Source of the DNA: Candidatus Methylobacter oryzae
GTDB lineage: Bacteria; Pseudomonadota; Gammaproteobacteria; Methylococcales; Methylomonadaceae
Reading direction: 5' to 3'
Assembly (NCBI GenBank): GCA_945861405.1
Contig: CAMAUL010000005.1
Coordinates: 1,629-65,628 of the forward strand
DNA: 64,000 nt
Under the pieces are notes generated by a model. That model was given only the letters and a program-made list of their open reading frames with translations, was not told the origin of the DNA and made no database searches. Below are positions 1 through 64,000 of the stretch, in pieces. The position numbers were made by a program, and so were the translations under genes. Positions within the stretch are counted from its first letter, which is position 1; the number at the start of each line of letters is the position of its first letter.

Positions 1-40
1 CGCCGATCTAGCTCCTCAGAGCAAACACGTTCATTATAAA

Positions 41-158
41 AATGGAACACGGATGGCACGGATTAAACAGATAATCACTGATTTAAAAGCGTAAACAAAC
101 TTGGCTCCGACTAAAAATCCGTTTAAATCCGTCCTATCCGTGCCATCCGTGTTCTATT
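41..158. repeat. REP/MITE-like imperfect palindrome, family A
   Basis: Left arm AATGGAACACGGATGGCACGGATTA, right arm CCGTGCCATCCGTGTTCTATT. The same architecture recurs at 33991, 44849, 48644, 54739 (variant) and 56352. Confidence 0.85.
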
Positions 159-188
159 GAGAAAACGCTGAATATTTTCTATATAACC

Positions 189-1997
189 ATGCATAAAGCA
201 CTTTTGCTAATCATCATCCCGCTGTTGTTATACGGCTTTTGGCTGAGTGCAGAATTTAAAGGTATTGCGGCGGGCGTCTCGATATTTCTGTTCGGCATGC
301 TGTCGCTGGAGCAGGGATTTAAAGCCTTTACCGGCGGCGTACTGGAACGGATACTGCAAAAAACCACCGACACCCCCTGGAAAAGTTTCGGCTTCGGCTT
401 TATGTCGGCTACCTTGATGCAATCCAGCGGCTTGGTCTCGGTCATCACCATTTCATTCCTGAGCGCAGGCTTGCTTGATTTGGTCGCCGGTATCGGCATT
501 ATTTTCGGCTCCAATTTAGGTACGACCACCGGCGCGTGGCTGATCGCCGGACTAGGGCTGAAAGTCAATATCGCCACCTACGCCATGCCGCTGCTGGTTT
601 TCGGCGTCTTATGCATATTCCAGAACGGCAAGCAGTTAAAAGGCATCGGCTATATCCTGACCGGCTTAGGCTTTTTGCTGCTCGGCATCCACTACATGAA
701 AGAAAGCTTCGAATACTTCGAAAGCACCATAAACCTGGCCGAATACGCGATGCCCGGTGTCAAAGGACTACTGATCTACACCGCCATAGGGATCATCGCT
801 ACCGTTATCATGCAGTCCAGCCATGCCACGATGCTGTTAACCATTACCGCAGTTTCCGTACATCAAATTACGTATGACAATGCACTGGCGCTGGTTATCG
901 GTGCCAATATTGGCACCACCGTCACCGCTATCATTGCCTCTTTCGGTGCCAACATTCAGGGTAAACGGCTGGCAGGCTCGCATCTGTTCATCAACCTGTT
1001 GACCGGCATCTTCGTGCTGATTTTCGTCAAGCAATTCGGCATCGCCGTTGACATCGTCAGCGCAAATCTGGGTATCGCCGCCTCGGACAACGCGATGAAA
1101 CTGGCAACCTTTCACAGCCTGTTCAATCTTGCAGGCATCATCCTGTTTTTTCCGTTCATCAATCAGCAGGTACTATTGCTGGAAAAAGTATTCATCGAAA
1201 AGCGCCCCGCTATTTTCCAACCAAAATATCTGGATGTATCCGCGATGGATTTCCCTGAAACCGTCGTAGAATCGGTCAGGCTGGAAAGCATCCATTTATA
1301 CGAAAACGCCATCCATATCATTTTGCATACCTTCGGCCTGCATAAACACGACCTCCAAAAAAGCGACTCACTCCAGCAACTCATCGAACAAAACAATCAG
1401 CCGATAGACTACGATATAGACGCCAGCTATGACAAGCGAATAAAAGGCATTTACAGCGCGATAATTGCTTTTATCAGCCAAGCCGGCTTCACCTGGGAGA
1501 TGACCCAGTCGGCGAAGCTTTCCTGGCTGCGCGAGGCTAACAAACACCTTGTCGAAGCCATCAAAGACACCAAGCACTTGCAGAAAAACTGGATCCGGTT
1601 CAGCACATCAACCAATCAGGCCGCCATCAATGAATACAACAAAATCGCCTATCAAATAGTCCTGCATATCCAACAGATTGAAAATTTCAGGCACGAAATC
1701 GAAGGCAATGAATTACCGTTATTATCGTTGGACGCGTTAAAAGCGACCATTAAAAACGACGACATGCAAATGAACCGCGCCATTGAAGCCCTTATCCGGG
1801 AACAAAAAATAACCCCTGAAACAGGCTCATCGCTAATCAATGACAGCGCCTATATGCGCAACATCAAAAAAAACCTGCTAAAAGCTGCCGAAACGCTGTT
1901 CTTACATAGCAGCACCGGCAATGCCGGAGTTGAACAACAATTAAGCCTGAATGAAACTGAAATCAATGATGTTGTTCACACAGTCGATACCCAATAA
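189..1997 (+). CDS. Na/Pi cotransporter family protein with PhoU-like C-terminal half
   Basis: 602-aa ORF. The polytopic N-terminal half has the duplicated signature SNLGTTTGAW / GANIGTTVTA. The C-terminal half is soluble and helical. Confidence 0.8.
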   Translation: MHKALLLIIIPLLLYGFWLSAEFKGIAAGVSIFLFGMLSLEQGFKAFTGGVLERILQKTTDTPWKSFGFGFMSATLMQSSGLVSVITISFLSAGLLDLVAGIGIIFGSNLGTTTGAWLIAGLGLKVNIATYAMPLLVFGVLCIFQNGKQLKGIGYILTGLGFLLLGIHYMKESFEYFESTINLAEYAMPGVKGLLIYTAIGIIATVIMQSSHATMLLTITAVSVHQITYDNALALVIGANIGTTVTAIIASFGANIQGKRLAGSHLFINLLTGIFVLIFVKQFGIAVDIVSANLGIAASDNAMKLATFHSLFNLAGIILFFPFINQQVLLLEKVFIEKRPAIFQPKYLDVSAMDFPETVVESVRLESIHLYENAIHIILHTFGLHKHDLQKSDSLQQLIEQNNQPIDYDIDASYDKRIKGIYSAIIAFISQAGFTWEMTQSAKLSWLREANKHLVEAIKDTKHLQKNWIRFSTSTNQAAINEYNKIAYQIVLHIQQIENFRHEIEGNELPLLSLDALKATIKNDDMQMNRAIEALIREQKITPETGSSLINDSAYMRNIKKNLLKAAETLFLHSSTGNAGVEQQLSLNETEINDVVHTVDTQ

Positions 1998-2033
1998 CAT
2001 TATTTAGCTACCCACCTAACCCGTCATCCAGCC

Positions 2034-2336
2034 ATGAAAATAGAAAAGCTGCTACACAAATTACAGGCCTTTTTTGACGCCGACAAACGCAAAAAAAGGC
2101 AGCATATCGAGGAGCTAAAAAAGATCCTGCTTAAGCTCAAGAAAAAAGAGCGGAAAATCACCCACGCCCTTGAACAGACTGATGAGGATTGCTTAATAAA
2201 GCATTATCAAACCGAATTGGAAATCATCAGGGTGCAGCGAAAAAAAGGCATTGAGGTTTTACAACAACTTAAAGAACGAAAAAAACTTAACTCGCCAAAC
2301 ACACCCAGCCCCCGTATCGTCCCGGCTGACAACTAA
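2034..2336 (+). CDS. hypothetical Lys/Glu-rich coiled-coil protein
   Basis: 100-aa ORF 37 nt after the upstream stop. Highly charged K/E/R heptad-like composition; no recognisable family. Confidence 0.4.
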   Translation: MKIEKLLHKLQAFFDADKRKKRQHIEELKKILLKLKKKERKITHALEQTDEDCLIKHYQTELEIIRVQRKKGIEVLQQLKERKKLNSPNTPSPRIVPADN

Positions 2337-2446
2337 GCCTCCGACATTTATTAGCGCACACTCCCGCTGTTTCAAATATAATATACCAATCAAATTAGTC
2401 TAGAATTTTCACCCTTCCAAATCTTTTGTATTCTTGAGAGTCACAT

Positions 2447-4051
2447 ATGCAGATTGAAGTCTTTTTGTCCGTTTTTAGCTTATTGATGATTGCATTATTT
2501 CCCATCAAAACCAACCTACCGGGTAAGAACAGCTTTACTGCATTTAATTGCCAGCTTTTTAAGTTACTGAAAACAGCACTTTGCTCAAAATATAATCCAC
2601 TGTTACTCGCCGTGCTTTTTCCCTCCCTAGCAATGGCCGCTGAAGAAGCGGGAGCTGTTAGTCCGGCACAACCGTTGAACTTGACCCAGCATTGGGCAGG
2701 TTATCTGGCCTTGCTGGTTTTTGCTGTCGCCTACATTCTTGCCATGACTGAGGAAGTAACTGAGTTAAAAAAATCCAAACCTATGGTGTTTGCGGCAAGC
2801 CTTATCTGGATTTTTATAGCTATTTTTTATACCAAGGCCGGGATGAATGAACAAGCAGGCATTGCGTTTCGCACCACACTTGAAAGTTATGGCGAACTGT
2901 TTTTGTTCATCATGGTCTCGATGACTTACTTGAATGCCATGGAAGATCGGGGCGTGTTTGACAGCCTACGGGTCTGGCTATTAAGCAAAAACTTCAGCTA
3001 TAGGCAATTATTCTGGATTACCGGCTTTCAGGCGTTCTTCATCTCGTCCGGCTGCAACAACCTCACGACCGCCTTGCTGATGGGTTCGGTTATTTTGGCG
3101 ATGGGCAAAGGCTGCCCGCGCTTTGTTACCTTGTCCTGCATCAATGTTGTGGTCGCCTCCAATGCAGGCGGCTCATTCAGCCCCTTCGGCGACATCACCA
3201 CGCTGTTGGTATGGCAAAAAGGCGTAGTGCCGTTTGCCGATTTCTTCTCCCTGCTGATTCCGGCCATCGTCAACTTCACAATACCCGCCGCCATCATGCA
3301 TTTCTTTATTCCGCAAGAAAGACCGGCAGCGGTCATGGAAGTCCAAGCCATGAAACGGGGCGGCTGGGTCATAATCTTTTTATTCGCATTGACCATCATT
3401 ACCTCGGCTTGCTTCGAAAATTTCCTGAGCTTGCCGCCCGCTGCCGGGATGATGATGGGCTTGACCTACTTAAAGTTTTTCAGTTATTACCTGCAAAAAA
3501 CCCGCGACTCCCATCCGGTATTAATGCCAATGGATTTGACCGATGTCAAAATCGATTATTTTGGCCCCATGAAACGCATGAACAGTCCGCAAGGAGAGAC
3601 CCAGGAACTGCCTTTTGATGTTTTCCAGAAAGTCGCCAACCTGGAATGGGACACCCTGCTGTTTTTTTACGGCGTCATGGTCGGTGTCGGCGGCCTGAGC
3701 TTCATCGGCTATATGGAAGTGGCCTCCCACCATCTTTACGGCAGTATCGATCCCACCGTAGCCAACATCCTGGTGGGCATCGCCTCCGCGTTCGTCGATA
3801 ACGGCACCATCATGCTGTCCGTATTGACCATGGCACCTGATATATCTCAAGGCCAATGGCTGCTGGTCACCTTGACCGCCGGTGTCGGCGGCAGCATGTT
3901 GGCGGTCGGTTCCGCAGCAGGCGTGGGCTTAATGGGACAAGCCAAAGGAATATACACCTTCACCAGCCATCTAAAATGGACGCCGGTCATCGCGCTGGGT
4001 TATTTCGGTAGCATCGCTGCCCACTTTCTGATCAACGGGCGGTATTTTTAG
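2447..4051 (+). CDS. nhaD: NhaD-type Na+/H+ antiporter
   Basis: 534-aa polytopic ORF with ASNAGGSFSPFGDITTLLVW and FVDNGTIML motifs typical of NhaD/ArsB-superfamily antiporters. The first ~60 codons may be over-extended. Confidence 0.65.
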   Translation: MQIEVFLSVFSLLMIALFPIKTNLPGKNSFTAFNCQLFKLLKTALCSKYNPLLLAVLFPSLAMAAEEAGAVSPAQPLNLTQHWAGYLALLVFAVAYILAMTEEVTELKKSKPMVFAASLIWIFIAIFYTKAGMNEQAGIAFRTTLESYGELFLFIMVSMTYLNAMEDRGVFDSLRVWLLSKNFSYRQLFWITGFQAFFISSGCNNLTTALLMGSVILAMGKGCPRFVTLSCINVVVASNAGGSFSPFGDITTLLVWQKGVVPFADFFSLLIPAIVNFTIPAAIMHFFIPQERPAAVMEVQAMKRGGWVIIFLFALTIITSACFENFLSLPPAAGMMMGLTYLKFFSYYLQKTRDSHPVLMPMDLTDVKIDYFGPMKRMNSPQGETQELPFDVFQKVANLEWDTLLFFYGVMVGVGGLSFIGYMEVASHHLYGSIDPTVANILVGIASAFVDNGTIMLSVLTMAPDISQGQWLLVTLTAGVGGSMLAVGSAAGVGLMGQAKGIYTFTSHLKWTPVIALGYFGSIAAHFLINGRYF

Positions 4052-4072
4052 GATTAGCTGAGGGAGGCAACC

Positions 4073-4666
4073 CTACGAAACGTCTGCTACCCAACCATCA
4101 TCCAGAACTTTATCGTAAACCTCCCGCAGACTGAGTAGGCAGTCTATGCTTTCCAGCGGCACAGTGGCCTCAAGCCCCACTGCTTCGGTTAATATCCAAA
4201 CATCGCCTTGCCGCTGATAGCGTTCGATACTCGGCTGGTCTTGCGCCACCAACAGGTATTCTTGCAGCGTGGGGATTTTACGGTAATGGGCGAACTTGCC
4301 GCCTCGGTCATAAGCTTCGGTGGACGGCGACAACACTTCAATCAACAACGTAGGGTTGAGTAAGGTATCGACATGCGCGTCCTCAAATTGCGGTGTACCG
4401 CATGCAACAACGATGTCAGGGTAATGGTAGCTCCGCGCTTCGACTGCCTTGACGCGCATATCGTTGATATAGGCTTCGCAGGGACGCTTTTTGAGTTGTT
4501 CACTTAGTTCCCGGTAAATATTTCCAGAAACCAGGTTATGCGCCCGGCTTGCGCCGGTCATCGCATAGATTTGACCGTCATGGAATTCGCTTTTACAAGC
4601 CGCGCTACGTTCCAGCGTTAAATATTCTTCGGCGGTATAGTGGGTTTGTGTAAGTACGGCAGACAT
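4073..4666 (-). CDS. Uma2 family (DUF820) putative endonuclease
   Basis: The N-terminal 'TAEEYLTLE...EFHDGQIYAMTGAS..HN' pattern is typical of Uma2. Start placed at the second Met (GAGG 8 nt upstream); the ORF track starts at 4678. Confidence 0.7.
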   Translation of the reverse strand: MSAVLTQTHYTAEEYLTLERSAACKSEFHDGQIYAMTGASRAHNLVSGNIYRELSEQLKKRPCEAYINDMRVKAVEARSYHYPDIVVACGTPQFEDAHVDTLLNPTLLIEVLSPSTEAYDRGGKFAHYRKIPTLQEYLLVAQDQPSIERYQRQGDVWILTEAVGLEATVPLESIDCLLSLREVYDKVLDDGWVADVS

Positions 4667-4775
4667 GAAACACCTCATTTTAGGAGTGACTTGCTAAGAA
4701 ACACCTATATTACAGCGTTTAACGGGCATGTGAAGACTATTTTTGCCTGATTTTTACCCTTATCCGGGAGCAATC

Positions 4776-4960
4776 GCAAAGCCAGCTTCGCGACTCCAAG
4801 TATTACGCAATGTTTACCCGGAGTCGCAAAGCTGGCTTTGCGCTTAGAAGTTATCTCGTTCCCACGCGCTACGTGGGAATGCAATTCAAGGCGCGTTGGT
4901 TGCGGTCAATGTGCTGAAATTCCGGCCTTGCAACACAGAACGTAGCGCGTGGGAACGAGA
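4776..4960. repeat. two consecutive palindromic repeat units (GGAGTCGC.. type and CTCGTTCCCACGCG.. type)
   Basis: GCAAAGCCAGCTTCGCGACTCC (4776-4797) pairs with GGAGTCGCAAAGCTGGCTTTGC (4820-4841), 1 mismatch. TCTCGTTCCCACGCGCTACGT (4855-4875) pairs with ACGTAGCGCGTGGGAACGAGA (4940-4960), a perfect 21-bp inverted repeat. Confidence 0.8.
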
Positions 4961-4967
4961 CAACAAG

Positions 4968-6356
4968 TTAAACTCCGTAAATCTTACGCTTGCGCCAGAA
5001 CGTAGCCCTGCTCATACCCAGCGTTCGAGCGGCTTGAGTAACCTTGCCATTGCTCTGCTCCAGCGCCTGGCGGATTGCGGCGGATTCCTCGTCCGCCGAC
5101 AGCGGCTGGTTTTGCACGGCTTGCGAATCAACGCTGCGCTGCTCCCTGAACTCAGGCGGCAATTCCGACCAGCGTAGCGTCGTCCCTCGGCCTACCGCAA
5201 ACGCATATTCCACAACATTGTGCAGCTCCCGGATATTGCCCGGCCACGCATAGTCCAACAATGCCCGCATAGCTTGCGGGTCGATTTTTTCGATTTTCCT
5301 GAAATTGTCCGCATTATGCTGCTGGATAAAATGCCAGATCAATAGGCCTATATCTTCGCGGCGCTCCCGCAACGGCGGAATGAAAATCGGCACGACCCTG
5401 AGTCGGTACATCAGGTCTTCGCGGAAACGACCCATTTTGACTTCCTCCCGCAACGACCGATGCGTCGCGGCAACGATGCGCACATCGACATCTATCGAGC
5501 GGTCGCCGCCGACCGGGATAAAGTTTCTTTCCTGGATGACCCGCAGCAGCTTGGCCTGCAACTCCAGCGGCAGTTCGGCAACTTCATCCAGAAACAGGGT
5601 TCCGCCGTGCGCACGCTGAAACAGGCCGCTATGATCCTTAACCGCACCGGTAAACGCGCCGCGCACATGGCCGAACAACTCGCTGTCCAACAGGCTGCTG
5701 GACAAGGCCGCGCAATTGATCGCCAGAAAAGGCGCATTGCGCCGGGCGCTCAGATCGTGAATGGCCTTGGCAACCAACTCCTTGCCGGAACCGCTCTCGC
5801 CCCTGACCAATACCGTCGCTTCCGTTTCTGCGGCGTTTCGAATAATCTGAAAAACCGCCTGCATGGCCGGTGACCGGCTTAACAACCCTTGAAAACCCTG
5901 CTTTCCATCCAGCACAGGCGCTTCGCCTACAGGACGTAGGCGAGGGGCGTGAGCAGGAGCGGAAGCTTCTTTCGACAAAGAACTGTTTGCCGCCTGTTCC
6001 GAAGCGGAAAGCAGCAGGCCTAAGCCACCGGCAAAAATATCATCCTGGTCATACAAAACCTGGGTAATTTTTTCCAGCTCAATTTTATGCCCACCCGCCT
6101 GAGATGATTTTATGAGTTGTTTTTTATGTTCACCGGCCTCAGTAATCGCGTATTCTGACAGACAAGTTTTGCCTGTGATGTCCCCGGACTCCAATCCCGT
6201 TAACTGCTCAGCGCCCCGGCTCCAGTGAACGACCTGTTGATCCCGGTCAACAATATACAGGCCTGCAACATCGCAAAGAGCCAGCAACTTTAAAAACAGC
6301 GGCTGTATCGGCTGGCGGGCCAGCCAGTCTGATAAGGGTTGATTAATTTGTTTCAC
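4968..6356 (-). CDS. sigma54-dependent transcriptional activator with N-terminal PAS-like sensor (FisR-like)
   Basis: AAA+ core with GESGSGKE Walker A and the GAFTGA loop (RGAFTGAV). C-terminal Fis-type HTH. Divergent from the pdo-sqr genes, which carry a -24/-12 promoter. Confidence 0.9.
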   Translation of the reverse strand: MKQINQPLSDWLARQPIQPLFLKLLALCDVAGLYIVDRDQQVVHWSRGAEQLTGLESGDITGKTCLSEYAITEAGEHKKQLIKSSQAGGHKIELEKITQVLYDQDDIFAGGLGLLLSASEQAANSSLSKEASAPAHAPRLRPVGEAPVLDGKQGFQGLLSRSPAMQAVFQIIRNAAETEATVLVRGESGSGKELVAKAIHDLSARRNAPFLAINCAALSSSLLDSELFGHVRGAFTGAVKDHSGLFQRAHGGTLFLDEVAELPLELQAKLLRVIQERNFIPVGGDRSIDVDVRIVAATHRSLREEVKMGRFREDLMYRLRVVPIFIPPLRERREDIGLLIWHFIQQHNADNFRKIEKIDPQAMRALLDYAWPGNIRELHNVVEYAFAVGRGTTLRWSELPPEFREQRSVDSQAVQNQPLSADEESAAIRQALEQSNGKVTQAARTLGMSRATFWRKRKIYGV

Positions 6357-6407
6357 GGGCGTCTCACTGAATCAATAAAGTGTGTCATTGAAACAATATA
6401 TGAAACA

Positions 6408-6461
6408 GGCAAAAGGTTCAAGGGGTACAAACCTTGAACCTTGCCCCTTTTGCCTTGAACC
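6408..6461. promoter_or_regulatory. nested inverted repeats, candidate upstream activator sequence
   Basis: AAGGTTCAAGG (6413-6423) pairs with CCTTGAACCTT (6432-6442). GGCAAAAGG (6408-6416) pairs with CCTTTTGCC (6446-6454). A third CCTTGAACC lies at 6453-6461, directly upstream of the sigma54 promoter. Confidence 0.5.
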
Positions 6462-6470
6462 TTATTTTTT

Positions 6471-6486
6471 TGGCACAGGTGTTGCA
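6471..6486 (+). promoter_or_regulatory. sigma54 (-24/-12) promoter
   Basis: TGGCACaggtgTTGCA matches the TGGCAC-N5-TTGC consensus exactly. It lies 39 nt upstream of the ATG at 6525. Confidence 0.8.
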
Positions 6487-6524
6487 CTAACTAACATATA
6501 TCCCATAACCCACCGGAGAGAGAC

Positions 6525-7670
6525 ATGCTATTCAAACAATTATTCGATCAGGAAACCTGGACTTACACCTATTTGATTGCCGATCCGGACAGCAAGGACG
6601 CGATTCTGATCGATCCGGTCAATACCCATATTGATGAATATATCGAACTGCTATCAGCACACGGCCTGCAACTGAAATATTCGCTGGAAACCCATGTCCA
6701 TGCCGATCACATCACCGCCAGCGGCCTGCTGCGTCAACGTCTGGGGGCGCAAACCGGCGTTAGCGGATTATGCGGCGCAGAATCGGCGGACATTCAAATC
6801 CAGGACGGCGATGTCTTCAAATTCGCGGACGGTGAACAAATCCGGGTGATTGCCACGCCGGGTCATACGCGCGGCAGCATTTCCTTTTTATGGCGCGACC
6901 GCCTGTTTACCGGCGATTCGTTATTGATCGGCGGCTGCGGACGCACCGACTTCCAGGGCGGCGATGCCGGTGCGCTGTATGACTGTATCACCCAGCGTCT
7001 GTTTACGCTGCCGGATGAAACGCTGGTCTATCCGGGCCACGATTATCAACAGCGCTGGGTCAGCAGCATCATGCAGGAACGCACCAGCAATCCGCGTCTG
7101 GCTGGCAAGACCCGCGAGCAGTTTATCGAGATCATGAGCAACCTGAATTTGCCCAAGCCACGTTTAATCGACGAAGCCGTACCCGCCAACCGCTATTGCG
7201 GCCTGGACGAGAATGAACGCCAGGATGCGGTGGCGCTCAGGGACGAATCGCTGCCGGTTCGCGTCACCACCAAAACTGAAGATATCGCCAAGGATGGTGT
7301 GTATGCCGCAAACCTGTCGGGAACAGGCGCGGCGCTGGTAGCCGCTGCCAAGCAACGCATTGTTGAAATCGATGTCGCCAAAGCGAAACAACTGCTGGCA
7401 CAAGGCCATATCGTGCTGATCGATACCCGCGAAGAAAGCGAATACGCCGCAGGACACATCGACAGCGCGTTATTGGTGCCGCGCGGCATGCTGGAATTCA
7501 AAATCGGCAATATGCCAGAACTGGCCGACAAATCAAAAGCCGTGCTTATCTACTGCCGCTTGGGCAACCGCTCGGCATTGGCAGCGCAAACCATGCAGCA
7601 ATTGGGTTACACTAATGTGCTGTCCATGGCCGGTGGATTTGAAGCGTGGAAAAAAAGCCAAACGACCTAA
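6525..7670 (+). CDS. persulfide dioxygenase (ETHE1-like MBL fold) fused to a rhodanese domain
   Basis: N-terminal MBL motif HVHADH plus ETHE1-like 'LFKQLFD..T.TYTYL'. C-terminal rhodanese with active-site loop CRLGNRS. Confidence 0.85.
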   Translation: MLFKQLFDQETWTYTYLIADPDSKDAILIDPVNTHIDEYIELLSAHGLQLKYSLETHVHADHITASGLLRQRLGAQTGVSGLCGAESADIQIQDGDVFKFADGEQIRVIATPGHTRGSISFLWRDRLFTGDSLLIGGCGRTDFQGGDAGALYDCITQRLFTLPDETLVYPGHDYQQRWVSSIMQERTSNPRLAGKTREQFIEIMSNLNLPKPRLIDEAVPANRYCGLDENERQDAVALRDESLPVRVTTKTEDIAKDGVYAANLSGTGAALVAAAKQRIVEIDVAKAKQLLAQGHIVLIDTREESEYAAGHIDSALLVPRGMLEFKIGNMPELADKSKAVLIYCRLGNRSALAAQTMQQLGYTNVLSMAGGFEAWKKSQTT

Positions 7671-7780
7671 GGCACCGATTGATAAAGAGAAAATGGATGC
7701 ATGATAAAAAAATCGCGTTGCTTTACACTTTTTTGCCGCGCACCGGAATTTTCCGATAACTAAAAACTTAAGAGGAATTT

Positions 7781-9034
7781 ATGTCAAACAAACACCATAC
7801 CTTGCTGATCATCGGGGGCGGAGCCGCTGGCGTTACCATCGCCAACACGATGCGCCGTCAAAACGCCAAAATGGACATTGCTATCGTTGAACCGTCCGAA
7901 GTCCATTATTACCAGCCGGGCTTCACCATAGTCGGCGGCGGCGCTTATACCTTAAAAGAGACCATCCGCAACGAAGCCGACTTGATCCACCCGACCGTCA
8001 CCTGGATCAAGGATTACGCAGAAACTTTTCAGCCGAATGACAACACAGTCAGCCTGCGTTCCGGCGATACAATCAGTTACGACTATCTGGTGGTCTGCCC
8101 CGGCCTGCAACTGGACTGGGACAAGATTGAGGGTTTGAAAGAAACGCTGAACAAAAATAATGTGTGCAGCAATTATTCCCCGGAAACGGTGGAATACACT
8201 TGGGAATGCATCCAGAACATCAAGGAAGGCACGGCACTGTTCACCCAACCGCCGATCCCTATTAAATGCGCAGGCGCGCCGCAAAAAATCATGTATCTGG
8301 CGGCGGATCGTTTCCGTAAAAGAGGCACACTGAACAAATTCAACATTGAGTTTTTAAATGCCGGGCCGGGACTTTTCGGCGTGCCTTTTTTCGCCAAAGC
8401 CTTAAGCAAGGTCGTAGCCGATTACGGCATTAAAACCAGCTTCAACCATAATTTGGTTGCCATTGACGGCTTGGCCAAAACTGCAACCTTCGAAGTCACC
8501 GACAGCGACGGCAACAAGCAGCGTATAACCAAAGCGTTCGACATGATTCATGTCACGCCGCCGCAAAGCGCGCCGGATTTCATCAAAAAAAGCCCGCTAG
8601 CCAATGCCGCCGGTTGGATTGATGTCAACCCAAAATCCCTGCAACATAACCAATACAACAATATTTTCAGTCTGGGCGATGTAGCCGCGACCAGCAATGC
8701 CAAAACCGCTGCAGCGGTGCGCAAACAGGCTCCGGTCATAGTCGACAATATTCTCAGTTTGCAAAACAGCACTGCGCTAAGAGAAGGCTACGACGGTTAC
8801 GGCTCCTGCCCGTTAACCACCTCGCTGGGTAAAGTGATGCTGGCGGAGTTTTCCTATGACGGCAAGGTAACGCCTTCCTTTCCTTTTCTGGATCCGAGGA
8901 AAAGCCGCTCTATCTGGTGGTGGGGTAAAACCACCGGCTTTCCGTGGCTATACTGGCATTTGATGCTCAAAGGCTACCGCATCGATATTCCGCATTTGGA
9001 ATGCTATGCCAAGAAGTTTATGAGGGAAGAATAA
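7781..9034 (+). CDS. sqr: sulfide:quinone oxidoreductase (type II-like)
   Basis: GGGAAG FAD fold. Conserved cysteines in IKCAGAPQK and GSCPLTT contexts. Adjacent to the persulfide dioxygenase gene. Confidence 0.8.
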   Translation: MSNKHHTLLIIGGGAAGVTIANTMRRQNAKMDIAIVEPSEVHYYQPGFTIVGGGAYTLKETIRNEADLIHPTVTWIKDYAETFQPNDNTVSLRSGDTISYDYLVVCPGLQLDWDKIEGLKETLNKNNVCSNYSPETVEYTWECIQNIKEGTALFTQPPIPIKCAGAPQKIMYLAADRFRKRGTLNKFNIEFLNAGPGLFGVPFFAKALSKVVADYGIKTSFNHNLVAIDGLAKTATFEVTDSDGNKQRITKAFDMIHVTPPQSAPDFIKKSPLANAAGWIDVNPKSLQHNQYNNIFSLGDVAATSNAKTAAAVRKQAPVIVDNILSLQNSTALREGYDGYGSCPLTTSLGKVMLAEFSYDGKVTPSFPFLDPRKSRSIWWWGKTTGFPWLYWHLMLKGYRIDIPHLECYAKKFMREE

Positions 9035-9130
9035 ATTAGGTTCAAGGTGAAAGAGCAAAAAACACATTGAACCTTTCGCCCTTTGTCTTTTTTCTCCACT
9101 TGCCGCGCTCATTGTTATACACAAATACTC

Positions 9131-9189
9131 TAAAATACGCCATTCCGGCAGGGATGCCGGAATAACGGTGTCCCGCAGGCACTTGCGCA
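9131..9189. repeat. repeat fragment related to 59680-59737
   Basis: CATTCCGGCAGGGATGCCGGAATAACGGTG...GCGCATAACGATGAG aligns with ATTCCGGCATCCCTGCCAGAATGACGGTA...GTGTATAACGATGAG at 59680. Confidence 0.6.
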
Positions 9190-9346
9190 TAACGATGAGC
9201 ACCCCGGCGTGGGAATACAGTTAGTGACGCTCCAGCGTCGCGTTTGTAAGGACGACAGACCGGAGTTCCCATGCCAAAGATAGTGCCGCAGGGAGCGAAC
9301 CTTTCCCTACCCCTGCTTATTCAATAAAAACACTCCATACACTGAA

Positions 9347-11095
9347 ATGACTTACTCAAATCATACCGAGTCACGATTATCACAGTTATTTCCCATTGTA
9401 GGCTGGCTTAAATCCTACTCCCGCGAGGAATTTTACGGCGATATGTTCGCCGGTATTATCACCGCTATTTTGCTGGTTCCGCAGGGCATCGCCTATGCGA
9501 TTTTGGCTGGACTGCCGCCGCAACTGGGGCTTTATGCCAGCATCCTGCCGCCGGTGCTATACGCCTTTTTCGGCACCAGCCGCACTTTGTCGGTAGGCCC
9601 GGTTTCGATTGCCGCGATCATGATTGCCAGCGCCTTGACCGCACCGGAAATCAGCGTACTGGGCAACCCAGTGCAAAGCGCACTGATTCTGTCCGCAGAA
9701 AGCGGCATCATCATGTTACTGATGGCGCTGTTGCGGATGGGCGGGCTGGTCAATTTCATCAGCCATCCGGTGCTCACCGGCTTTACCAGCGGCGCTGCAT
9801 TATTGATTATCGGTAGCCAGTTACCGCAGTTATTCGGCTTGAAAACGCCATCTTGCGGCATTGATGCGGCTTGCTACAGCCATTATTTTTCGGGCCTCGT
9901 TCCGGCTACTCTTTTAATAGGCCTGACTTCGCTAGGCATGCTGGTGTTTTTTGGCGGGCCATTAATTTATATGCTCAAAAAACTAGGCTTGCAACCGTCC
10001 CTTATCACCGTCATCAGCAAATGCGCACCCTTATTGACCATCATGCTGGCAACGCTGGCAGTCGATTATTATGATCTGACGGGACAACAGCAGGTGGCGG
10101 TGGTCGGATCGGTTCCGTCCGGTTTCCCGGAGCTGAATATTGCTTTTACCCATATTGAAAAATGGCGGTTGTTACTGCCCTACTCCGGCTTTATCGCGTT
10201 GATCGCCTATGTGGAAAGCGTCGCCATTGCCAAGGTTACTGCCAATCTCAGAGGCGAAAAGATCGTCCCCAATCAAGAGTTGATTGCACTGGGTGCGGCC
10301 AATCTGGCTGCTGCTATTTCCGGCGGCATGCCGGTCGCCGGGGGCTTTAGCCGCACCATGGTGAATTTCGCTGCCGGTGCGCGCAGCCAAATGGCGATGC
10401 TGATCGCCGCCGGACTCCTTGCGCTGGCGATCATCTTCTTTAGCCCGTGGTTTGAAAACATTCCCAAGGCGGCGCTGGCTGCGATCATCTTGGTCGCGAT
10501 CACCCCGTTGGTGAAACTAGGCAACATCCCGGTCACTTGGCGTTACGATCGCGGCGACGGCATCGCCGAAATCGCCACCTTACTGGGCGTTTTATTCTAC
10601 GGTATTGAGGAAGGCATCACCTTAGGCATCATCCTAACCCTGATCAGCCACTTGCGCAAAACCAGCCAACCGCATATTGCCGTGGTCGGGCGCATACCCG
10701 GCACCGAGCATTACCGCAATATCAAGCGTCACAGTGTGGAAACTTGGCCTAACCTGCTGCTGCTACGCGTCGATGAAAGCATCACCTTTGCCAATATCAA
10801 TTATATCGAGGAATTCATCGAAGCCGAGATAAGGCAGCAGCCGGACATCAAGCATATTGTGCTGATTTTTACCTCCATCAGCGACATCGACACCACGGCG
10901 CTGGAGGTACTGGAAAACCTGAACCATACACTGCAAGCCTCGAAAATGACCTTGCATATCTCGGAAGCGAAAGGCCCGGTACTGGATAAACTGGAGAAAA
11001 CCGACTTCCTCAAACAGCTGGAGCCCGGCAAGGTATTTTTCCATACCGAGGATGCGGTCAGAGAGTTGAATGGGCAAATATTCGGGCAACCCTGA
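9347..11095 (+). CDS. SulP family anion permease with C-terminal STAS domain
   Basis: 582-aa ORF. The polytopic region has SulP motifs (GDMFAGIITAILLVPQGIAYA). The C-terminal ~130 aa resemble a STAS domain. Confidence 0.85.
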   Translation: MTYSNHTESRLSQLFPIVGWLKSYSREEFYGDMFAGIITAILLVPQGIAYAILAGLPPQLGLYASILPPVLYAFFGTSRTLSVGPVSIAAIMIASALTAPEISVLGNPVQSALILSAESGIIMLLMALLRMGGLVNFISHPVLTGFTSGAALLIIGSQLPQLFGLKTPSCGIDAACYSHYFSGLVPATLLIGLTSLGMLVFFGGPLIYMLKKLGLQPSLITVISKCAPLLTIMLATLAVDYYDLTGQQQVAVVGSVPSGFPELNIAFTHIEKWRLLLPYSGFIALIAYVESVAIAKVTANLRGEKIVPNQELIALGAANLAAAISGGMPVAGGFSRTMVNFAAGARSQMAMLIAAGLLALAIIFFSPWFENIPKAALAAIILVAITPLVKLGNIPVTWRYDRGDGIAEIATLLGVLFYGIEEGITLGIILTLISHLRKTSQPHIAVVGRIPGTEHYRNIKRHSVETWPNLLLLRVDESITFANINYIEEFIEAEIRQQPDIKHIVLIFTSISDIDTTALEVLENLNHTLQASKMTLHISEAKGPVLDKLEKTDFLKQLEPGKVFFHTEDAVRELNGQIFGQP

Positions 11096-11113
11096 ATGAA
11101 TACAAGCATTCTT

Positions 11114-11128
11114 AATGGAACACGGATG
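11114..11128. repeat. truncated left arm of a family A REP
   Basis: AATGGAACACGGATG breaks off where the IS5-like end begins. Confidence 0.5.
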
Positions 11129-11217
11129 CCAAAAGTAGGCGCCTCTAGGGAAGCGCTGATTTAATCGTCCGATAATGAGATAATATCGGCATTAATCGAA
11201 ACAACACCAATGCCCCT

Positions 11218-11472
11218 ATGACCTATCAAACCAGTTTTGCCGACCTCGACTATAACCACAAAAAACGTCTGACCAGAAGGGAAGTATTTTTGAACGAAAT
11301 GGAGCAAACAGTTCCTTGGCTAAAGTTGATCACCTTAATTGAACCCGCCTACCCGACATCAGGACGACGCGGTCGTCAACCGATGCCGCTGGCCGGTATG
11401 CTGCGCATTCACTGCCTGCAGAACGGGTTTAGTTTTTCCGACCGGCAGATGGAAGATGCCCTCTATGAAATA
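11218..11472 (+). pseudogene. IS5-family transposase, N-terminal fragment only
   Basis: 'FADL..KKRLTRREVFLNEMEQ.VPW..L..IEP.YP..GRRGRQP.PL..MLRIHCLQ..F..SD...EDALYEI' is the InsH-type N-terminal domain. No DDE domain follows. The ORF tail to 11559 is unrelated sequence. Confidence 0.75.
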
Positions 11473-11568
11473 TTTAAACTGCTGGTTTTGGAAAACTTTA
11501 TCGAAAAACTAAACAAAGTTAATGAATCCGTTAAAATTAGCGTCTGTACATTTTATTAGTGTTAGGAA

Positions 11569-12765
11569 ATGATGCGATCAATTATCTGGCTTCTTCAGAA
11601 AATATTTAAGTTTTTATTTGTTGTTCAATTGCTTGGCGTAAGTCTTGTTTATGCCGGAGCTAAACAGACGGTCAATATCGCTTATTTGACCCAAGAGCAA
11701 AAAGCCCCGCCGCCGTTGTCCAATCTGGATGCTTTTATCAAAGACAAGGGCGTTTTGGGGGTAGGGTTGGCGATAGCCGACAATAATACGACCGGCCAGT
11801 TTACCGGGCAGCAGTTCGTGCTGAAAAAGGTCATCGTGCCGCTGGATGGCAATGTCGTCGATACCTTTAATAAAGATATAGTCGATCAATACCCGTATGT
11901 CGTGGTTAACTTGCCTGCTGAAGCCCTAAATAAAATCGCCGATTTGCCCGCCGCGAAGCAGAAGCTGTTATTCGATGTGGCGACAGTCGATGATGCCTTG
12001 CGCAATGAGCAATGCCGCAATAATGTGTTGTATCTTTTGCCTAACAGGGCCATGCGTACCGATGCGCTGGCGCAATACATGATGAAAAAACGCTGGAACA
12101 AGTGGTTTTTGGTCGTCGGCGCTACCGAGGAAGATCGCTTGTTTGCCGCTGCTTTAAAACGGGCGGCTAAACGTTTCGGTATGAAAATAGTCGAGGAAAA
12201 AACTTGGGAGCACACTTACGATGCACGGCGCACGGCGCAATCGGATGTGGCGGTATTTACTCAGGTGGATGATTACGATGTACTGGTTGTCGCCGATGAG
12301 CAAGGCCAATTCGGCGAATATCTTGAATACAGAACCTGGAATGCAAGGCCGGTGATTGGTACTCAGGGATTAATTGCTACGGCATGGCATCGTACCCATG
12401 AGCAATGGGGTGCGGTGCAGATTCAAAACCGCTTTAAAGAGCAGGCCGGGCGCTGGATGGAAGAGCAGGATTATGCCGCTTATCTGGCGGTCAGAGCCAT
12501 CGGCGAGGCGGCCACCCGCACCAAATCGAACGATATGAGCCAACTTAAGGAATATATATTGAGTGATGCGTTTGCATTGCAGGGTTATAAAGGCAATCCG
12601 TTGTCGTTCCGGTCTTGGGACGGGCAGTTGCGGCAGCCTGTTTTGTTGGCAGCGGCCAGATCAATGGTTGCTGTCGCGCCGATAGAAGGCTTTTTGCACC
12701 CTAAAACCGAACTCGATACCTTGGGTTATGATCAACCCGAATCGACTTGTAAATGGAGTAAGTAA
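11569..12765 (+). CDS. periplasmic substrate-binding protein of the PQQ-dehydrogenase-associated ABC system
   Basis: 398-aa ORF with a signal peptide and Leu/Ile/Val-binding-protein-like fold features. First gene of the conserved binding protein / beta-propeller / ATPase / permease set. Confidence 0.65.
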   Translation: MMRSIIWLLQKIFKFLFVVQLLGVSLVYAGAKQTVNIAYLTQEQKAPPPLSNLDAFIKDKGVLGVGLAIADNNTTGQFTGQQFVLKKVIVPLDGNVVDTFNKDIVDQYPYVVVNLPAEALNKIADLPAAKQKLLFDVATVDDALRNEQCRNNVLYLLPNRAMRTDALAQYMMKKRWNKWFLVVGATEEDRLFAAALKRAAKRFGMKIVEEKTWEHTYDARRTAQSDVAVFTQVDDYDVLVVADEQGQFGEYLEYRTWNARPVIGTQGLIATAWHRTHEQWGAVQIQNRFKEQAGRWMEEQDYAAYLAVRAIGEAATRTKSNDMSQLKEYILSDAFALQGYKGNPLSFRSWDGQLRQPVLLAAARSMVAVAPIEGFLHPKTELDTLGYDQPESTCKWSK

Positions 12766-12767
12766 TC

Positions 12768-13805
12768 ATGAAAAATACATTGGTGTCCAGGAGTGCCTGT
12801 GGGGGCGACTTTAGTCGCCCTTTAGCGCAATGGGCGACTAAAGTCGCCCCCACAGCCGTTTTTGCCATTTTATCGATTGCATTAGTTGCAAATGCGCAGG
12901 CTGAAACGGTTTTTGTTACCCTTGAAAAAGATAACGCGCTGGCGGTTGTCGATCCGATTGCCGGTAAGTTGATCAAAACGGTGGAAATCGGCCAGCGCCC
13001 GCGAGGCATCATCATCAGCCCCGACAATAAGTCTTTGTACGTGGCCGTCAGCGACGACGATACCATCAAGATTATCGATGCCGAGACGCTTAAAGAAACA
13101 GGAAGACTGCCGTCCGGCGAAGACCCGGAAACCTTCGCGTTAAACCCTGCGGGTGACCGGCTTTATGTGTCCAATGAAGATGACAGTCTGGTAACTGTGA
13201 TCGACCTTAAGCATAAAAAAGTCGTTAAACAGATTAAGGTTGGCGTCGAGCCGGAGGGTATAGCGGCCAGCCCGGACAAACTCTGGGTAGCCAGTGCATC
13301 TGAAACGACAAATATGGTGCATTGGATTGATGCCAAGACTCATGCTATCGTCGAAAACACGCTGGTTGATCCGCGTCCGCGTGCGCTGGGCTTTACCGCC
13401 GACAGCCAGCAGCTGTGGGTCACTTCGGAAATGGCCGGAACCTTGATGATTCTGGATGTTAAAACCAAGCAGCTCGTCAAAACTATCAAGTTTGATGTAC
13501 AAGGCATTACGACCGATAAAATCCAGCCGGTCGGCGTGGTGATCGATAAAGACAGAAAACGCGGCTATGTGGCCTTGGGGCCTGCAAACCGTGTCGCGGT
13601 GATTAACGCGCAGAGTTTGGAAGTGGAAAAATATCTGTTGGTGGGTCAGCGGGTTTGGAATCTGGCGTTTTCACCGGATCAAAAACGGTTATATACCACT
13701 AACGGCACCAGCAACGATATTTCGCTGATCGATCTTGAGACTCAGACAGTGACCAAATCGGTCGGCGTGGGTACTTATCCGTGGGGAGTTGCAGTCAGTC
13801 CATGA
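12768..13805 (+). CDS. YVTN-family beta-propeller repeat protein (PQQ-catabolism-associated)
   Basis: Repeated 'P.G...SPDG..LYV....D..v.viD' blades and a signal peptide ending ANAQA. A palindromic repeat is embedded in codons ~11-29. Confidence 0.75.
   Translation: MKNTLVSRSACGGDFSRPLAQWATKVAPTAVFAILSIALVANAQAETVFVTLEKDNALAVVDPIAGKLIKTVEIGQRPRGIIISPDNKSLYVAVSDDDTIKIIDAETLKETGRLPSGEDPETFALNPAGDRLYVSNEDDSLVTVIDLKHKKVVKQIKVGVEPEGIAASPDKLWVASASETTNMVHWIDAKTHAIVENTLVDPRPRALGFTADSQQLWVTSEMAGTLMILDVKTKQLVKTIKFDVQGITTDKIQPVGVVIDKDRKRGYVALGPANRVAVINAQSLEVEKYLLVGQRVWNLAFSPDQKRLYTTNGTSNDISLIDLETQTVTKSVGVGTYPWGVAVSP
12797..12855. repeat. GCGACTTTAGTCGC-type palindromic repeat inside the coding sequence
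   Basis: CTGTGGGGGCGACTTTAGTCGCCC...GGGCGACTAAAGTCGCCCCCACAG. A related copy lies at 31235-31315. Confidence 0.8.
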
Positions 13806-13825
13806 ACATAAAAAAAATATTTTTT

Positions 13826-13952
13826 CCACGAAAAACACGAAAAGCACGAAAATTTTCAAAGGAATACCAAGCTGTCGATCATCACCCAAATGGTGAATGG
13901 TTAAATCAACACAACATACTAATTTCTTTTGTGCTTTTCGTGTCTTTTGTGG
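13826..13952. repeat. palindromic intergenic repeat (CACGAAAA type)
   Basis: CCACGAAAAACACGAAAAGCACGAAAA pairs with CTTTTGTGCTTTTCGTGTCTTTTGTGG as imperfect inverted termini. It lies between two genes of one operon. Confidence 0.75.
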
Positions 13953-13971
13953 ACAGATTGCGGTTTTTAGG

Positions 13972-14715
13972 ATGAATTCGTCCATAGTAGCGTTATCCGT
14001 CGAAGATTTGAGTTTCTCCTACGGCGGCAAAAAAGCACTGACCCAGGTCAATTTTAAGATTCAGCCCGGCGAATGCACGGTTTTGTTAGGCCCTAACGGG
14101 GCAGGCAAGAGCACTTTATTTTCCCTGATTACACGGTTGTATGATACCCGCGATGGGCGCATTGAGCTGTGCGGCTTTGATATTAAACGGCAAACGCTGT
14201 TAGCGTTGGCAAAACTGGGCGTGGTTTTTCAGCAAACCACCCTGGATATGGATTTGTCGGTTATGCAAAACCTGCGCTATCACACATCGTTGCATGGCAT
14301 GGGACGAAAACAGGCTGAGCAAAGGATACAGCAGGAGTTGGAACGCTTGAATATGTACGACCGGCGTTTTGAGAAAGTGCGCCAACTCAATGGCGGGCAC
14401 AGGCGGCGCGTTGAGATTGTCAGGGCGTTATTACACAAGCCCTCGGTGCTGTTGCTGGATGAGCCTACCGTCGGCTTGGATGTACCCAGTCGACTGTCTA
14501 TCGTCGAATATGTGCATCAATTAGCCGTCGAGGAAAATTTGGCGGTGTTGTGGGCCAGTCATTTGATTGACGAGATTTATCCGGGCGATCATTTAATCGT
14601 GCTTCATAAAGGGCAGGTTAAAGCCAACGGAACGGTTGACGAGGTTCTTAATATAACCAACAGCCCAACGATTAAAGACGCTTTTTATAGTTTGACCCAG
14701 GGAGAACAGGCATGA
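13972..14715 (+). CDS. ABC transporter ATP-binding protein
   Basis: Walker A GPNGAGKST, signature LNGGHRRR, Walker B LLLDEP. Start moved to the Met at 13972 because upstream ORF sequence is the repeat element. Confidence 0.85.
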   Translation: MNSSIVALSVEDLSFSYGGKKALTQVNFKIQPGECTVLLGPNGAGKSTLFSLITRLYDTRDGRIELCGFDIKRQTLLALAKLGVVFQQTTLDMDLSVMQNLRYHTSLHGMGRKQAEQRIQQELERLNMYDRRFEKVRQLNGGHRRRVEIVRALLHKPSVLLLDEPTVGLDVPSRLSIVEYVHQLAVEENLAVLWASHLIDEIYPGDHLIVLHKGQVKANGTVDEVLNITNSPTIKDAFYSLTQGEQA

Positions 14716-15578
14716 CTAATCGGCCGGGAGCGGATTTGCATTTACCCGAAGGGCGCAGGGCAGGACAGCCCTGCGTGACCCTGCTTCATTACTGGCGTGC
14801 CATGAGGGGCATCATCTGGCGTGAATTATGGCGATTTGTGACCCAGCGTGAGCGGTTTATTTCCGCCCTGGTCAGACCTTTGGTCTGGCTGTTTGTCTTT
14901 GCGGCAGGATTCAGGGCCGCATTAGGGCTAGCCATCACCCCGCCTTACGAGACCTATATTTTGTACGAGGTTTATATTACTCCCGGCCTGATCGGCATGA
15001 TCCAGCTGTTTAACGGCATGCAAAGCTCGTTGTCTATGGTTTACGACCGGGAAATGGGCAGCATGCGTATCCTGATGGTTTGCCCGTTGCCGCGCTGGTT
15101 TTTATTGATCAGCAAGTTGCTGGCCGGTACCGGCGTATCGATTTTACAAGCGTATGTGTTTTTAGCGATAGCGTGGTTTTATGACATCCAGGCGCCGTGG
15201 CAGGGCTATTTATGGATAATGCCCGCATTGTTGTTGTCCGGGTTGATGCTGGGCGCTTTAGGCTTGTTGCTGTCATCGTTTATAAAACAGCTGGAAAATT
15301 TTGCCGGGGTGATGAACTTTGTGATTTTCCCGATGTTTTTTATGTCAACCGCGTTGTATCCTTTATGGAAAGTCAAAGAGTCCAGCGTACTGCTTTATCA
15401 TCTGGCGCAGTACAACCCGTTTTCCCAGGCGGTAGAGATGATCCGCTTTGCGCTGTACGGCCAGTTTAACAGCATGGCGTTTATTTATACGCTGGTTGCC
15501 TTTATCGTGTTCATGGCGTCGGCAATTATTGGCTATAATCCTTCAAAAGGGATGATGATGAGAAAAGGCGGGGCTTGA
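14712..15578 (+). CDS. ABC-2 type transporter permease
   Basis: ATGA start/stop overlap with the ATPase gene. Six predicted TM segments. The N-terminal ~30 aa are uncertain. Confidence 0.75.
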   Translation: MTNRPGADLHLPEGRRAGQPCVTLLHYWRAMRGIIWRELWRFVTQRERFISALVRPLVWLFVFAAGFRAALGLAITPPYETYILYEVYITPGLIGMIQLFNGMQSSLSMVYDREMGSMRILMVCPLPRWFLLISKLLAGTGVSILQAYVFLAIAWFYDIQAPWQGYLWIMPALLLSGLMLGALGLLLSSFIKQLENFAGVMNFVIFPMFFMSTALYPLWKVKESSVLLYHLAQYNPFSQAVEMIRFALYGQFNSMAFIYTLVAFIVFMASAIIGYNPSKGMMMRKGGA

Positions 15579-15731
15579 CGCCTCAAACAATAGATTGTGA
15601 TATTGTTGGAAATTGTATGTGAGGCTGACTTCGCCTCGGCAATTGCTCCTGCATTGCTCTACCTCCTGCATCCATGCAAGTCGTAAAGCGCCTACTGGTC
15701 GCCACCACCCTAAAATAAATTCGGTGAAAAT

Positions 15732-17318
15732 GTGAAGAACTCTTTTTTTCTGGTTATACCAACTCAACAAAAAAATTCCCCGCGCCTGACAGAATTTGAA
15801 GCCAAGGCGCTGCAACATTGGATTGCAGAACTGCCCACGGCTAATCCTAGCCTAGCTACGCGCCTGCTTCACGACATGCTTATCGATTTCAATACCATTG
15901 AAATGGCGGCTCAGATGCGGCTGGATGCGCTGGAGCTTTTAAGTCCCAGCGTTCATGACATTGAGGACTATCTTCGATCCAGGCTGATTAAAGCAGGTTT
16001 CCCGAAAGAAGATAACGACAAGAAAATCCTGAGCGTATTGGTCTCAATTGAAAAGGAATTCACTATTGGTTATTGGATGGTGCTTAAGGAGTTAACCAAG
16101 CGCGATGTCAGCTGGTTTCAAGGCAAGAATGCGGCATTAACGATCCAGCGCTGCATTAAAGGGCTGGGCAATATTATTGTCAGTCATTTTATTATGGGGA
16201 TGCCGATACCAGATTGGGTGTGGATAGATCTACATTCGCTTTATAGCCTGAGTGTAAAAATAAAAAATGATTCGACTAAAATTAGCAATGACGTAAGTCC
16301 GTCCAAAAAAGCCAGTAGCCCGGAAGAGTGTTATCGGCAGATCCTCCTGCTCAGTCTTGCTGATCCGACCGGCTTAATGCAAAAGGAAATTTTGTTGGTT
16401 TATGGTTTTATCGAAACGATAAGTTCTTTAGTCGCTCTAAAAAAAGAGCAGGTGAAAGATCAGCAGATACAGTGCATCGTCTTAACGGACGAGGACAAAG
16501 CACCGCATTACCAGTATGAAGCCAGTGCTAAAAATGAATCAGCAACACTGTATCTGGACTTTAGCAAATTGTTCAAGACATTTAAGCAGAAAGGAAAATT
16601 GATTAATGCGGCGGAGGCAAGGTTCAGCTCGATGCATGTATTGAACAATAAGCTTGAACAACCCGCAGCGGAATTGCTCGATTACCTGGAGCAACGGTGG
16701 ATGGGCGTCGATTTGCAGGGCATACCCTTTTTTAGTGACCGGTCGGATCGGTATATCGCCGTGGGCCTTGAGTCCACCCATGAATTGCAAAATGCGCTGG
16801 AACCCGTGGGCGAGAAAGATCTGGAATTTCTCGTTCAGTCGGCATCTGACCGGTTATTGTCTGGCGTATTTATAAAAACGGGAGTCCTGTCAGTGGGTAG
16901 TCTGGTCAGCTTTAGAAAAGCAGACAGCCCCGAGCATAAACGTTCATTAGGCATAGTCAACAAAGTCATTGTCGACAAGCAAAGCGGCAGAATAAACTTT
17001 GGCATGCAATTGTTGGCTCATCAATCCATCGCCGTCACCTACGTACAATTGGATGAAGTGGGCAAAGATGTTCCGCAAAAAGGCCTGTTTTACAGTGCAA
17101 AAGAGCTGGAAGATGAAAAAAACTACATCATCACCGATAGTTTTATGCTGAAAGACAGCGATGTTCTCCGGGTATACATGAATAACGAAGACTTCCCGGT
17201 TGTATTAAGTAACAGGAAAAATGTCGGACTGGGTTACTGGCAGTTTGAATGCCGACGGGTGGCGGAAAGGGGTAAAGTAGCAGTGGCGCAGGCTAAAAAA
17301 GGCTACGATTTCATTTAA
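15732..17318 (+). CDS. hypothetical protein (528 aa)
   Basis: Long ORF with a GTG start. No family recognised by eye. Confidence 0.5.
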   Translation: MKNSFFLVIPTQQKNSPRLTEFEAKALQHWIAELPTANPSLATRLLHDMLIDFNTIEMAAQMRLDALELLSPSVHDIEDYLRSRLIKAGFPKEDNDKKILSVLVSIEKEFTIGYWMVLKELTKRDVSWFQGKNAALTIQRCIKGLGNIIVSHFIMGMPIPDWVWIDLHSLYSLSVKIKNDSTKISNDVSPSKKASSPEECYRQILLLSLADPTGLMQKEILLVYGFIETISSLVALKKEQVKDQQIQCIVLTDEDKAPHYQYEASAKNESATLYLDFSKLFKTFKQKGKLINAAEARFSSMHVLNNKLEQPAAELLDYLEQRWMGVDLQGIPFFSDRSDRYIAVGLESTHELQNALEPVGEKDLEFLVQSASDRLLSGVFIKTGVLSVGSLVSFRKADSPEHKRSLGIVNKVIVDKQSGRINFGMQLLAHQSIAVTYVQLDEVGKDVPQKGLFYSAKELEDEKNYIITDSFMLKDSDVLRVYMNNEDFPVVLSNRKNVGLGYWQFECRRVAERGKVAVAQAKKGYDFI

Positions 17319-17550
17319 ATAACGCATATCGTTGAAAAATAGCGCGATATGCATATAGCACTTGAAAAGTTTTTTTATCGTGGTAAGTTGGCGTGTCGAG
17401 TTGGTTGGTGGCGATGAATTGTCGGTTTTTAAGCCGACATCTAAATACAAGGAGAGAGTGCTTGTATCTATCAGTTATCGGGGTAATCAGGTAATATGCC
17501 TTGAGCAAAAACCTGAACATAATAATAAATTACAATTATGAGGATAAGAA

Positions 17551-18036
17551 ATGAGTAATGAAGAAAATGCTAAAAAATCGGTAGAAGCGGCGAAAGAGGT
17601 TGCTGGTAAGCTGTTTTCATCAGCGATGGATTTAAAAGAAAAAAGCCCCAAAGTATTTTTTGGCGCTATTGGCGGCATCGTCGTCCTGCTGTTGGTCATC
17701 ATGATGAGCGGCGGTGATTCAGGTGTTCTTCCCAAATCTTCGGCCAAGAACCTTGCTGTCGGACAGCGGTATGTATTGAAAAACCCTAATACGTATGAAA
17801 TCGAATCTCCTATTAAATTACTTGCTGTGCCTGGCTCTATAGCAGCTTATGACGATAGTGAAGATGAAGAAAAAGGTAAAGTTGAATCTTGCAGACGCAT
17901 CGCTCAGGGGACGGCGATAACTATCATAGGATTTCAAGAGGCTTATGGTAAGAAAAATGCGTTTGTTAATGTCCAGGTTGAGGATGGTGATTGCAAAGGC
18001 AATACCGGCTGGGTTTCGGCGATTGATGTCCAATAA
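17551..18036 (+). CDS. hypothetical single-pass membrane protein
   Basis: 161-aa ORF with RBS AGGATAAG. One TM helix (FFGAIGGIVVLLLVIMM) and a beta-rich, SH3-like C-terminal part. Confidence 0.5.
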   Translation: MSNEENAKKSVEAAKEVAGKLFSSAMDLKEKSPKVFFGAIGGIVVLLLVIMMSGGDSGVLPKSSAKNLAVGQRYVLKNPNTYEIESPIKLLAVPGSIAAYDDSEDEEKGKVESCRRIAQGTAITIIGFQEAYGKKNAFVNVQVEDGDCKGNTGWVSAIDVQ

Positions 18037-18085
18037 GCATTGACAAGATTTTAAAAAAAATTATAATAGGCGGATAAATTGCAAC

Positions 18086-18160
18086 GCGGGAATAGCTCAG
18101 TGGTAGAGCACAACCTTGCCAAGGTTGGGGTCGCGAGTTCGAATCTCGTTTCCCGCTCCA
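18086..18160 (+). tRNA. tRNA-Gly (GCC)
   Basis: GCGGGAA acceptor stem pairs with TTCCCGC. Anticodon loop CTTGCCAAG. T-arm GGTTCGAATC-like. Encoded CCA. Confidence 0.9.
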
Positions 18161-18170
18161 ATTAATTTTA

Positions 18171-18200
18171 AAAAAGCCGCGAAATATCGCGGCTTTTTTA
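18171..18200 (+). terminator. rho-independent terminator-like hairpin
   Basis: AAGCCGCGAAATATCGCGGCTT followed by TTTT. Confidence 0.6.
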
Positions 18201-18212
18201 TTTCACTTTTAC

Positions 18213-18286
18213 GGCTGCGTAGCAAAATGGTTATGCAGTGGCCTGCAAAGCCATCTACGGCGGTTCGATTCCGCCCGCAGCCTCCA
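18213..18286 (+). tRNA. tRNA-Cys (GCA)
   Basis: GGCTGCG acceptor stem pairs with CGCAGCC. Anticodon loop CCTGCAAAG. T-arm GGTTCGATTCC. Encoded CCA. Confidence 0.9.
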
Positions 18287-18320
18287 ATAGTGAATTCAAA
18301 CGAGTTCAAAGAAGTACAAA

Positions 18321-18354
18321 AACCCGCAAGTCACAAGGCTTAGCGGGTTTTTTA
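18321..18354 (+). terminator. rho-independent terminator-like hairpin
   Basis: AACCCGC-N15-GCGGGTT followed by TTTTT. A near-identical copy lies at 26430-26470. Confidence 0.6.
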
Positions 18355-18449
18355 TTGTCCAACGAAGTGCAATAGGGTTTATTGACATGCCCCCAATCGT
18401 GGGGGTATAAACGGGGGTATATTCAAATTCAGCAGAGTTGATACCCCCA

Positions 18450-19669
18450 ATGCCGCTATCAGATACCACCATCAAGAACGCTAAACCCAATGCAGACAAG
18501 GCTTACAAGCTACCTGATGAAAAAGGTATGTACTTGTTGGTTAATCTTAACGGTTCGAAATACTTTAGGCTTAAGTATCGTTTTGGGGGCAAAGAAAAGG
18601 TTTTAGCCCTTGGCGTTTATCCCGATACCGGTTTAAAACAGGCCAGAGAAAAACGAGACGAGGCCAGAAAACTACTTGCTGATGGTATCGACCCCGGAGA
18701 AAACAGAAAAGCGGTTAAATCATCAAAGGCAGAAAGTGCGGCAAACAGCTTTGAGGTCATTGCCCGTGAATGGGGCTCAAAAAAAGTTAATGAGTGGGAC
18801 GATAAAAATAACCGTTCCAAACGGATGCTTGAAAGAAATATATTTCCCTGGCTGGGTGGCAAGCCCATAACTGACATTTTGCCTAAAGATATTCTGGACT
18901 GTTTACGGCGTGTCGAAGATCGGGGAACCATCGAGACAGCGCACCGAACCCTTCAGATATGCGGGCAGGTTTTCCGCTATGCGGTCGCAACGGGCAGAGC
19001 CGAGCGAGACATAACGCCAGATTTGCGGGGTTCATTGCCACCGGCCAAAGGCGAACACTTTGCAGCCATTACCGAGCCGAAAGCCGTAGCGGAGTTATTA
19101 AGAGCAGTTGACAGCTACCAAGGCTCACTACCTGCCGTTTGTGCGCTAAAACTTGCGCCGCTGGTGTTTGTTCGCCCTGGCGAATTAAGGGCGGCAGAGT
19201 GGCAGCATATCGACCTTGAGGCTAAAGAATGGCGTTACTACGTATCAAAGACTGCTGTGCAACATATCGTCCCGCTATCATCCCAAGCCGTGGCAATATT
19301 GGAAGAGGTGCGCCCGTTTTCCGGTCATGGGCGCTTTGTATTCCCGTCAGAGCGCACCCCACGCGGTGACAGATGCATGAGCGACAACACCCTTAACGCC
19401 GCATTAAAACGACTGGGTTACGGTATAAGGACGTAATGACCGCACACGGCTTTAGAGCAATGGCGCGTACTATCCTAGATGAAGTGTTGGGGGTAAGGCC
19501 TGACTTTATCGAACATCAACTAGCCCACGCCGTTAAAGACCCGAACGGCAGAGCCTACAACAGAACAGCGCACCTACCGGAACGTCACAAGATGATGCAG
19601 CAATGGTCAGACTACCTGGACGGCTTGAAGAATGGGGCGCAAGTGATCCCGTTCAAAAAGCCTGCTTAG
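18450..19669 (+). pseudogene. P4-type tyrosine integrase, split by a frameshift near 19420-19436
   Basis: N-terminus MPLSDTTIKNAKP... (DUF4102-type arm-binding domain). The first frame ends ...LKRLGYGIRT*. The -1 frame continues YKDVMTAHGFRAMARTILDE..., which holds the HxxR and catalytic Tyr region. Confidence 0.8.
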
Positions 19670-19855
19670 GCCAATACACGGTAAATAATCTTATATACCC
19701 CCGCACCCGAAACAAAGCAACGCCAGATAGCCGGGCAGTTTGGGCGTGCTTTTTGTTAGCTTTCACCCGCCCGCAATCATCAGGCCGATACCGCTACGAT
19801 TTGCCGTAATGATACGCGGTCAATTTGCGGCAGCAGCTGCCCCGTTGTAAAAGTT

Positions 19856-20030
19856 TAAGGGGGGTATATATAATTCTTGGGGCTTTTGGGGCGAAAGCTT
19901 TATAAGCCTTATATACCGTGGTTTACAGCCGCCCCAAACACGTAAATTTAATGGGGAGTTGTTGGGGCATTTGGGGCGCTTTTATTAATTTTTTGGGGCT
20001 TTTTAGAAAAACATTAATAAATAGGGGCGT
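19856..20030. repeat. left iteron array (TTGGGGC x6) / left arm of a long inverted repeat
   Basis: TTGGGGC at 19877, 19886, 19962, 19971 and 19993, plus variants. CCGTGGTTTACAGCCGCCCCAAAC is the exact reverse complement of 25232-25255. Confidence 0.8.
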
Positions 20031-20188
20031 TTTCGCCGTCTAAATCGATTGATGTCTGCGGTGCTTAAAATCGCACACCTGATATAATCCAAATTGACCG
20101 GATAGCTCGACGGAGCAATAAGCGGGATTCGTTCCCCCGTTTCCGGTTATTTCTTTCTGGACGACTTGCACTTTGACGAGGTGTTATT

Positions 20189-20641
20189 TTGCCTGAAATT
20201 CCATGTGACGATGTAATTCACTATACAGTTGAATATAAAGATTACAAAAACTTACGGCTTCATGAGAGGCTTGCAATTAATGCCTATATGTTGGGCAATG
20301 ACACACAGCTGATACAATCAATCCTTACGGAGAATGAAGAAATTTCTAAGAGCATGAGGCGTTTTATTGCCGATATGATTTCTGGAAAGATAAAGCGCGA
20401 GGCAAGCAAGCAAGAAACAACGATCCACCATAAGATTGCCCTTTGCAGAGAAATAGACGCTTTAGCTAAAGGTAAAGCGCAAGACAAAGCCGTTGCCGTT
20501 GGCATTATTGCAGCGCGCGAGCATAGATCATCTGAAGCAATTAACACCAGGTACTACGAAGGCAAAAAAGCCATCAAAGCAGATCGAGACGCTTTGCTAA
20601 AGTATATGATTGATAATTATCACCCTAAAGGCGAAAAATAG
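20189..20641 (+). CDS. hypothetical protein (150 aa)
   Basis: ORF with a TTG start preceded by GAGGTG. No recognisable family. Confidence 0.45.
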   Translation: MPEIPCDDVIHYTVEYKDYKNLRLHERLAINAYMLGNDTQLIQSILTENEEISKSMRRFIADMISGKIKREASKQETTIHHKIALCREIDALAKGKAQDKAVAVGIIAAREHRSSEAINTRYYEGKKAIKADRDALLKYMIDNYHPKGEK

Positions 20642-20791
20642 TTAAGCTGTTGTTGTCAACAGCGCCCCGCCACACTATTTTTACTTCCCTGTCTATTTGA
20701 AATTCAATCTCATTATTCAAATAGACCAACACCCCCGACATCGCTTTAAACTCTCCTCGAATTTTATTAATTAATCGATGGAGTACGACTG

Positions 20792-21049
20792 ATGGTTACA
20801 AAAAACGCAAACGCCCAACTAAAACCACGCCAGAAAATCACCTACGTTGCAAGTGCGCTCCCCCTGGAGGGCTATATCCGCCTGCCCAGTGTGCTAGCCG
20901 TGATTGGGATCAGCAAGACCAGTTGGCACGATGGGCAAAAATCGGGCAAATATCCCGCCGGAAAATTACTATCCCCGCGCTGTCGAGTTTATCCCGTTAC
21001 AGAAATTCGCGCCTTGCTGGCTTCAATTGAAAAGGGGGCTGCAGTATGA
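20792..21049 (+). CDS. AlpA-family regulator / excisionase-like HTH protein
   Basis: 85 aa. 'YIRLPSVLAVIGISKTSWHDGQKSGKYP....LSPR...Y...EI' is the AlpA/Xis HTH pattern. Confidence 0.75.
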   Translation: MVTKNANAQLKPRQKITYVASALPLEGYIRLPSVLAVIGISKTSWHDGQKSGKYPAGKLLSPRCRVYPVTEIRALLASIEKGAAV

Positions 21050-21510
21050 ACACACAATCAAAACCCGCTCAATCCGAGCAAGCCCACCTGAGCCTTAACG
21101 ATTTGCATCTGGCTTTTGCTAATAGCTGTATTCCTTACCGCGTACTCATTACTGCTGGCTTGGATGTCGATCACAAAACAGACCGTTTGCAAAGGCTTGC
21201 TGACGGAGTCGGGAAACTCGACGCTATTACCAAGCAGTTGCTTAGAAACGCTTGTGGTGCAATTGGTGCAACGGATTCCGCTAATTTTCCACCATATGCT
21301 GAGATAAACCAACCATTCAACCAAACCCCGACCCTTGTTGATTTGCACCATGCCTTTGCTGATGTCTGCTACTGGTATGGCGCACTCGTTATAAAAGGCC
21401 GGCATGACGAATGCGTAATATACCATCTGCAATACCTTGCTGGACAGGTAGAGCAATTCGATACCATTACCAAGCAGTTGCTTAGTAATGCTTGCGGAGG
21501 TGCAGAATGA
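21046..21510 (+). CDS. hypothetical protein with an internal tandem duplication
   Basis: ATGA overlap with alpA. Two ~60-aa repeats each end in ITKQLL.NACG. Confidence 0.5.
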   Translation: MNTQSKPAQSEQAHLSLNDLHLAFANSCIPYRVLITAGLDVDHKTDRLQRLADGVGKLDAITKQLLRNACGAIGATDSANFPPYAEINQPFNQTPTLVDLHHAFADVCYWYGALVIKGRHDECVIYHLQYLAGQVEQFDTITKQLLSNACGGAE

Positions 21511-21785
21511 ACGCTTCCGATACTAAATTCAACCACCGCATAAATGCCGGGCAAGATGGAAAGTTTTTCAGCCTTCATGACGCAATAAACCCGTCTTTGG
21601 AACGCGCCACTGCAATAGCCGATTTGATCGAAGTTGCCTGTGAAGTGGTCGATGTAACCAGTTTCGAGTCAACTACCCTCTGGCGGGCTGCTCAAGCGAT
21701 CCGCCTTGAGATTAAAGATACTCAAACAATACTGGTCGCCTGCCTTGATGAGAATAAAAACAGTAATCAGGAGGTGCAATCATGA
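21507..21785 (+). CDS. hypothetical protein
   Basis: ATGA overlap with the upstream gene and RBS GGAGGTG. 92 aa. Confidence 0.5.
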   Translation: MNASDTKFNHRINAGQDGKFFSLHDAINPSLERATAIADLIEVACEVVDVTSFESTTLWRAAQAIRLEIKDTQTILVACLDENKNSNQEVQS

Positions 21786-22084
21786 GCGATAACGCCCGTA
21801 CTCAACCGGTTTCAAGACCGCCAACGGTAGAGTGTTTTTTTGTGGCTGTTAATAAGCAGAGCGACAGCTATAAGCTGTTGCTTTCGCCTGTTTCGCCATA
21901 CTTTAGAACCCTTGAAGAGGCCAAGGCGTTTCACACAACTTTCAAGATAGAAGGTTCTTATTGTGCTGATTCGACTTATTACCCAAGAAGCGCAGAAGAT
22001 GCCAAGCAACATGAAGAGGAGTTGTTTGGTAGTGAAACCAAGCTGGCACGCAGGCATAAAAAACCCACCCAAACCACCATTTGA
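21782..22084 (+). CDS. hypothetical protein
   Basis: ATGA overlap with the upstream gene and RBS AGGAGGTG. 100 aa. Confidence 0.5.
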   Translation: MSDNARTQPVSRPPTVECFFVAVNKQSDSYKLLLSPVSPYFRTLEEAKAFHTTFKIEGSYCADSTYYPRSAEDAKQHEEELFGSETKLARRHKKPTQTTI

Positions 22085-22172
22085 GCGGGTTTTAGCATCC
22101 AACAAGACTACTAAACCAGCGGCTATTTTACCGCGTGGCGCTGTTGGGTGCTACCCGCAAGGAAAGCATTTT

Positions 22173-23093
22173 GTGAACACTTATCAAATTATTGACGCTT
22201 TTAAAGCGTCGATGCGCGAAGCTGACATTGAGCCGCCCGATAAAATTCTGGCTGATGGCGTTTTACACCGTTTCCACATTGTCGGTCAGAAACAAGGCAG
22301 CTTGAATGGAGCCTACAAACTGCACCTGGACGGTGCGAAGCCCGCCGGGTATTTTGAAGATTTTAAAACCGGCATCAAAGCCAACTGGAAGGCCGACAGC
22401 CCCGCTAAACATTTCACCCCAGCCGAACGCCAGCAGCATGAGGTCGCCAAAAAGACACGAGATCAACAGCAAGCGCAGCGGTACGAACAAACCGCAAACT
22501 TAGCGCAACGTATACTTGACGCAGCCAAACCGCTGACCGGAAACGACCACCCTTATTTGCTGAAAAAGCGCATCGATTCACATGGTTTGTATCGGCTGAA
22601 GGTCTGGACGAAACGCCACAAAAATGATGCTGAGCAATGGGTGAACCTCAATATTCAGAATGTTTTATTGGTGCCGTTGATCGACATCAATGGCAAGCTT
22701 TGGAACTTGCAAGCGATATTCTCAGAGACAGACCCGACTTTAGGGCGTGATAAAGATTTTTTAAGCGGCGGACGGCTGGGCGGATTATTCCACGTTATCG
22801 GCCAACCGACTGACGAGGTGATTATTTGCGAAGGCTATGCAACCGGAGCCAGCCTGCATACCGCCACCGGCTCCCAGGTGCTTTGCGCCCTGTCGGCAGG
22901 CAACCTGTTCAATGTCGCCAAAGCAGTACGCGCCGCTGATTCCCGCAAAAAGATAATACTCGCCGCTGATAATGACTTAAAAACGCCCGGCAATCCCGGA
23001 GTGACCGCCGCAAAAAAGGCGGCGCTGGCCGTAGGCGGTTTTCTGGCCGTGCCACCGGTGGCGGGCGACTTTAATGATATGGAGTGCGTGTGA
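22173..23093 (+). CDS. Toprim-domain primase-like protein
   Basis: 'DGVLHRFH..G.K.GS.NGAYKLHLDG.PAGYFEDFKTG' N-terminal pattern, then Toprim 'VIICEGYATGASL...ILAADND'. The start is uncertain: GTG at 22173 after AGGAAA, while the ORF is open from 21963. Confidence 0.7.
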   Translation: MNTYQIIDAFKASMREADIEPPDKILADGVLHRFHIVGQKQGSLNGAYKLHLDGAKPAGYFEDFKTGIKANWKADSPAKHFTPAERQQHEVAKKTRDQQQAQRYEQTANLAQRILDAAKPLTGNDHPYLLKKRIDSHGLYRLKVWTKRHKNDAEQWVNLNIQNVLLVPLIDINGKLWNLQAIFSETDPTLGRDKDFLSGGRLGGLFHVIGQPTDEVIICEGYATGASLHTATGSQVLCALSAGNLFNVAKAVRAADSRKKIILAADNDLKTPGNPGVTAAKKAALAVGGFLAVPPVAGDFNDMECV

Positions 23094-25051
23094 AAAAGAC
23101 ACCCGATAACCCGATTTTAACCGTCGTCAAGTCGGCTCAACCGGTCAACAATACGGGCGAGGCCGATAAATGGGCAGACCGCCGAATCGGTGATTATTGC
23201 ATCAGCCACAGCTGCATATTTTTTATGCGAAAAGGCCGCGACAATAAGGAAGGCAAGATTAACGAAATCCCAACGCCATTAACACATAATTTTGTGGCGT
23301 TGATTGCCGAGCAAATCAATTTGGACGACGGCCTAAAACAGGAAGCCGCTTTTTTAGTGGAAGGTAGACAGAAAAACGGGCAGCCATTACCGACGCTCAC
23401 AATCCCAGCCACGCAATACCAAGCTATGCAGTGGCCGTTACGAAATTATGGCGGGCGCGGCATTGTTGAGGCCGATCAAGCCACACCGCGCCGACTGGCA
23501 AACGGTATCTTGATATTAAGCGGTGATATTCCGATAACCACGGTTTACCAGCACACCGGCTGGAGGCATATCAACGACCAATGGTTTTATCTCAGCGGCA
23601 GCGGGGCGATAGGTGCAGAGGGGTTGAATATTGACACCCGCGTTGAACTGGGCGAAGGTCACATGCAGCGTTACGTATTGCCCGCGCCCGCTGCCAGCCC
23701 TGGACAGATGGCAGCTACACTGTTCAGCCTGTTGTATATCGCGCCAGAAAATAAGGCTGTTGGTGTGTCGCTATTTTGCGGCGTAGTTCGGTCTGTGTTG
23801 GGCGAGTGTCTACCGGTTGACTTCGCGTTGTTTCTGTCCGGTCAATCAGGCTCACAAAAGTCGGAATGCGCGGCTCTGGCGTTGGCCTGTTTTGGCGACT
23901 TCAACGCCCGGAGATTCCCGGCTAATTTTACCGATACTGAAAGCGATCTTGAACATAAAGCCCACCAGGCAAAGGATGCAATTTTCGTTGTCGATGACTT
24001 GGCTCCAGGTTCTAGCCAGCAGGAAGCAAACAAAATGAATACTAAATGTGACCGGTTGTTTAGAGGCGCAGGCAATCAAAGCGGGCGCGGTCGCCGCAAC
24101 GCCGACATGACCGGCAAGGCGGCATATTTCCCGCGCTGCATGATTGTCGCCACGGGTGAAGATACGCCGAAAGGCGCATCATTGCTAAGCAGGATGCTTG
24201 TTATCGAATTTAAGCGCGGCGATGTAGCCTTGTCATCACTTACCAGTTTGCAACACCTGTCGCAAAAGGGTGAGCTGTCGACAATTATGGCCGCATTTAC
24301 AAAATGGCTTGCGCCGCGCATGCCCGACCTGAAAAAAACTTTTCCGAACATGGTGCATTCTATCCGCGATAAGGCATTGGCGGGAAACTTCGCTACCAGT
24401 CACCCACGCGCCGCCGACATTTACGCGAGCTTATACGCGGCGGCGGATATTTATATCGAGTTCTGTCACGAAGTTGGAGCCATTAATTCAATCCGCGCCA
24501 CTGAACTGATGGAGACCATCGACGACGCACTGAAAGACGCGATCCGGGCGCAAGGTCAATTTCAAAAACAAAGTGATGAAGTGGAAAGATTTATTGCCTT
24601 GTTACGCGGCTGTTTTAGCGCGGGGGAATGCCATGTAAGCGACTCCATGAACCAAGGCCCGCCGGTGCAGCATCCGTTTATTTGGGGATGGCGCACCCCT
24701 AGCGAAGGTGCCGATGTTGCCGGGCGCGGTCAGTTAATCGGCTGTGTTAATCAGATCAACGGTGAATTATGGCTTGACCCGGAGGCGACTTTCAAGACCG
24801 TGCAAAAGTTCGCCAGTTCGCAAAATGACCCGATTCTGATACAAAAAGCAACGCTTTGGAAAAGGCTGTTAGAGCGTGGGCTATTGACCACCTATGAGGT
24901 GAGCAAAAAATCAGGTGTAAAAAGGCCAGACGTAAAAAGGAGCGTGACCGGTAAGCGTGTTCGGGTGCTGATTTTCAATACCAATGTTATTGAAAACGTC
25001 GATTTGATTGTCAACAAAGACATAAAATCGGAGCATTCAGGCGATGATTAA
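23084..25051 (+). CDS. DUF927-like P-loop NTPase (replicative helicase candidate)
   Basis: 655 aa. Walker A-like GQSGSQKS and Walker B-like IFVVDDL. Overlaps the primase gene by 10 nt. Confidence 0.6.
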   Translation: MRVKKTPDNPILTVVKSAQPVNNTGEADKWADRRIGDYCISHSCIFFMRKGRDNKEGKINEIPTPLTHNFVALIAEQINLDDGLKQEAAFLVEGRQKNGQPLPTLTIPATQYQAMQWPLRNYGGRGIVEADQATPRRLANGILILSGDIPITTVYQHTGWRHINDQWFYLSGSGAIGAEGLNIDTRVELGEGHMQRYVLPAPAASPGQMAATLFSLLYIAPENKAVGVSLFCGVVRSVLGECLPVDFALFLSGQSGSQKSECAALALACFGDFNARRFPANFTDTESDLEHKAHQAKDAIFVVDDLAPGSSQQEANKMNTKCDRLFRGAGNQSGRGRRNADMTGKAAYFPRCMIVATGEDTPKGASLLSRMLVIEFKRGDVALSSLTSLQHLSQKGELSTIMAAFTKWLAPRMPDLKKTFPNMVHSIRDKALAGNFATSHPRAADIYASLYAAADIYIEFCHEVGAINSIRATELMETIDDALKDAIRAQGQFQKQSDEVERFIALLRGCFSAGECHVSDSMNQGPPVQHPFIWGWRTPSEGADVAGRGQLIGCVNQINGELWLDPEATFKTVQKFASSQNDPILIQKATLWKRLLERGLLTTYEVSKKSGVKRPDVKRSVTGKRVRVLIFNTNVIENVDLIVNKDIKSEHSGDD

Positions 25052-25140
25052 GATGGCACAGTGGCCTTTATTCGCAGTACCAGCCTGCTAAAAGTTTTAG
25101 CTGAAAATCTGGCAAAGGTAAAAAAATTGACCTGTAAAGA

Positions 25141-25163
25141 GCCCGGAAAAATCCGGGTTTTTG
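25141..25163 (+). terminator. rho-independent terminator-like hairpin
   Basis: GCCCGGAAAAATCCGGGC-like stem followed by TTTTT. Confidence 0.55.
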
Positions 25164-25169
25164 GTGCAA

Positions 25170-25320
25170 AAATCATCATCCGCCCCAAATAAAACAGCAA
25201 ATGCCCCAGCATTTCCCCAAAAAAATACGGGTTTGGGGCGGCTGTAAACCACGGGTGGCATGGCTTACAGCCGTTCGCCCCAAAATCCCCAAGTTTTACA
25301 ACATACCCCCCCCTATAGTT
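25170..25320. repeat. right iteron array (GCCCCAA series), mirror image of 19856-20030
   Basis: GCCCCAA/TCCCCAA at 25182, 25203, 25214, 25277 and 25286. The reverse complement aligns with the left arm over more than 80 nt. Confidence 0.8.
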
Positions 25321-25499
25321 TTATGTTTATCGTGTTGGTCATCTGAATGTTTAGTAACTTTCTTAGGGGCTGACTACACAAAACGCGGGGTTCGAATTAC
25401 CCGCATTGGGGAATCGCTGGAAGTACCTTTTACCCTGGCGCTTCGGACTAAAAGCTATACATGACTTGTTAAGTAACGCGCCTACCAGGGGCATGTTTG

Positions 25500-25751
25500 T
25501 TAGGGGCGCGGGGCTTGTAGAATGGCTTGAAACAGTGAAAGCAGCGCGGCTAAAACCACGACGGTGACCAAGTAAGGAAGGAACAGTAAGAGCGCGCCAA
25601 AGGGTGCGACAATAGCCGATACAATCAGCGCCGCCCATGCTGTGCCGCCGCCATGTATCGCTGCGACAAAGCAACCAGCAAAGGTGATGGCAATAATCAT
25701 TTGTGGGTGATAAGGCCAATCAATGATGTGATCAAAGCTATTTTTAGGCAT
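25500..25751 (-). CDS. small membrane protein (83 aa)
   Basis: Start at the internal Met with RBS AAGGAGA. Three hydrophobic helices. Confidence 0.5.
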   Translation of the reverse strand: MPKNSFDHIIDWPYHPQMIIAITFAGCFVAAIHGGGTAWAALIVSAIVAPFGALLLFLPYLVTVVVLAALLSLFQAILQAPRP

Positions 25752-26087
25752 AAAATCTCCTTGAAGTAGGTTGTGAGTGTAGCTAATAAAGCCGATGGTT
25801 GTCATGGTAAATAACTTGGCAGAGGGTAAGCCGCAATGGTTGCGATTAATAATGTAATACATTATTTAACATAATGTCCGTTATGCGAAGTTATTGATGT
25901 ATTACAATAATAACTTGACTTCTTGAATCCTAAGTACAGCGCGGCCTGTAGCGTGTTTTTCATTATTGCGCATAAAGTTGACATTATCTGTTATTTATGT
26001 ATTACAATATTATGCAATATAGCCCGCAGCGCTTGCGGCAGGGTATTGATGAATTACATTTAATGCTTTTCTGAGGAGACACCGCCA

Positions 26088-26249
26088 ATGGAACAAAAAA
26101 AAGCACGCGCCAAAGGGGCAGGCCGTAAGCCATTGCCGCCTGAAGATCGAGCCAAGGTTATATCTTGCCGATTAACCGAGGCACAACACAAACGGTTTAT
26201 CGAACTGGGTGGCGTTGTCTGGCTAAGACAGCAGATCGATAAAGTTTAG
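26088..26249 (+). CDS. small basic protein, possible ribbon-helix-helix regulator (53 aa)
   Basis: Not in the ORF track (<60 aa). RBS GAGGAGA. Sequence MEQKKARAKGAGRKPLPPEDRAKVISCRLTEAQHKRFIELGG... Confidence 0.45.
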   Translation: MEQKKARAKGAGRKPLPPEDRAKVISCRLTEAQHKRFIELGGVVWLRQQIDKV

Positions 26250-26412
26250 TTCGTCTACTTGGAATTTATGCGGGCTATTTGATGTGGGCTTTTGTGGCAA
26301 AAACAGGGGCAGCATTGAGCGCGTGGGGGTACTTTTGGGGGTATATTTAAAAAACGAAATCAACAAAGCCTTTAACAGCAGGTCGTGCAGAGTCTATTGT
26401 GATAGAGCCCGC

Positions 26413-26500
26413 AAAACAGATTCAACAAAGTCCAATAACCTGCAAGTCATAAGGCTTAGCGGGTTTTTTATTGTCCAACGAAGTGCAGGGGTTTGTTGAC
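26413..26500. repeat. direct repeat of 18303-18392 (island junction)
   Basis: CCTGCAAGTCATAAGGCTTAGCGGGTTTTTTATTGTCCAACGAAGTGCAGGGGTTTGTTGACATACCGCC aligns with 18323-18392 with few mismatches. Confidence 0.85.
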
Positions 26501-26508
26501 ATACCGCC

Positions 26509-26715
26509 ATAAAGAACGCTAAATCCACCGAAAATCCTTATAAAATACGGGATGAGAAAGGTATGTACTTGCTGGTTCATCCTAATGGCGGCAAATACTT
26601 TCGATATGATTACCGCTTTGACGGTAAGCGCAAAACCTTAGCATTGGGAACTTACCCGATAACATAACTCAAAGAAGCCAGAGATAAGCGAGATACCGCC
26701 AAAAAACAGATTGAT
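26509..26715 (+). pseudogene. second P4-type integrase, N-terminal stub
   Basis: Reads IKNAKSTENPYKIRDEKGMYLLVHPNGGKYFRYDYRFDGKRKTLALGTYPIT*LKEARDKRDTAKKQI. It parallels residues 9-75 of the 18450 integrase, has no start codon and has an in-frame stop. Confidence 0.8.
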
Positions 26716-26896
26716 ATCACATTTTATTTGACAGGGTTACTTTGATTGGTTTTAGCTTACTGGTGGATAGTTTTTAAGAAAGCAAAAGGCTCGCCCCCTT
26801 TAATATGCGTTCGGACAGGCCATTATGGGCTATAGTTAACATCTATCCAATGTGGACAAAATAGCCATAAAAACAACTTTGCAAGGAAAATATGAC

Positions 26897-27379
26897 ATGA
26901 ACCGAAAACCAGGTCAGAACCGATTCTTTGATATTGATGGTGATGTTTCAATTCAGTTGGCTCCATGGGTATTAATAAAAAAAGGATACCCAGAAGGCAT
27001 AGCCTATTTTGATCTTAAAATCCCAATACGCTTTTACAGTGATATTGCTAAAGGGGTTATTGTTGTCCCGGAAAACTATCGATCAGACTTGGCATCAATT
27101 CCTCAGTTTGCTTGGTCTATTTTTATGAAACCAGATGACCCACGAATCGAGCTGGGCGGCTGGATACATGATTATCTTTATGAATTAGAAGGAAAAGATA
27201 TACCGTTGGAAGGTGGGAGGAAAGTGTCATTAAGTCGAAAAGAAGCCGATAGGGTACTTACAGAGGAAGCTATGCCCGACCTCTTTGCAAATGACTTCCA
27301 GTGCGAGACCGTTTATCAGATCCTGCGTAAGTTTGGCAAAGGCTGGGCAAACGATTCGTTTTGGGAACGTTTTGATTAA
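26897..27379 (+). CDS. DUF1353 domain protein
   Basis: 'SDLASIPQFAWS........GGWIHDYLY......SRKEADRVLTEEAM' matches the DUF1353 pattern. Start at the Met with RBS AAGGAAA; the ORF track starts at 26852. Confidence 0.65.
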   Translation: MNRKPGQNRFFDIDGDVSIQLAPWVLIKKGYPEGIAYFDLKIPIRFYSDIAKGVIVVPENYRSDLASIPQFAWSIFMKPDDPRIELGGWIHDYLYELEGKDIPLEGGRKVSLSRKEADRVLTEEAMPDLFANDFQCETVYQILRKFGKGWANDSFWERFD

Positions 27380-27434
27380 CATTAAGGCAACTGCTTTCAG
27401 CTAGACATATATTTAAATAAAATTTTCTATCATC

Positions 27435-28388
27435 ATGACAAATAACGAAAATTACTGGTTCATGCTCCAGTTCAAATTGAAGCTTTATCAAGCAACTGGT
27501 GAAGAATTTCAACGCTTATTTAATAGCGTAATGACGGCTAGTCATGGTGAAAATTATCAGTCTGTACGGCCTTGGGGAATCGAAGGTGATGGTGGCAATG
27601 ATGGGTACTTAGCTAACGAAGGGCGTTATTTTCAAGTTTATGCGCCAAGTCCTACAACTAAAACGAATGAAGCATATGCCGTTAAAAAGGCTAAAGACGA
27701 TTTTCATAAATTAAAAGAGAGTCAATCAAACCTAAAACACTATAGTTTTGTGCTAAATGATCGTTTTGTCGGTGGTTCTAAGCCAGTACATCAAGCTTTG
27801 ACTGAAATTTCTAATACACATAATATTCCCACTTCAGTATTCAATAGCGGACATCTTGAACAACGTTTCTTAGGACTGGATAACAACCAGAAGATGAGTA
27901 TAGTTCAAGGGGTGCCCCTTGAGGTTCCAAAATGGATTGATCCACGGATGGTATCGGAGTTACTTGAGTATCTTACTAAATCGTTTAATTTTTCATTGAA
28001 TTTAATGACCGACCAGGACACAGCGCCTGAATTTGAAAAGAAAATTCAAATTAACAACCTCCATCCTGGAATTTCTAAACATTTACGATTGTATGCAAAT
28101 CAAGTTGGAGAGGTTAATGCTTTTTTGAATGCTCGCCCTGGAATGGCGCAAAACATTGCTGATGAGTTACATGAAGTCTATATTGATAGCTTATCTGCAA
28201 TACCTAATACAGAAAAAAGTGCTACGGATTTACGCTTTGTCTATATTTTAGAGCGCATTATACCTCCTGTGGTTAAAATAGATCCCATGCAACGCAGTGG
28301 GTGGCAGCAGATTGCCTTGATTGTCATGGCTAAGTACTTTGAAACTTGTGATATTTATGAGCACCCCGATTCCACTTATTCCACATAA
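27435..28388 (+). CDS. candidate effector of an ABC-3C/Lamassu-like system
   Basis: 317 aa. The N-terminus 'EEFQRLF...WGIEGDGGNDGY...YFQVYAP' resembles an Mrr-like PD-(D/E)xK layout but lacks the usual Lys. The C-terminal ~200 aa are uncharacterised. Overlaps the next gene. Confidence 0.55.
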   Translation: MTNNENYWFMLQFKLKLYQATGEEFQRLFNSVMTASHGENYQSVRPWGIEGDGGNDGYLANEGRYFQVYAPSPTTKTNEAYAVKKAKDDFHKLKESQSNLKHYSFVLNDRFVGGSKPVHQALTEISNTHNIPTSVFNSGHLEQRFLGLDNNQKMSIVQGVPLEVPKWIDPRMVSELLEYLTKSFNFSLNLMTDQDTAPEFEKKIQINNLHPGISKHLRLYANQVGEVNAFLNARPGMAQNIADELHEVYIDSLSAIPNTEKSATDLRFVYILERIIPPVVKIDPMQRSGWQQIALIVMAKYFETCDIYEHPDSTYST

Positions 28389-28638
28389 GCATATCCGTTT
28401 TTCCGAGAGCATTTTGCTACTCGCTGGATTTGTGCGCACTTACTTGCTTGATCGCCCGCAAACCTTGGATGAGCTATGGACGCGACTTCATAGCCTACGG
28501 AAAGACCATGTTTGGCTTGATGATATATCATTTTCCAGGCTTGTGCTTGCAGTGGATGTCCTGTTTGCTATAGGGCAAATTGATAGTATCAAGGATGATT
28601 ATATCGGTTTAAAGGACTCCTCTAATGCGACTGATTAA
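28357..28638 (+). CDS. small middle-component/adaptor protein of the three-gene system
   Basis: 93 aa. Overlaps the upstream gene by 32 nt and the downstream gene by 14 nt. The start is uncertain (a TTG at 28321 is also possible). Confidence 0.5.
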   Translation: MSTPIPLIPHKHIRFSESILLLAGFVRTYLLDRPQTLDELWTRLHSLRKDHVWLDDISFSRLVLAVDVLFAIGQIDSIKDDYIGLKDSSNATD

Positions 28639-30337
28639 ACTATCTGCCAACCAGCCAGGTTTCAAAACGATACATTTCAATCCACAAGGCTTGACCCTTA
28701 TTGTTGGGGTCTCATCTGGCGGAGAGCAAGAAGGTAATTCAAATGGTGTTGGCAAATCACTTGCGTTGCGATTAGTGCATCACTGCCTTGGAGCAAATGC
28801 TAATAAAAATTTCAGTGAAAAACTTCCTGAGTGGGTTTTTCGCCTTGATTTTGAAATTAATGGGCAGTTTCACACTATAGAGCGTAGTGCAGACAGCAAG
28901 ATAATAACACTGGACAACCAGTCGATTAAATTGAGGAATCTAACAAATTGGTTGAATGAAAGTGGCGTCTTTGACCTTACGGCCGCCTCTAATCTTCCTA
29001 TTACATTTCGTTCGCTTATCAAACGATTTGCTCGATTAGAAAAATCCGACTGTATAGAGCCAGACTCCACAGCTAAAGAAACGCCTTTCGACGCGCTAAT
29101 ACGCACACTTTTTCTTTTAGGTTTAGATGTTAGTTTGGTATCACGTAAACATGAATTTAAAAAGCGCATTGATGCTTTAAAGAGCGCGAGCCAATTATGG
29201 AAAATCAATCCAGCACTGCATGACATGTTTCGTGCAGGTGATGATGCGCGCATTCGCGCTAATTGGCTAAAAGATAAAATACCTGAATTAAAAGAGCAGC
29301 TTGGTAGAATGGTAGTAGCAGAAAACTATCGAGACCTGGAGCAGGAAGCTAATAGACAAACACTATTATTGCGCGGTATATCACAAGAAATTGAGTTACT
29401 GAAATTTCAAGTTAAGGGTATTTCTGAGCTACTTGTTGAACACCCAGATGTTAGCTCTCAAGAGCTCTTGGCGTTATATAAGGGATTGGAGGGTGTTTTT
29501 AAAGCAGAAGCGTTAAAACACTTCGAGGCAGTTGAGCAGTTCCATAGCAGTTTGACTGAGAGCAGAAAGCGGAGGCTTTTAGGTGATCTTACACGGATCA
29601 ATGCAGAAATCGAAACCAAACAGTTTGAGCAGAAAAAGCTGGAAGAACAGCGCGACAAACTTCTGCAATCGTTGATAGGTAAAACAGCTTTTGAAGAATA
29701 TCGTGCAGTAGCTAATCAGCTTGCTCAACAGGAGCAGGAACTTAAAGCCCTCAATGATTATTTGGAATTCGACGTCAACGTTAATAAGGAAACTTTGAGC
29801 ATTAAAGAAACCATGCTCCACGATACTCATCAAGCCGTTACATATCTTGAGAATAATCCTATTGCTGAACTAGAAACCCGTTACCGCACACTCACACAAC
29901 CTTTATATCCAAATGCAGCTTCCGGCATCACCTTTGAAAATAATACAGGTGAAAATATGATGCGCTATACGTTTAAGCCTCGCCTCGAAGGGTCGGGTTC
30001 TGATGGTATTAAAGATGCTCGGTTGTTATGTTTTGATTGGTTGGTTTTCATGCACGGAGCAAATCATACAATGCGCTTTCTTTGGCATGATAATAGGCTT
30101 TTTGCACACCTTGATCCCGGTGTCCGTGCCAGATGGTTTTCCCTTGTATTGACAGAATTAAAATCAACAGAAAAACAGTACATCGCTACTATTAACGCAG
30201 AAAACTATGACAGCATGCTTACATGGCTTTCTGAGAAAGAGAGAGCAATCTTAGAATCTCCAGGCGTTAAAGCTTTAGAGTTACGTGGCAACCAGCCAAG
30301 AGATAAACTTCTTGGGATTCAAGTTGATTTACAATAA
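28625..30337 (+). CDS. SMC-like ABC ATPase with coiled-coil insert (DUF2326/YydD-like)
   Basis: Walker A GNSNGVGKS near the N-terminus. E/K/L/Q-rich coiled coil over ~aa 190-400. C-terminal signature-like GSGSDGIKD and Walker B/D-loop-like MRFLWHDNRLFAHLD. Confidence 0.7.
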   Translation: MRLIKLSANQPGFKTIHFNPQGLTLIVGVSSGGEQEGNSNGVGKSLALRLVHHCLGANANKNFSEKLPEWVFRLDFEINGQFHTIERSADSKIITLDNQSIKLRNLTNWLNESGVFDLTAASNLPITFRSLIKRFARLEKSDCIEPDSTAKETPFDALIRTLFLLGLDVSLVSRKHEFKKRIDALKSASQLWKINPALHDMFRAGDDARIRANWLKDKIPELKEQLGRMVVAENYRDLEQEANRQTLLLRGISQEIELLKFQVKGISELLVEHPDVSSQELLALYKGLEGVFKAEALKHFEAVEQFHSSLTESRKRRLLGDLTRINAEIETKQFEQKKLEEQRDKLLQSLIGKTAFEEYRAVANQLAQQEQELKALNDYLEFDVNVNKETLSIKETMLHDTHQAVTYLENNPIAELETRYRTLTQPLYPNAASGITFENNTGENMMRYTFKPRLEGSGSDGIKDARLLCFDWLVFMHGANHTMRFLWHDNRLFAHLDPGVRARWFSLVLTELKSTEKQYIATINAENYDSMLTWLSEKERAILESPGVKALELRGNQPRDKLLGIQVDLQ

Positions 30338-30420
30338 TGTGTAAAAGCGAGGGTGTAAGAATTTTTGTGTAAATGGTCATTTGGTAGGAAACTGCCACCA
30401 CTTTTAACGAGGAGTTAGAA

Positions 30421-30510
30421 ATGACCGTAAGCAATGAACTGATTGACAGCCTGCTGGCTAATTATAAGAAACCCGAAGACCTAATTGGTGAATACGGAAT
30501 TTTAAAGCAA
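30421..30510 (+). pseudogene. IS256-family transposase, first ~30 codons only
   Basis: MTVSNELIDSLLANYKKPEDLIGEYGILKQ matches the conserved IS256/mutator N-terminus. The frame then runs into the antisense of the ATPase gene. Confidence 0.65.
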
Positions 30511-31182
30511 CAGGCTGTCCGCCGCTGCATCGTCCAGGTTGCGCAAATGCTGCGGGGATAAATAGCTTGGGAATGTCGAAGTCATGGCATCAGGCAGGCG
30601 CTGAAAATGCTCCGCCAACGGCAAGCGCGAGGCCACCACCAAGGCTAATTGAGTAGCGGTGATGAGGGAGCGTAAGCCATTATAAAATTGCGGCACCTGA
30701 AAACCGGCGTGGTGTTGGGACTCCAGCAGCTGCTCGAATTCGTCCACCAGCAACACCGGGCGACCTAAGCTGTTATCGGACAATTGCCGCAACAGCCGTT
30801 CGAAGCTGTCGAAATCGGCATCCGGCGAGTGTTGCAGGTTTTGCAGCAGTGCTGCGGAATCAGGCAGGATTACCGTGTCGGGCAGGACGGTCAAAATCCC
30901 CCTTATCGCCAAGCCGTAAAAGCGTCGGGCATCGGTGATGTTTTGCAGGTCAACGCGGACTAACAGCAAGGGCGGTGTGCCCGGTGCGGGACGATGTGCG
31001 GGGTTATCCTGCAAATGGTTGAGGAACGAGGTTTTGCCCATGCGTCGCTCACCGACTAGGTTTACGGATTCGAACTTGCCCAACGCGGCATGGATCAAGG
31101 CAAAAGTTTCCTCGCGCCCAAACAGCGGTTCGTTGGCCGTTAAAGGCCGACCAACGGCAAACGGTGACTGCGGTGCATCCAT
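30502..31182 (-). pseudogene. STAND/AAA-type ATPase, 3'-truncated by the IS256 stub
   Basis: Walker A GERRMGKTS and Walker B LLVDEFEQL. Only 226 aa, and the last codons and stop are supplied by IS-derived sequence. Confidence 0.6.
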
Positions 31183-31234
31183 GACAGTGTCCTAATGTTG
31201 TTATTTTGTAGCGGCTTTAAATTTCAGGGCATTT

Positions 31235-31315
31235 GGAGTCGCGACTTTAGTCGTGATGATGGCTCATCATCACGACTTATACATGAATGCTCATGCGCGA
31301 CTAAAGTCGCGGCTC
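31235..31315. repeat. GGAGTCGCGACTTTAGTCG-type palindromic repeat
   Basis: GGAGTCGCGACTTTAGTCG ... CGCGACTAAAGTCGCGGCTCC, with an inner hairpin TGATGATGGCTCATCATCA. Confidence 0.75.
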
Positions 31316-31464
31316 CGTTTATGGTTTTCTTGCCTTTTAAAATAGAGGGTTATTTTTCTGGTAGGGATTTTAACCGGATAAGCAATAAAAGTAATCACCT
31401 CACTAGCGGTGCTAATTTTTTGATTGGTTTTGCCTTTCCGTATAAAACAAGATACAGTTAAGCC

Positions 31465-31767
31465 ATGCATACGATTTTAACAACAGACGTTTTTGATTCG
31501 TGGTTTGGGCAGTTGCGCGATAACCACGCAAAGGCGCGCATAAAAGTCAGGCTACGCCGGGCTGAAGATGGTAATTTCGGCGATGTAAAACCCGTGGCTA
31601 AAGGCATCTCTGAAATGCGCATTCATTACGGCCCCGGTTATCGGCTGTATTTCATGCAAAACGGTTTCGAAATCGTGTTGTTATTGGCTGGCGGCGATAA
31701 ATCAACGCAAGCCGATGATATTCAAACGGCAGTAGCGCTGGCGAGAAAACTGAAGGAGGGAAAATGA
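31465..31767 (+). CDS. RelE/HigB-like addiction-module killer protein
   Basis: 100 aa. 'F..W...L.D..A...I..R..R...GN.GD.K.V..GISEMRI..GPGYR.YF.....EIVLLL.GGDKS.Q..DI' is the typical pattern. Confidence 0.8.
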   Translation: MHTILTTDVFDSWFGQLRDNHAKARIKVRLRRAEDGNFGDVKPVAKGISEMRIHYGPGYRLYFMQNGFEIVLLLAGGDKSTQADDIQTAVALARKLKEGK

Positions 31768-32087
31768 CTGTAAAATTAAATAAATGGGATGTGCTCGATC
31801 ATCTTAAAACGGAAGAGGATATGAGGCTGTATCTGGAAGCCTGTTTTGAGGAAGCGGGGGATGATCCCGCTTTTATTGCCAAGGCTCTGGGCGATATAGC
31901 AAAAGCCCGCAGCATGACGCAATTGGCTAAAGATACTGGCTTGGGCCGGGAAAGTCTGTACAAAGCCTTGTCAGGCGAGGGTAATCCGAGTTTTGGCACG
32001 ATCCTAAAAGTGATTAAAGCGTTGGGACTTAAACTGCATGTTCAGGCTGTCGATAAGGAGGATGAGCCTTTAACGCATGTAAATTGA
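31764..32087 (+). CDS. HigA-like addiction-module antidote protein (HTH)
   Basis: ATGA overlap with the toxin gene. 'YL....EE.GDDP.FIA.ALGDIA.A.SM.QLA..TGL.RESLYKALS..GNP.F.T...V..ALGL'. Confidence 0.8.
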   Translation: MTVKLNKWDVLDHLKTEEDMRLYLEACFEEAGDDPAFIAKALGDIAKARSMTQLAKDTGLGRESLYKALSGEGNPSFGTILKVIKALGLKLHVQAVDKEDEPLTHVN

Positions 32088-32214
32088 CCGCAGGCGGTTT
32101 TTTATGAAATAGCCGCCAATTTGCGGCTTACCGCGAGTATCGCCAGTCATTGTCTATTTTGTATCGTTTCCACGAAGCGGGTCACTGCCATTAAGTTAAT
32201 GAGAACAATAAAAA

Positions 32215-32916
32215 TTAAGCCCTTGCGCACACCCAAACATCGACCCGGCTGGCTCCGGCTTTTTTCAATACATAGGCCAGTTCATGGGCTGTTGTGCCGG
32301 TGGTCATTACATCATCGAGTATTGCGATATGCCGGGCCTGGATCGGCTTGATGATCGAAAACGCATTCTTCAGGTTTTTGCGGCGTCTTTTTGCGGGTAG
32401 TTGGGTTTGATGCGGCGTGTCGCGGTGCCGCTTGCAACTGGTTAAATCCAGCGGAATCTGCATGTCCTTGGCGACGGTTCTGGCGATTTCTATGGCTTGA
32501 TTGAAGCCGCGTTCGCGGTAACGGGTTTTATGCAGCGGCACCGGTATTATCAAGTCGGGTAGTTCTGCGGTTTGTTTTAAGTGCTCGGTCAATAATAGGC
32601 CGAGCAGGCGGGCATTCTTGTAATTGGCTCCGAATTTCAAGCTGCCGATCAAATGTCGGATGGCTCCTTGGTGAATAAACGGCGCGACAGTCTCGTCAAA
32701 GGCTGGATGCCTGCTCAGGCAGCGACCGCACAGCACCGGCGCGGTGGAGGGTGGTTCCAGTATTTCTGCACACCGATAACAGCTCAGGTTATTCCGGGGT
32801 AGCTGCATGTAGCACGAATGGCAAATGTCGCGGGAATTGTGTCCTGGATTTCCGCACAAGATGCAGGTAGGCGGCAGCAGGTAATCCTGTATAATATTGA
32901 TCCAGTTGTATACCAT
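32215..32916 (-). CDS. comF: ComF family protein (PRTase-like)
   Basis: N-terminal Cys-rich zinc-ribbon motifs (C..C...C..C) and a C-terminal PRTase motif ILDDVMTTGTT. Confidence 0.8.
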   Translation of the reverse strand: MVYNWINIIQDYLLPPTCILCGNPGHNSRDICHSCYMQLPRNNLSCYRCAEILEPPSTAPVLCGRCLSRHPAFDETVAPFIHQGAIRHLIGSLKFGANYKNARLLGLLLTEHLKQTAELPDLIIPVPLHKTRYRERGFNQAIEIARTVAKDMQIPLDLTSCKRHRDTPHQTQLPAKRRRKNLKNAFSIIKPIQARHIAILDDVMTTGTTAHELAYVLKKAGASRVDVWVCARA

Positions 32917-32999
32917 TTTTATTTGATCAGGTTGACAAGTTTATCGTCGTTCGCGATTGATGGGCTTCGTACCTCAGTCTTACACTGGAGCTTAACAGA

Positions 33000-33971
33000 A
33001 TGTCTGCAAACCCTGCAATTCGCCATGACTGGCAGTTGGACGAAGTGCAAGCGCTTTATGCGTTGCCTTTTAATGACCTGATTTTTAAGGCGCAAATCGT
33101 ACACCGCGAGAACTTCGATCCCAATGAAGTTCAGATTAGCAGCCTGTTGAGCATTAAAACCGGCTCCTGTTCCGAAGATTGCGGCTATTGCCCGCAAAGC
33201 GCCCGTTATGATTCCGATTTAACGCCTGAGGCATTAATGCCGGTTGATAAGGTTTTGCAGGCGGCGCAACAGGCCAAAGATCAAGGCGCATCGCGTTTTT
33301 GCATGGGCGCGGCTTGGCGTCAGCCTAAAGATCGGGATGTGGAACGGGTGGTGGAAATGGTTCAGGGCGTTAAGGCGCTGGGTATGGAAACCTGCGTAAC
33401 CTTAGGGATGCTGACCGATGCGCAAACGGCTCGGTTAAAAGAAGGCGGCCTGGATTATTACAATCACAATCTGGATACTTCGGAAGATTATTATTCCGAG
33501 GTCATTACTACGCGGACTTATCAGGATCGATTGGATACGCTGGCGCGGGTCAGGGATGCCGGGATTAGCGTGTGTTGCGGCGGCATTGTCGGCATGGGCG
33601 AGAGCGATGTAGATCGCGCCAAGCTGTTAATCGAACTGGCAAACCTGCCCAAGCATCCTGAAAGTGTGCCGGTCAATATGCTGGTGCAGGTTGAGGGCAC
33701 GCCGCTAATGGGCACCGAATCGTTGGATCCGATCATCTTTATCAGAACCATAGCGGTTGCCAGAATCATGATGCCCAAGTCGCGGGTGCGGCTGTCTGCA
33801 GGGCGCAATAACATGAGCGATGAAATGCAGGCGCTGTGCTTTTTGGCCGGAGCCAACTCGATTTTTTACGGCGATAAGTTATTGACCACCGATAATCCGA
33901 TGACTAACCATGATTTGGCTTTGTTTGAGCGGTTGGGGGTGTATTCCGGTGGTTCGAGTTATGCGAATTAG
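33000..33971 (+). CDS. bioB: biotin synthase
   Basis: Radical-SAM motif [11 protein letters not shown]. Typical length (323 aa). Confidence 0.95.
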
Positions 33972-33990
33972 GCGAAAGGCTAATTTATAG

Positions 33991-34092
33991 AATGGAACAC
34001 GGATGACACGGATTAGGCTGATATTCACGGATAAAACATGAAGCAGTTAAATCCGCTTTAATCCGTCTTATCTGTGTCATCCGTGTTCTATT
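33991..34092. repeat. REP family A copy
   Basis: AATGGAACACGGATGACACGGATTAGG ... TATCTGTGTCATCCGTGTTCTATT. Confidence 0.85.
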
Positions 34093-34111
34093 TGTTAATT
34101 ACAGGTTATTT

Positions 34112-35281
34112 ATGACGCCCCCATTTTCAGAATTAGCATCCAGCCTCGACGATATTGCCCGGCAGGGCCTGTATCGATCAAGGCGGGTCATCGCATCCCC
34201 TCAAGGCATTAAGCTGGAAATCGACGGCAGGAATGTTGTCAATTTTTGCAGCAATGATTATTTGGGGCTAGCTAATCATCCTGATGTGGTTGAGGCGTTT
34301 AAAGCCGGTGCGGATTGCTACGGGGTCGGCAGCGGTTCGGCGCATTTGATTTGCGGGCACAGCGCGGCTCATCATGCGTTAGAAGAAGAATTGGCGGCAT
34401 TCACCGGTCGCGACCGGGCGTTATTGTTTTCCACGGGCTATATGGCCAATATCGGTGTGATCTCGGCTTTATTGGGTCGCGGTGATGCGGTGTTTGAAGA
34501 CCGGTTAAATCATGCCTCTTTGTTGGATGGCGGCCTGTTGTCCGGGGCGCGATTTAAGCGCTATGCCCATGCCGATGTGACTGATCTCGAAGCAAATCTG
34601 GAAAAAGCCTCGGGTCGCAAGATGATCATGACCGATGGCGTATTCAGCATGGATGGCGACTTTGCGCCTCTTAACGAATTGGCGACCACCGCGAAAAAAC
34701 ATGATGCTTGGCTGATGGTTGACGATGCGCACGGACTGGGCGTTATCGGCGAACACGGCGGCGGGATAGTTGAACATTACGGGCTTGGTCAGGATGATGT
34801 GCCGGTGTTGATGGGAACTTTAGGTAAAGGCTTGGGTACTTTCGGCGCGTTCGTGGCAGGCTCAGAGGTGCTGATTGAAACCCTGATCCAGAAAGCTCGC
34901 ACTTATATATACACTACCGCGTTACCGGCGGCGGTTGCCGAGGCGACGCGGGCTAGTTTGAAAATTGCTATTGAAGAAAGCTGGCGCAGGGACAAACTCA
35001 AACAACTGTCGGGGCGATTCAGGCAGGGCGCAGAGCAGTTGGGGTTAAAGTTGATGGTGTCATCATCGGCTATTCAGCCCATCCTGATCGGCGACAGTCA
35101 AACAGCCGTAGACATCAGCAACGCTTTATTGAATGCCGGTTTTCTAGTTAGCGCGATTCGCCCGCCGACAGTGCCTCAAGGCAGTGCAAGGTTACGGGTG
35201 ACTTTTTCAGCCCTGCATGAGGAGCAACATGTCGACCGGTTGTTGGACGCGCTGTCCAAAGCAAACGCAGGCTGCAAGTGA
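34112..35281 (+). CDS. bioF: 8-amino-7-oxononanoate synthase
   Basis: PLP-dependent class II aminotransferase pattern (NDYLGL, DDAHG, GTLGKG). Located in the bio operon. Confidence 0.9.
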
Positions 35282-36081
35282 CAAAAATTCACCTGGAAAC
35301 CTTCGGGCAGGGCAAGCCCATTGTGTTGGTGCATGGCTGGGCGATGCATACCGGCATCTGGCGGGAGTTTGCCCGGAAATTGGCGCTTAATTATCAGGTT
35401 ATTTGTGTCGATTTGCCGGGTCACGGGCGTAGCGAAGCAATCGATCCGTTTACGCTGGAACGGATCAGCGCCGAGTTGGTTAATGTAATCCCCGAACAGA
35501 GCTGTTGTTGGCTGGGCTGGTCGTTGGGCGCAACGATAGTGCTTGATGTAGCTGCCCGTTATCCTGAGCGTGTGTCTTCGCTGGTTTTGCTGGCAGGAAA
35601 CCCCGCGTTCACCGTAGGGGCGACCGGCCGGTCGCCCGAAACGCAAACACAATGGCCGGGCATGGACATCCGCTTGCTCAATGATTTTGCCGGGCATTTA
35701 AATAAGAATTGTCAGGCGACCTTGCTGCGTTTTTTATCCTTGCAGGTAAACGGCATGCCCAATCAGAAAGCCCTGTTGAAAGCGCTTAAAACATCCGTGT
35801 TTGAATGTGATGCGCCGGATAAAAACACCTTGCAGGGCGGCTTGGGTATACTGAAAAAGGCAGACCTGAGGCCGGTTTTATCGGGCTTAAATATTCCCGT
35901 GTCGGTCATCTTGGGCGGTCTGGACACCTTGGTTCCTGTTGCCGTAGGCCAAAAAATACAGCAGTTATTGCCCAGTCTTGAACTAAACATTATCGACAGG
36001 GCAGGGCATGCGCCGTTTTTATCGCACAGCCGGGAAACGGTGGTGATTATTTCCCGATTTATGGAAGAGCGATGCAGTTAG
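35278..36081 (+). CDS. bioH: pimeloyl-ACP methyl ester esterase
   Basis: Alpha/beta hydrolase with nucleophile elbow GWSLG. GTGA overlap with bioF. Confidence 0.85.
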
Positions 36082-36914
36082 ACAAAGCCAAAGTCAGACA
36101 GTCGTTTGCGGCGGCCTCGGTGACTTATGATAATGTCGCCGCATTGCAGCGCACTGTCGGTAAGGCATTATTGAGTACTATAAATAGCGAAAGCCTGAGC
36201 GGAACTTTGTTGGACTTGGGTTGCGGCACCGGTTTTTTAACCTCGAACTTGTCAGCAAGCCAAGTAGGGTGCGCATCGCGCACCGTGAATTTGGGCGGGT
36301 GTTTGGAAAATGGTACGCAAAGCGTACCCTACATGACTGTTATCGCTCTGGATATTGCGTTGCCGATGGTGCAGGTGACGCGAACAAAATTGGCCGATGC
36401 GCTTAATATCAGCTATCTATGCGCGGATGCCGAACAATTGCCGCTGGCCGGGCAAATTGTTGATGGCGTGTTCTCCAATCTCGCGTTGCAATGGTGCGTC
36501 AATCTTGAAGGCGTTTTTACCGATATCAAGCGGGTATTGAAGCTTGGCGGACGGCTGGTTTTTTCGACATTCGGTTCGCAAACGTTGCAGGAATTAAAAG
36601 CCGCTTGGGCGGAAGTTGACGGCTATAACCACGTTAATGACTTTTATAGCGAACAGCAGCTAAGAGGTTTTCTCTTGCTGGCGGGTTATACAGAAATAAA
36701 AGTTGAAACCAGGGTTTATCTATCAAGCTATGATTCTGTTTTGGCGCTGATGAGGGAGTTAAAGCATATCGGGGCACATAACATGATTGCCGGGCGCAAC
36801 AAAAGCATCACCAGCAAAACGCAGATGCAGCGGATGATTTCGGCTTATGAGCGACATCGAACCGGCGAGTCGATCCCGGCGACCTTCGAGGTTATGATGG
36901 TCACGGCAAGCTAA
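36072..36914 (+). CDS. bioC: malonyl-ACP O-methyltransferase, carrying an in-frame 69-nt repeat insertion
   Basis: SAM motif I LLDLGCGTGFLT and post-I VIALDIA. 23 extra codons between them coincide with a palindromic repeat. Confidence 0.85.
   Translation: MQLDKAKVRQSFAAASVTYDNVAALQRTVGKALLSTINSESLSGTLLDLGCGTGFLTSNLSASQVGCASRTVNLGGCLENGTQSVPYMTVIALDIALPMVQVTRTKLADALNISYLCADAEQLPLAGQIVDGVFSNLALQWCVNLEGVFTDIKRVLKLGGRLVFSTFGSQTLQELKAAWAEVDGYNHVNDFYSEQQLRGFLLLAGYTEIKVETRVYLSSYDSVLALMRELKHIGAHNMIAGRNKSITSKTQMQRMISAYERHRTGESIPATFEVMMVTAS
36264..36332. repeat. GTAGGGTGCGCATCGCGCACC-type palindromic repeat inside bioC
   Basis: GTAGGGTGCGCATCGCGCACC...GGTACGCAAAGCGTACCCTAC, 69 nt. A second copy of the family lies at 63232-63306. 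Confidence 0.85.
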
Positions 36915-37573
36915 TGGAAAAAGGTTACTTCATTACCGGCACCGACACCAATGTCGGCAAAACCTGGGCGACGATTGCGCTGATGCGATACTTTAAAAGC
37001 CGGGGGAAATCGGTTGTAGGCATGAAGCCGGTTGCCTCCGGTTGCGTCATGCAGGACGGACAGCTGAAAAATGAAGATGCGTTGCTGATTCAAGAAAATG
37101 CGTCAGTGTCGATTGATTACGACTTAATCAATCCTTACGCCTACGAACCGCCGGTTTCACCGCATATTGCAGGAGTTAATAATCCGGTTAAGCTCGCTCA
37201 GCTGATAGACAAGTTCGAACTATTGAAAACCCTGGCTGACATCGTCGTCGTTGAAGGCGCAGGAGGCTGGTACACCCCGTTAAATGAGCGGGAAGCTAAC
37301 AGCGATTTGGCAATAGCGCTAGCGTTGCCGGTTATTATGGTCGTCGCGATCAGGTTGGGCTGCATCAATCATGCGCTATTGACTTATCAGGCGATAAAGC
37401 AATCAGGCGTAGACTGTGGGGGCTGGATTGCGGTGTGCACAGACCCGGATTTGTTAAGCAGGGACGAGAATATCAACGCAGTAAAAGCTAATGTGGATGC
37501 GCCCTTGCTGGGCGTGTTGCCTTATAAAGAAGTCGCCGATTTCGGTTTTTTTTCGGAACAGCTGAAGATATAA
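36914..37573 (+). CDS. bioD: dethiobiotin synthase
   Basis: P-loop GTDTNVGKT. Typical length (219 aa). Confidence 0.9.
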   Translation: MEKGYFITGTDTNVGKTWATIALMRYFKSRGKSVVGMKPVASGCVMQDGQLKNEDALLIQENASVSIDYDLINPYAYEPPVSPHIAGVNNPVKLAQLIDKFELLKTLADIVVVEGAGGWYTPLNEREANSDLAIALALPVIMVVAIRLGCINHALLTYQAIKQSGVDCGGWIAVCTDPDLLSRDENINAVKANVDAPLLGVLPYKEVADFGFFSEQLKI

Positions 37574-37698
37574 AATGGCTGATAATATCTTTGCGGGCGG
37601 TTAGTCAGAAATAAAACATGACAAAGTCTTTCAGAAAGCCCTATTATTTTCACTTTCCAGTTTGATTATCCGTTTAACTTACGGCACAAGGTTAATGC

Positions 37699-39555
37699 AT
37701 GTCGATTCGCCCTATTTCATCAGTAAAATTCGTTTTAGTTGCCAGTGCGCTGTTGTCCGGATGTACCACGACCCGGCAAATTGTGGTTGACCATCCATCG
37801 ACCCAAGCCAGTCAGTTTCAACCTTTGCAGGGCTTTCAGGCTATTGATGGCGACGACTATTATGTGCGCTTGATTTCGGAGTTTGATTTTAAAGGCGACA
37901 ATGTTTTAAAAAGCGGCTGTACCAATATGACACCGTCTTACGAAAAAGGCGATTTGTCGGCGGCGCTTATCTATAGCGTGCGTAACGAGGCGCTTAAATT
38001 CAGTCGGGAAGCCACCGGTTTTATGTATCAGGCGACCACAGGCAAGTGCAATTTCACCTTCGATGCTAAAAAACTTTATCTGACCCCGTGGATACGTCTG
38101 GATTCGGGTAAGGAAACGATGGTCGATTATAATTTTTACACCAATGCCAACAGCGATCTGGATGTGTCGAGTCTGGTCGGGGATGTGAATACGGCCAGCA
38201 ACTTGCTTGCATTAACAGGCGTCGGCATGGGGGTTGCGATCATGGGGCAGGTTGCCGGGCAGTGGGTAAAGAACAATCAGCAGCAAGCGGCGGTGACAAC
38301 GCCTGCGCCTCATCAATCGGCCAAGCATAGCTCGGAGTCGCACTCGCTATCGGCGAGTACCAGCTTTTCAGGCAAGACCGGAACGCTGAATCAGACGGTG
38401 TTTAAGGTTTATGATGTGGCGGAGGGCGGTTTTAATCTGTTGGGTTCAGACACCAAGCAGCTCGGCGAACTGAAGATTTACCCGGAAGTTCTGCCCTCTT
38501 TGTTGCTAAAGACGACAGCTGACGGCATACCCGATGCACGCGATTTGTCGTTCGAGGAAATTGGTTATTCGCCGATAAAGTCGGCGTCAGGGGAAATTAA
38601 TCTTCAGCAGCTGATTGAGCAATCGAAACATCCGGCAAAACCGAATTTAAAGCCCGACTGGAATAATTACCAGGAGGTGGAGGGCAATTGTCGCAAACTG
38701 AAGCTGGTGATGAAAGATTTGGGTTTCAATAAGTTTGACCGTAATGCAGTGATTTATTATTTCCTGGCGAAAAACGGCGATTGGAATAACTACAATATCA
38801 GTCGGCAAAAGACCCAGAGCGAAGAAATGCGTCCCAAGGTCATAGAAGGTTACCGCAGCAAGAATTTTGCAAATTGCTTGGCGGCGGACGATTATGCGGT
38901 TATGAAAGCGATGGGCTTGCCGGTCAATACACCATCCGATTGGGATCAGGTGGGGGAGGCCAGCCAGAAAAAAGAGCAGTTGTTTACGCCGCTTAAGTCG
39001 ATAGAGCGGCAGTTGGTTGCGGTGCTGAAAAATCCAAACAAGGCGGAAATGGAGCAGCAGCTGTTCCCATTGCTAAATACCGCAAAAAATGGCGACGGCA
39101 GTGTGCTGCTGCAAAACCATTTGGGCGATTTCGGTTTGGAATTGTTGCTGAACCCTCTCTCAGCGCCAGCCTCGACGGATGCCTCAACGGCTCCGGCTGC
39201 GCCCGTTGCAACTGCGCCTACTCTGGCGGCAATTCCCGGCGAGGGGGTTGTTGTCAGCGCCCATCAACTGGCGCAAGTCTTTTCCGGCCTGGCAATAAAC
39301 GAACTGAGTTGTGCGCGGCCGGTTCCTGACGGCCTAGGCAAAGCTGGGAACAATTCGGGGATTTTATTGTTCACCACTAAAGAGGGCGGGCCGCGTATTA
39401 AGGGCGGCGCGATGGAATTTGAATTTTCCGGCGGCAAGATCACCCGGGTTGCTTTTCAGCTGTCCACCTACCGGGATTTCGAGCAGGATCTGTTGGATCG
39501 GCCGGAAGTCGGCGGCTGCCGTATCGATCCTGCTTTTCTGATAAAGCTGCACTAA
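37699..39555 (+). CDS. hypothetical lipoprotein (618 aa)
   Basis: Lipobox ALLSGC at the N-terminus. Ala/Pro-rich linker PASTDASTAPAAPVATAPTLAA near the C-terminus. No family recognised. Confidence 0.55.
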   Translation: MSIRPISSVKFVLVASALLSGCTTTRQIVVDHPSTQASQFQPLQGFQAIDGDDYYVRLISEFDFKGDNVLKSGCTNMTPSYEKGDLSAALIYSVRNEALKFSREATGFMYQATTGKCNFTFDAKKLYLTPWIRLDSGKETMVDYNFYTNANSDLDVSSLVGDVNTASNLLALTGVGMGVAIMGQVAGQWVKNNQQQAAVTTPAPHQSAKHSSESHSLSASTSFSGKTGTLNQTVFKVYDVAEGGFNLLGSDTKQLGELKIYPEVLPSLLLKTTADGIPDARDLSFEEIGYSPIKSASGEINLQQLIEQSKHPAKPNLKPDWNNYQEVEGNCRKLKLVMKDLGFNKFDRNAVIYYFLAKNGDWNNYNISRQKTQSEEMRPKVIEGYRSKNFANCLAADDYAVMKAMGLPVNTPSDWDQVGEASQKKEQLFTPLKSIERQLVAVLKNPNKAEMEQQLFPLLNTAKNGDGSVLLQNHLGDFGLELLLNPLSAPASTDASTAPAAPVATAPTLAAIPGEGVVVSAHQLAQVFSGLAINELSCARPVPDGLGKAGNNSGILLFTTKEGGPRIKGGAMEFEFSGGKITRVAFQLSTYRDFEQDLLDRPEVGGCRIDPAFLIKLH

Positions 39556-39731
39556 CGGCAGTTTTGTTCTGACACGGCCGTCACGTCATGAATATCAATA
39601 AAAAAGCAGATTTATGGCGGGCAGGAAATAAACTTAGTTTATATAGGAAATTAAAGATAGATTTGCAGATAAATCTAATCCATAATGTTTTTGCGGTAAA
39701 TAATTATTATGAAAATATCAGGAGAAACGTT

Positions 39732-40130
39732 ATGGCTTTAATTACTTGGACTGCTGGTCAGTACGGCACAAATGTTGGCTTTGCAGATGATGAACATAAA
39801 ATATTGTTTGATAAACTGAATAAACTGTACGATTTAGCGACAGGCGGGGCGGCGCGCTCAGCAATAGGTGCGCAATTGGATGATTTGATTGGCTATGTCG
39901 TTGGGCATTTTGCTCATGAAGAAAAAGAAATGCAGGCAAAAGGTTATTCCGGCTATGCTCGCCATAAGGATGAGCATGATGCGTTGGTAGGCATTTGCGC
40001 GGGGTTGCAAACAAAATTTCATGCGGGTCAGGCAGAAGTAGACGAAGGCGTTGGTCAATTGGTTAAGGGGTGGTTGGATAGTCACATTCCTAATTTTGAT
40101 ATGGCTTATGCCGATGCTCTAAACAGCTGA
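39732..40130 (+). CDS. bacteriohemerythrin
   Basis: Start at the Met with RBS AGGAGA. Iron ligand motifs DDEHK, HFAHEEKEM, HKDEH and WLDSHIPNFD. Confidence 0.85.
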   Translation: MALITWTAGQYGTNVGFADDEHKILFDKLNKLYDLATGGAARSAIGAQLDDLIGYVVGHFAHEEKEMQAKGYSGYARHKDEHDALVGICAGLQTKFHAGQAEVDEGVGQLVKGWLDSHIPNFDMAYADALNS

Positions 40131-40154
40131 GTAGGCTTCAACGTTAGAAAACAA

Positions 40155-40192
40155 AAGGCTTGTGAGTTGTATTGATTCACAAGCCTTTTTTT
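40155..40192 (+). terminator. rho-independent terminator
   Basis: AAGGCTTGTGA-N11-TCACAAGCCTT followed by TTTTT. Confidence 0.75.
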
Positions 40193-40373
40193 GTGCCCAA
40201 TAAAATCAGGGAAAGGACTGCTGGTATAGATTGCCCTCATGGGTTAGAATTAAAAAGATTATTTGTGATAATTATTACGTAAAGGGAATAGGGGCGATCT
40301 TGACATGTCCTGACATTACGAACGATATAACGCATACAAGAGTTTATAACTACTATAACGAGGAGGCTGCTCC

Positions 40374-41528
40374 GTGAAGAAAACAAAGCAACTGTTTGCA
40401 GGTCTGATCTTAATGGCTTTAGGCCTAGGGACAGCGCAGGCGGAATACACGCTCAATTTAATGAAAGGGGCTACCAAGGTCAGTCATGATATTTATGACT
40501 TGCACATGTTGATCCTATGGATTTGTGTATTTATAGGCATCGGTGTGTTCGGTACGATGTTCTACTCGATTTACCATCATCGTAAATCAAGAGGGCATAA
40601 AGCGGCGCAGTTTCATGAAAATACCACGGTTGAAATCATTTGGACGATTATCCCGACCTTGATTTTGATCGGCATGGCTATTCCGGCCACAAAAGCCATG
40701 ATGGAATTGGATGACGTTCAAGAATCCGAAATGTCCATCAAAGTAACCGGGCATCAATGGAAGTGGGAATATGAATATCTTGATAATGGCATTCATTTTT
40801 TCAGCAGCCTGGATGAAGCCAGTAACAAGGCGCGTCAGGTAGGTTCTGGCATAGATCCTTTTACGGTTGAAAATTACTTGCTGGAAGTCGATAAGCCGTT
40901 AGTGATACCGACTAAAAAGAAAATCCGTTTCGTGTTTACCGCAAAAGACGTAATCCATTCTTGGTGGGTGCCGGATTTGGGCTGGAAAAAAGACGCTAAT
41001 CCCGGCTTTATCAACGAATCATGGACTTCTGTAGACGTCCCGGGAACTTATCGCGGCCAATGTACCGAGCTTTGCGGTAAGGATCATGGCTTTATGCCGA
41101 TTGTTGTGATCGCGATGAATGAGCCCGAGTACAATGCCTGGGTAGAAAAACAAAAATCGGCTGTAGCGGCTGAAGCGGGTTCTGCAAGCAAGCAGTGGGC
41201 TAAAGAAGAATTGATTGCTAAAGGTAAGTCTGTTTACGAGACCAACTGTTCGTCCTGTCATATGGCAGATGGTGCAGGCTTGGCGGGTACCTTCCCGGCC
41301 ATCAAGGCTAGTAAGGTGGTAACCGGCGATATCAATGCTCAAGTTAAGCTAATGTTGGACGGAAAAGGCATGATGCCTGCCTTCGGGAAAATGTTAAGCC
41401 CGGTTGATTTCGCGGCAGTCGTAACCTTTACCCGTAACGGTTTGGGTAATGCAGTGGGCGATTCGATACAGCCTTCAGCCGTTCAGGCGCTGCAATCGGC
41501 AACGCCGGGTGCAGGTAAAAATGAATAA
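40374..41528 (+). CDS. coxB: cytochrome c oxidase subunit II with C-terminal cytochrome c domain
   Basis: CuA site HSWWVP...CTELCGKDHGFMP. C-terminal heme motif CSSCH. Confidence 0.9.
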   Translation: MKKTKQLFAGLILMALGLGTAQAEYTLNLMKGATKVSHDIYDLHMLILWICVFIGIGVFGTMFYSIYHHRKSRGHKAAQFHENTTVEIIWTIIPTLILIGMAIPATKAMMELDDVQESEMSIKVTGHQWKWEYEYLDNGIHFFSSLDEASNKARQVGSGIDPFTVENYLLEVDKPLVIPTKKKIRFVFTAKDVIHSWWVPDLGWKKDANPGFINESWTSVDVPGTYRGQCTELCGKDHGFMPIVVIAMNEPEYNAWVEKQKSAVAAEAGSASKQWAKEELIAKGKSVYETNCSSCHMADGAGLAGTFPAIKASKVVTGDINAQVKLMLDGKGMMPAFGKMLSPVDFAAVVTFTRNGLGNAVGDSIQPSAVQALQSATPGAGKNE

Positions 41529-41582
41529 GCCATTGCGTTCTTATCGATCTAATCTTTTTTATAGTTTCAAGAGGTATAAAAT

Positions 41583-43190
41583 ATGTCTGCTGTAGTCGCT
41601 GAACACGATGATCATCACGATCATGGTCCTGCTAAGGGGCTCTTAAGATGGGTTATTACCACCAACCATAAAGATATCGGTACCTTATATTTGCTGTTTG
41701 CACTGGCGATGTTTTTTGTCGGCGGCTCGATGGCGATGGTTATTCGTGCCGAGTTATTCGAACCGGGCATGCAGTTTGTCAATCCCCAGTTCTTTAATTC
41801 AATGACCACCATGCATGCGTTGGTTATGGTATTCGGCGCAGTTATGCCGGCATTCGTCGGCTTGGCCAACTGGATGATCCCGATGATGATTGGTTCGCCG
41901 GATATGGCGTTGCCGCGCATGAATAACATGAGTTTCTGGTTGTTGGTTGCCGGTGTTTTATTGCTGGCCAGCACCCTATTTATGGAAGGCGGCGCGCCTG
42001 CCAGCGGTTGGACTTTGTATCCGCCATTGGTATTGCAAACAGGAAAAGCCTTGCCTTTTGCGATTTTCTCGGTGCATTTGCTGGGTATCTCGTCAATCTT
42101 GGGCGGGATTAATATCATTGCCACTATTTTCAATATGCGCGCCCCTGGCATGACTTTAATGAAAATGCCGATGTTTGTTTGGACTTGGTTGATTACTGCT
42201 TTCCTGTTGATCGCTATCATGCCGGTTTTCGCAGGCGCAGTGACCATGCTATTAACCGACAAATTCTTCCACACCAGCTTTTTTGATGCGGCGGGCGGCG
42301 GTGACCCTGTTCTGTATCAACATATATTCTGGTTCTTTGGGCATCCTGAAGTTTATGTAATGATTCTGCCGACTTTCGGCGTGGCTTCTACCATCATTCC
42401 GGTGTTTGCGCGCAAACCGCTGTTTGGCTATAGCTCAATGGTTTATGCGACTGCCGCCATTGCCTTTTTGTCATTTATCGTTTGGGCTCACCACATGTTT
42501 ACCGTGGGCATGCCGATAGCAGGCGAGTTGTACTTCATGTACGCAACCATGTTGATTGCAATCCCTACCGGGGTTAAGATTTTCAACTGGACGGCGACCA
42601 TGTGGAAAGGTTCGATGACGTTTGAAACGCCGATGCTGTTTAGTATTGCTTTCGTGGTCTTATTTACGATGGGCGGCTTTACCGGTTTGATGATGGCCGT
42701 AGCGCCGGCTGATTTCCAGTACCACGATACTTACTTTATTGTTGCGCATTTCCATTACACATTGGTTCCCGCTTCCGTGTTTATATTGATGGCTGCCGGT
42801 TATTTTTGGCTGCCTAAATGGACCGGCCATATGTATGATGAGAGAATCGGCCAATTGCATTTCTGGTTGTCGGTGGTATCGGTCAACATCCTGTTTTTCC
42901 CTCAGCATTTTCTGGGGCTTGCCGGAATGCCGCGCAGAATCCCGGATTATGCCGTGCAATTTGCTGATTGGAATATGATTTCCAGTATCGGCGGATTTAT
43001 ATTCGGTGCCAGCCAACTGTTGTTTTTGTATATTGTTATCAATACCATCAAAGGCGGAACCGGCGAAAAAGTAACGGGCGAAGTATGGGAAGATGCTGCC
43101 AAGCACAGCTTGGAATGGACTTTGCCATCACCGCCGCCGTATCATTCATTTACTACGCCACCTACGGTTATACCGACTGAGCATATGTAG
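41583..43190 (+). CDS. ctaD: cytochrome c oxidase subunit I
   Basis: 535 aa. Canonical heme-copper oxidase motifs (WFFGHPEVY, HHMF). Confidence 0.95.
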   Translation: MSAVVAEHDDHHDHGPAKGLLRWVITTNHKDIGTLYLLFALAMFFVGGSMAMVIRAELFEPGMQFVNPQFFNSMTTMHALVMVFGAVMPAFVGLANWMIPMMIGSPDMALPRMNNMSFWLLVAGVLLLASTLFMEGGAPASGWTLYPPLVLQTGKALPFAIFSVHLLGISSILGGINIIATIFNMRAPGMTLMKMPMFVWTWLITAFLLIAIMPVFAGAVTMLLTDKFFHTSFFDAAGGGDPVLYQHIFWFFGHPEVYVMILPTFGVASTIIPVFARKPLFGYSSMVYATAAIAFLSFIVWAHHMFTVGMPIAGELYFMYATMLIAIPTGVKIFNWTATMWKGSMTFETPMLFSIAFVVLFTMGGFTGLMMAVAPADFQYHDTYFIVAHFHYTLVPASVFILMAAGYFWLPKWTGHMYDERIGQLHFWLSVVSVNILFFPQHFLGLAGMPRRIPDYAVQFADWNMISSIGGFIFGASQLLFLYIVINTIKGGTGEKVTGEVWEDAAKHSLEWTLPSPPPYHSFTTPPTVIPTEHM

Positions 43191-43250
43191 GTTGTTGCAA
43201 GCAGGTTGCTTTTTTAAGCAACCTGTTCAGGTAGCGTATCAGGTGAAATA

Positions 43251-43349
43251 ATGAATACCAAACAGAAAAATATTTTGACGGCAGTGATTTTGATTGCAAT
43301 TGCGACCACTATTTATGTTTTGGCAGTGATAAAAGCAGTTTCTCAATGA
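43251..43349 (+). CDS. 32-aa single-TM micro-protein (cytochrome oxidase small assembly protein-like)
   Basis: Not in the ORF track. RBS AGGTGA. Sequence MNTKQKNILTAVILIAIATTIYVLAVIKAVSQ. Its stop overlaps the ctaG start (ATGA). Confidence 0.6.
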   Translation: MNTKQKNILTAVILIAIATTIYVLAVIKAVSQ

Positions 43350-43888
43350 AGGAAGGCGTTAAGCAAAAAAACGCCAAGTTAGTTCGGATATTGGTGTTTG
43401 TTGTACTGGGAATGTTTGGTTTTGGTTATGCTCTGGTTCCGCTTTACGATGTTTTGTGCGAAGTAACAGGGCTTAATGGAAAGGTTGAATCAGCGGCTGT
43501 TAAGGAAGTCAGCTATGAAGTTGATAAAAACAGGGAGATTACCGTAGAATTTATGACTGCGCTGAATGAGGCTACACCGATGGTGTTCCGTTCAGAAATA
43601 AAAAAAATAAAAGTTCATCCGGGCGAATATTATACGGTGAATTTTTATGCGGAAAATAAGACCGATAAAGTAATGGTTGCGCGGGCAATTCCAAGCATTT
43701 CGCCCGGAGCGGCCGCTGAATATTTTAAAAAAACAGAGTGTTTTTGTTTTTCAGAACAGACATTTAAAGCGCGGGAAGGCAGGACTATGCCGGTGCGTTT
43801 TGTGGTAAATCCTGAAATATCCAAGGAATATAAGACAATTACACTTGCGTATACATTTTTTGATAATACTGAAACATCAGTGAAATGA
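43346..43888 (+). CDS. ctaG: cytochrome c oxidase assembly protein CtaG/Cox11
   Basis: CFCF copper-binding motif and an N-terminal TM anchor. Confidence 0.9.
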   Translation: MKEGVKQKNAKLVRILVFVVLGMFGFGYALVPLYDVLCEVTGLNGKVESAAVKEVSYEVDKNREITVEFMTALNEATPMVFRSEIKKIKVHPGEYYTVNFYAENKTDKVMVARAIPSISPGAAAEYFKKTECFCFSEQTFKAREGRTMPVRFVVNPEISKEYKTITLAYTFFDNTETSVK

Positions 43889-43900
43889 GAGAGGAAGGTC

Positions 43901-44764
43901 ATGTCTACAAGTAACGAGTATTACATTCCGCAGAAAGCTACCTGGCCAGTCGTTGGGACGGCTGGTTTGTTGATGATGCTGGCTGGATTTGCGAATTATT
44001 TAAATGGTTCATCTGGCGGTGCGGCCTGGATGGGGTTGGGATTGACTGTCGTCATTATTATGATGGCCGGATGGTTTACGCTTCAGGCTACTGAAAGTGA
44101 GTCAGGCATGTACAGTACGCAGGTAGGTATTTCCTATCGCATGGGCATGATGTGGTTCATCTTTTCAGAGATCATATTTTTTGGGGTGTTCTTTGGCGCA
44201 CTTTGGTATACGCGTAATTTGTCGGTGCCATGGCTGGGCGGGGAAGGCACTAGGGCAGTAACTAAAGAGCTGTTGTGGCCTTCTTTTGAAGCAGTCTGGC
44301 CGACCAATGGCCCCGGTAAAGTCGGCGGCGATTTTGAGGCTATGGGAACCTGGGGCCTGCCTTTTTTAAACACCTTAATTTTATTAACCAGCGGCGTAGC
44401 CTGTACTTGGGCGCATCACGGGTTGCTCACTAAAAACCGCGATCAGTTAATCAAAGGCTTGATGGCTACCGTGGGTTTGGGCTTCTTGTTCGTGACTTTT
44501 CAGGCCATCGAATATCATGAAGCTTATACCGAAATGGGCTTAACTCTGGGGTCAGGCATTTACGGCTCTACCTTTTTCATGTTGACCGGCTTTCACGGAT
44601 TCCATGTCTGCGTGGGCGCGATTATCCTGAGTGTAGTGCTGTTTCGCAGTTGGAAAGGCCACTTCAAGCCGGAAAATCATTTCGCTTTTGAAGCGGCCGC
44701 TTGGTATTGGCATTTTGTTGACGTGGTATGGTTAGGACTATTTGTATTCGTTTATGTAATTTAA
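43901..44764 (+). CDS. coxC: cytochrome c oxidase subunit III
   Basis: 287 aa, seven TM segments. Motifs FFMLTGFHGFHV and WYWHFVDVVW. Confidence 0.9.
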   Translation: MSTSNEYYIPQKATWPVVGTAGLLMMLAGFANYLNGSSGGAAWMGLGLTVVIIMMAGWFTLQATESESGMYSTQVGISYRMGMMWFIFSEIIFFGVFFGALWYTRNLSVPWLGGEGTRAVTKELLWPSFEAVWPTNGPGKVGGDFEAMGTWGLPFLNTLILLTSGVACTWAHHGLLTKNRDQLIKGLMATVGLGFLFVTFQAIEYHEAYTEMGLTLGSGIYGSTFFMLTGFHGFHVCVGAIILSVVLFRSWKGHFKPENHFAFEAAAWYWHFVDVVWLGLFVFVYVI

Positions 44765-44781
44765 TCGAAACAGCCGTACCG

Positions 44782-44817
44782 AAAAAAGCGCTGTCTCACA
44801 GACAGCGCTTTTTTTTT
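44782..44817 (+). terminator. rho-independent terminator
   Basis: AAAAAAGCGCTGTC-TCACA-GACAGCGCTTTTTTTTT. Confidence 0.8.
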
Positions 44818-44848
44818 GTCGGAACGGTTGGAATTTAGCATTTGAAAA

Positions 44849-44958
44849 AATAGAACACGGATGACACGGATAGGGCGGATAATCACTGATTAAAAAACTT
44901 GGTCTTAGGTTTAAAAATCCGTTTTAATCAGTTCTATCCGTGTCATCTGTGTTCCATT
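44849..44958. repeat. REP family A copy
   Basis: AATAGAACACGGATGACACGGATAGG ... TATCCGTGTCATCTGTGTTCCATT. Confidence 0.85.
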
Positions 44959-44969
44959 ATTAATAGTTT

Positions 44970-45218
44970 TTATTTGACTGGAGCAGTTGCTGTTTGATGC
45001 ATTCGGGCACCTAGTCCGTGAGGTGTGAATAGGCCGGTTGCTAAGGCGATAAAAATGAATATGAATAACACAATCGACAGCGTGATGCGAAAAGTCAGCG
45101 CCTTGACTGTTTTTTCGGATTGCTCCTGAGTCTTGTGTTTAACCAGATGAAATAGCGCAGAACCCAGGCTGATAATTATCAGGATAAAGGCGATAATAAC
45201 GATGCTTTTTATAATCAT
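44970..45218 (-). CDS. twin-TM small protein (DUF2909-like)
   Basis: 82 aa with two hydrophobic helices. This position between coxC and surf1 is typical for the family. Confidence 0.65.
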   Translation of the reverse strand: MIIKSIVIIAFILIIISLGSALFHLVKHKTQEQSEKTVKALTFRITLSIVLFIFIFIALATGLFTPHGLGARMHQTATAPVK

Positions 45219-45310
45219 GAATGTAGTTATGGTGATGGCTAAGGTTTTGGTATTCTCGGTTATTTAAGTGCCTGTGCCAATAGGGTAAAGAAAAAAGCAG
45301 ATGCGAGTCA

Positions 45311-46033
45311 ATGAAGTTTAAAATCATTCCAAGTTTAGTTTATGTGTTCCTGCTGCCGGTGTTGCTGGCGTTGGGCATGTGGCAATTAGACCGATCAGAA
45401 CAAAAACGGGCGTTACTTAAGTTGCAAGAGCAAGCCGCCACGACTGATATTATGCATTTGTCTGCGGCTATTGACGACAAGACCGATGCGCTAAGATACC
45501 GGCAAGTCGAGGTTACTGGGCGTTACGATGTGGCGCACCAGCTCTTGATAGATAATCAAATCAGCGGCGGCAAGGCCGGTTATTTTGTGTTGACACCGTT
45601 GGTATTGACCGGGGAAACCAGGGCTGTTTTGGTGAACAGAGGCTGGATTCCGCAAAACCCGGATCGGACGGTAGTTCCTGATTTGCAGATTAACAAGGTA
45701 CAAGCAACTATTAGCGGACGGATTAATCATTTTCCCAGTGTTGGTATAAAATTAGCGGGAGCCGAAATTCCGACAGCAGGTTGGCCCTCGGTAGTGCAAG
45801 TGGTTGATAGTAATGTGTTGGCTAAAAAGCTCGGCTATCCATTATTTCAATTCCAGCTTGAGTTGGACAAAGAGTTACCCGATGGATTTAAACGGGAATG
45901 GCGCACATCAACCATAATGCTACCTGAACAACATACGGCCTATGCAATTCAGTGGTTTGCATTGGCATTGACACTAACGATACTGTTTATTTGGTATAGC
46001 TTTAAAAACAATGATGCACAATCAAAAGAATAA
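45311..46033 (+). CDS. SURF1 family cytochrome oxidase biogenesis protein
   Basis: N-terminal 'LG.WQL.R...K', two terminal TM segments, and cox-cluster context. Confidence 0.8.
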   Translation: MKFKIIPSLVYVFLLPVLLALGMWQLDRSEQKRALLKLQEQAATTDIMHLSAAIDDKTDALRYRQVEVTGRYDVAHQLLIDNQISGGKAGYFVLTPLVLTGETRAVLVNRGWIPQNPDRTVVPDLQINKVQATISGRINHFPSVGIKLAGAEIPTAGWPSVVQVVDSNVLAKKLGYPLFQFQLELDKELPDGFKREWRTSTIMLPEQHTAYAIQWFALALTLTILFIWYSFKNNDAQSKE

Positions 46034-46610
46034 AAATCATCTATTAATCCTGGCTATTTTCGGAATGTCTGTGATTCCGTTTCTAATCGCATGGGGACTC
46101 AAAGAATATCCTCAGTTGTTAAACGGGCAAACCAATAATGGACAGTTAATAACGCCGCCACAGACGACCGAGCGCACAGACCTGACCGGTTTCGATCAGT
46201 TTTCGATAGATAATATGTCAGAGCTTAACGGGCACTGGCTGTTGGTTAACGTCATTCCCAATGGCGAGTGCAATGAGGCTTGTATTGAGGCCTTACATAA
46301 AACCAAACAAATACGCTTGATGTTAAGTAAGGAATTGACCCGTACGCGCCGGATAGTGCTGGTATTAAAAGAAGTGACTCCGAAAACCGCGAGCAAATGG
46401 TGGGAAGACGACCAGACCTTATTAAGAGTCAAACCCAATGACGCCATTGCCAAAAAAATTGCTGCACTCAGGCAAGGCAACATTCCTGACGGGATGCTGT
46501 TGTTAATGGATCCTCTGGGTAATTTGATGATGCAGTATGAGCCGGGTTTCGATCCTTACAATGTAAAAAGCGATCTGATGCACCTTTTGCGAATCTCACA
46601 AATCGGATAG
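46011..46610 (+). CDS. membrane-anchored hypothetical protein of the cox biogenesis cluster
   Basis: 199 aa. N-terminal TM segment. CNEAC pair in a thioredoxin-fold-like context. Overlaps the genes on both sides. Confidence 0.5.
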   Translation: MMHNQKNKNHLLILAIFGMSVIPFLIAWGLKEYPQLLNGQTNNGQLITPPQTTERTDLTGFDQFSIDNMSELNGHWLLVNVIPNGECNEACIEALHKTKQIRLMLSKELTRTRRIVLVLKEVTPKTASKWWEDDQTLLRVKPNDAIAKKIAALRQGNIPDGMLLLMDPLGNLMMQYEPGFDPYNVKSDLMHLLRISQIG

Positions 46611-48628
46611 TGGAAAATAAAATGTTTAAAAAAATAACTCTCTTTAGCGTTGTCTTAGCTTTAATAGTTATCGTAGCAGGTTCTTATGTCCGGTTATCCG
46701 GGGCGGGGTTGGGCTGCCCTGATTGGCCTGGATGCTATGGGCAGGCCATCCCATTCGACTTCGCTCAGGCCAGGATCAGCGAGCATGCCGATTTTAAGGC
46801 GCAGGCGGCCAAAGCTTTTCCGGGGCAAACGCTTGATTTAGCTAAAGCCTGGAAGGAAATGAGTCATCGTTATCTGGCGGCAACCTTAGGCGTGGCTATC
46901 TTGTTGCTGGCGCTGCTTTCGTGGCGCGAACAACAAAACCGAGTGGCAGTAATTACGGGATCATTGGGTTCGGTTATCTTGGTAGGCTTGCAGGCGGCAT
47001 TAGGCATGTGGGCCGTAAAATTGCATGTGATGCCGATTGTGGTAACCGGGCATTTGTTGCTGGGCATGATGACGTTCTGGCTGCTGTTCTGGCTTTATTT
47101 GCGGGTTAAGCCAAAAAGTTCGCTGCCAACAGTACGCAGCAATAGTTTGGCGGTGTTTGCCCGTGTTGCAATGGCCGTGCTGTTTTTAGATATTGTGTTA
47201 GGCGGCTGGGTCAGCGCCAACTATGCCGCTTTAGCTTGCTCTGGTTTTCCGCAGTGCAATGATTCTTGGTGGCCTAAAGCCGATTATCAAACGGCGTTGA
47301 ACTTATTTAATGGATTAAGTACCGGTTATACCGGCGTGATCGCATTCGATGCGCAGGTTGCCGCAAACTGGTTGCATCGGGTTGGTGCGCTGGTTAGTTT
47401 TGTCGTGCTGACTTTGTTGATGTTGAATGCCACCTCGGCGCATCATCCAAAACCGCTCAGACGGGCGGGTTTATGGCTGAGTGTGCTGCTGTTGGCGCAG
47501 ATCGGCTCAGGGATTATCGGCATTAAGCTCGGGTCGCCGTTATGGGCGGCGATGGCTCATAATATGTTTGCCGCCTTGTTGATGTTGCCGTTGATCGCCA
47601 TCAGTTTTTATAGTCGGCAGGCTTACGGCGAAGAGATGCAACCTGCCGTAGAGGTCGAGCTAAAACCGGAAGATGTCACGGAAGAGGCTTATTTAATACC
47701 TGAACCCGAGTCGCTGTACCTGCGCCTTAAAACACAGTTACAGCGTACCCGTTCCGGGCTTAGCGGAGTGCTGGCGCATATTCCTCTGGGATCAAAAGGA
47801 ATAGACAAAGATTTACTGGAAGAAATTGAAGCCAGCTTGTTAATGGCTGATATAGGCGTTGATGCGACCACCACCATCATTAAGCGTCTGACTGAAAGCG
47901 TTGAGCGGCACCAGCTCAATGATGGCGAAGCTTTATCGGCCGCCTTAAAGCAGGAATTGCTGAGCATGCTACAGCCGTGCAGCCAGAACCTGCATATTCC
48001 GAAACAGGACAAGCCATTTGTTATTCTGGTCGTCGGCGTCAATGGGGCGGGTAAAACCACCACCATCGGTAAGTTGGCGAAACGGCTGCAATCGCAAGGC
48101 CATAGCGTGATGCTGGCCGCCGGGGATACGTTCAGGGCGGCGGCGGTCGAGCAATTGCAAACCTGGGGTGAGCGCAATAATATTCATGTGGTGGCCCAGC
48201 ATACCGGGGCCGATTCGGCATCGGTCATTTATGACGGCGTACAATCCGCTCAGGCGAAAGGCATCGATGTGTTGATAGCCGATACCGCCGGACGATTGCA
48301 TACCAAGTCCAACCTGATGGATGAGTTGAAAAAAGTAAAACGGATAATCAGCAAGCTGGATGAAACAGCGCCTCATGAAGTGCTGCTGGTGTTGGATGCC
48401 GGAACCGGACAAAATGCCTTGTCGCAGGCAAGACTGTTTAACGAAACTGTGGCGTTGACCGGCTTGGCTCTGACTAAACTTGATGGCACGGCAAAAGGCG
48501 GTATTATTTTCGCGTTGGCCAAACAGTTCGGCATCCCCATTCGCTTTATAGGGATAGGCGAAGGTATTGATGATCTGCAGGATTTTGATGCAGATGCTTT
48601 TGTAAATGCATTGTTTGTTAAAGACTAG
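46610..48628 (+). CDS. ftsY: heme A synthase (CtaA/COX15) fused in frame to the SRP receptor FtsY
   Basis: aa 1-335 are polytopic with GLGCPDWPGCYG and CtaA-type His/Cys. aa ~365-672 are the FtsY NG domain (GVNGAGKTTTIGKLA, DTAGR, TKLDGTAKGG). No stop codon lies between. An internal ATG is at 47636. Confidence 0.75.
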   Translation: MENKMFKKITLFSVVLALIVIVAGSYVRLSGAGLGCPDWPGCYGQAIPFDFAQARISEHADFKAQAAKAFPGQTLDLAKAWKEMSHRYLAATLGVAILLLALLSWREQQNRVAVITGSLGSVILVGLQAALGMWAVKLHVMPIVVTGHLLLGMMTFWLLFWLYLRVKPKSSLPTVRSNSLAVFARVAMAVLFLDIVLGGWVSANYAALACSGFPQCNDSWWPKADYQTALNLFNGLSTGYTGVIAFDAQVAANWLHRVGALVSFVVLTLLMLNATSAHHPKPLRRAGLWLSVLLLAQIGSGIIGIKLGSPLWAAMAHNMFAALLMLPLIAISFYSRQAYGEEMQPAVEVELKPEDVTEEAYLIPEPESLYLRLKTQLQRTRSGLSGVLAHIPLGSKGIDKDLLEEIEASLLMADIGVDATTTIIKRLTESVERHQLNDGEALSAALKQELLSMLQPCSQNLHIPKQDKPFVILVVGVNGAGKTTTIGKLAKRLQSQGHSVMLAAGDTFRAAAVEQLQTWGERNNIHVVAQHTGADSASVIYDGVQSAQAKGIDVLIADTAGRLHTKSNLMDELKKVKRIISKLDETAPHEVLLVLDAGTGQNALSQARLFNETVALTGLALTKLDGTAKGGIIFALAKQFGIPIRFIGIGEGIDDLQDFDADAFVNALFVKD

Positions 48629-48643
48629 AAAATCGTTTATAAA

Positions 48644-48752
48644 AATGGAACACGGATGACACGGATTAGGCGGATAATCACTGATTTAAAAGTGTGTAGC
48701 ATTTTTAAAAATCCGCGTAAATCAGTCCAATCTGTGTCATCCGTGTTCTATT
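48644..48752. repeat. REP family A copy
   Basis: AATGGAACACGGATGACACGGATTAGGCGGATAATCACTGATTTAAAAG ... TCTGTGTCATCCGTGTTCTATT. Confidence 0.85.
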
Positions 48753-48804
48753 AATCATAATAATCAGCGTTCTATTTTGGGCTGTGGGGTAGTACAAAAA
48801 ACCT

Positions 48805-49497
48805 ATGTTAAAGTTCGATAATGTCAGTATGAGATACCCCGGAGCGGGTGATGTGTTGCGTAATGTCAGCTTTCATCTGGAGCGTGGCGAAATGGCTTTT
48901 CTGACAGGGCATTCAGGGGCAGGAAAAAGCACGTTATTGAAATTGATTGCGCTGATTGAGCGGTGCAGCCGGGGGCAGGTTTTCTTGGACGGTAAAAACC
49001 TTAATCTAGCCACGGATAGACAAGTTCCTTACATGCGCAGGAAAGTAGGTCTGATTTTTCAGGATTACAAACTGCTGCAGGACAGGACGGTTTTTGATAA
49101 TGTGGCATTGCCGCTAGTGATAGCCGGTTACGGACATAATGAGGTTTCTCGAAGAGTACGGGCAGCATTGGACAAAGTCGGATTATTAACCAAAGAAAAA
49201 AAATATCCTGCGGTCTTATCCGGTGGCGAGCAGCAGCGGGTCGGTATTGCCCGTGCGGTGGTTAATAAGCCGCCGATGATTCTGGCCGATGAGCCGACCG
49301 GAAACCTTGATCCTGAACTGTCCGCTGAAATTATGCATTTGTTTGAGCAGTTCCAACAGGTCGGCGTCACTATACTGATTGCCTCACATGATATTTCATT
49401 GATTGCCCAGATGGATCATCGGATATTAAAGCTGGATCATGGTCAGCTGGTTGACGAGTTTGGCGAGTTAGCTGAGGTAAATGATGAAGCACGTTAA
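48805..49497 (+). CDS. ftsE: cell division ATP-binding protein FtsE
   Basis: Walker [10 protein letters not shown], signature LSGGEQQR, Walker B ILADEPTG. Follows ftsY. Confidence 0.9.
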
Positions 49498-50497
49498 TAA
49501 AAGGCCGGTTAGACCGGCTAAGCCGGTTAAGCAAGAGCCGCGCTGGCAAACCAAAGTTTCCGGCGGCAATTTTGTCGATAAATTTCACGCTTATCATAAC
49601 CTTCACGCACATGCATTGTTTTCAAGCCTTGGAAGACTGCTAGCCTCAAGGTTCTCTTTGGTAATGACCGTCGTTGTTTTGGCGATAGCCATTTCATTAG
49701 CTACAGGCTTTTATATCCTGGTGGCAAACCTCCAACAATTGGCAGGCAATTTGGAAGCCAGCAATCAAATATCATTGTTTCTTAAAGATGATATTTCCGA
49801 GGGCAGGGCAAACAAGTTTGTAGGCAGTATCAGGCAAAATCCCAACATTCAGGATGTAAAACTGATTACCAAGGAGCAGGCGTTGGCAGAGTTTAAAGCC
49901 TACAGCGGCTTCGGCGAAGCCATAAAAGCCCTGGAAAAAAATCCGCTACCGGTTGTGATTCAGGTGTTGCCCAAAAATTCATTGAAAAACGAGCAGGCGA
50001 TTAAGACGATGCTTGATGATTTTAACCGGTCGGCGGAAGTGGATTTTGCCCAGATGGATATGCAATGGGTTAAGCGCCTAAAATCCATTATGGAAGTGGC
50101 GCGGCGCGGCGTTTTCTTATTAAGCTTGTTGCTGGGCGCGGGCGTGTTGCTTATTACCGCCACCACTATACGCTTGGAATTGTATAACCGCCGAGATGAA
50201 GTGGTGATCGCCAAACTGGTGGGGGCGACCAATAGTTTCATTCAAAGGCCGTTTTTGTACAGCGGTTTCTGGATAGGCTTTTTTTCCGGCGTGACGGCAT
50301 GGTTTATAGTCACCGTGATCATGCTGATTTTAAAGCAGCCGGTCGAAACGCTTTCCAGGCTATATGAGGGCGCTTTTCATGTGTTGTTTTTGGGCTTTAC
50401 CGAAACAATGGCCTTGTTGCTTATCTCGTCAGTGTTGGGCGTAATGGGTTCATGGATAGTGCTACATTTTCAGCTCCAACAATTAAAACCCGAGTAG
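49481..50497 (+). CDS. ftsX: cell division permease-like protein FtsX
   Basis: 338 aa with four TM segments and a large periplasmic loop. Overlaps ftsE. Confidence 0.85.
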   Translation: MMKHVNKRPVRPAKPVKQEPRWQTKVSGGNFVDKFHAYHNLHAHALFSSLGRLLASRFSLVMTVVVLAIAISLATGFYILVANLQQLAGNLEASNQISLFLKDDISEGRANKFVGSIRQNPNIQDVKLITKEQALAEFKAYSGFGEAIKALEKNPLPVVIQVLPKNSLKNEQAIKTMLDDFNRSAEVDFAQMDMQWVKRLKSIMEVARRGVFLLSLLLGAGVLLITATTIRLELYNRRDEVVIAKLVGATNSFIQRPFLYSGFWIGFFSGVTAWFIVTVIMLILKQPVETLSRLYEGAFHVLFLGFTETMALLLISSVLGVMGSWIVLHFQLQQLKPE

Positions 50498-50567
50498 AAA
50501 AAAATTATTAGCACTCTTGTGTGCGGAGTGCTAGAATTTGAAAAAAATTCTTACATGAGGGGTTTCA

Positions 50568-51425
50568 ATGAGTAATGCATTAGCTTTACCCGTTAATTTA
50601 TCGGTCGGAACATTCGATGCCTATTTAAATGTCGTCAGGCAAATGCCTAAATTGACAGTAGAACAGGAACGCGAGTTAGCCTTAAAATTCAGGGATAACG
50701 GCGATTTGGAAGCCGCACGCGAGTTGGTGATGACCAATCTGCGCTTCGTGATTCACGTCGCCAGAGGTTACAGCGGTTATGGCTTGTCGATGCCGGATAT
50801 TATCCAGGAAGGCAATGTCGGCTTGATGAAGGCTGTTAAGCGCTTTGATCCTGATGTCGGCGTACGCTTGGTTTCTTTCGCCGTGCATTGGATTAAAGCC
50901 GAAATTCACGAGTATGTGATCAAAAACTGGGGCATTGTAAAAGTTGCGACCACCAAGGCGCAACGTAAACTGTTTTTTAACCTGCGTAAATCCAAGCGGG
51001 ATATAGGCTGGTTATCCAATGACGAGGCGGTGGCGATAGCCAACGATCTCGATGTCGATGTGAGTATCGTTTACGAAATGGAAAAACGTTTGGGAGGCAG
51101 GGACATGTCGTTTGATATGCCGGTCGATGAAGCGGCGGAAGAAAGCTATGTGGCTCCGGCCAGCTATCTTCATCAGCACGGTGCAGATCCTGCGGTACTG
51201 CTTGAGAATTCGGACTGGGTAGGGCATGAGCAGGATTTATTGGCCGATGCGATGGCCGATCTGGACGAACGCAGCCTGGATATTCTGTCAAGTCGCTGGC
51301 TGATGGATAAAAAAGCCACCTTGCATGAACTTGCCGAACGCTACAATGTGTCGGCTGAGAGAATCAGGCAGTTGGAACAGAATGCGATGAAAAAATTGAG
51401 AACAGCGGTTGAATTGGCTGCCTGA
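50568..51425 (+). CDS. rpoH: RNA polymerase sigma-32
   Basis: RpoH box QRKLFFNLRK and sigma70 regions 2-4. Classic ftsYEX-rpoH synteny. Confidence 0.95.
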   Translation: MSNALALPVNLSVGTFDAYLNVVRQMPKLTVEQERELALKFRDNGDLEAARELVMTNLRFVIHVARGYSGYGLSMPDIIQEGNVGLMKAVKRFDPDVGVRLVSFAVHWIKAEIHEYVIKNWGIVKVATTKAQRKLFFNLRKSKRDIGWLSNDEAVAIANDLDVDVSIVYEMEKRLGGRDMSFDMPVDEAAEESYVAPASYLHQHGADPAVLLENSDWVGHEQDLLADAMADLDERSLDILSSRWLMDKKATLHELAERYNVSAERIRQLEQNAMKKLRTAVELAA

Positions 51426-51460
51426 CCCTTCGGTTGCCTCTTAACTTGGTTCATAACTTA

Positions 51461-51492
51461 AAGGCTTAACGACACATCGTTAAGCCTTTTTT
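51461..51492. terminator. bidirectional terminator hairpin between convergent genes
   Basis: AAGGCTTAACGA-CACAT-CGTTAAGCCTT followed by TTTT. Confidence 0.7.
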
Positions 51493-51524
51493 ATTGTCTT
51501 GCGGTTGATATGCAACCGTAAAAC

Positions 51525-51761
51525 TTAAACCGGCCTGAGTATATCCAGAACCGCTTGCGCCTGTTTCGCGGTTTCAAGGCCGAGATTAGTCAGATAGCCT
51601 CCGTCATCCTGCGTGATCAAGCCTTTTTCGAATAGACGATGGGTCGCGGCAATGGTTTCCGGCGTGGCGGTTTTATGTACCTTGATTCCTTCCAGGGTGG
51701 TGGTCAGATCGTAGCGAACCAGAATGTTCAGTTCTTCTACAATATCTTGGGTATAGGGCAT
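51525..51761 (-). CDS. small conserved protein (TIGR02647-like, from memory)
   Basis: 78 aa. '...EGIKVH....PETIAA..RL.EKGLITQ.DGGYLT.LG...A' is a conserved gammaproteobacterial pattern. Confidence 0.55.
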   Translation of the reverse strand: MPYTQDIVEELNILVRYDLTTTLEGIKVHKTATPETIAATHRLFEKGLITQDDGGYLTNLGLETAKQAQAVLDILRPV

Positions 51762-51831
51762 AGTGAATCCTCATGACACATTAATTTAAGGCAGTAGCAT
51801 AATGCTATTTACCATGAAGGAGTATCTTTTT

Positions 51832-52521
51832 TTACGCCGTCTTCTTTCTTGCGATGATCACGCCGTCACGGGTCGGGTTGATAAATGCGTCAAATTCAGG
51901 ATCATTAAAAATGAGTTCATTGTGCTCGATAATGGCTTCCGTCCAACCGGGGAAAATATCCGTATATTTATCAACCGCCACCCGGCCTCGCCACAGCACA
52001 TTATCGGCAATATAAAGCCCGCCGGGGCGGATACGGTCTTTAGCCATTTGCCATATCGCCGGATAATCGCCTTTGTCGACATCGTTATAGCAGATGTCGA
52101 ATAACCCCTCGGTCTGGGCAAATACCTGCTGGGCCATGCCCACCCGGAAATCGATCCGGTTCCATAAACCGGCCGCACTGAGATAGTGCTCGGCTTTTTC
52201 CAGATTCAGAAAATCGGCATCGGAGCAAATCACCCGGCCTTTTGGGCCTACGGCTTTGGCAAACCAATAGGCGGAATAACCATAGCCGCTGCCGAATTCG
52301 AACACCCGTTCGGCGTTGATCATTTTGGCCTGTGCCTCAATAAAAGCCCCTACCAAGCGGCCGATGATAGGAAAATTGTTTTTCTGCGCCAGTGCTTCCA
52401 TATCGAGCAACACTGGATGCACGGTGTGCCGCAGCAAACCGTGCATATAATTTTCAATGGCTGGATTGACCGGGATTAATACGCCTGGATTTGAAACGGT
52501 TGGGGATTTTATATCGGCCAT
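51832..52521 (-). CDS. class I SAM-dependent O-methyltransferase (family 3-like)
   Basis: Start at the internal Met MADIKSP. SAM motif VFEFGSGYGYS. The ORF-track extension to 52809 overlaps the next gene. Confidence 0.75.
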   Translation of the reverse strand: MADIKSPTVSNPGVLIPVNPAIENYMHGLLRHTVHPVLLDMEALAQKNNFPIIGRLVGAFIEAQAKMINAERVFEFGSGYGYSAYWFAKAVGPKGRVICSDADFLNLEKAEHYLSAAGLWNRIDFRVGMAQQVFAQTEGLFDICYNDVDKGDYPAIWQMAKDRIRPGGLYIADNVLWRGRVAVDKYTDIFPGWTEAIIEHNELIFNDPEFDAFINPTRDGVIIARKKTA

Positions 52522-52654
52522 TAGCTGTTTCTCATGGATGATTGCGATGTATTGCTGGTTGCTGGTTGGAGCTGATCCCCGTTGCCTGCGTATCAGGTGA
52601 GGAGGTGGTTTATTGAATTCAAAATACTTTAAAAGATTGAGTGGACGCGTCTTA

Positions 52655-53665
52655 TTAAAACAACTCAATTTCATTGGGGGTGTTATCTTGCGCAAGGACA
52701 GGCATGTCTTCATACAAAACAACCCTGTTTCTGCCGCTGTCTTTGGCTTGGTAAAGCGCTTTATCGGCATTATCCAGCTGTGTCGTAGGCATGGATATGC
52801 CATCGACATGCGTTAAGCCGATGCTGACAGTAACTCGACCGACAGTGGGGAAATTGTAATTGGCAACTGCTTCCCGGAAACGGTTAAAGGTAGCGATAGC
52901 CGTCTCCTGGCTGGCTAAATTTAGGATAACAACAAATTCTTCACCGCCAAAACGGAATAGGAAGTCATTGTAACGAAAGCATTTCCCCATCAGTTGACTA
53001 AAGGTCAGCAGCACCTCGTCGCCATACAAATGGCCGAAATTATCATTAACCCGTTTGAAATGGTCGATATCGAGAATGGCAATCCAGGAGCTTTTCTCCT
53101 CAGCTTTATCAATAACTTGGTAGTCGCTGTAATGCTCGCAGACTTGCAATAAACGGGCATCTAAAGATTGCCGATTAGGCAGTTTGGTTAACACGTCCCG
53201 TTCTTTGGTGTCATGCAATATCACCAGATTCCGATAGATTTCCCGCAGATTGCCCAATAACTCAAGCATATCCTGATCAAATGCGCCTTCCAGATGAATA
53301 GCGCGTTCAGGGCCGCTGCCTCCTCTTATGGAAAAAATAGCCCATGCATATAAACCGGATTCATTTGGAGTGCTGAGACTCAAGTCAACCGTATGGTCAA
53401 GTTCCGCAATTAAGGTGTTATGGTCGTCTTCATCATTTCTGGTGAAATCCAAAGGAAATCGTCTGATTAATAGTTCGCGAACAGTACCGTTTTCTCCGGG
53501 TTTTTTTCTTTCGTGGTTATAAATTTCATAAGCGGCCGCGCTATCAATCCATGGAATTTCAGCCAGAATGTCTAAAAATTTATGCGTTAATGCTTGGTAA
53601 TCCTGTTGGGCGGATAACTGTATAGTCCAGGAAAAAATTTGCTGTACTGTTAGATTGAGATTCAT
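52655..53665 (-). CDS. diguanylate cyclase (GGDEF) with an N-terminal sensory domain
   Basis: Active site GGEEF with I-site RYND five residues upstream. The N-terminal ~170 aa are uncharacterised. Confidence 0.85.
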
Positions 53666-53826
53666 CTGTACTCAGCCGCAATATAAAAAAGCTGTATTAT
53701 GCGGCTTTTGCACGAAGAATGGGATTTTTTTCGGGAATTTGTGGGGATTAAAAAATGTCGAAAACTTAAAGGGCGTAACTATCTGTTATGCAGCGGGGAG
53801 CTTTGGCTAGTTTACGGCATGAGTTT

Positions 53827-54705
53827 TTATGGAGCAGCCAATAACTTACCGAGCATACTTTCTGCCTGATGCAGATAGCTTTGCCCGAACAGGTTCAGGT
53901 GATTGAGTATATGGTATAAGTTATACAGCGTTTTTCTGTTGGCATATCCCGGATCTAGGGGGTAAACAGCTTGATAAGCCTGATAAAATGCCGGGCTGAA
54001 GCCGCCGAACAACTCGGTCATCGCCAGATCGGTTTCCCGGTCGCCAAAGTAGCAGGCCGGATCGTAAATGACCGGATTGCCCTGATCGTCTGCCGCAGCA
54101 TTGCCGCCCCATAAATCACCATGCACCAAAGCCGGTTGCGGCTGGTAGCCTGAAAACAACGGTTTTAAATCGGCACAGAGTCTTTCGCCCAGCGTTTGCA
54201 AGCGACCGCCATAACCGTTGGCTGCCGCCAGCGATAATTGATAGCCTAAGCGTTGCTCAGACCAGAAAGCCAACCAGTCGTCATAACAGCCATTGACTTG
54301 TGCGGTGCTGCCGATAGTGTTGTCGCGGTGCCAACCGAAATAGGGCTGTTTTTGCAGATGCAACTGCGCCAGTTGTTGGCCCAGCAACTGCTCGGAATGC
54401 GTATTCAGGTTTTTCAGGCTGATATATTCCAGTACCAAAAAGGCATGCTCGGCAGTTTTTCTGAAGGCAATAAGTTTCGGTACGCGGATGGTCTGAGTCT
54501 GTGACAAGCCTTCCAGGCCTGCGGCTTCGGCCTCAAACATCGCAACTCGTGCCGGACTGTTCAGCTTGACAAAAAAACTTCGATCTTCTGACTGCAACCG
54601 GTAAGCCGCATTAATATCGCCGCCCGATAGCGGCTGGGCCTTAAGTAACTTAAAAGACCGGTCAGTTGCCGATTCGATGCGTTGAACAATGGGCTGCCAG
54701 TTCAT
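53827..54705 (-). CDS. fructosamine kinase family protein
   Basis: 292 aa. LVHGDLWGGN catalytic motif of the fructosamine-3-kinase/APH fold. Confidence 0.8.
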   Translation of the reverse strand: MNWQPIVQRIESATDRSFKLLKAQPLSGGDINAAYRLQSEDRSFFVKLNSPARVAMFEAEAAGLEGLSQTQTIRVPKLIAFRKTAEHAFLVLEYISLKNLNTHSEQLLGQQLAQLHLQKQPYFGWHRDNTIGSTAQVNGCYDDWLAFWSEQRLGYQLSLAAANGYGGRLQTLGERLCADLKPLFSGYQPQPALVHGDLWGGNAAADDQGNPVIYDPACYFGDRETDLAMTELFGGFSPAFYQAYQAVYPLDPGYANRKTLYNLYHILNHLNLFGQSYLHQAESMLGKLLAAP

Positions 54706-54738
54706 CTTGATACTTCGTAATTAACCAGGAGTTAGAAA

Positions 54739-54834
54739 AAATAGAACGCAGATGACGCTGATGAATATGATGAACGCAGATAATTCAGAAAAATCTTATT
54801 TAATCATAATTATCTGCGTCATCTGCGTTCCATT
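54739..54834. repeat. REP family A variant (CGCAGATGACGCTGAT arms)
   Basis: AAATAGAACGCAGATGACGCTGATG ... TATCTGCGTCATCTGCGTTCCATT. Confidence 0.75.
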
Positions 54835-54861
54835 GTATTTAATGGTATTAAGTAGATTGCT

Positions 54862-55365
54862 TTAGTATAACTTGCCGAATAAATCCAGATGCGTCAGATA
54901 CAGCCGCATATCCAACTCGAAGCGGTGATAAGACGGCTCCATGTGTTCGCACAGCTTATAAAATGCCTTGTTGTGATCTTTTTCCTTTAAATGCGCCAGC
55001 TCATGCACGACGATCATCCTTAAAAACTCCAGCGGCACATTTTTAAACAGCGAGGCCACCCGGATTTCATTTTTCGCCTTGTGCTTGCCGCCCTGCACCC
55101 TGGAGATAAAGGTGTGCAGGCCCAAGGCGTGATGCAGGTCTTTAATCTTGTCATCGTAAATCACCTTGCTAAGCGGCTGGGATTGTTTCAGCAACGCATT
55201 TTTCAGGTCAACGGTATAGGTATAAAGCGCCTTATCCGTCCTGACCGTATGGGCTGCCGGATATTTTTTCAGCAACGTCTCGCCCAGTTTGTCGTTATCG
55301 ATCAGTAAACGCACTTGGCTGGTGACGTTTTCAGGGTAGCCGATCAGATATTTCAATTCAGGCAT
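54862..55365 (-). CDS. YgjP-like (DUF45) zinc metallohydrolase
   Basis: HELAHLKEKDHNKAF (HExxH) in the typical C-terminal position. 167 aa. Confidence 0.75.
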   Translation of the reverse strand: MPELKYLIGYPENVTSQVRLLIDNDKLGETLLKKYPAAHTVRTDKALYTYTVDLKNALLKQSQPLSKVIYDDKIKDLHHALGLHTFISRVQGGKHKAKNEIRVASLFKNVPLEFLRMIVVHELAHLKEKDHNKAFYKLCEHMEPSYHRFELDMRLYLTHLDLFGKLY

Positions 55366-55371
55366 GGCTGG

Positions 55372-56304
55372 TTATTTGAGCGTGTTCAATATTTGCTCCA
55401 GCGGAGCCAGCGAGATCAGCGCCCGGTAAAGAATGGTTTTGTCTTCCAGCAGGCCGTAACATTCGTAGTAATAGGGCGATTCTATGGCGTGACCTATGCC
55501 GTCTTTCTTCAATTCCGGGGGGATTTGCCGGATCAGTATATACAGCGCATCGCCGGATTTGAGTTGCGCAAGGTAGCTGCGGTCGATGCTGATTTTGTGC
55601 GACATATACACCAGCGGATTGCGCTCGAAATCATGCTTTTCGATGACCGCCTTTTCCAGCAAGGCGCTGGAGATCAGGCTACACGGGAATATTTCAGGGA
55701 ACACCGCCTTGTTTTTAAACGGGTCGAAAAAAGTATCCTGATCGACCAGCGACCCGCACAAAAAGTTTTTAGCATTGCTGGTGGTGATAAATTTTCGTTT
55801 CAGGAAATAACTGCTGCCTGCAATAAAAGACCGGTCTGGGTGCTGATTGAGGGCACCAAACAGCGGAACATCGGGATTGGTCAGAAACAACGCAAATTTG
55901 GATTCTTTTTTGTATCCAAACAACGCCAATGCGCCGTCTGATTTAACCGTAATCCGGTTGCTAAGCACCGTTTCAGGATCTTCAATCAGCAGCGATTTTT
56001 TTATATCGACCGATACCACCTGTCCGGGCTTGACCGCGTTAACAAATGAAAACTGGTAGTTGCTAAAACGCAGGTTTTTATCCCTGATCAGCTTGTTTTC
56101 TTTATGCAGCTTGCGATGTAGAAAAACCTTGTGCTCAAGCAACGATTCCACTTGGAAACCCAGCGCAATTGGGCCTTTGAACGGATTGCGATTGATGCGC
56201 TGCCACCTGTTTCGGTCATGAAACAAATTGAAATCGTCCGTTGCATTACGGGCAACATCAATGTGTATTTGATGAAAAACATCCGAACTGTCTGATTGTT
56301 GCAT
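55372..56304 (-). CDS. hypothetical protein, possibly a double hot-dog (MaoC-like) fold
   Basis: Start at the internal Met MQQSDSS; the ORF-track 5' extension lies in a REP element. DDFNLFHD resembles the hydratase D-x-N-x-x-H motif. Confidence 0.45.
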   Translation of the reverse strand: MQQSDSSDVFHQIHIDVARNATDDFNLFHDRNRWQRINRNPFKGPIALGFQVESLLEHKVFLHRKLHKENKLIRDKNLRFSNYQFSFVNAVKPGQVVSVDIKKSLLIEDPETVLSNRITVKSDGALALFGYKKESKFALFLTNPDVPLFGALNQHPDRSFIAGSSYFLKRKFITTSNAKNFLCGSLVDQDTFFDPFKNKAVFPEIFPCSLISSALLEKAVIEKHDFERNPLVYMSHKISIDRSYLAQLKSGDALYILIRQIPPELKKDGIGHAIESPYYYECYGLLEDKTILYRALISLAPLEQILNTLK

Positions 56305-56351
56305 TAGCGCCTCAGCGATAGAATCTTTGGTGTGTTTTAATAACCGGCTTG

Positions 56352-56512
56352 ATGGGAACACGGATGACACTGATTTAGACCGATTTAAACGGATTTTAAA
56401 AAACAAGGATCCAAATTCGTAATGCACTTTATAAAATATGGGTTCAGCCATATTTTATAAAGTGCTTTTTATCAGTGTTTATCAGTCAAATCCGTGTCAT
56501 CCGTGTTCTATT
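56352..56512. repeat. REP family A copy with a nested 18-bp perfect hairpin
   Basis: Arms ATGGGAACACGGATGACACTGAT and ATCCGTGTCATCCGTGTTCTATT. The inner stem GCACTTTATAAAATATGG (56424-56441) pairs with CCATATTTTATAAAGTGC (56448-56465). Confidence 0.8.
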
Positions 56513-56524
56513 TTAGTTATGTTA

Positions 56525-57409
<885 letters not shown>

Positions 57410-57503
57410 GATGATCGTCTGGGGTGGTTTTTAATGGGCGTTATTTTACAACGATTTAAGGATGGGAAATAACAAAACTGCGTTGCATCAGGGAAAACGA
57501 GCG

Positions 57504-58121
57504 TTACGACGGCGCTTGAGCCGATCCAATCATCAACTTGCCAAGTTGACGGTCGTGAATGCGACTTAACAGAATCAGCGCCAACATCGCGCCAACTAGC
57601 GCATAAGCCATGTCCGATTGGGTATCCCAAATATAGCCTTGAGTACCTAAAAACGCTTCGGCGGCTTCATGGCTTAAAATCGCAACCCACCATTCAATCA
57701 GCTCGTAAAAGGCGCTGATGGCTAGACAAATACAGAGGACGAAAAAATTCAGCCATTTGATGCTTGCGACGACATGGTTCCTGAGCAGGATTTCCCTGGC
57801 GATGATGGCGGGGATAAAGCCTTGGGCAAAATGGCCGAGTTTATCGTAATTATTGCGGTCAAAATGAAATGCGTCCTTGAACCAGTCGAACAGCGGGACT
57901 TCGGCGTAGGTGTAATGTCCGCCGACCATTAATATAAGGCTGTGGATCAGGATCAGGCTATAAGCCAGATCGGTTAAGCGGAATGTACGGCGCGTTGCGA
58001 TAAGCACAACAAAGGCGATCATTGAGGGCGCTGTTTCCAGCGCCCAGATCAGGTAATCTTTGGGATAGATGGCTGACCAAATCAGCGCCGAAAAAAATAT
58101 CCCCAACCATGTTTTATTCAT
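57504..58121 (-). CDS. DUF2238 (YjdF-like) inner membrane protein
   Basis: 205 aa, polytopic. 'DK..HF..GF' pattern. Confidence 0.6.
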   Translation of the reverse strand: MNKTWLGIFFSALIWSAIYPKDYLIWALETAPSMIAFVVLIATRRTFRLTDLAYSLILIHSLILMVGGHYTYAEVPLFDWFKDAFHFDRNNYDKLGHFAQGFIPAIIAREILLRNHVVASIKWLNFFVLCICLAISAFYELIEWWVAILSHEAAEAFLGTQGYIWDTQSDMAYALVGAMLALILLSRIHDRQLGKLMIGSAQAPS

Positions 58122-58152
58122 AACTTAGTCTTTACACATTGATCATTCAGGC

Positions 58153-58194
58153 TCTTGGCAACCGCTATGCCCCTGTTTGGTACACAGCTGGTAG
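58153..58194. repeat. duplicated 3' end of the 58821-59513 gene
   Basis: 42 nt identical to 58831-58872 except one base. On the minus strand it still reads YQLCTKQGHSGCQEPE*. Confidence 0.85.
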
Positions 58195-58273
58195 GATGGG
58201 TAGAGCACCGCGAAACCCATCGCTTTAGTCATTGATTATGATGGGTTTCGGCTATGGCCTCTACCCATCCTAC
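58191..58273. repeat. GTAGGATGGGTAGAG-type palindromic repeat
   Basis: GTAGGATGGGTAGAGCACCGCGAAACCCATC ... GATGGGTTTCGGCTATGGCCTCTACCCATCCTAC. Confidence 0.8.
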
Positions 58274-58343
58274 CAAACCGGGTAGGTTGAGTAACATATT
58301 TTCATTGCCCAATATTTTGACATCTGATGCATTCCGAGTAATT

Positions 58344-58790
58344 TTATTTTTTCGTTAACGCTTCTTGATACGAGCTTTCGCTAAATCCACGGATGGCGGC
58401 ACCATTAATGACTGCCAACGGAATTCCGCTATAACCCGGATCAAGCGTTTTTTTGCGTGCTGCGGCATCAGGATCTTTTTCAATATCGTAGGCATTAAAG
58501 GCAATATTATTCTTGCGTAGAAAGGCGATGGCTTTTTTACAATAAGGACACCAGCTGGTGACGTAAAGATCGACTTGTGCTGCTGCGGGTTGAGTCTGTT
58601 TATCGACTGGCGTCGGCTGCGGGGATTTTACTTCAAGCTCATTACGATTTTCTATGGTGGCGGGATTGGCGGGTTTTGACCCGGAGAAATGCGATTTGCC
58701 ATCGGCATCAGTCCATTTGTAGATTTCGGCCTGAGCGGGTAATGCGAATGTCAGTGCAACCAGTAGAAGTAGCGAAGAATTAATGGTCAT
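58344..58790 (-). CDS. secreted DUF4124 + glutaredoxin-fold protein
   Basis: Signal peptide, EIYKWTDADGKSHFS (DUF4124), then VTSWCPYCKKA (CPYC glutaredoxin motif). Confidence 0.75.
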   Translation of the reverse strand: MTINSSLLLLVALTFALPAQAEIYKWTDADGKSHFSGSKPANPATIENRNELEVKSPQPTPVDKQTQPAAAQVDLYVTSWCPYCKKAIAFLRKNNIAFNAYDIEKDPDAAARKKTLDPGYSGIPLAVINGAAIRGFSESSYQEALTKK

Positions 58791-58820
58791 GGTGTGAGTT
58801 CCTGCGTTTGGGTGACTGAG

Positions 58821-59513
58821 TTACTCGGGTTCTTGGCAACCGCTATGCCCCTGTTTGGTACAAAGCTGGTAGTTTAATTGACTTGCCCAATATTGGTAGG
58901 CTTGTTCGACATCATCCCAGCTGTCGAAAATCCCCATGATGGTTTTTCCGCCTGCCCGGCAGTCTGCCGAAGCCATCAGCAGTTTGCCGGTTTGCGAGTC
59001 GGTGATTTTTCCTTCGACACTGGCATGGCCGACGTAAGATTCGGTACCGAGTGCCATTAGTTTAAGCAGCGATACGGCGCGGGCGGTAGGGTAGAAGCCG
59101 GTATATAAATCCAGCAGCAGCGATGAAGATTCCGCATCGGTAATCGCAAATTGGACGCGTAGCGTATCGGGGCCGGAATGGGTGACCAGTGTGAAATTTT
59201 TCTTCAGGGCCTCACGCATTTTGTATTCGAAAAGCTCTTTAAATTTATGGTTCTCAGCGTGGGTGATGTCATTGAGTTCGGAGTCGGGAAGTTTGCTGAT
59301 AACGACGGGCTCTAAAATGATTTTTTTATAACCGGCCCAGTTAGTGCCGTCTTTCCAGAAGCTTAATAAGGCATCGCCGTCTTCGCCATCTTTAAGCAGG
59401 GTGTAATCATCCAGGAAGTGCGAGGTTTCGACATACCGGGCCTGATAGGTTCTGGCGCAACCGACGCTAAGCAGGACAAGGGCAATGACGGCAATGCGCT
59501 TAATGGTTGTCAT
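58821..59513 (-). CDS. DUF3313-like lipoprotein
   Basis: Start at MTTIKRIAVIALVLLSVGC (lipobox). The ORF-track 5' extension to 59879 lies in repeat DNA. Confidence 0.65.
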   Translation of the reverse strand: MTTIKRIAVIALVLLSVGCARTYQARYVETSHFLDDYTLLKDGEDGDALLSFWKDGTNWAGYKKIILEPVVISKLPDSELNDITHAENHKFKELFEYKMREALKKNFTLVTHSGPDTLRVQFAITDAESSSLLLDLYTGFYPTARAVSLLKLMALGTESYVGHASVEGKITDSQTGKLLMASADCRAGGKTIMGIFDSWDDVEQAYQYWASQLNYQLCTKQGHSGCQEPE

Positions 59514-59522
59514 GTATAGGCT

Positions 59523-59755
59523 GGTTCCCAAGCTGGAGCTCTCATCGTTATACACAAGTATCCCAGAGTCGTCATACCGGCATGGATGCCGGTATCCAGT
59601 GCCATGGACGGTAACTTTCGAATCTCTCCATTGTTTAGAGGCACCGGAATGCTCCGAACTTTCACATCCCTGTGTCTGGATTCCGGCATCCCTGCCAGAA
59701 TGACGGTATCTCGTAAGCATTTGTGTATAACGATGAGAGCTCCAGCTTGGGAACC
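59523..59755. repeat. MITE-like element with perfect 34-bp terminal inverted repeats
   Basis: GGTTCCCAAGCTGGAGCTCTCATCGTTATACACA (59523-59556) is the exact reverse complement of 59722-59755. Confidence 0.85.
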
Positions 59756-59974
59756 CAGTCTTGGAAGCTCCAGCTTCCTGTCTCGCGAAGCTGGAGCTTC
59801 GTCTCCGGGATTCCCAAGCTGGAGCTTGGGAACTAGCGACTTGATTAATGGGGGGTGATAGGGTCTGCGAGGTCGGCATGGGGCTTTAAATCCTGTTCAC
59901 TGCGGTGTGCGTGTTTGTGTTAATCGGGCTTTGCTCGTATATTATACGGTTGTTTAAATTGCCGGAACTATTTA

Positions 59975-62791
59975 ATGGATACGATTAGCATTCGTGGTGC
60001 CAGAACGCATAACCTGAAAAATATCGACCTTGACCTGCCCAGGGATCAACTGATTGTGATCACCGGGCTGTCCGGTTCGGGCAAGTCATCGCTGGCTTTC
60101 GACACCATCTATGCGGAAGGCCAACGCCGTTATGTAGAATCGCTTTCTACCTATGCCCGACAGTTTTTGTCGATCATGGAAAAGCCGGATGTCGATCATA
60201 TCGAAGGTTTGTCGCCAGCCATTTCCATCGAGCAAAAATCCACTTCGCACAACCCGCGTTCCACGGTCGGCACCATCACCGAAATCTACGATTATTTACG
60301 GCTGCTATATGCCCGAGCAGGGACGCCGCGCTGCCCTGAGCACCAAGCCTCGCTGGAAGCGCAAACCGTCAGCCAGATGGTCGACCATGTGCTGTCGCAG
60401 CCCCAGGATCAGCGTTGGATGCTGCTGGCTCCGGTGGTCAACGACCGCAAGGGCGAGCATATCCAGTTGCTCGACGACCTGCGCGCCCAAGGCTTTATCC
60501 GCGCCCGGATCGACGGCACGGTGTACGACTTGGACGAGCCGCCGACGCTGGATTTAAAAAAGAAACATACCATTGAAGTTATTGTAGACCGTTTTAAAAT
60601 TCGCGAGGACATCGCGTTAAGGCTGTCGGAATCCTTCGAGACCGCTTTGCGCATCGCCGACGGTATTGCTATCGCTGCCTGCGTTGACGATGCGACCGAA
60701 CTGATGTTTTCCGAGCGTTACGCCTGCCCACTTTGCGGCTACAGCCTGACGGAATTAGAACCGCGCATCTTCTCGTTCAATAACCCCAAAGGCGCATGCG
60801 GCAGTTGCGACGGGCTGGGTGTGCGCCAGCATTTCGATCCCGAGCTGATTATCCATAACCCCGACATCAGTTTGGCAGGCGGCGCGATTCGCGGCTGGGA
60901 TCGGCGCAATGCCTATTATTACCAAATCATCTGTTCGCTAGCCAAGCACTACAACTTCGACCCGGAAGCGCCGTTCTCGGAGCTGTCCAAGGAACATCAG
61001 GCCATTATTCTTTACGGCAGCGGTCATGACGTTATTGAATTCAAGTTCATGACCGGGAACGGTTCCGCCAAAAAGAAGCGCCATAGTTTTGAGGGCATCA
61101 TCGCCAATATGGATCGGCGTTACCACGAGACCGATTCGCAAATGGTGCGAGATGAATTGGCCAAATATTTGTCCAACAAGCCCTGTAGCGTTTGCGAGGG
61201 CGCAAGGCTTAATGTGTCGGCCAGAAACGTGTTCGTCGAAGATTTACCGATCCACCATCTGACCCGCTTCCCGATCCGCAAAGCACTGGAGTTCTTCTCG
61301 CAGCTTAACCTGACAGGCAAGCGCGGCGAAGTTGCGGCAAAAATCGTCAAGGAAATCCAGGAGCGGCTGGAGTTCCTGGTCAATGTCGGCCTCGATTATT
61401 TGACGCTGGATCGCAGCGCGGACACGCTGTCCGGCGGCGAAGCGCAGCGCATCCGCCTAGCCAGCCAGATCGGCGCAGGCTTGGTCGGCGTGATGTATGT
61501 GCTGGATGAGCCGTCGATAGGCCTGCATCAGCGCGACAACCAGCGTCTCTTAAACACCTTGTTCCGCCTGCGCGACCTGGGCAATACCGTGATCGTGGTC
61601 GAGCATGACGAAGATGCGATCCGCTCGGCGCAGCATATCGTCGATATAGGCCCCGGTGCCGGGGTGCATGGCGGGCAGATCGTTGCGCAAGGCACATTGG
61701 ACGACATCCTTAATAATAAGGATTCGTTAACCGGCCAGTATTTGTCGGGAAAAATCGGCATCACTATCCCAAAAAAATTAACGCCGGTCGATAAGGATAA
61801 ACAGATCGTCATACGCAATGCGCACGGCAACAACCTGAAAAATGTCGATATTGGGTTCCCTATCGGTCTGCTGACCTGCGTAACCGGCGTATCCGGTTCC
61901 GGCAAATCGACGCTGATCAACGATACTTTGTACTGCCACGCTGCGCGCTTAATCAACCGCGCCGGAGTCATTCCCGCGCCCTGCGATGCGATCGAAGGGC
62001 TGGAACATTTCGACAAAGTCGTCGATATAGACCAAAGTCCGATAGGCCGTACACCGCGTTCGAATCCGGCTACCTATACCGGCCTGTTCACGCCGATACG
62101 CGAATTGTTTTCGGCGACGCCGGAAGCGCGTTCGCGCGGTTATACGCCGGGCCGGTTCAGCTTCAACGTCAAAGGCGGCCGCTGCGAAGCCTGCAAAGGC
62201 GATGGCGTGATTAAAGTCGAAATGCATTTTCTGCCGGATATTTTCGTCCACTGCGATAACTGCGGCGGCAAACGTTATAACCGGGAGACGCTGGAAATAC
62301 GCTACAAAGGCAAGACCATCAACCAAGTGCTGGACATGACCGTCGAGGACGCCGCCGAATTTTTCAGTCCGGTGCCGACGCTGGCGCGTAAGTTACAGAC
62401 CCTGGTCGAAGTGGGCTTGAGCTACATCACTCTGGGGCAGAATGCGACGACTCTGTCCGGCGGCGAAGCGCAGCGGGTCAAACTCGCCAAAGAACTGTCC
62501 AAACGCGATACCGGCAAGACCTTGTACATCCTGGACGAGCCGACCACCGGTTTGCACTTCCACGACATCAAGCAATTGCTGAACGTGCTGCATACCCTGC
62601 GCGACCACGGCAACACCGTCATCGTGATCGAGCACAACCTGGATGTGATCAAAACCGCAGACTGGATTATCGACATGGGGCCGGAAGGCGGCGACGGGGG
62701 AGGAACGCTGGTTGCGGAAGGCACGCCGAAACAGGTTTCCGAAAATAAGGCCTCGCATACTGGGGAATATTTAAAACGATTTTTTGAGTAA
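59975..62791 (+). CDS. uvrA: excinuclease ABC subunit A
   Basis: 938 aa. Two ABC modules ([18 protein letters not shown]) and zinc-finger cysteines. Confidence 0.97.
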
Positions 62792-62814
62792 TACAATTTA
62801 GTAGGTTTTAAGTA

Positions 62815-63141
62815 ATGATCAACAGATTAAATTCATTCGTTTTCGAATACATTAGATTCATTGAAATGCTCGGTGTGCTGATGCGCATTTTCAGTTTCTC
62901 TCTGGTCAGCTGGCTGGGTCCGGAAAGTCCGTTTATGTTCGTCTGGGCTTTTAATACCACAGATGCGGTGATACTTTCCTGGTGTTCGATACTCAAGAAA
63001 GACAACGCCTATACCTTGCTGAACGTGTTCTGGATTATGGTCGGCGTTGTTGGAATGGTTAGAGCTAGTCAAATCTCAGTGATTGATTTTAAATCGGCTT
63101 GGTTGCATTTAATAACGCAGGTAATGGCGTTGTTCAGTTAA
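62815..63141 (+). CDS. hypothetical small membrane protein
   Basis: 108 aa with three hydrophobic segments. No family recognised. Confidence 0.4.
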   Translation: MINRLNSFVFEYIRFIEMLGVLMRIFSFSLVSWLGPESPFMFVWAFNTTDAVILSWCSILKKDNAYTLLNVFWIMVGVVGMVRASQISVIDFKSAWLHLITQVMALFS

Positions 63142-63231
63142 TCAGCATCGCACGCACAATTGAGCGAATACGCTAAACAAAGCTTGTTATAATGGACGCC
63201 ATTAAATTCATCAGAAAAACCACTGGGCGAG

Positions 63232-63306
63232 TTAGGGTGCGCATCGCGCACCTTGTATTGAACTCGGGGCGATGCTTGGAAAATGGTGCGCGATGCGCAC
63301 CCTACA
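63232..63306. repeat. GTAGGGTGCGCATCGCGCACC-type palindromic repeat
   Basis: TTAGGGTGCGCATCGCGCACC...GGTGCGCGATGCGCACCCTACA. Same family as the bioC insert. Confidence 0.85.
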
Positions 63307-63342
63307 TTTTTAATAATTCCGGTCCAAAAGGAGAAGCGGGTT

Positions 63343-64000
63343 TTGACGACAACGCAAGACATTACGAGTTCGATGACTTCATCGGAAAAACGCGCCACAT
63401 GGTCGTTGGCAGGCATTTACGCGTTGCGGATGCTGGGGCTGTTTATGATTTTGCCGGTGCTATCTTTATTTGCCGAACAGCTTGAAGGCTCAACGCCCGC
63501 GCTGATCGGTCTGGCGATGGGCATTTACGGCTTGCCCCAGGTGCTGTTGCAAATCCCTTTCGGCTTGTTATCGGATCGCTACGGCCGCAAAAAAATCATC
63601 ATTATCGGCTTAGTGCTGTTCTTGATCGGCAGCGTGATTGCGGCGCTGTCCACGACTATTTACGGGGTTTTGGTAGGCCGGGCTTTCCAGGGCGCAGGCG
63701 CGGTTTCGGCGGTTATCATGGCCTTGGTCGCCGACTTGACCCAGGAAGTTCATCGCACCAAAGCCATGGCGATTATCGGCATCAGCATAGGCGCGTCGTT
63801 TGGCGTCGGCATCATAGCCGGGCCTGTAATTTCCGGCTTCGGCGGTGTGCAGAGTGTTTTTGCGGTCACTGCGGTGCTGACCGCGTTGGCTATTTTGGCG
63901 ATTATTTTTATCGTTCCCGATCCGCAGCTTTCCAAGCTGCACAGGGATGCGGAAGTCGTTCCCGAGGAAATGATGCAGGTGTTGAAAAATGCGGATTTGT
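63343..64000 (+). CDS. MFS transporter (partial, runs off the window)
   Basis: TTG start 10 nt after AAGGAG (alternative ATG at 63373). MFS motif A GLLSDRYGRKK. Open to the window end, so it is absent from the ORF track. Confidence 0.75.
   Translation, partial: MTTTQDITSSMTSSEKRATWSLAGIYALRMLGLFMILPVLSLFAEQLEGSTPALIGLAMGIYGLPQVLLQIPFGLLSDRYGRKKIIIIGLVLFLIGSVIAALSTTIYGVLVGRAFQGAGAVSAVIMALVADLTQEVHRTKAMAIIGISIGASFGVGIIAGPVISGFGGVQSVFAVTAVLTALAILAIIFIVPDPQLSKLHRDAEVVPEEMMQVLKNADL

Follow-up and report, generated by a model that had tools for sequence, protein, structure and literature searches.

Opposed iteron arrays around the replication genes of a Methylococcales island as probable halves of a split replication origin

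Results

A tRNA-associated island with a primase-helicase operon

The window, by which we mean the whole 64,000-nt stretch of DNA analyzed here, contains an island of 8.1 kb (about 18290-26414) next to a tRNA-Cys gene (Table 1). From left to right the island carries a frameshifted P4-type integrase, the first of two iteron-bearing arms, an int-alpA RNA motif, small ORFs, a Toprim primase, a 655-aa helicase, a terminator, the second arm, and attR. The integrase match lies in one frame over 18450-19424 and in another over 19427-19666, the reading frame being broken near 19433 by a 2-nt insertion that appears as an extra TA in alignment with the intact gene of the related locus L039. A degraded tandem island starts at the attR-side repeat, which is followed by an N-terminal integrase remnant (26501-26712).

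The promoter-like element and the int-alpA RNA motif mark the start of a rightward operon (20080-20163) just downstream of the left arm, and the surrounding block (20075-20189) is 86-90% identical in the related loci L016 and L027. Among the small ORFs, one of 85 aa (20792-21049) sits at the position of alpA; most family members have a counterpart with 35-75% identity, and no match to it was found in Pfam, NCBIfam, or PHROG. The primase start is consistent with the 306-aa gene called in L039, a locus 95% identical to the window. After the helicase stop codon, a 45-nt stretch (25126-25170) that includes the terminator-like hairpin folds at -18.6 kcal/mol as RNA; a terminator consensus scan did not list this hairpin. 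In close relatives the downstream genes include one for an HK97-type capsid or for a protease-capsid fusion; the loci examined yielded no terminase, portal, or head-tail connector gene. The window island lacks the capsid block, so that the right arm directly follows the helicase terminator. With this loss and its frameshifted integrase the island looks partly decayed, and its origin may consequently be out of use in this genome.

Table 1. Features of the island and its borders (window coordinates)
Feature	Position	Strand	Basis or remark
tRNA-Cys	18213-18286		adjoins attL-side repeat
attL-side repeat, island left end	18298-18371	+	direct repeat, 88% identical to 26414-26487
P4-type tyrosine integrase, disrupted	18438-19669	+	Pfam Arm-DNA-bind_3, Phage_int_M, Phage_integrase
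Left (L-type) origin arm, putative	19856-19979	+	nhmmer arm profile, E 1.6e-28
AT-rich tract, candidate DNA-unwinding site	19980-20028	+	adjoins inner end of left arm
Extended -10 promoter-like TGATATAAT	20080-20088	+	read by eye
int-alpA RNA motif	20095-20163	+	Rfam RF02996, 46.9 bits (gathering score 35.8)
Five small ORFs	20189-22084	+	between left arm and primase
Toprim-type DNA primase	22173-23093	+	Pfam Toprim_3, E 8e-13; PHROG DNA primase, E 3e-60
Initiator-helicase, 655 aa, presumed iteron binder	23084-25051	+	AF2 and Foldseek
Terminator-like hairpin and T-run	25136-25162	+	after helicase stop, just before right arm
Right (R-type) origin arm, putative	25182-25316	-	nhmmer arm profile at 25316-25195, E 3e-25
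attR-side repeat copy, island right end	26414-26487	+

Two homologous arms in opposite orientation

The initial annotation described mirror-image TTGGGGC/GCCCCAA arrays that bracket the primase and helicase genes, align with each other over more than 80 nt, and have matching ends, and this description holds. Self-comparison of positions 17000-28000 with blastn finds a single inverted repeat, in which 19859-19973 pairs with 25198-25311 on the minus strand over 116 nt at 78.4% identity (E 1e-18), and a MAFFT alignment is consistent with it. The GGGGGGTAT ends lie at 19859-19867 (+) and 25303-25313 (-). An exact 24-nt match, CCGTGGTTTACAGCCGCCCCAAAC, is also present, although at coordinates one base off those first given for it: 19916-19939 on the plus strand and, as the reverse complement, 25231-25254. 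Besides the primase and helicase genes, the arrays enclose the int-alpA RNA motif and the five small upstream ORFs.

TTGGGGC occurs 12 times in the window, and nine of these copies are inside the two arrays, with opposite polarity. Where at least five copies plus variants had been noted, the left array has six (19877, 19886, 19962, 19971, and 19993 on the plus strand, 19931 on the minus strand) and one TAGGGGC at 20022 (+); the right array has three (25182 and 25277 on the minus strand, 25233 on the plus strand) and one-mismatch iterons at 25203, 25214, and 25286, all on the minus strand. The total in the window does not exceed what shuffling predicts (mean 14.6). The clustering does: the arrays hold their nine copies in 344 bp against 0.08 expected (Poisson P ~3e-16), so that the density is not even across the window, as it would be for a generic repeat.

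Each arm is a conserved module of ~125 nt with five to seven copies of the 7-bp iteron (TTGGGGC). The left arm consists, in order, of a GGGGGGTAT box, two direct TTGGGGC iterons, a TATAAGCC box, GGTTTACAG, the inverted iteron at 19931, a short A/T tract, and direct iterons. The right arm is the same module on the opposite strand, with a GCCCCAA series of iterons, GGGGGGGGTAT at its outer end, and a further iteron at 25182. It begins ~130 nt past the helicase stop codon; the left arm lies 3.2 kb upstream of the helicase gene. A profile search of the window detects no further copy of the right arm. The AT-rich tract next to the left arm takes in the extra iterons TTGGGGC at 19993 and TAGGGGC at 20022 as well as a short inverted repeat (19981-19994 / 20008-20021), and its first 40 nt (19980-20019), with a GC content of 17.5%, tie as the AT-richest 40-mer of the island. 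Such a strongly AT-rich tract accompanies only the left arm in the window.

Compact and split arrangements among relatives

A profile of ~125 nt built from eight arms was searched with nhmmer over 32 genome loci and 9 metagenome loci, and nearly all of these ~40 Methylococcales islands proved to have the arm module, its parts in an unchanged order. At ~22 loci the arrangement is compact: the two arms are inverted, 60-250 bp apart, and 11-800 bp past the helicase stop codon, with the plus-strand and minus-strand arms facing each other. The left arm of the window is the orthologue of the L-type arm in these compact relatives. The split arrangement is found in one helicase clade, represented by 10 independent loci including the window, with identity down to ~50%; here the left arm precedes the operon, at whose end the right arm lies, so that the iteron sets are 5-9 kb apart. 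All nine split loci in which TGGGGC was counted have 4-7 copies per arm in opposite polarity, compared with 0.1-0.6 per kb elsewhere. Judging from these comparisons, the split arrangement is old and maintained. The long arm-to-arm match seen in the window is specific to a few lineages; outside the iterons, the two arms are just 57-61% alike in four split-clade members. In L027, which occupies the same tRNA site, the integrase end runs straight into the homologue of window 20075-20189, which makes window 19660-20075, with the left arm and the AT-rich tract, extra DNA at this junction.

The relatives bear directly on a suggestion of the initial annotation, that the inverted orientation would also fit the ends of a nested mobile cassette or an invertible segment, in which case the arms would be terminal inverted repeats or else recombination sites that flip the 5.3-kb replication module. 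The 116-nt inverted repeat with matching ends is genuine, and in L001, possibly also in the window, part of an arm is closer to the other arm than to its own orthologue, which points to sequence exchange between arms. However, the homologous arms of the ~22 compact relatives have no cargo in the 60-250 bp between them, and short iterons that vary with the helicase (see below) are not a trait of transposon ends. Domain searches of the ORFs between the window arms detected neither a transposase nor an invertase nor any other recombinase, the window sequence shows no direct duplication at the repeat flanks, and the bracketed operon is oriented alike relative to the integrase in all 10 independent split loci, with no flipped copy. 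We therefore regard a cassette end or an invertible segment as highly improbable.

A different possibility is that each arm is a self-sufficient origin or initiator-loading site, perhaps firing in one direction, that needs no interaction with its partner; the split would then have been tolerated because the arms were never interdependent. Each arm does resemble a miniature origin, in which an inverted iteron followed by a short A/T tract lies between direct iterons and further ones, and the geometry of the pair is variable: the inner ends face each other in most elements, the outer ends do so in L032 and L023, where the order is R then L, and in the split clade the arms are kilobases apart. 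A fixed inter-arm geometry is evidently not required, which weakens any double-hexamer or looping picture. On the other hand, every complete element with detected arms keeps exactly one arm of the L type and one of the R type, opposite in polarity, which suggests that the pair is the functional unit; the exception is L002, an element nested in the split clade that has a single L-type arm directly after the helicase and is maybe decayed. The confinement of the strongly AT-rich tract to one arm of the window also speaks against two self-sufficient origins, and on balance we find such independence unlikely.

The iteron sequence and the initiator

The iteron sequence varies by helicase clade (TTGGGGC, TGTGGGGA, TTGAGGGA, TTCGGGAA, TTGGGGGA, TTAGGGGA), and its core is identical in both arms of one element apart from occasional single-base variants, such as TATGGGA/TAGGGGA in L007 and L010. 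Two pairs of elements separate the candidate partners of the iterons. The window and L027 share 88.7% nucleotide identity in the integrase region and 75% amino acid identity in the 85-aa ORF, their helicases are 41% identical in amino acids, and their iterons differ. Between the window and L001, the primases are 45% and the helicases 70% identical, the integrases stand at about 53% amino acid identity (both measured against the L034 integrase), and the iterons are the same. On this evidence the iteron sequence follows the helicase and not the integrase, a link that is confounded by shared descent within clades.

These pairs also bear on whether the arrays bind some other protein (the integrase at arm-type sites, the 85-aa ORF product, or a packaging protein) for excision, regulation, or packaging. 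GGGGGTATA boxes resembling those at the outer ends of both arms also occur near attL (18401, 18413, 18440) and attR (26337), all five exact copies in the window are within the island, and L027, with its near-identical integrase, carries the same boxes near its att sites. Yet the L027 iterons differ despite the similarity of both its integrase region and its 85-aa ORF, the window and L001 share theirs despite a much more distant L001 integrase, and the arm-end box itself is found in family members with unrelated integrases. At most the arm-end box, and not the iteron series, could be the site of another factor, and we consider this explanation of the arrays very unlikely.

The AF2 model of the helicase (pLDDT 85) has a C-terminal winged-helix-like domain and ends in a helix-helix-hairpin. 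Among PDB structures Foldseek places SCCmec Cch highest (5dgk, E 4e-13), followed by SaPIbov1 Rep (8tch, E 8e-12), both with probability 1.0 over ~630 aligned columns; D5/SF3 helicases match far more weakly (E ~1e-3). Residues 592-621 give a weak match to a TrmB wHTH, and the homologues of the protein come from Methylococcales. The model thus has the initiator feature of SaPIs and PICIs, a self-loading helicase of the Rep type whose C-terminal domain is a winged helix, and predicts that the initiator of the window island is a helicase of the SaPI-Rep/Cch type. The arrays would then be the cognate, putatively initiator-bound arrays of a split origin.

Discussion

We favor the explanation, to which we assign a probability of about three in four, that the replication origin of an 8.1-kb phage-satellite-like island in a Methylococcales chromosome is divided into two halves, and that these are the arrays. 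The inverted repeat, its homology to the arm pairs of compact relatives, its conservation, and the link between iteron and helicase were computed directly, and the helicase fold was modelled. Under the split-origin explanation, the iterons would be bound by the C-terminal winged-helix domain of the island's own helicase, with the Toprim primase as its partner in replication. The common layout of the family has both arms after the helicase, as in SaPIs, and in the split clade the left arm would have come to lie between the integrase and the operon promoter. The initiator may load and melt the DNA at the left arm, which retains the AT-rich tract, and the right arm may act as a second initiator site in cis that is looped to the left arm by protein, comparable to crr and ori of P4. 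Initiator bound at the left arm may in addition feed back on the operon promoter at 20080. More doubtful, though possible, is the stronger proposal that a compact SaPI-type origin was pulled apart in one lineage of methanotroph islands into half-origins that must meet by initiator-mediated looping over 5-9 kb, as an independent, convergent re-invention of P4 ori/crr with an initiator of another family. It counts against the favored explanation that both arms contain inverted iterons flanking a short A/T tract, so that either could serve as a full origin with no looping.

The proximity of the left arm to the promoter allows another division of labor, in which one array is a firing origin and the other a control array that acts by titration, by handcuffing, or as an operator repressing the promoter at 20080. 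Iteron plasmids use extra iterons for autorepression and handcuffing, and the extended -10 and the int-alpA RNA come ~50 nt after the end of the left arm. In the compact relatives, however, neither arm is close to the operon promoter, so that no operator role can be ancestral. A control array is compatible with the split-origin explanation, from which sequence alone does not separate it, and as an account of its own we judge it improbable. If the stronger proposal of obligatory looping is correct, the arms would be ~2.8 kb apart across attP and int in the excised circle, the compact sister elements would be natural controls, and the family would be a group of capsid-encoding, satellite-like Methylococcales islands not described before.

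The initial annotation likened the arrays to ori and crr of satellite phage P4, and the likeness stands for the gene order and the separated repeat clusters. The reading as iterons is supported by the homologous paired arrays of the compact relatives and by the link between iteron and helicase. The annotated P4 record runs ori, operon, alpha, terminator, crr, attP, int, an order that the window island matches: in both, the replicase gene is flanked by the clusters (4.7 kb apart in P4, where both regions are required in cis for replication, and 5.2 kb in the window), one upstream of an operon that ends in the replicase, the other after the replicase terminator and before attP and int. In P4 most type-1 repeats of crr run opposite to those of ori, much as the window iterons do between the arms, and the island has a P4-type integrase and the int-alpA RNA motif. 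The likeness does not extend to the replication proteins or to the form of crr. P4 alpha is a single primase/SF3-helicase/winged-helix polypeptide, whereas the window encodes a separate Toprim primase and a Cch/SaPI-Rep-type helicase, and P4 crr consists of two direct 120-bp repeats, whereas the window has a single arm per site. The core set of P4-like satellites in SatelliteFinder comprises psu, delta, sid, alpA, epsilon, and alpha with an integrase (PMC10085698). Pfam and PHROG searches found no homologues of P4 psu, delta, sid, epsilon, or alpha in the window island, and with only the P4-type integrase and the int-alpA RNA among the core features we reject membership in this group. The differences in initiator, primase, and crr likewise lead us to reject P4 descent, and the resemblance is one of convergent architecture.

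Capsid-forming PICIs and other PICI-type satellites of Proteobacteria share the overall plan of a tRNA-integrated island in which an integrase and a regulatory region are combined with a primase-replicase module. The downstream capsid genes of close relatives resemble PICI core components (PMC10085698); the window copy lacks even a capsid gene. Satellite status is putative, since no helper phage is known. In replication, the best structural match, Cch of SCCmec, is likewise a self-loading helicase of an integrative element that is encoded beside a primase, although element type and host differ. The SaPI origin has iterons immediately downstream of rep, in opposite directions around an AT-rich centre with at least two on each side (PMC9371898). 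The ~22 compact relatives agree with this plan in having opposed iteron sets around an AT-rich central spacer directly downstream of the helicase; as in SaPIs, the helicase gene is closely preceded by a gene for a separate primase, and the iterons are element-specific. SaPI Rep binds its own iterons specifically and melts the origin; the helicase of the Methylococcales islands may do likewise, given that the iteron type follows the helicase clade and not the integrase. The two differ in host, here a gammaproteobacterial methanotroph, in the sequences of the initiators (SaPI Rep and the window helicase are 11-13% identical, and we found no HMM linking them), and in the arm, which is a ~125-nt composite module with conserved non-iteron boxes. 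In the window clade, moreover, the iteron sets bracket the whole operon instead of a short AT-rich centre; in the window itself they are 5.2 kb apart, with an AT-rich tract at the left arm only.

Mirror-image iteron arrays and the island that carries them

The mirror-image arrays of TTGGGGC described in the initial annotation, left against the reverse complement of right, are borne out: minus-strand self-comparison of 17000-28000 returns a single inverted repeat, 19859-19973 against 25198-25311 (116 nt, 78% identity, E = 1e-18), and a MAFFT alignment is concordant with it. The exact 24-nt match between the arms is also present, at 19916-19939 and, reverse-complemented, at 25231-25254, one base away from where it had first been placed. 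The left array has six copies of TTGGGGC (five +, one -) and the right array three (two -, one +), the rest of the series in both being one-mismatch variants. Over the whole window the 12 copies are not above shuffle expectation (mean 14.6), and the motif does not occur at similar density everywhere in it, as a generic genome repeat would: these nine copies lie within 344 bp, where 0.08 are expected (Poisson P about 3e-16). The mirror-image array feature is thus real, and it is conserved.

Features of the island, of its surroundings and of the elements compared with it.
Element	Feature	Position	Strand	Remark
Window	tRNA-Gly and tRNA-Cys	18086-18286		Adjoin the island
Window	att-side repeat, left copy	18298-18371		After tRNA-Cys; 88% identical to right copy
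Window	GGGGGTATA boxes	18401-18448		Two exact copies and one one-mismatch copy, just inside attL
Window	P4-type integrase	18438-19669	+	Arm-DNA-bind_3, Phage_int_M, Phage_integrase
Window	GGGGGTATA box	19694-19702		Exact; past integrase stop
Window	Left array (L-type arm)	19856-19979	+
Window	GGGGGTATA box	19860-19868		Exact; left-arm outer end
Window	Extended -10, TGATATAAT	20080-20088	+	Promoter read by eye
Window	int-alpA RNA motif (Rfam RF02996)	20095-20163	+	46.9 bits, gathering score 35.8; 7 nt past extended -10
Window	Five small ORFs			Between int-alpA RNA motif and primase
Window	Toprim primase	22173-23093	+
Window	655-aa protein	23084-25051	+
Window	Hairpin and T-run			Between 655-aa gene and right array
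Window	Right array (R-type arm)	25182-25316	-
Window	GGGGGTATA box	25302-25310		One mismatch; right-arm outer end
Window	Conserved block	25355-25440		About 85 nt, directly outside right arm: GTTTAGTAACTTT ... GGGGTTCGAATTACCCGCAT ... GGAAGTACCTTTTACCCT
Window	Minus-strand ORF	25500-25862	-
Window	AT-rich repeat region	25846-26064		GTTATTGATGTATTACAATAATA, three direct copies and one inverted
Window	53-aa ORF	26088-26249	+	Near attR; conserved across many family members
Window	GGGGGTATA box	26337-26345		Exact; inside attR
Window	att-side repeat, right copy	26414-26487		Integrase N-terminal remnant beyond it
Window	Degraded second island	26414-31200		In tandem; begins with att-like repeat
Window	Integrase N-terminal remnant	26501-26712		Second island
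Window	DUF1353	26852-27379		Second island cargo
Window	CTD10	27435-28388		ABC-3C-type defence set
Window	MC6	28321-28638		ABC-3C-type defence set
Window	DUF2326	28625-30337		ABC-3C-type defence set
Window	AAA/STAND-like ATPase	30502-31182	-	After DUF2326
Window	Gp49/HigB-like ORF, then HTH antidote	31465-32087		First match weak; second dnstrm_HI1420, E 5e-28
L034	Capsid block	7976-9028
L037	Capsid block	7737-9653
L040	Capsid block	10977-11945
L042	Capsid block	11052-13019
L027	Capsid block	11937-13016
L032	R-then-L arms	9852-10143
L023	R-then-L arms	10061-10360
P4	ori type-1 repeats	9310-9413
P4	alpha terminator	4604-4628
P4	crr	4291-4590
P4	attP	4078-4097

Because the sequence after tRNA-Cys is repeated near the right end, the island spans about 18290-26414 (8.1 kb). 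Its integrase lies in two frames (18438-19436 and 19436-19669) through a 2-nt insertion near 19433; at 19425-19436 the window reads GGTATAAG where L039, a related island 95% identical overall with an intact integrase, reads GGTAAG. With this gene broken the island may be unable to excise and, as it also lacks the capsid block of its relatives, it may be immobile. The block 20075-20189, which holds the int-alpA motif, is 86-90% identical in the related loci L016 and L027, in which the remaining operon has diverged. Scans of Pfam, NCBIfam, and PHROG gave no match for an 85-aa ORF situated where alpA would lie, and the name AlpA was not adopted for it. Megablast of 19000-26500 against GenBank phages gave no match, and a search of the literature on int-alpA RNA and on satellites in methanotrophs found nothing relevant.

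Several further elements lie beside the arms. The block directly outside the right arm, one part of which resembles a tRNA T-loop, is found in seven of nine loci of the split clade described below; a structured RNA reading of it was rejected (RNAalifold, 3 pairs at -1.8 kcal/mol and no covariation; no match in Rfam). The AT-rich repeat region has the look of an operator serving two divergent promoters, and the toxin-antitoxin-like pair after the second island lies at the right-hand limit of the island region, ahead of comF and biotin genes.

A putative SaPI-Rep-type initiator

The 655-aa protein encoded between the arrays, nearly all of whose homologues belong to Methylococcales genera such as Methylobacter, Methylomonas, and Methylomicrobium, has no informative sequence match in Pfam or the PDB; phmmer against PDB sequences returned only a spurious choline-binding repeat, so a fold search was needed to place it. 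Among PDB structures, an AlphaFold2 model made with 26 homologues as input (mean pLDDT 85) best matches Cch, the helicase of SCCmec (5dgk, E = 4e-13), and the replication initiator-helicase of SaPIbov1 (8tch, E = 8e-12), with about 630 columns aligned in either case; matches to D5/SF3 helicases are far weaker. The modelled C-terminus is a helix-helix-hairpin, with a weak TrmB winged-helix match at residues 592-621. SaPI Rep binds iterons through a C-terminal winged helix, these iterons lie immediately downstream of rep, and the SaPI origin has an AT-rich centre with opposed iterons on either side (PMC9371898). Judging from the sequence comparisons and the modelled fold, we consider it probable, at roughly three chances in four, that each array is one half of the island's replication origin and that both are cognate sites of a SaPI-Rep/Cch-type initiator, which would bind them.

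One arm module in several geometries

A pattern search of GTDB genomes, based on the helicase alignment, gave 32 loci, and five metagenome homologues led to nine more. Across these, a profile built from eight arms (window, L001, L016, and L010) detects the module, about 125 nt long, at nearly every locus, with its order kept: a GGGGGTATAT box, two direct iterons, a TATAAGCC-like box, GGCTTaCAG, an inverted iteron, an A/T tract, and further iterons. L-type and R-type arms are distinguishable family-wide, the window's left array being L and its right array R. In about 22 loci the layout is compact, as in SaPI, with the L arm (+) and R arm (-) 11-800 bp past the helicase stop and 60-250 bp between them. 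In L032 and L023 the R arm comes before the L arm and their outer ends face each other, in L023 across a (TA)n spacer that is strongly AT-rich; relative arm geometry is therefore not fixed in the family.

The split layout belongs to one helicase clade (window, L039, L034/35, L037/38, L040/41, L042, L001, L003, L004, and L005), in which the L arm lies between integrase and operon and the R arm at the operon end, 0.1-3.5 kb after the helicase and, in L034, L037, L040, L042, L003, and L005, beyond a capsid or protease-capsid fusion gene. In each of the nine split loci counted, both arms keep 4-7 TGGGGC, with polarity opposite between the arms, and the density elsewhere is 0.1-0.6 per kb; L002, nested in this clade, has an L-type arm only, after the helicase. 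The inverted orientation had also been thought to fit the terminal inverted repeats of a nested cassette, or an invertible segment, and the relatives tell against this, since the arms of most are adjacent, without cargo. Neither a recombinase between the arms nor a flank duplication was found, and orientation is identical in 10 of 10 independent split loci; both the transposon-end and the invertible-segment reading were rejected.

What the iterons track

The iteron varies by helicase clade (TTGGGGC, TGTGGGGA, TTGAGGGA, TTCGGGAA, TTGGGGGA, or TTAGGGGA), and both arms of any one element have the same core. L027 occupies the same tRNA site as the window's island and is close to it in the tRNA-integrase region (88.7% nucleotide identity over 1.65 kb) and the 85-aa ORF (75% amino acid identity), with primase at 38%, helicase at 41%, and different iterons, TGTGGGGA. 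L001 has the same TTGGGGC iterons as the window and a helicase 70% identical, with the integrase at about 53% (each versus the L034 integrase), the 85-aa ORF at 56%, and the primase at 45%. It is therefore the helicase that the iterons follow, rather than integrase, 85-aa ORF, or primase, and they are unlikely to be integrase or regulator sites. Iteron groups also differ in what are putatively the helicase's recognition helix and wing, in a comparison confounded by phylogeny.

The GGGGGTATA box, by contrast with the iterons, may be an integrase or regulator site, the same box lying near attL and attR as well as at the arm ends. Its exact copies in the 64 kb number five, all of them inside the island. 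L027, whose integrase is near-identical, has the same att-proximal pattern, and the arm-end box is common to the whole family.

Breakpoint and similarity between the arms

The integrase gene of L027 ends within 12 bp of the homologue of window 20075-20189, so window 19660-20075 is extra DNA there. This extra DNA comprises the terminator region of the integrase gene, the L arm, and 40 nt of 17.5% GC (19980-20019), a tract that ties for the AT-richest 40-mer in the island; the R arm lacks any tract like it. Within the putative origin, the L arm with this tract would be the likely melting site and the R arm a second site at a distance. The halves may cooperate by looping, as in P4; alternatively, each arm might be a loading site in its own right, or one might be the origin and the other a control or operator array, and sequence by itself does not decide between these. 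No one-step rearrangement from compact to split could be derived, the L arm and the capsid-block position both differing from those of compact relatives.

Likeness between arms varies within the split clade: in L034, L037, L003, and L004 it is 57-61% overall and 36-47% in the centres, and in the window the centres, exact 24-mer included, are 82% alike. In L001 the L-arm centre equals the R arm (93%), and L040 and L042 share that R arm with a different L arm, which points to sequence exchange (conversion) between the L001 arms. The window's match is partly shared ancestry, since the L arms of L040 and L042 also carry CAGCCGCCCCAAA, and may be partly homogenisation; recent gene conversion as its cause, for which this shared sequence makes a weaker case than in L001, was set aside. 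The long arm-to-arm match is lineage-specific, and what is conserved is iteron polarity and module order.

Discussion

Downstream of the helicase, close relatives of the island have a gene for an HK97-type major capsid protein or for a ClpP-protease-capsid fusion; in the loci examined, none for a terminase, portal, or tail was seen. Judged by gene content, they would form a satellite-like, capsid-encoding family of Methylococcales that is undescribed and has no known helper phage. These are uncharacterised small islands of methane-oxidising bacteria, lying beside tRNA and defence genes and carrying a capsid gene in some members.

Origins made of inverted initiator-binding arrays are normally compact, and to our knowledge the requirement of P4 for a distant crr has never had a comparative handle. 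The family offers one, since closely related initiators occur with a single arm module arranged in three ways: inner ends towards each other, outer ends towards each other, or kilobases between the arms. The need for adjacent halves thereby becomes testable. If the arrays are instead merely a tolerated origin rearrangement, they amount to a tidy annotation and nothing further.

The annotated P4 record, read along alpha transcription, has ori first, then an operon running from vis through alpha, the terminator of alpha, crr, attP, and int; most type-1 repeats in ori point one way and most of those in crr the opposite way. Excision of the window's island would give a circle of the same architecture: L arm, operon, primase, helicase, terminator, R arm, a stretch of about 1.1 kb, att, and int. 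The P4 ori/crr likeness proposed in the initial annotation therefore holds for gene order and repeat polarity, but not beyond: the proteins differ, the R arm is single whereas crr is a doubled 120-bp repeat, and no homologues of psu, sid, delta, or epsilon were detected in the island. The likeness is convergence and not membership of the P4 family, and the feature is best filed as the split form of an iteron origin with a SaPI-Rep-type initiator, convergent on the ori/crr arrangement of P4.

Follow-up and report, generated by a model that had tools for sequence, protein, structure and literature searches.

Three open reading frames, A, B and C, lie co-directionally and overlapping on the plus strand at positions 27435–30337 of the window (the whole 64,000-nt stretch of DNA that was analysed), and the question that they raise is whether they form one functional system and, if so, what that system does. 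A sequence-only reading had described the three overlapping ORFs, which the ORF list of the window bears out, and had likened their order of effector, middle protein and ATPase to that of ABC-3C and Lamassu systems; Pfam, PADLOC, the predicted folds and the gene order in related loci all agree with this placement. We consider it likely that the trio is an intact three-gene conflict system of the ABC-three-component (ABC-3C) class within the Lamassu superfamily, of subtype CTD10/MC6/DUF2326(YydD-like), and the cargo of a decayed integrative islet (Table 1).

Table 1. Features of the islet, the three genes and their protein domains and motifs, in window coordinates
Feature	Position	Strand	Basis or detail
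AT-richer 3.9-kb islet (att-like repeat, integrase stub, DUF1353 gene, trio)	26414..30348	+	identity to relative L003, repeat, GC
Integrase remnant, Arm-DNA-binding domain only, 50 codons, then stops; not part of the system	26503..26652	+	Pfam Arm-DNA-bind_3, 1.1e-11
DUF1353 gene upstream of trio, same islet	26852..27379	+	Pfam DUF1353, 7.2e-10
Gene A, effector, 317 aa	27435..28388	+	probable restriction-endonuclease-like N-domain and C-terminal ABC-3C CTD10 helical bundle
A N-domain, residues 1–165, probable nuclease module, unnamed in Pfam	27435..27929	+	AF2 topology, PADLOC, Foldseek
A GDGGNDG motif, G51–G57	27585..27605	+	D52, N55 and D56 invariant in alignment of 27 family members
A FQVY, F66–Y69	27630..27641	+	alignment; Q67 invariant, Y69 in place of the Mrr Q-x-K lysine
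A K85-x3-D89, on helix 79–96 after strand 3	27687..27701	+	both invariant; alignment and AF2 model
A CTD10, residues 196–309, six-helix bundle	28020..28361	+	Pfam PF20275; invariant YFExCD...P motif at end
Gene B, middle component ABC-3C MC6, 93 aa, LmuC counterpart	28357..28638	+	PF20293 match
Gene C, SMC/Rad50-like ABC ATPase, DUF2326/YydD family, 570 aa, LmuB counterpart	28625..30337	+	PF10088 (DUF2326) match
C Walker A GNSNGVGKS, residues 37–45	28733..28759	+	N40, G41, G43 and K44 invariant (NGxGK core)
C coiled-coil insert, about residues 170–424, helical, between head halves	29132..29896	+	AF2 secondary structure and pLDDT
C signature-like GSGSDGIKD, residues 456–464	29990..30016	+	S459 nearly invariant; D460 and G461 invariant
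C deviant Walker B RFLWHDN, residues 484–490	30074..30094	+	H488 and D489 invariant; D489 followed by Asn, not Glu

In HMM searches of the kind that the earlier reading had proposed, each of the three proteins scores above its curated Pfam cut-off: A against PF20275 (CTD10) at 2.3e-9 (38.3 bits; gathering cut-off 28.1), B against PF20293 (MC6) at 3.9e-16 (59.3 bits; cut-off 27.2) and C against PF10088 (DUF2326) at 8.2e-27 (94.1 bits; cut-off 28.7). In PADLOC, the model PDC-M68B matches residues 3–527 of C, nearly its full length, at 1.1e-67, and PDC-M68A matches the C-terminal domain of A at 8.4e-8; no PADLOC model matches B. The match to CTD10 overturns the statement that some 200 C-terminal residues of A belong to no recognisable family. 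CTD10 is found in all 27 aligned homologues of A, and precomputed PF20275 matches are present in 102 of 104 clusters of full-length homologues. The AF2 model of A (pLDDT 84, pTM 0.83) places six helices at residues 200–303, and the structure that it resembles most is the YydB chain in a YydD–YydB model. We infer that CTD10 serves as a docking and oligomerisation domain.

The AF2 model of C (pLDDT 87) has the layout head, coiled coil, head, with a low-confidence apex of the coiled coil near residues 271–300, and the sequence contains no CxxC zinc hook. The coiled-coil insert that had been recognised by eye is thus present in the model, and the Walker A, signature-like and Walker B-like motifs picked out with it are conserved in the alignments. 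The residue that follows D489 of the Walker B motif is Asn or Ser family-wide, and the catalytic Glu is absent. In short Lamassu, the Walker B motif of LmuB is hhhhD[Q/S/T/E] (10.1101/2025.04.02.646746); compared with this pattern, the Asn of FLWHD-N in C is unlisted, whereas the Ser of other homologues is listed. In a Foldseek search with the C model, YydD ranks first (3.5e-24), in keeping with the DUF2326 match and with the earlier assignment of C to the DUF2326/YydD type, and is followed by LmuB chains from S. enterica, V. cholerae and type I/II entries (2.5e-13 to 5.8e-9), which rank above SMC and Rad50. By sequence the relationship to Lamassu is fainter: the LmuB models of PADLOC cover no more of C than the Walker A region, residues 37–101 (2.6e-7 and 2.6e-5), hhalign of C with the validated LmuB of E. 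coli SE15 gives a weak score (P 0.0017, probability 16%), and profiles of the A, B and C families recover no solved Lamassu chain in the PDB.

Genes A and B overlap by 32 nt and genes B and C by 14 nt. The start of B is taken as the ATG at 28357, which is backed by alignment of a conserved N-terminal LPxKH motif; a longer reading frame from the TTG at 28321 was rejected on the alignment of B homologues. The ATG of C is preceded, 9 nt upstream, by AAGGA. Across the family, A and B most often overlap by 4 nt (22 loci) or 32 nt (17) or are separated by a 2-nt gap (14), and B and C most often overlap by 10 nt (42), 14 nt (10) or 4 nt (8). Because such close coupling is typical of the family, the overlaps in the window are not due to chance, although the proposal that they make co-translation obligatory goes further than the spacings themselves. 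In 74 of the 86 bacterial and archaeal loci, the three genes adjoin one another in the same order, overlapping or abutting, with representatives in Proteobacteria, Firmicutes, Planctomycetes, Acidobacteria and archaea. Their flanks vary and are defence- or mobile-like: a trio in Acinetobacter sits in a prophage repressor locus, one in Pectobacterium in an integrase island with LHH/SUKH toxin-immunity genes, one in Kluyvera in an integrase island, and another adjoins HsdR.

In the window, the islet is 96.8% identical to that of a relative (L003), the core flanks being 84–92% identical, and the repeat at its upstream edge (26414–26487) matches 18298–18371 at 88%. The integrase remnant inside it repeats the 5′ end (18463–18592) of an integrase. 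That integrase, full length at 18438–19436, is part of a separate neighbouring element in tandem. The description of an integrase-marked islet next to a tRNA holds only loosely: the islet of the trio retains no more than the integrase stub, and the tRNA-Cys (18213–18286) is 9 kb upstream of the trio. The block is indeed AT-richer than its surroundings, with a GC content of 0.403 in the trio, 0.52 in bioB and 0.482 in the window; the contrast of 30% with 60% given previously came from single 60-nt lines, which vary from 0.28 to 0.52 in the trio and from 0.43 to 0.68 in bioB. The DUF1353 gene has no conserved association with the trio, being found near it in only two near-identical relatives, L003 and L004, among 88 related loci. 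Values of dS against the relative are 0.06–0.09 for the islet and 0.29 for bioB, and the islet postdates the divergence of the core. Together with its 97%-identical relative, the window offers a clean case of a likely defence operon that survives in a decayed, tRNA-linked islet, with a second element inserted in tandem.

Decay of the islet raises the possibility that the trio itself is a remnant without present function. The integrase stub, the frameshifted integrase of the adjoining element and the lack of a convincing sigma-70 promoter upstream of the trio, where the motif count is no higher than in shuffled sequence, would all fit such a remnant. However, all three ORFs keep their full length, match their homologues collinearly and retain every invariant motif, and comparison with the 97–98% identical relative, which has the same three ORFs, gives dN/dS values of 0.16 for A and 0.12 for C. 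The trio is under purifying selection, and we regard a functionless remnant as very unlikely. A further possibility, that C is a housekeeping repair ATPase of the RecN, RecF or SbcC type with incidental neighbours, draws on the general SMC/Rad50-like fold and on the presence of Rad50, SbcC and RecN lower in the Foldseek list. It is effectively refuted by profiles, fold, distribution, linkage and location alike: no RecN, RecF or SbcC profile in Pfam or NCBIfam matches C, the best structural matches are YydD and LmuB, the trio occurs sporadically (among 5426 complete E. coli genomes, in 7), CTD10 and MC6 genes invariably accompany C, and the locus is island-borne and AT-richer than its host. It is somewhat unlikely that the trio acts mainly against plasmids and other mobile elements, or stabilises the islet, rather than in anti-phage abortive infection. 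DdmABC, a relative of Lamassu, targets both plasmids and phages; homologous trios are carried on 40 plasmids, within prophages and in integrative islands, and the low dS of the islet points the same way. An anti-plasmid role and phage defence are, however, not mutually exclusive, and as the integrase of the islet is a stub there is no active element left to stabilise.

The N-terminal domain of A has no sequence match in Pfam or the PDB. Its predicted core, α-α-β-β-β-α-β-α-β in the AF2 model, fits the α-β-β-β-α-β core of restriction endonucleases, and the PADLOC LmuA model PDLC03852 matches residues 17–108 at 3.1e-7. Foldseek support for this fold stays below threshold (E 0.008–0.3), with matches to EcoT38I, Hef/XPF, Mus81, Shedu and phage "restriction endonuclease" models; taken over all neighbours with a functional name, which are nucleases of the restriction-endonuclease fold, E-values run from 0.008 to 1.5, and all function-named structural neighbours are PD-(D/E)xK nucleases. 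A search of the whole library found the domain in 932 representative clusters, TPR-PIN and NACHT fusions among them, and it occupies the effector position also in NACHT, TPR and TPR-PIN (roughly 1270-aa) proteins. The motifs are collinear with those of Mrr. In the alignments, the GDGGNDG motif corresponds to GDGGIDG in EcoKMrr and to GAGDKGRD in SE15 LmuA, and FQVY, from the stretch YFQVYAP at residues 65–71, to YQCK in SE15 LmuA, the corresponding motif pairs being GDGGIDG...VQAK in EcoKMrr and GDKGRD...YQCK in SE15 LmuA. The earlier observation that the N terminus is only partly Mrr-like, with the expected lysine replaced, extends to the whole alignment: none of the 27 aligned members has Lys at the Mrr Q-x-K position, which is Tyr, His, Phe or Cys instead (Y69 in the window). 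The catalytic motif D...(D/E/Q)-x-K is therefore absent, GDGGNDG and Q67 being kept and the Lys replaced. K85, which is invariant in the 27 members, lies 16 residues past the canonical position of the Mrr lysine, and N108 and D109 are invariant as well. Together with D89, K85 forms a candidate site for a relocated catalytic lysine.

The loss of this lysine is also an argument that A, within the same three-gene architecture, is not a DNA nuclease and carries an Mrr-derived module with lost or changed chemistry, which might only bind DNA, cleave RNA or nucleotides, or recruit another factor. The replacement is complete across the alignment, Pfam nuclease models, Mrr_cat included, find no match in A or the 27 aligned homologues even at E <= 1, and profile–profile scores are weak (probability 11%, P 0.003 over 40 columns for the A family against an EcoKMrr alignment; P of 0.003–0.045 for the N-domain against EcoKMrr and SE15 LmuA profiles). 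On the other side, D52, D56 and Q67, which are expected at the metal site, are invariant, as are K85, D89, N108 and D109, and because of these acidic and polar residues an enzyme is favoured over a scaffold. The effector position in NACHT, TPR and TPR-PIN proteins and the PD-(D/E)xK identity of the named structural neighbours also speak against a non-nuclease, which we consider unlikely. The N-domain is probably restriction-endonuclease-like and a DNA-cutting enzyme. It is possible, though less than probable, that the head of A would define an uncharacterised class of Mrr-derived nucleases, in which the Q-x-K lysine is lost family-wide and catalysis relies on the K85/D89 pair of the helix that comes next, with N55, N108 and D109 also taking part; on this proposal, the module would be common to ABC-3C (CTD10) effectors, NACHT STAND proteins and TPR-PIN proteins, and the CTD10/MC6/DUF2326 branch would function as a Lamassu-type system, with activation and cleavage chemistry unlike the Cap4 paradigm.

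A mechanism can be sketched by analogy with the solved Lamassu complexes, in which monomeric LmuA is sequestered via its CTD and forms active tetramers upon release. A dimer of C and the small protein B would hold monomeric A inactive via CTD10. Foreign DNA, such as phage or plasmid DNA ends or replication intermediates, could trigger ATP-dependent engagement of the C heads and release of A, which would then oligomerise through CTD10. The putative oligomer would bring the restriction-endonuclease-like domains together, leading to indiscriminate DNA cutting and an aborted infection. Nuclease activity of A is not assured in this scheme because the canonical Mrr lysine is missing.

ABC-3C systems were reportedly defined by Krishnan, Burroughs, Iyer and Aravind in 2020 (NAR 48:10045), and Pfam encodes the class as the CTD1–12, MC1–7 and DUF2326 families. 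The trio has the hallmarks of that definition, with a coiled-coil ABC ATPase, a middle component between effector and ATPase and a CTD effector with a variable head. It resembles the class in its CTD10, MC6 and DUF2326 matches above thresholds, gene order, coupling and mobile or defence location, and shows no class-level difference; its effector has an N-terminal catalytic module without a Pfam model. RefSeq labels the members of such trios [quoted passage not shown]. As a class, the system is neither unusual nor uncharacterised, being already present in Pfam, PADLOC and RefSeq, and the locus is an ordinary member, which alone changes little because the class has been defined computationally and folded into the Lamassu superfamily. 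Since the head of A lacks both a Pfam model and the canonical catalytic lysine, a clear biochemical question remains. The branch is widespread, in 109 species genomes in one scan and on plasmids and in prophages, and the E. coli strains that carry it would lend themselves readily to experiment; the literature searched contained no experimental phenotype for any member of the subtype and no solved complex of the branch. In PADLOC, C and the CTD of A correspond to the candidate PDC-M68, whose PDC-M68A models cover only the C-terminal part of A. PDC entries are, to our knowledge, candidates only, and no mention of PDC-M68 was found in the literature searched.

B. subtilis YydB–YydC–YydD (PDB 9a6c, integrative YydD–YydB model) is the best structural match for both C and A. 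YydD aligns with the C model at E 3.5e-24 and TM 0.60, YydB aligns with the A model with probability 1.0 over 158 columns, and C homologues are labelled "YydD (DUF2326 family)". The YydBCD proteins differ from the trio in sharing only 13–17% identity with it, and YydB is 481 aa, of which the 158 columns align with A; no functional data for YydBCD were found in the literature searched.

Lamassu type II, DdmABC or LmuACB, of V. cholerae and S. enterica (PDB 9hqu, 9hqx, 9nyg, 9uxh) likewise combines an effector, a small protein and an SMC-like ATPase in the operon order lmuA, lmuC, lmuB, with LmuA made up of a head and a helical CTD, all of which the trio matches. LmuB of these systems is a short ATPase (about 570–630 aa) with a deviant Walker B, as is C, and that of V. 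cholerae has no zinc hook. Among experimentally solved structures, LmuB chains come nearest to the C model (2.5e-13, Foldseek), whereas no LmuA or LmuC chain was recovered for A and B by sequence or fold. The CTDs of short-Lamassu LmuA are described as bundles of five or six helices. Type II effectors carry a Cap4 nuclease head and CTD7 and pair with MC3, whereas the trio has an Mrr-like variant head, CTD10 and MC6.

A validated system with a comparable head is the Lamassu-Mrr found in E. coli O150:H5 SE15 (Millman et al. 2022, with sequences in supplementary file 11), which acts by abortive infection in E. coli and needs the ATPase, the effector and LmuC. Its LmuA has an Mrr-type head whose motifs are collinear with those of A (FE/FQ helix, GxGDxGxD, xQxK/xQxY and hhFVxx), and the gene order is the same. 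SE15 LmuA differs in its length of 379 aa, canonical YQCK lysine, weak Mrr_cat match and CTD6; SE15 LmuC is a 168-aa MC2 protein, called wHTH, with no hhalign similarity to B, and SE15 LmuB has 620 aa and the CxxC hook that is lacking in C. Pairwise profile scores between the SE15 proteins and the trio are weak or nil. The CTD10/MC6/DUF2326 subtype is unlike every validated or solved Lamassu with which it was compared.

The effector A, the small middle component B, and the SMC/Rad50-like ABC ATPase C (together, the trio) match, each over its Pfam curated cut-off, CTD10 (PF20275; A residues 196–309), MC6 (PF20293; B), and DUF2326 (PF10088; C residues 424–566), families that encode the ABC-three-component (ABC-3C) class. 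With these three assignments, and with the fold of C nearest to that of YydD and then to that of the Lamassu ATPase LmuB, the sequence-only reading of the locus as an ABC-3C/Lamassu-like system is correct. The same reading had found no recognizable family in the C-terminal part of A, and the CTD10 match shows that this was wrong. In PADLOC, C matches the candidate model PDC-M68B over nearly its full length (1.1e-67) and the C-terminal part of A matches PDC-M68A; residues 17–108 of A match one model of the Lamassu effector LmuA (3.1e-7), and the LmuB models match C only around Walker A. No NCBIfam model passes, C obtaining only a far sub-threshold TrlF match, PHROGs offers only an unnamed family for C, and sequence searches of PDB chains with A and with A-, B-, and C-family profiles gave nothing meaningful. 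The family is already recognized in public annotation: A homologues bear the name “ABC-three component system protein” and C homologues “YydD (DUF2326 family)”, and RefSeq labels the plasmid and E. coli copies, in order, as “ABC-three component system protein”, “middle component 6”, and “DUF2326 domain-containing protein”. The trio is an unremarkable example of a catalogued candidate subtype and appears to be intact.

The three co-directional overlapping ORFs are real, with overlaps of 32 nt between A and B and 14 nt between B and C, and an AAGGA lies 9 nt 5′ of the C start. A mechanical ORF list begins B at TTG 28321, a start that we rejected; alignment with 15 homologues places the N-terminal LPxKH motif of B a few residues past ATG 28357, so the start read originally is the right one. 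L003, a 97–98% identical relative covering the same chromosomal site, retains all three ORFs as well; compared with it, A has a dN/dS of 0.16 and C one of 0.12, and B has too few changes for an estimate. The trio (GC 0.403) is richer in AT than bioB (0.52) and the window (0.482) by about 8–12 points, but not by the 30 points suggested by earlier spot counts, which are explained by the spread among single 60-nt lines (0.28–0.52 in the trio and 0.43–0.68 in bioB). A scan for promoters and terminators at the trio did no better than shuffles.

Features of the trio, its islet, and the adjoining segments
Feature	Coordinates	Strand	Description
First element	18.4–26.4 kb		integrase-primase
Second element (older)	26414–30348		3.9-kb islet; DUF1353 gene and trio
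Integrase stub	26503–26652		Arm-DNA-binding part
A ORF	27435–28388	+	317 aa
B ORF	28357–28638	+	93 aa
C ORF	28625–30337	+	570 aa
AAA_16/nSTAND-like fragment	30502–31182	-	226 aa; GC 0.57
HigB/Gp49-like and HTH antidote pair	31465–31767 and 31764–32087		

Gene coupling is the rule across trios of this family. Homologues of A, about 315 aa long, form 104 clusters, 102 of them with a precomputed CTD10 match, and a scan of one genome per species returned 109 relatives; the 80 loci kept from these fall in Proteobacteria, Firmicutes, Planctomycetes, Acidobacteria, other bacterial groups, and archaea. Iterated profile searches of the ORFs of 85 sources place B and then C directly downstream of A in 74 of 86 occurrences of A, the exceptions being mostly contig ends or interrupted genes. 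The commonest A/B arrangements are a 4-nt overlap (22 loci), a 32-nt overlap (17), and a 2-nt gap (14), and the commonest B/C overlaps are 10 nt (42 loci), 14 nt (10), and 4 nt (8).

The flanks of the trio are unrelated between loci and of mobile or defence type. The trio adjoins an S24 repressor gene in an Acinetobacter prophage and a type I restriction HsdR gene elsewhere; in Pectobacterium it lies in P4-type-integrase islands with genes for LHH toxin, SUKH immunity, DUF87, and dynamin-like proteins, and the Kluyvera trio lies in a similar island. Homologous trios are present on 40 plasmids, and a trio of this family occurs in 7 of the 5426 complete E. coli genomes (for example, NZ_CP021726.1 2965247–2968205, NZ_LR890349.1, and NZ_CM176349.1), at about 96% DNA identity to the Kluyvera copy, two of the seven being interrupted by IS903B or ISSen4. 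Variable flanks around a constant trio are as a self-contained mobile module predicts, and the neighbourhoods do not refute the assignment. Searches with the window locus itself (blastn against plasmids) and with C (tblastn against phages) returned nothing.

The islet is the second of two integrative elements that lie in tandem, within 18213–30348, downstream of tRNA-Cys, as follows from comparison with L003, internal repeats, and an integrase stub. Window 26418–30348 is 96.8% identical to L003 7057–11009, with core flanks at 84–92%, and L003 is without window 18395–26418 and 30348–32213; of the two elements it has only the second, smaller one. Within the window, 26414–26487 repeats 18298–18371 (88%) and 26501–26627 repeats the 5′ end of the integrase gene at 18463–18592. 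The 3′ end of tRNA-Cys has no repeat elsewhere in the window, and the right end of the islet is therefore set by the L003 comparison only. With respect to L003, dS is 0.05–0.09 for islet genes and 0.29 for bioB, which places the exchange of the islet later than the divergence of the two genomes. The DUF1353 gene was considered as a fourth component and rejected, as it is found with the trio only in near-identical relatives.

In the first element, the P4-type integrase ORF (18438–19666 region) stops at 19436 and spans positions 5–119 of a 172-position catalytic-domain profile; the remaining catalytic region (…HGFRAMART…HQLAH…GRAYNRTAH…) lies in another frame at 19397–19666, and the break is a frameshift or a sequencing error. 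At 21963–25051, a Toprim primase gene (376 aa) overlaps a gene whose 655-aa product weakly matches a phage DNA primase, and together with the integrase these genes look like the core of a P4-like satellite or integrative replicon. Immediately 5′ of a small ORF at the element's right end, 25890–26064 contains a 23-nt AT-rich sequence (GTTATTGATGTATTACAATAATA) three times, at spacings of 100 and 52 nt; these repeats may be iterons or operator sites. To the right of the islet, the segment 30349–32213 is missing from L003 and carries the nSTAND-like fragment and the addiction-type pair of the table. Lying between the islet and comF/bioB, it may be one more relic of genes for defence or addiction. 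A short ORF at 30421–30555 had been taken as IS256-like, for which Pfam gives no support.

Conservation in C was read across 27–71 homologues. Invariant are the NGxGK core of Walker A (K44), D460 and G461 of the signature-like SDG (S459 nearly so), and H488 and D489 of Walker B. D489 is followed by Asn in this copy and by Asn or Ser in the others, with no case of Glu; at the switch position past strand 518–524 there is an invariant Asn rather than His. LmuB proteins are likewise described as lacking the catalytic Glu (10.1101/2025.04.02.646746) and as very slow ATPases. The AF2 model of C (pLDDT 87) has two head halves with the helices of residues ~170–424 between them and a low-confidence apex near residues 271–300, and C has no CxxC hook. 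In Foldseek against the PDB, the first-ranked match is YydD from the integrative YydD-YydB model of B. subtilis (3.5e-24, TM 0.60), and next come LmuB chains of S. enterica, V. cholerae, and type I/II entries (2.5e-13 to 5.8e-9); SMC heads, condensin, cohesin, Smc5/6, Rad50, JetC, SbcC, and RecN appear among and below the weaker LmuB matches. By sequence, a C-family profile matched no PDB chain, and hhalign of C with LmuB of the validated Lamassu-Mrr of E. coli O150:H5 SE15 (P 0.0017 over 215 columns) suggests a weak relation.

The AF2 model of A (pLDDT 84, pTM 0.83) finds its closest structural match in YydB and divides into an N-domain (to residue ~165), ordered α-α-β-β-β-α-β-α-β, and a purely helical C-domain, whose six helices lie between residues 200 and 303, in agreement with the published description of the C-terminal domains (CTDs) of short-Lamassu LmuA. 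Invariant in the N-domain are G48, G51, D52, N55, D56, G57, Q67, K85, D89, F105, N108, and D109. EcoKMrr reads GDGGIDG...VYVQAK and SE15 LmuA GAGDKGRD...LYQCK, and hhalign of the N-domain with Mrr, for which a low-diversity alignment was used (Neff 2.1), and with SE15 LmuA gives a collinear FE/FQ helix, GDGGxDG, xQx[K/Y] strand, and following hydrophobic strand (P 0.003–0.045). Under this weak alignment the position of the Mrr lysine is Y69 in A, as the earlier reading of a replaced lysine had it, and each of the 27 aligned homologues has Y, H, F, or C there; the lysine was therefore lost in the ancestry of the family, and its absence is not a defect of the window copy. No Pfam nuclease model matches any A family member. 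The structural neighbours of the N-domain that have a named function are all REase-fold nucleases at sub-threshold E-values (EcoT38I, Hef/XPF, Mus81, Shedu, phage “restriction endonuclease” models, endonuclease I, TnsA, and Holliday junction resolvase). We read A as probably a nuclease whose active site is non-canonical; K85 and D89, which the model puts on the helix that follows strand 3, might supply the function of the missing lysine. This lysine-less Mrr-like head, common to the whole family, is the one curious feature of the trio.

A whole-library search with A residues 1–165 returned 932 representative clusters. The N-domain heads, besides the ~315-aa proteins, ~1270-aa ones with TPR repeats and a PIN-TPR-GreABC domain (including P0245, P0246, and P0266), one NACHT STAND NTPase, and one 534-aa TPR protein (P0321; P0104). 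Such varied partners are the behaviour of a portable effector module, and the N-domain appears to be a shared unnamed one across several conflict-system architectures. Ten further relatives of the N-domain (330–350 aa) match the PADLOC LmuA models weakly or not at all and thus form no bridge to canonical Lamassu. The most conserved part of A is its extreme C terminus, YFETCD(I/A/V)(Y/F)E.P (residues 301–311; window 28335–28388 with the A/B overlap), in which Y301, F302, E303, C305, and P311 never vary. Part of this motif is coded, in the proteobacterial clade, inside the 32-nt overlap with B; because the motif is kept also at loci with just a 4-nt overlap, it is the protein that is constrained. 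The motif may serve in docking to B or C.

The solved type II Lamassu combines Cap4 and CTD7 with MC3, and type I combines Cap4 and CTD12. The validated SE15 Lamassu-Mrr has Mrr_cat (weak) and CTD6, an MC2 protein of 168 aa, and a 620-aa LmuB with a CxxC hook. With its CTD10/MC6/DUF2326 combination, the window trio is therefore a different ABC-3C subtype from all three, and the literature searched held no experimental report on it. Reviews and structural papers count ABC-3C within the Lamassu superfamily. In Lamassu complexes, a monomeric LmuA is kept inactive via its CTD on two LmuB protomers and the small protein LmuC; DNA sensing frees LmuA, which forms a CTD-mediated tetramer with an active nuclease site, and the outcome is abortive infection. 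In its observed parts and homologies, the trio has in common with Lamassu the three-part layout and gene order, a short ATPase with a deviant Walker B, a helical CTD, and a nuclease-like head. From these common features we propose the same switch, with complex, trigger, and activity inferred by analogy: A would be held inactive by sequestration and, once released, would oligomerize, as LmuA does in Lamassu.

What the first reader, a model, noticed from the sequence alone, without database searches (positions are those of the whole stretch)
46610..48628. Single 672-aa ORF fusing heme A synthase (CtaA/COX15) to the SRP receptor FtsY
- Residues 1 to ~335 are a polytopic CtaA-type protein (GLGCPDWPGCYG, conserved His/Cys).
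- An acidic linker follows (GEEMQPAVEVELKPEDVTEEAYLIPEPES).
- After that comes a complete FtsY N and G domain (GVNGAGKTTTIGKLA, DTAGR, TKLDGTAKGG).
- No stop codon separates the two parts.
- ftsE-ftsX-rpoH follow as in canonical ftsYEX loci.

Possible explanations:
- A true fusion in which the 8-TM heme A synthase replaces the FtsY membrane-tethering A domain. This could couple SRP targeting to oxidase biogenesis.
- Two products, with FtsY initiated at the internal ATG at 47636.
- Loss of a stop codon, or an assembly error.
Basis: partly seen in the sequence, partly recalled or inferred. Interest (0 to 1): 0.7.

Follow-up and report, generated by a model that had tools for sequence, protein, structure and literature searches.

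The report
Heme A synthase fused to FtsY
In Methylobacter and related methane-oxidising bacteria, an ancient DNA inversion joined the gene for an eight-helix membrane enzyme (heme A synthase) to the front of the gene for the cell's protein-targeting receptor FtsY, so the receptor is most likely built permanently into the membrane.

Summary
Window 46610-48628 (+) is one uninterrupted 672-codon ORF. It encodes a full-length CtaA/COX15 domain (res 9-326), a roughly 30-residue acidic linker, and a complete FtsY (lipid-binding helix plus N and G domains).

It is not an assembly error. The same architecture occurs in 136 full-length distinct protein clusters (41-94% identity), including cultured Methylobacter luteus, M. 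marinus and M. tundripaludum, Methylovulum and Methylosarcina assemblies, and other Methylococcales MAGs.

Stand-alone CtaA proteins end exactly where the linker begins. The internal Met343 is not conserved.

Origin: in unfused gamma- and betaproteobacteria the order is ctaA> ctaB> <rpoH <ftsX <ftsE <ftsY M16>. One fused genome shows ctaA~ftsY> ftsE> ftsX> rpoH> <ctaB M16>, and the ctaB|M16 junction survives in Methylobacter. A single inversion explains all of this.

Function (inferred): a polytopic, permanently membrane-anchored SRP receptor. In this genome all canonical CtaA catalytic residues are present, so the protein is probably bifunctional. Family-wide, FtsY motifs are invariant, while 24 of 136 members lack a His of the CtaA N-terminal (substrate) bundle. 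The anchor therefore looks like the conserved role.

This is a new variant of a known kind, and I found no description of it in the literature I could search. Coupling of SRP targeting to oxidase assembly is untested.

The parts
46610..48628 (+). Whole ctaA~ftsY fusion ORF (672 codons plus stop). The likely true start is the ATG at 46622 (Met5).
   Evidence: Orthologues begin at MFRK.
46634..47614 (+). CtaA/COX15 heme A synthase domain (res 9-335), class B/type 1.1. It has eight TM helices with N-in/C-in topology and Cys pairs C36/C42 and C210/C216 in the two long periplasmic loops. It carries E83, H86 and H148 (N bundle) and H256 and H317 (C bundle, heme b ligands).
   Evidence: Pfam full-length match. 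PDB sequence hits to 8aw5 and 6a2j. Residue table. Hydropathy and positive-inside analysis. Eight helices in the AF2 model. Stand-alone CtaA in 73 loci ends at the equivalent of res 337-400, median 343.
47615..47704 (+). Acidic, Pro-containing linker (res 336-365). It is predicted to be disordered and is hypervariable in length (22-54 aa) and in sequence. It contains the non-conserved Met343 (ATG 47636-47638).
   Evidence: Mean pairwise identity 44% (close set) and 17% (distant set), against 93% and 76% for the G domain. pLDDT about 30. Met present in only 4 of 34 linkers, at different positions.
47705..47767 (+). alphaN1-type amphipathic membrane-targeting helix at the start of FtsY (PESLYLRLKTQLQRTRSGLSG). 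It corresponds to the E. coli FtsY FFARLKRSLLKTK region.
   Evidence: The phmmer alignment to full-length E. coli FtsY covers query 344-671 and chain 171-495. Conserved at 87% and 50%. Helix 369-380 in the model. Its role in E. coli is described in PMC5533587.
47768..48004 (+). FtsY N domain (four-helix bundle, res 387-465).
   Evidence: PF02881 at res 394-450. PDB hits.
48005..48625 (+). FtsY G domain (SRP-type GTPase, res 466-672). P-loop GVNGAGKTT lies at 48035-48061, with DTFRAAA, DTAGR and TKLD also present.
   Evidence: PF00448. TIGR00064 above cutoff. DTFRAAA, DTAGR and TKLD identical in 136 of 136 fusions. Foldseek top hits are E. coli FtsY NG.
40374..46610 (+). Upstream aa3-type oxidase cluster: coxB 40374-41528, coxA 41583-43190, cox11 43346-43888, coxC 43901-44764, DUF2909 44970-45218 (minus strand), SURF1 45311-46033, and a PA0111-like thioredoxin-like membrane protein 46011-46610 whose stop overlaps the GTG of the fusion ORF.
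   Evidence: The same order is seen in fused and unfused loci.
48805..51425 (+). Canonical partners of ftsY: ftsE 48805-49497, ftsX 49481-50497 and rpoH 50568-51425. Together with ftsY they form the inverted block.
   Evidence: Synteny.
48648..48748 (.). Palindromic repeat element of about 100 nt inserted between the fusion gene and ftsE. It is one of five copies in the window and is not part of the fusion itself.

Best explanation
This is a genuine, vertically inherited gene fusion of Methylococcales (type I methanotrophs). It encodes one polypeptide in which a complete eight-helix CtaA heme A synthase domain is the N-terminal integral-membrane anchor of the cell's canonical SRP receptor FtsY.

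Shown:
- One ORF with both domains full length.
- The architecture is conserved in 136 full-length protein clusters and in cultured isolates.
- The CtaA part ends where free-standing CtaA ends.
- CtaA topology (N-in/C-in) puts FtsY in the cytoplasm.
- A variable acidic linker is followed by a conserved alphaN1 lipid-binding helix and an essentially invariant NG GTPase.
- The gene sits in the canonical ftsY-ftsE-ftsX-rpoH position.

Origin (strongly supported by synteny): the ancestral order was cox..ctaA> ctaB> <rpoH <ftsX <ftsE <ftsY M16>. A single inversion of the [ctaB..ftsY] block placed the 5' end of ftsY against the 3' end of ctaA and left ctaB head-to-head with the M16 peptidase genes.

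Mechanism (inferred):
- The receptor is permanently tethered by the polytopic domain.
- The flexible linker lets NG reach SRP-ribosome complexes and SecYEG.
- The retained alphaN1 helix keeps the lipid-triggered activation switch.
- In this genome the CtaA part carries every canonical catalytic residue and lies at the end of an aa3 oxidase cluster, so it probably still makes heme A. That would make the protein bifunctional.
- Across the family, the N-bundle catalytic residues are lost repeatedly while FtsY never varies. The function that keeps the fusion intact therefore appears to be anchoring of FtsY, not heme A synthesis.
For: ORF and domains.

Conservation: all 120 top clusters carry PF02628 plus PF00448 at 70-93% identity, with names from Methylobacter and Methylosarcina. 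Seventeen further full-length representatives lie at 41-59% identity (alignment), and every later hit is FtsY only. Isolates include M. luteus, M. marinus and BBA5.1. The ORF is continuous in L001-L004, L036, L081, L083 and L085.

Boundary: stand-alone CtaA in 73 loci stops at the equivalent of res 337-400, median 343.

Topology: 8 TM helices, K/R-rich cytoplasmic loops, Cys pairs in the periplasmic loops. The AF2 model shows eight long helices, a disordered stretch at 338-368 and a helix at 369-380.

Domain rates: distant-set identity is CtaA 26%, linker 17%, MTS 50%, N 42% and G 76%. DTFRAAA, DTAGR and TKLD are identical in 136 of 136.

Inversion: unfused L037, L039, L049, L051 and L067 show ctaA+ ctaB+ rpoH- ftsX- ftsE- ftsY-, followed by M16a+ where the locus reaches that far (L039, L049, L051, L067). 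L032 is the same without ctaB. Fused L085 shows ctaA~ftsY+ ftsE+ ftsX+ rpoH+ ctaB- M16a+ M16b+ rsmD+ coaD+. The ctaB|M16 head-to-head junction is also found in M. luteus, Methylobacter sp. and Methylococcus geothermalis.

[quoted passage not shown] 1997, as cited in PMC2780400). Tethered FtsY that retains alphaN1 keeps targeting specificity (PMC5533587).

Catalytic residues in the window protein: E83, H86, H148, H256, H317, C36/C42 and C210/C216 are all present. Their roles are described in PMC8239418 and PMC7327177.
Against: No expression, proteomic or biochemical data were available, so a single 74-kDa product is inferred and not shown.

'Sole receptor' and 'sole heme A synthase' therefore rest on synteny only. 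The only direct negative is that no stand-alone ctaA lies beside ctaB in L088-L090.

The AF2 model has low confidence (mean pLDDT 63.6, pTM 0.47) and says nothing reliable about contacts between the domains.

Monophyly of the fused proteins in an NG-domain NJ tree is recovered, but with only 18 of 100 bootstraps.

If the TM domain were only an anchor, the C-bundle heme b ligands should also decay. They are kept in 135 of 136 members, which remains unexplained.
Confidence: 0.75

Rival explanations
1. The ORF yields two separate proteins. Either FtsY is translated independently from an internal start (ATG 47636, Met343, or another codon), or the fusion protein is cleaved in the linker. The cell would then contain an ordinary CtaA and an ordinary short FtsY.
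For: A product starting at Met343 would contain the linker, alphaN1 and NG, which resembles the minimal functional E. coli NG+1 construct (PMC5533587). One promoter-like match lies at 47585-47614, just upstream. The linker is predicted to be disordered and therefore accessible to proteases. From my own knowledge, E. coli FtsY is reported to be cleaved within its N-terminal A domain (Weiche et al. 2008); I did not check this here.
Against: Met343 is Leu in the 94%-identical P0001. Only 4 of 34 linkers contain any Met, and at different positions. The bases before 47636 (GGCGAAGAG) place the purine-rich run directly against the ATG with no spacer. Promoter-like hits in the region are at chance level (8 found against 5.6 +/- 2.6 expected). 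If separate products were the selected state, a stop codon and a start codon should have re-evolved somewhere among 136 diverged lineages, yet all keep one frame.
Confidence: 0.13
2. The fusion is functionally coupled. CtaA holds the SRP receptor at the site of oxidase assembly, so that CoxA is inserted co-translationally where heme A is delivered. Alternatively, the heme b-binding half reports heme, O2 or redox status to the targeting machinery.
For: The gene lies at the end of the cox-cox11-surf1 cluster in nearly all fused loci. The C-bundle His pair and the ECL3 Cys pair are kept in 135 and 134 of 136 members respectively, even where the N bundle has lost its canonical residues. This is more conservation than a mere anchor would need.
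Against: The neighbourhood of cox/ctaA and ftsYEX-rpoH pre-dates the fusion and occurs in unfused bacteria in convergent orientation, so adjacency is inherited and not evidence of coupling. N-bundle residues needed for catalysis in B. subtilis are missing in 24 of 136 members and in 10 of 17 deep lineages. In L085 the coxBAC genes are no longer adjacent to the fusion gene. FtsY serves all SRP substrates, and the fused gene occupies the canonical operon position. Retention of the C bundle can also be explained by fold or oligomer stability, since the C bundle forms the trimer core in Aquifex HAS (PMC7327177).
Confidence: 0.1
3. The ORF is an artefact: a sequencing or assembly error, or a strain-specific loss of a stop codon that joined two adjacent genes.
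For: None beyond the a priori rarity of such fusions.
Against: The same single ORF is found in independent isolate genomes, MAGs and metagenome assemblies from NCBI, JGI, ENA and Logan. It is continuous in eight independently assembled loci at 28-87% CtaA identity. In unfused relatives ctaA and ftsY are not tandem neighbours, so a simple stop-codon loss cannot produce the fusion.
Confidence: 0.01

Closest known systems
E. coli-type FtsY (A-N-G SRP receptor; TIGR00064; PDB 2yhs, 1fts, 2qy9)
   Same: It has a complete NG core at about 60-65% identity to E. coli NG, with all GTPase motifs and the alphaN1 amphipathic helix at the start of N. It sits in the ftsY-ftsE-ftsX(-rpoH) operon position.
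   Different: There is no long acidic A domain and no N-terminal alphaA1 lipid-binding motif. Instead, about 335 residues of polytopic membrane enzyme precede a linker of about 30 residues. Attachment would be permanent rather than peripheral and dynamic.
Membrane-integral SRP receptors: engineered TM-anchored E. coli FtsY-NG (Zelazny et al. [quoted passage not shown]
   Same: All share the principle that the NG GTPase is held at the membrane by a transmembrane element. Such tethered receptors are functional in vivo (PMC2780400; PMC5533587).
   Different: Here the anchor is a natural eight-helix enzyme domain with its own heme sites, not one or two hydrophobic helices, a separate subunit or a laboratory construct. 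I know the Streptomyces and SRbeta cases only from citations in the papers I read and did not analyse them here.
CtaA/COX15 heme A synthase, class B / type 1.1 (B. subtilis CtaA, PDB 6a2j; Aquifex HAS, 8aw5)
   Same: It has eight TM helices as two four-helix bundles, four His residues, the Glu57 equivalent and both extracytoplasmic Cys pairs. It lies at the end of a cox-cox11-surf1 cluster.
   Different: It carries a 330-residue cytoplasmic C-terminal extension (FtsY). ctaB is not adjacent and is absent from the 64-kb window. In sister lineages the N-bundle residues are replaced.
Known CtaA fusions (CtaA-CtaB, listed in PMC8239418 Table 1; also L012 here)
   Same: In both, CtaA is fused through its cytoplasmic C-terminus to the product of a neighbouring gene.
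   Different: The CtaB partner belongs to the same pathway and the fusion arises by joining tandem genes. The FtsY partner belongs to an unrelated pathway and the join arose by inversion. The FtsY fusion is not listed in that survey.

Membership tests
FtsY / SRP receptor (NCBIfam TIGR00064, Pfam PF02881+PF00448) | The whole-protein score is above the curated equivalog cutoff. | tested here: met
   TIGR00064 scores 372 bits against a cutoff of 260.7. The Ffh model scores 228, below its cutoff of 473.
FtsY / SRP receptor (NCBIfam TIGR00064, Pfam PF02881+PF00448) | An N-domain helical bundle is followed by an SRP-type G domain with G1-G5 motifs and the insertion-box DTFRAAA. | tested here: met
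   PF02881 at 394-450 and PF00448 at 469-669 covering profile 1-195 of 196. GVNGAGKTT, DTFRAAA, DTAGR and TKLD are present and conserved in 136 of 136 fusions.
FtsY / SRP receptor (NCBIfam TIGR00064, Pfam PF02881+PF00448) | An amphipathic alphaN1 membrane-targeting helix lies at the A/N junction. | tested here: met
   The alignment to full-length E. coli FtsY starts at chain residue 171 and covers the FFARLKRSLLKTK region. The model has a helix at 369-380. The region is conserved at 87% and 50%. Lipid binding itself was not tested.
FtsY / SRP receptor (NCBIfam TIGR00064, Pfam PF02881+PF00448) | The gene sits in the canonical genomic position upstream of ftsE-ftsX. | tested here: met
   ftsE, ftsX and rpoH follow directly.
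FtsY / SRP receptor (NCBIfam TIGR00064, Pfam PF02881+PF00448) | GTP-dependent complex formation with Ffh/4.5S RNA, and support of co-translational targeting. | not testable with these tools
   This needs biochemistry or complementation of an FtsY-depletion strain.
FtsY / SRP receptor (NCBIfam TIGR00064, Pfam PF02881+PF00448) | It is the only ftsY in the genome. | not tested
CtaA/COX15 heme A synthase (Pfam PF02628; class B/type 1.1) | A full-length match to the family profile above the gathering score. | tested here: met
   236.6 bits against 29.9, covering profile 3-319 of 322 in one stretch. The alphaproteobacterial equivalog NF045570 is not reached (43.9 against 550), as expected for a gammaproteobacterial type 1 protein.
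CtaA/COX15 heme A synthase (Pfam PF02628; class B/type 1.1) | Eight TM helices forming two four-helix bundles, with both termini cytoplasmic. | tested here: met
   Hydropathy and positive-inside analysis. Eight long helices in the AF2 model. That model is low confidence, and Foldseek listed only FtsY hits in its top 50.
CtaA/COX15 heme A synthase (Pfam PF02628; class B/type 1.1) | Four conserved His residues (B. subtilis H60, H123, H216, H278) and Glu57. | tested here: met
   The window protein has E83, H86, H148, H256 and H317 (pairwise alignment to 6a2j). This is not met in 24 of 136 family members for the N-bundle His residues.
CtaA/COX15 heme A synthase (Pfam PF02628; class B/type 1.1) | A Cys pair in ECL1 (needed for activity in B. 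subtilis) and a Cys pair in ECL3. | tested here: met
   C36/C42 and C210/C216 are present. Their role is described in PMC8239418.
CtaA/COX15 heme A synthase (Pfam PF02628; class B/type 1.1) | Genomic association with heme O synthase ctaB and an aa3-type oxidase. | tested here: inconclusive
   The aa3 cluster lies directly upstream. ctaB is absent from the 64-kb window. In Methylobacter it lies elsewhere, beside the M16 genes.
CtaA/COX15 heme A synthase (Pfam PF02628; class B/type 1.1) | Conversion of heme O to heme A. | not testable with these tools
   This needs heme analysis or complementation of a ctaA mutant.
Integral-membrane SRP receptors (TM-anchored FtsY) | Transmembrane segment(s) covalently N-terminal to a functional NG domain, with NG on the cytoplasmic side. 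| tested here: met
   Eight TM helices, C-in topology, and NG downstream. The anchor type (a polytopic enzyme) differs from the described cases.

The most novel reading that the evidence does not exclude
The CtaA-like domain may be more than an anchor. Its heme b-binding C bundle is kept in 135 of 136 members, even where the catalytic N bundle has lost its canonical residues. It could make the SRP receptor of these methanotrophs a heme-, O2- or redox-responsive receptor, or an oxidase-assembly-coupled one. Co-translational insertion of respiratory or methane-oxidation membrane proteins would then be tuned by heme status or located at heme A delivery sites. If the domain trimerises like Aquifex HAS, this would happen at a trivalent receptor hub.
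Probability: 0.1. Interest if true: 0.85.

Novelty: new variant of a known kind. Interest (0 to 1): 0.55.

Why it matters
Whether the bacterial SRP receptor must cycle between cytosol and membrane has been argued for decades, from cell fractionation and from engineered constructs. Here nature has run the experiment. A whole order of bacteria has most likely lived for a long time with an FtsY that is covalently built into the membrane through an eight-helix protein, yet it keeps the alphaN1 switch helix and an invariant GTPase.

The case also shows cleanly how a single inversion can fuse genes from unrelated pathways. It further shows exaptation: an enzyme domain kept as a membrane anchor while its active site loses its canonical residues in some lineages.

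There is a practical consequence as well. The protein is annotated only as 'FtsY' or 'fused signal recognition particle receptor'. The heme A synthase of Methylobacter, or its absence, is therefore invisible in genome-based reconstructions of methanotroph respiration.

Tried and rejected
- The genome-collection scan with a 13-sequence CtaA alignment failed because no stretch was conserved enough. It was repeated with 5 sequences.
- The AlphaFold model built from the shallow 17-sequence alignment was low confidence (pLDDT 63.6). Foldseek against the PDB returned only FtsY chains in its top 50. Neither gives structural confirmation of the CtaA fold beyond helix counting, and neither informs on contacts between the domains.
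- The first NJ tree script timed out. The faster version recovered the fused proteins as one bipartition, but with only 18 of 100 bootstraps. A single origin therefore rests mainly on synteny.
- Naming the nearest unfused FtsY representatives (P0140-P0152) gave no useful taxon names. Their sequences are ordinary acidic-A-domain FtsYs, and two are chimeric or fragmentary.
- Promoter and terminator consensus scans in 45200-49000 were at chance level.
- Five literature searches found no description of the fusion: FtsY + heme A synthase; FtsY + COX15; FtsY + Methylobacter; SRP receptor + gene fusion + polytopic; and FtsY + NG domain + integral membrane + fused. Zelazny 1997 itself is not held and is cited through PMC2780400.
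- I considered and rejected three ideas: a stop-codon read-through or frameshift artefact, a duplicate extra ftsY copy (the gene sits in the canonical operon), and simple tandem-gene fusion (the genes are convergent in unfused relatives).


Full report
**1.

Window 46610-48628 (+) is a single open reading frame of 672 codons with no internal stop.
- Pfam places a full-length COX15-CtaA domain at residues 9-326 (profile 3-319 of 322, 236.6 bits). It places SRP54_N at 394-450 and the SRP54-type GTPase at 469-669.
- The NCBIfam FtsY equivalog TIGR00064 scores 372 bits against a cutoff of 260.7.
- Against solved structures, residues 344-671 align to full-length E. coli FtsY residues 171-495. The alignment therefore begins about 25 residues before the alphaN1 helix and runs through NG.
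- The N-terminal part aligns to Aquifex and B. subtilis heme A synthases.
- The gene is preceded by coxB, coxA, cox11, coxC, DUF2909 (opposite strand), SURF1 and a PA0111-like thioredoxin-like membrane protein. It is followed by ftsE, ftsX and rpoH.
- Most orthologues start at MFRK, equivalent to the window ATG at 46622. The GTG at 46610, which overlaps the upstream stop codon, may or may not be the real start.

**2. The fusion is real and conserved**

- A search of 5.8 billion clustered proteins returned 120 top clusters. All are 598-677 aa (mostly about 620-677), all carry both Pfam domains, and they are 70-93% identical to the window protein. Where named, they come from Methylobacter tundripaludum, M. 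svalbardensis, Methylobacter spp. and Methylosarcina.
- An exhaustive HMMER scan of 1.84 billion 50%-identity representatives found 17 further full-length fusions, at 41-59% identity in the alignment, plus some fragments. Everything after them was FtsY only.
- Named members include Methylococcales and Methylococcaceae MAGs, Methylovulum, and the cultured M. luteus, M. marinus and Methylobacter sp. BBA5.1. One submitter annotated a member as 'cytochrome oxidase assembly family protein/cell division protein FtsY'.
- The reading frame is continuous in eight independently assembled loci whose CtaA part is only 28-87% identical to the window's.
- An assembly error or a private stop-codon loss is therefore excluded.

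**3. Anatomy**

- Hydropathy and the positive-inside rule give eight TM helices: 9-27, 87-105, 112-134, 138-161, 180-208, 258-276, 287-305 and 313-331.
- The N-terminus and the short loops 106-111, 162-174 and 277-286 are rich in K/R. The two Cys pairs lie in the long loops 28-86 and 209-257. This gives an N-in/C-in topology, which puts everything after residue 331 in the cytoplasm.
- A low-confidence AlphaFold model (pLDDT 63.6) shows eight long helices, a disordered stretch at 338-368 and a short helix at 369-380.
- Stand-alone CtaA proteins in 73 related loci terminate at the equivalent of window residue 337-400, median 343. The CtaA moiety is therefore complete, and the junction lies exactly at its natural C-terminus.
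- The linker (336-365) is acidic and contains Pro. It varies from 22 to 54 residues and is the least conserved segment, at 44% mean pairwise identity among close orthologues and 17% among distant ones.
- By comparison, the following alphaN1-type helix is conserved at 87% and 50%, the N domain at 79% and 42%, and the G domain at 93% and 76%.
- FtsY in unfused relatives with the same neighbourhood has only 102-163 residues from its first Met to the P-loop. The distance from the end of CtaA to the P-loop here is 140 residues. CtaA was thus placed in front of an almost complete, naturally short-A FtsY.

**4. How the fusion arose**

I scanned one genome per GTDB species with a CtaA-domain alignment and mapped the window's proteins onto the 80 loci returned.
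- Of 75 unfused loci, 62 have ctaB directly downstream of ctaA. Thirteen also show rpoH on the opposite strand within 6 kb.
- In L037, L039, L049, L051 and L067 the order is ctaA(+) ctaB(+) rpoH(-) ftsX(-) ftsE(-) ftsY(-). M16 peptidase (+) follows in L039, L049, L051 and L067, where the locus extends that far. L032 shows the same order without ctaB.
- One fused genome (L085, GCA_041158225.1) has ctaA~ftsY(+) ftsE(+) ftsX(+) rpoH(+) ctaB(-) M16a(+) M16b(+) rsmD(+) coaD(+).
- That is precisely the ancestral order after inversion of the block [ctaB rpoH ftsX ftsE ftsY].
- The distal scar of that inversion is ctaB head-to-head with M16a-M16b-rsmD-coaD. It also survives in M. luteus, in another Methylobacter and in Methylococcus geothermalis, although later rearrangements have separated it from rpoH there.
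- In the window itself, ctaB, M16 and rsmD are absent from all 64 kb.
- An NJ tree of the NG domain recovers the fused proteins as one group, but bootstrap support is weak at 18 of 100. The shared synteny is the stronger argument for a single origin.

**5. What the protein most likely does**

The NG part is the canonical FtsY by score, by motifs and by operon position. Its GTPase motifs DTFRAAA, DTAGR and TKLD are identical in all 136 full-length fusions examined. [quoted passage not shown] 1997, as cited in PMC2780400). It also shows that surface-tethered FtsY retaining alphaN1 keeps targeting specificity, whereas FtsY lacking alphaN1 does not (PMC5533587).

I therefore infer that this protein is a permanently membrane-anchored SRP receptor. 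The disordered linker would give NG the reach it needs. The conserved alphaN1 helix would retain the lipid-dependent activation step.

The CtaA part of the window protein has every residue considered important in B. subtilis CtaA:
- the equivalents of Glu57, His60 and His123 in the N bundle (E83, H86, H148);
- the heme b ligands, equivalents of His216 and His278 (H256, H317);
- both Cys pairs (roles described in PMC8239418 and PMC7327177).

With an aa3-type oxidase cluster immediately upstream, it is probably still an active heme A synthase. This is inference, and I put it at about 0.6-0.7.

**6. What the family-wide pattern adds**

- Allowing +/-2 residues of alignment slack, His86 or His148 is missing in 24 of 136 fusions and in 10 of the 17 deep representatives. 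This rises to 12 of 17 if loss of the ECL1 Cys pair is counted.
- The variants include M. luteus, M. marinus and BBA5.1 (H86Y, E83Q). They also include a Methylovulum lineage lacking three of the four His residues and the ECL3 Cys pair, and a lineage in which Pfam no longer detects the CtaA domain at all.
- The aa3 cluster is still intact directly upstream in several of these.
- Whatever makes heme A there, the fusion has been kept. The simplest reading is that FtsY has become dependent on this anchor.
- A caveat applies. Natural CtaA variants with substitutions at these positions are known (PMC8239418), so 'non-canonical' does not prove 'inactive'.
- One observation remains unexplained. The C-bundle His pair is retained in 135 of 136 members and the ECL3 Cys pair in 134 of 136. 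This may reflect a need for heme b for folding or oligomerisation, since the C bundle forms the trimer core in Aquifex HAS. It may instead reflect a real heme-linked function.

**7. Rival explanations**

- Independent translation of FtsY from Met343 is unlikely as a conserved mechanism. The residue is Leu in a 94%-identical orthologue, and only 4 of 34 linkers contain any Met, at different positions. Promoter-like matches are at background level.
- Proteolytic separation in the linker cannot be excluded with these tools.
The adjacency of the two gene sets pre-dates the fusion, and the N-bundle changes argue against a requirement for heme A synthesis. The conserved heme b half keeps a small probability alive.

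**8. Novelty**

- TM-anchored SRP receptors are known, as are CtaA fusions with CtaB. One CtaA-CtaB fusion, L012, turned up here.
- Five literature searches, pairing FtsY or SRP receptor with heme A synthase, COX15, Methylobacter, gene fusion/polytopic, or NG domain/integral membrane/fused, found no description of a CtaA-FtsY protein.
- A detailed survey of CtaA variants lists only CtaB fusions.
- Databases label the protein simply as FtsY. 'Fused signal recognition particle receptor' is, to my knowledge, the generic KEGG name for FtsY; it is also attached to the unfused 359-aa FtsY P0146.
- I rate this as a new variant of a known kind. It is moderately interesting for SRP biology, for methanotroph respiration annotation, and as an example of fusion by inversion followed by exaptation.

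**9. Limits**

- There are no expression or protein data.
- No whole-genome check for second copies of ftsY or ctaA was possible. The only direct negative is that no stand-alone ctaA lies beside ctaB in L088-L090.
- The structure model is low confidence.
- The phylogenetic support for a single origin is weak.
- The taxonomic range rests on submitter names, mostly from MAGs.

Noticed in passing
window 45-154, 33995-34088, 44853-44954, 48648-48748, 56356-56508: Five copies of a palindromic intergenic element of about 100 nt (136-153 nt for the copy at 56356-56508), with terminal inverted repeats GAACACGGATGACACGGAT. There are 10 arm matches against 0.01 expected. The copy between the fusion gene and ftsE folds as an RNA hairpin of -52.4 kcal/mol (z = -10.7). 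That copy is absent from the orthologous loci L001 and L002, where the ftsY-ftsE gap is about 10 nt. The element looks like a MITE/REP-type repeat that inserted recently, and it could affect ftsY-ftsE co-transcription.
   Followed up: partly
window 46011-46610 (+); the same position in about 60 of the 80 related loci: A 199-aa PA0111/PP_0108-family thioredoxin-like membrane protein (PF26971) lies immediately upstream of ctaA, in both fused and unfused genomes. In the window its stop codon overlaps the GTG of the fusion ORF. It is a candidate redox partner for the periplasmic Cys pairs of CtaA. I did not investigate this.
   Followed up: no
L012:6001-7860: In an uncultured gammaproteobacterium, ctaA runs in frame into ctaB (a 314-aa tail after the CtaA match, and a CtaB match at 62% identity). 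This is a CtaA-CtaB fusion of the kind already listed in PMC8239418.
   Followed up: partly
A2 and /scratch/all.aln; L081, L083, L087: The CtaA moiety changes asymmetrically. N-bundle His residues are lost in 24 of 136 fusions, while the C-bundle heme b ligands are kept in 135 of 136. Lineages with non-canonical N bundles (M. luteus group, Methylovulum) still have an intact aa3 oxidase cluster upstream. The source of their heme A is unknown.
   Followed up: partly
window 39588-40130 (+); L083:2842-3240: A hemerythrin-domain gene sits just upstream of coxB, both in the window and in a distant fused genome. This is a possible O2-binding accessory of the oxidase cluster in these methanotrophs.
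   Followed up: no
window 37699-39555 (+); L087:1169-3013: A 618-aa ORF with no Pfam match lies upstream of the hemerythrin/cox cluster. A 614-aa gene with no Pfam hit occupies a similar position in the M. luteus-group locus.
   Followed up: no
window 40374-41528 compared with L081:3381-4862, L083:3476-4978, L087:3528-4961: CoxB carries C-terminal cytochrome c domains (caa3-like subunit II). The window ORF is 384 aa with one detected cytochrome c region. Related genomes encode 477-500 aa with two such regions. This could be a real difference or a start-codon call issue.
   Followed up: no
window 51525-51761 (-): A small DUF5669-family gene lies convergent to rpoH in the window, L001, L081 and L087. 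It marks the conserved right-hand boundary of the ftsYEX-rpoH block in the Methylobacter and Methylovulum loci examined. L085 has ctaB at this position instead.
   Followed up: partly
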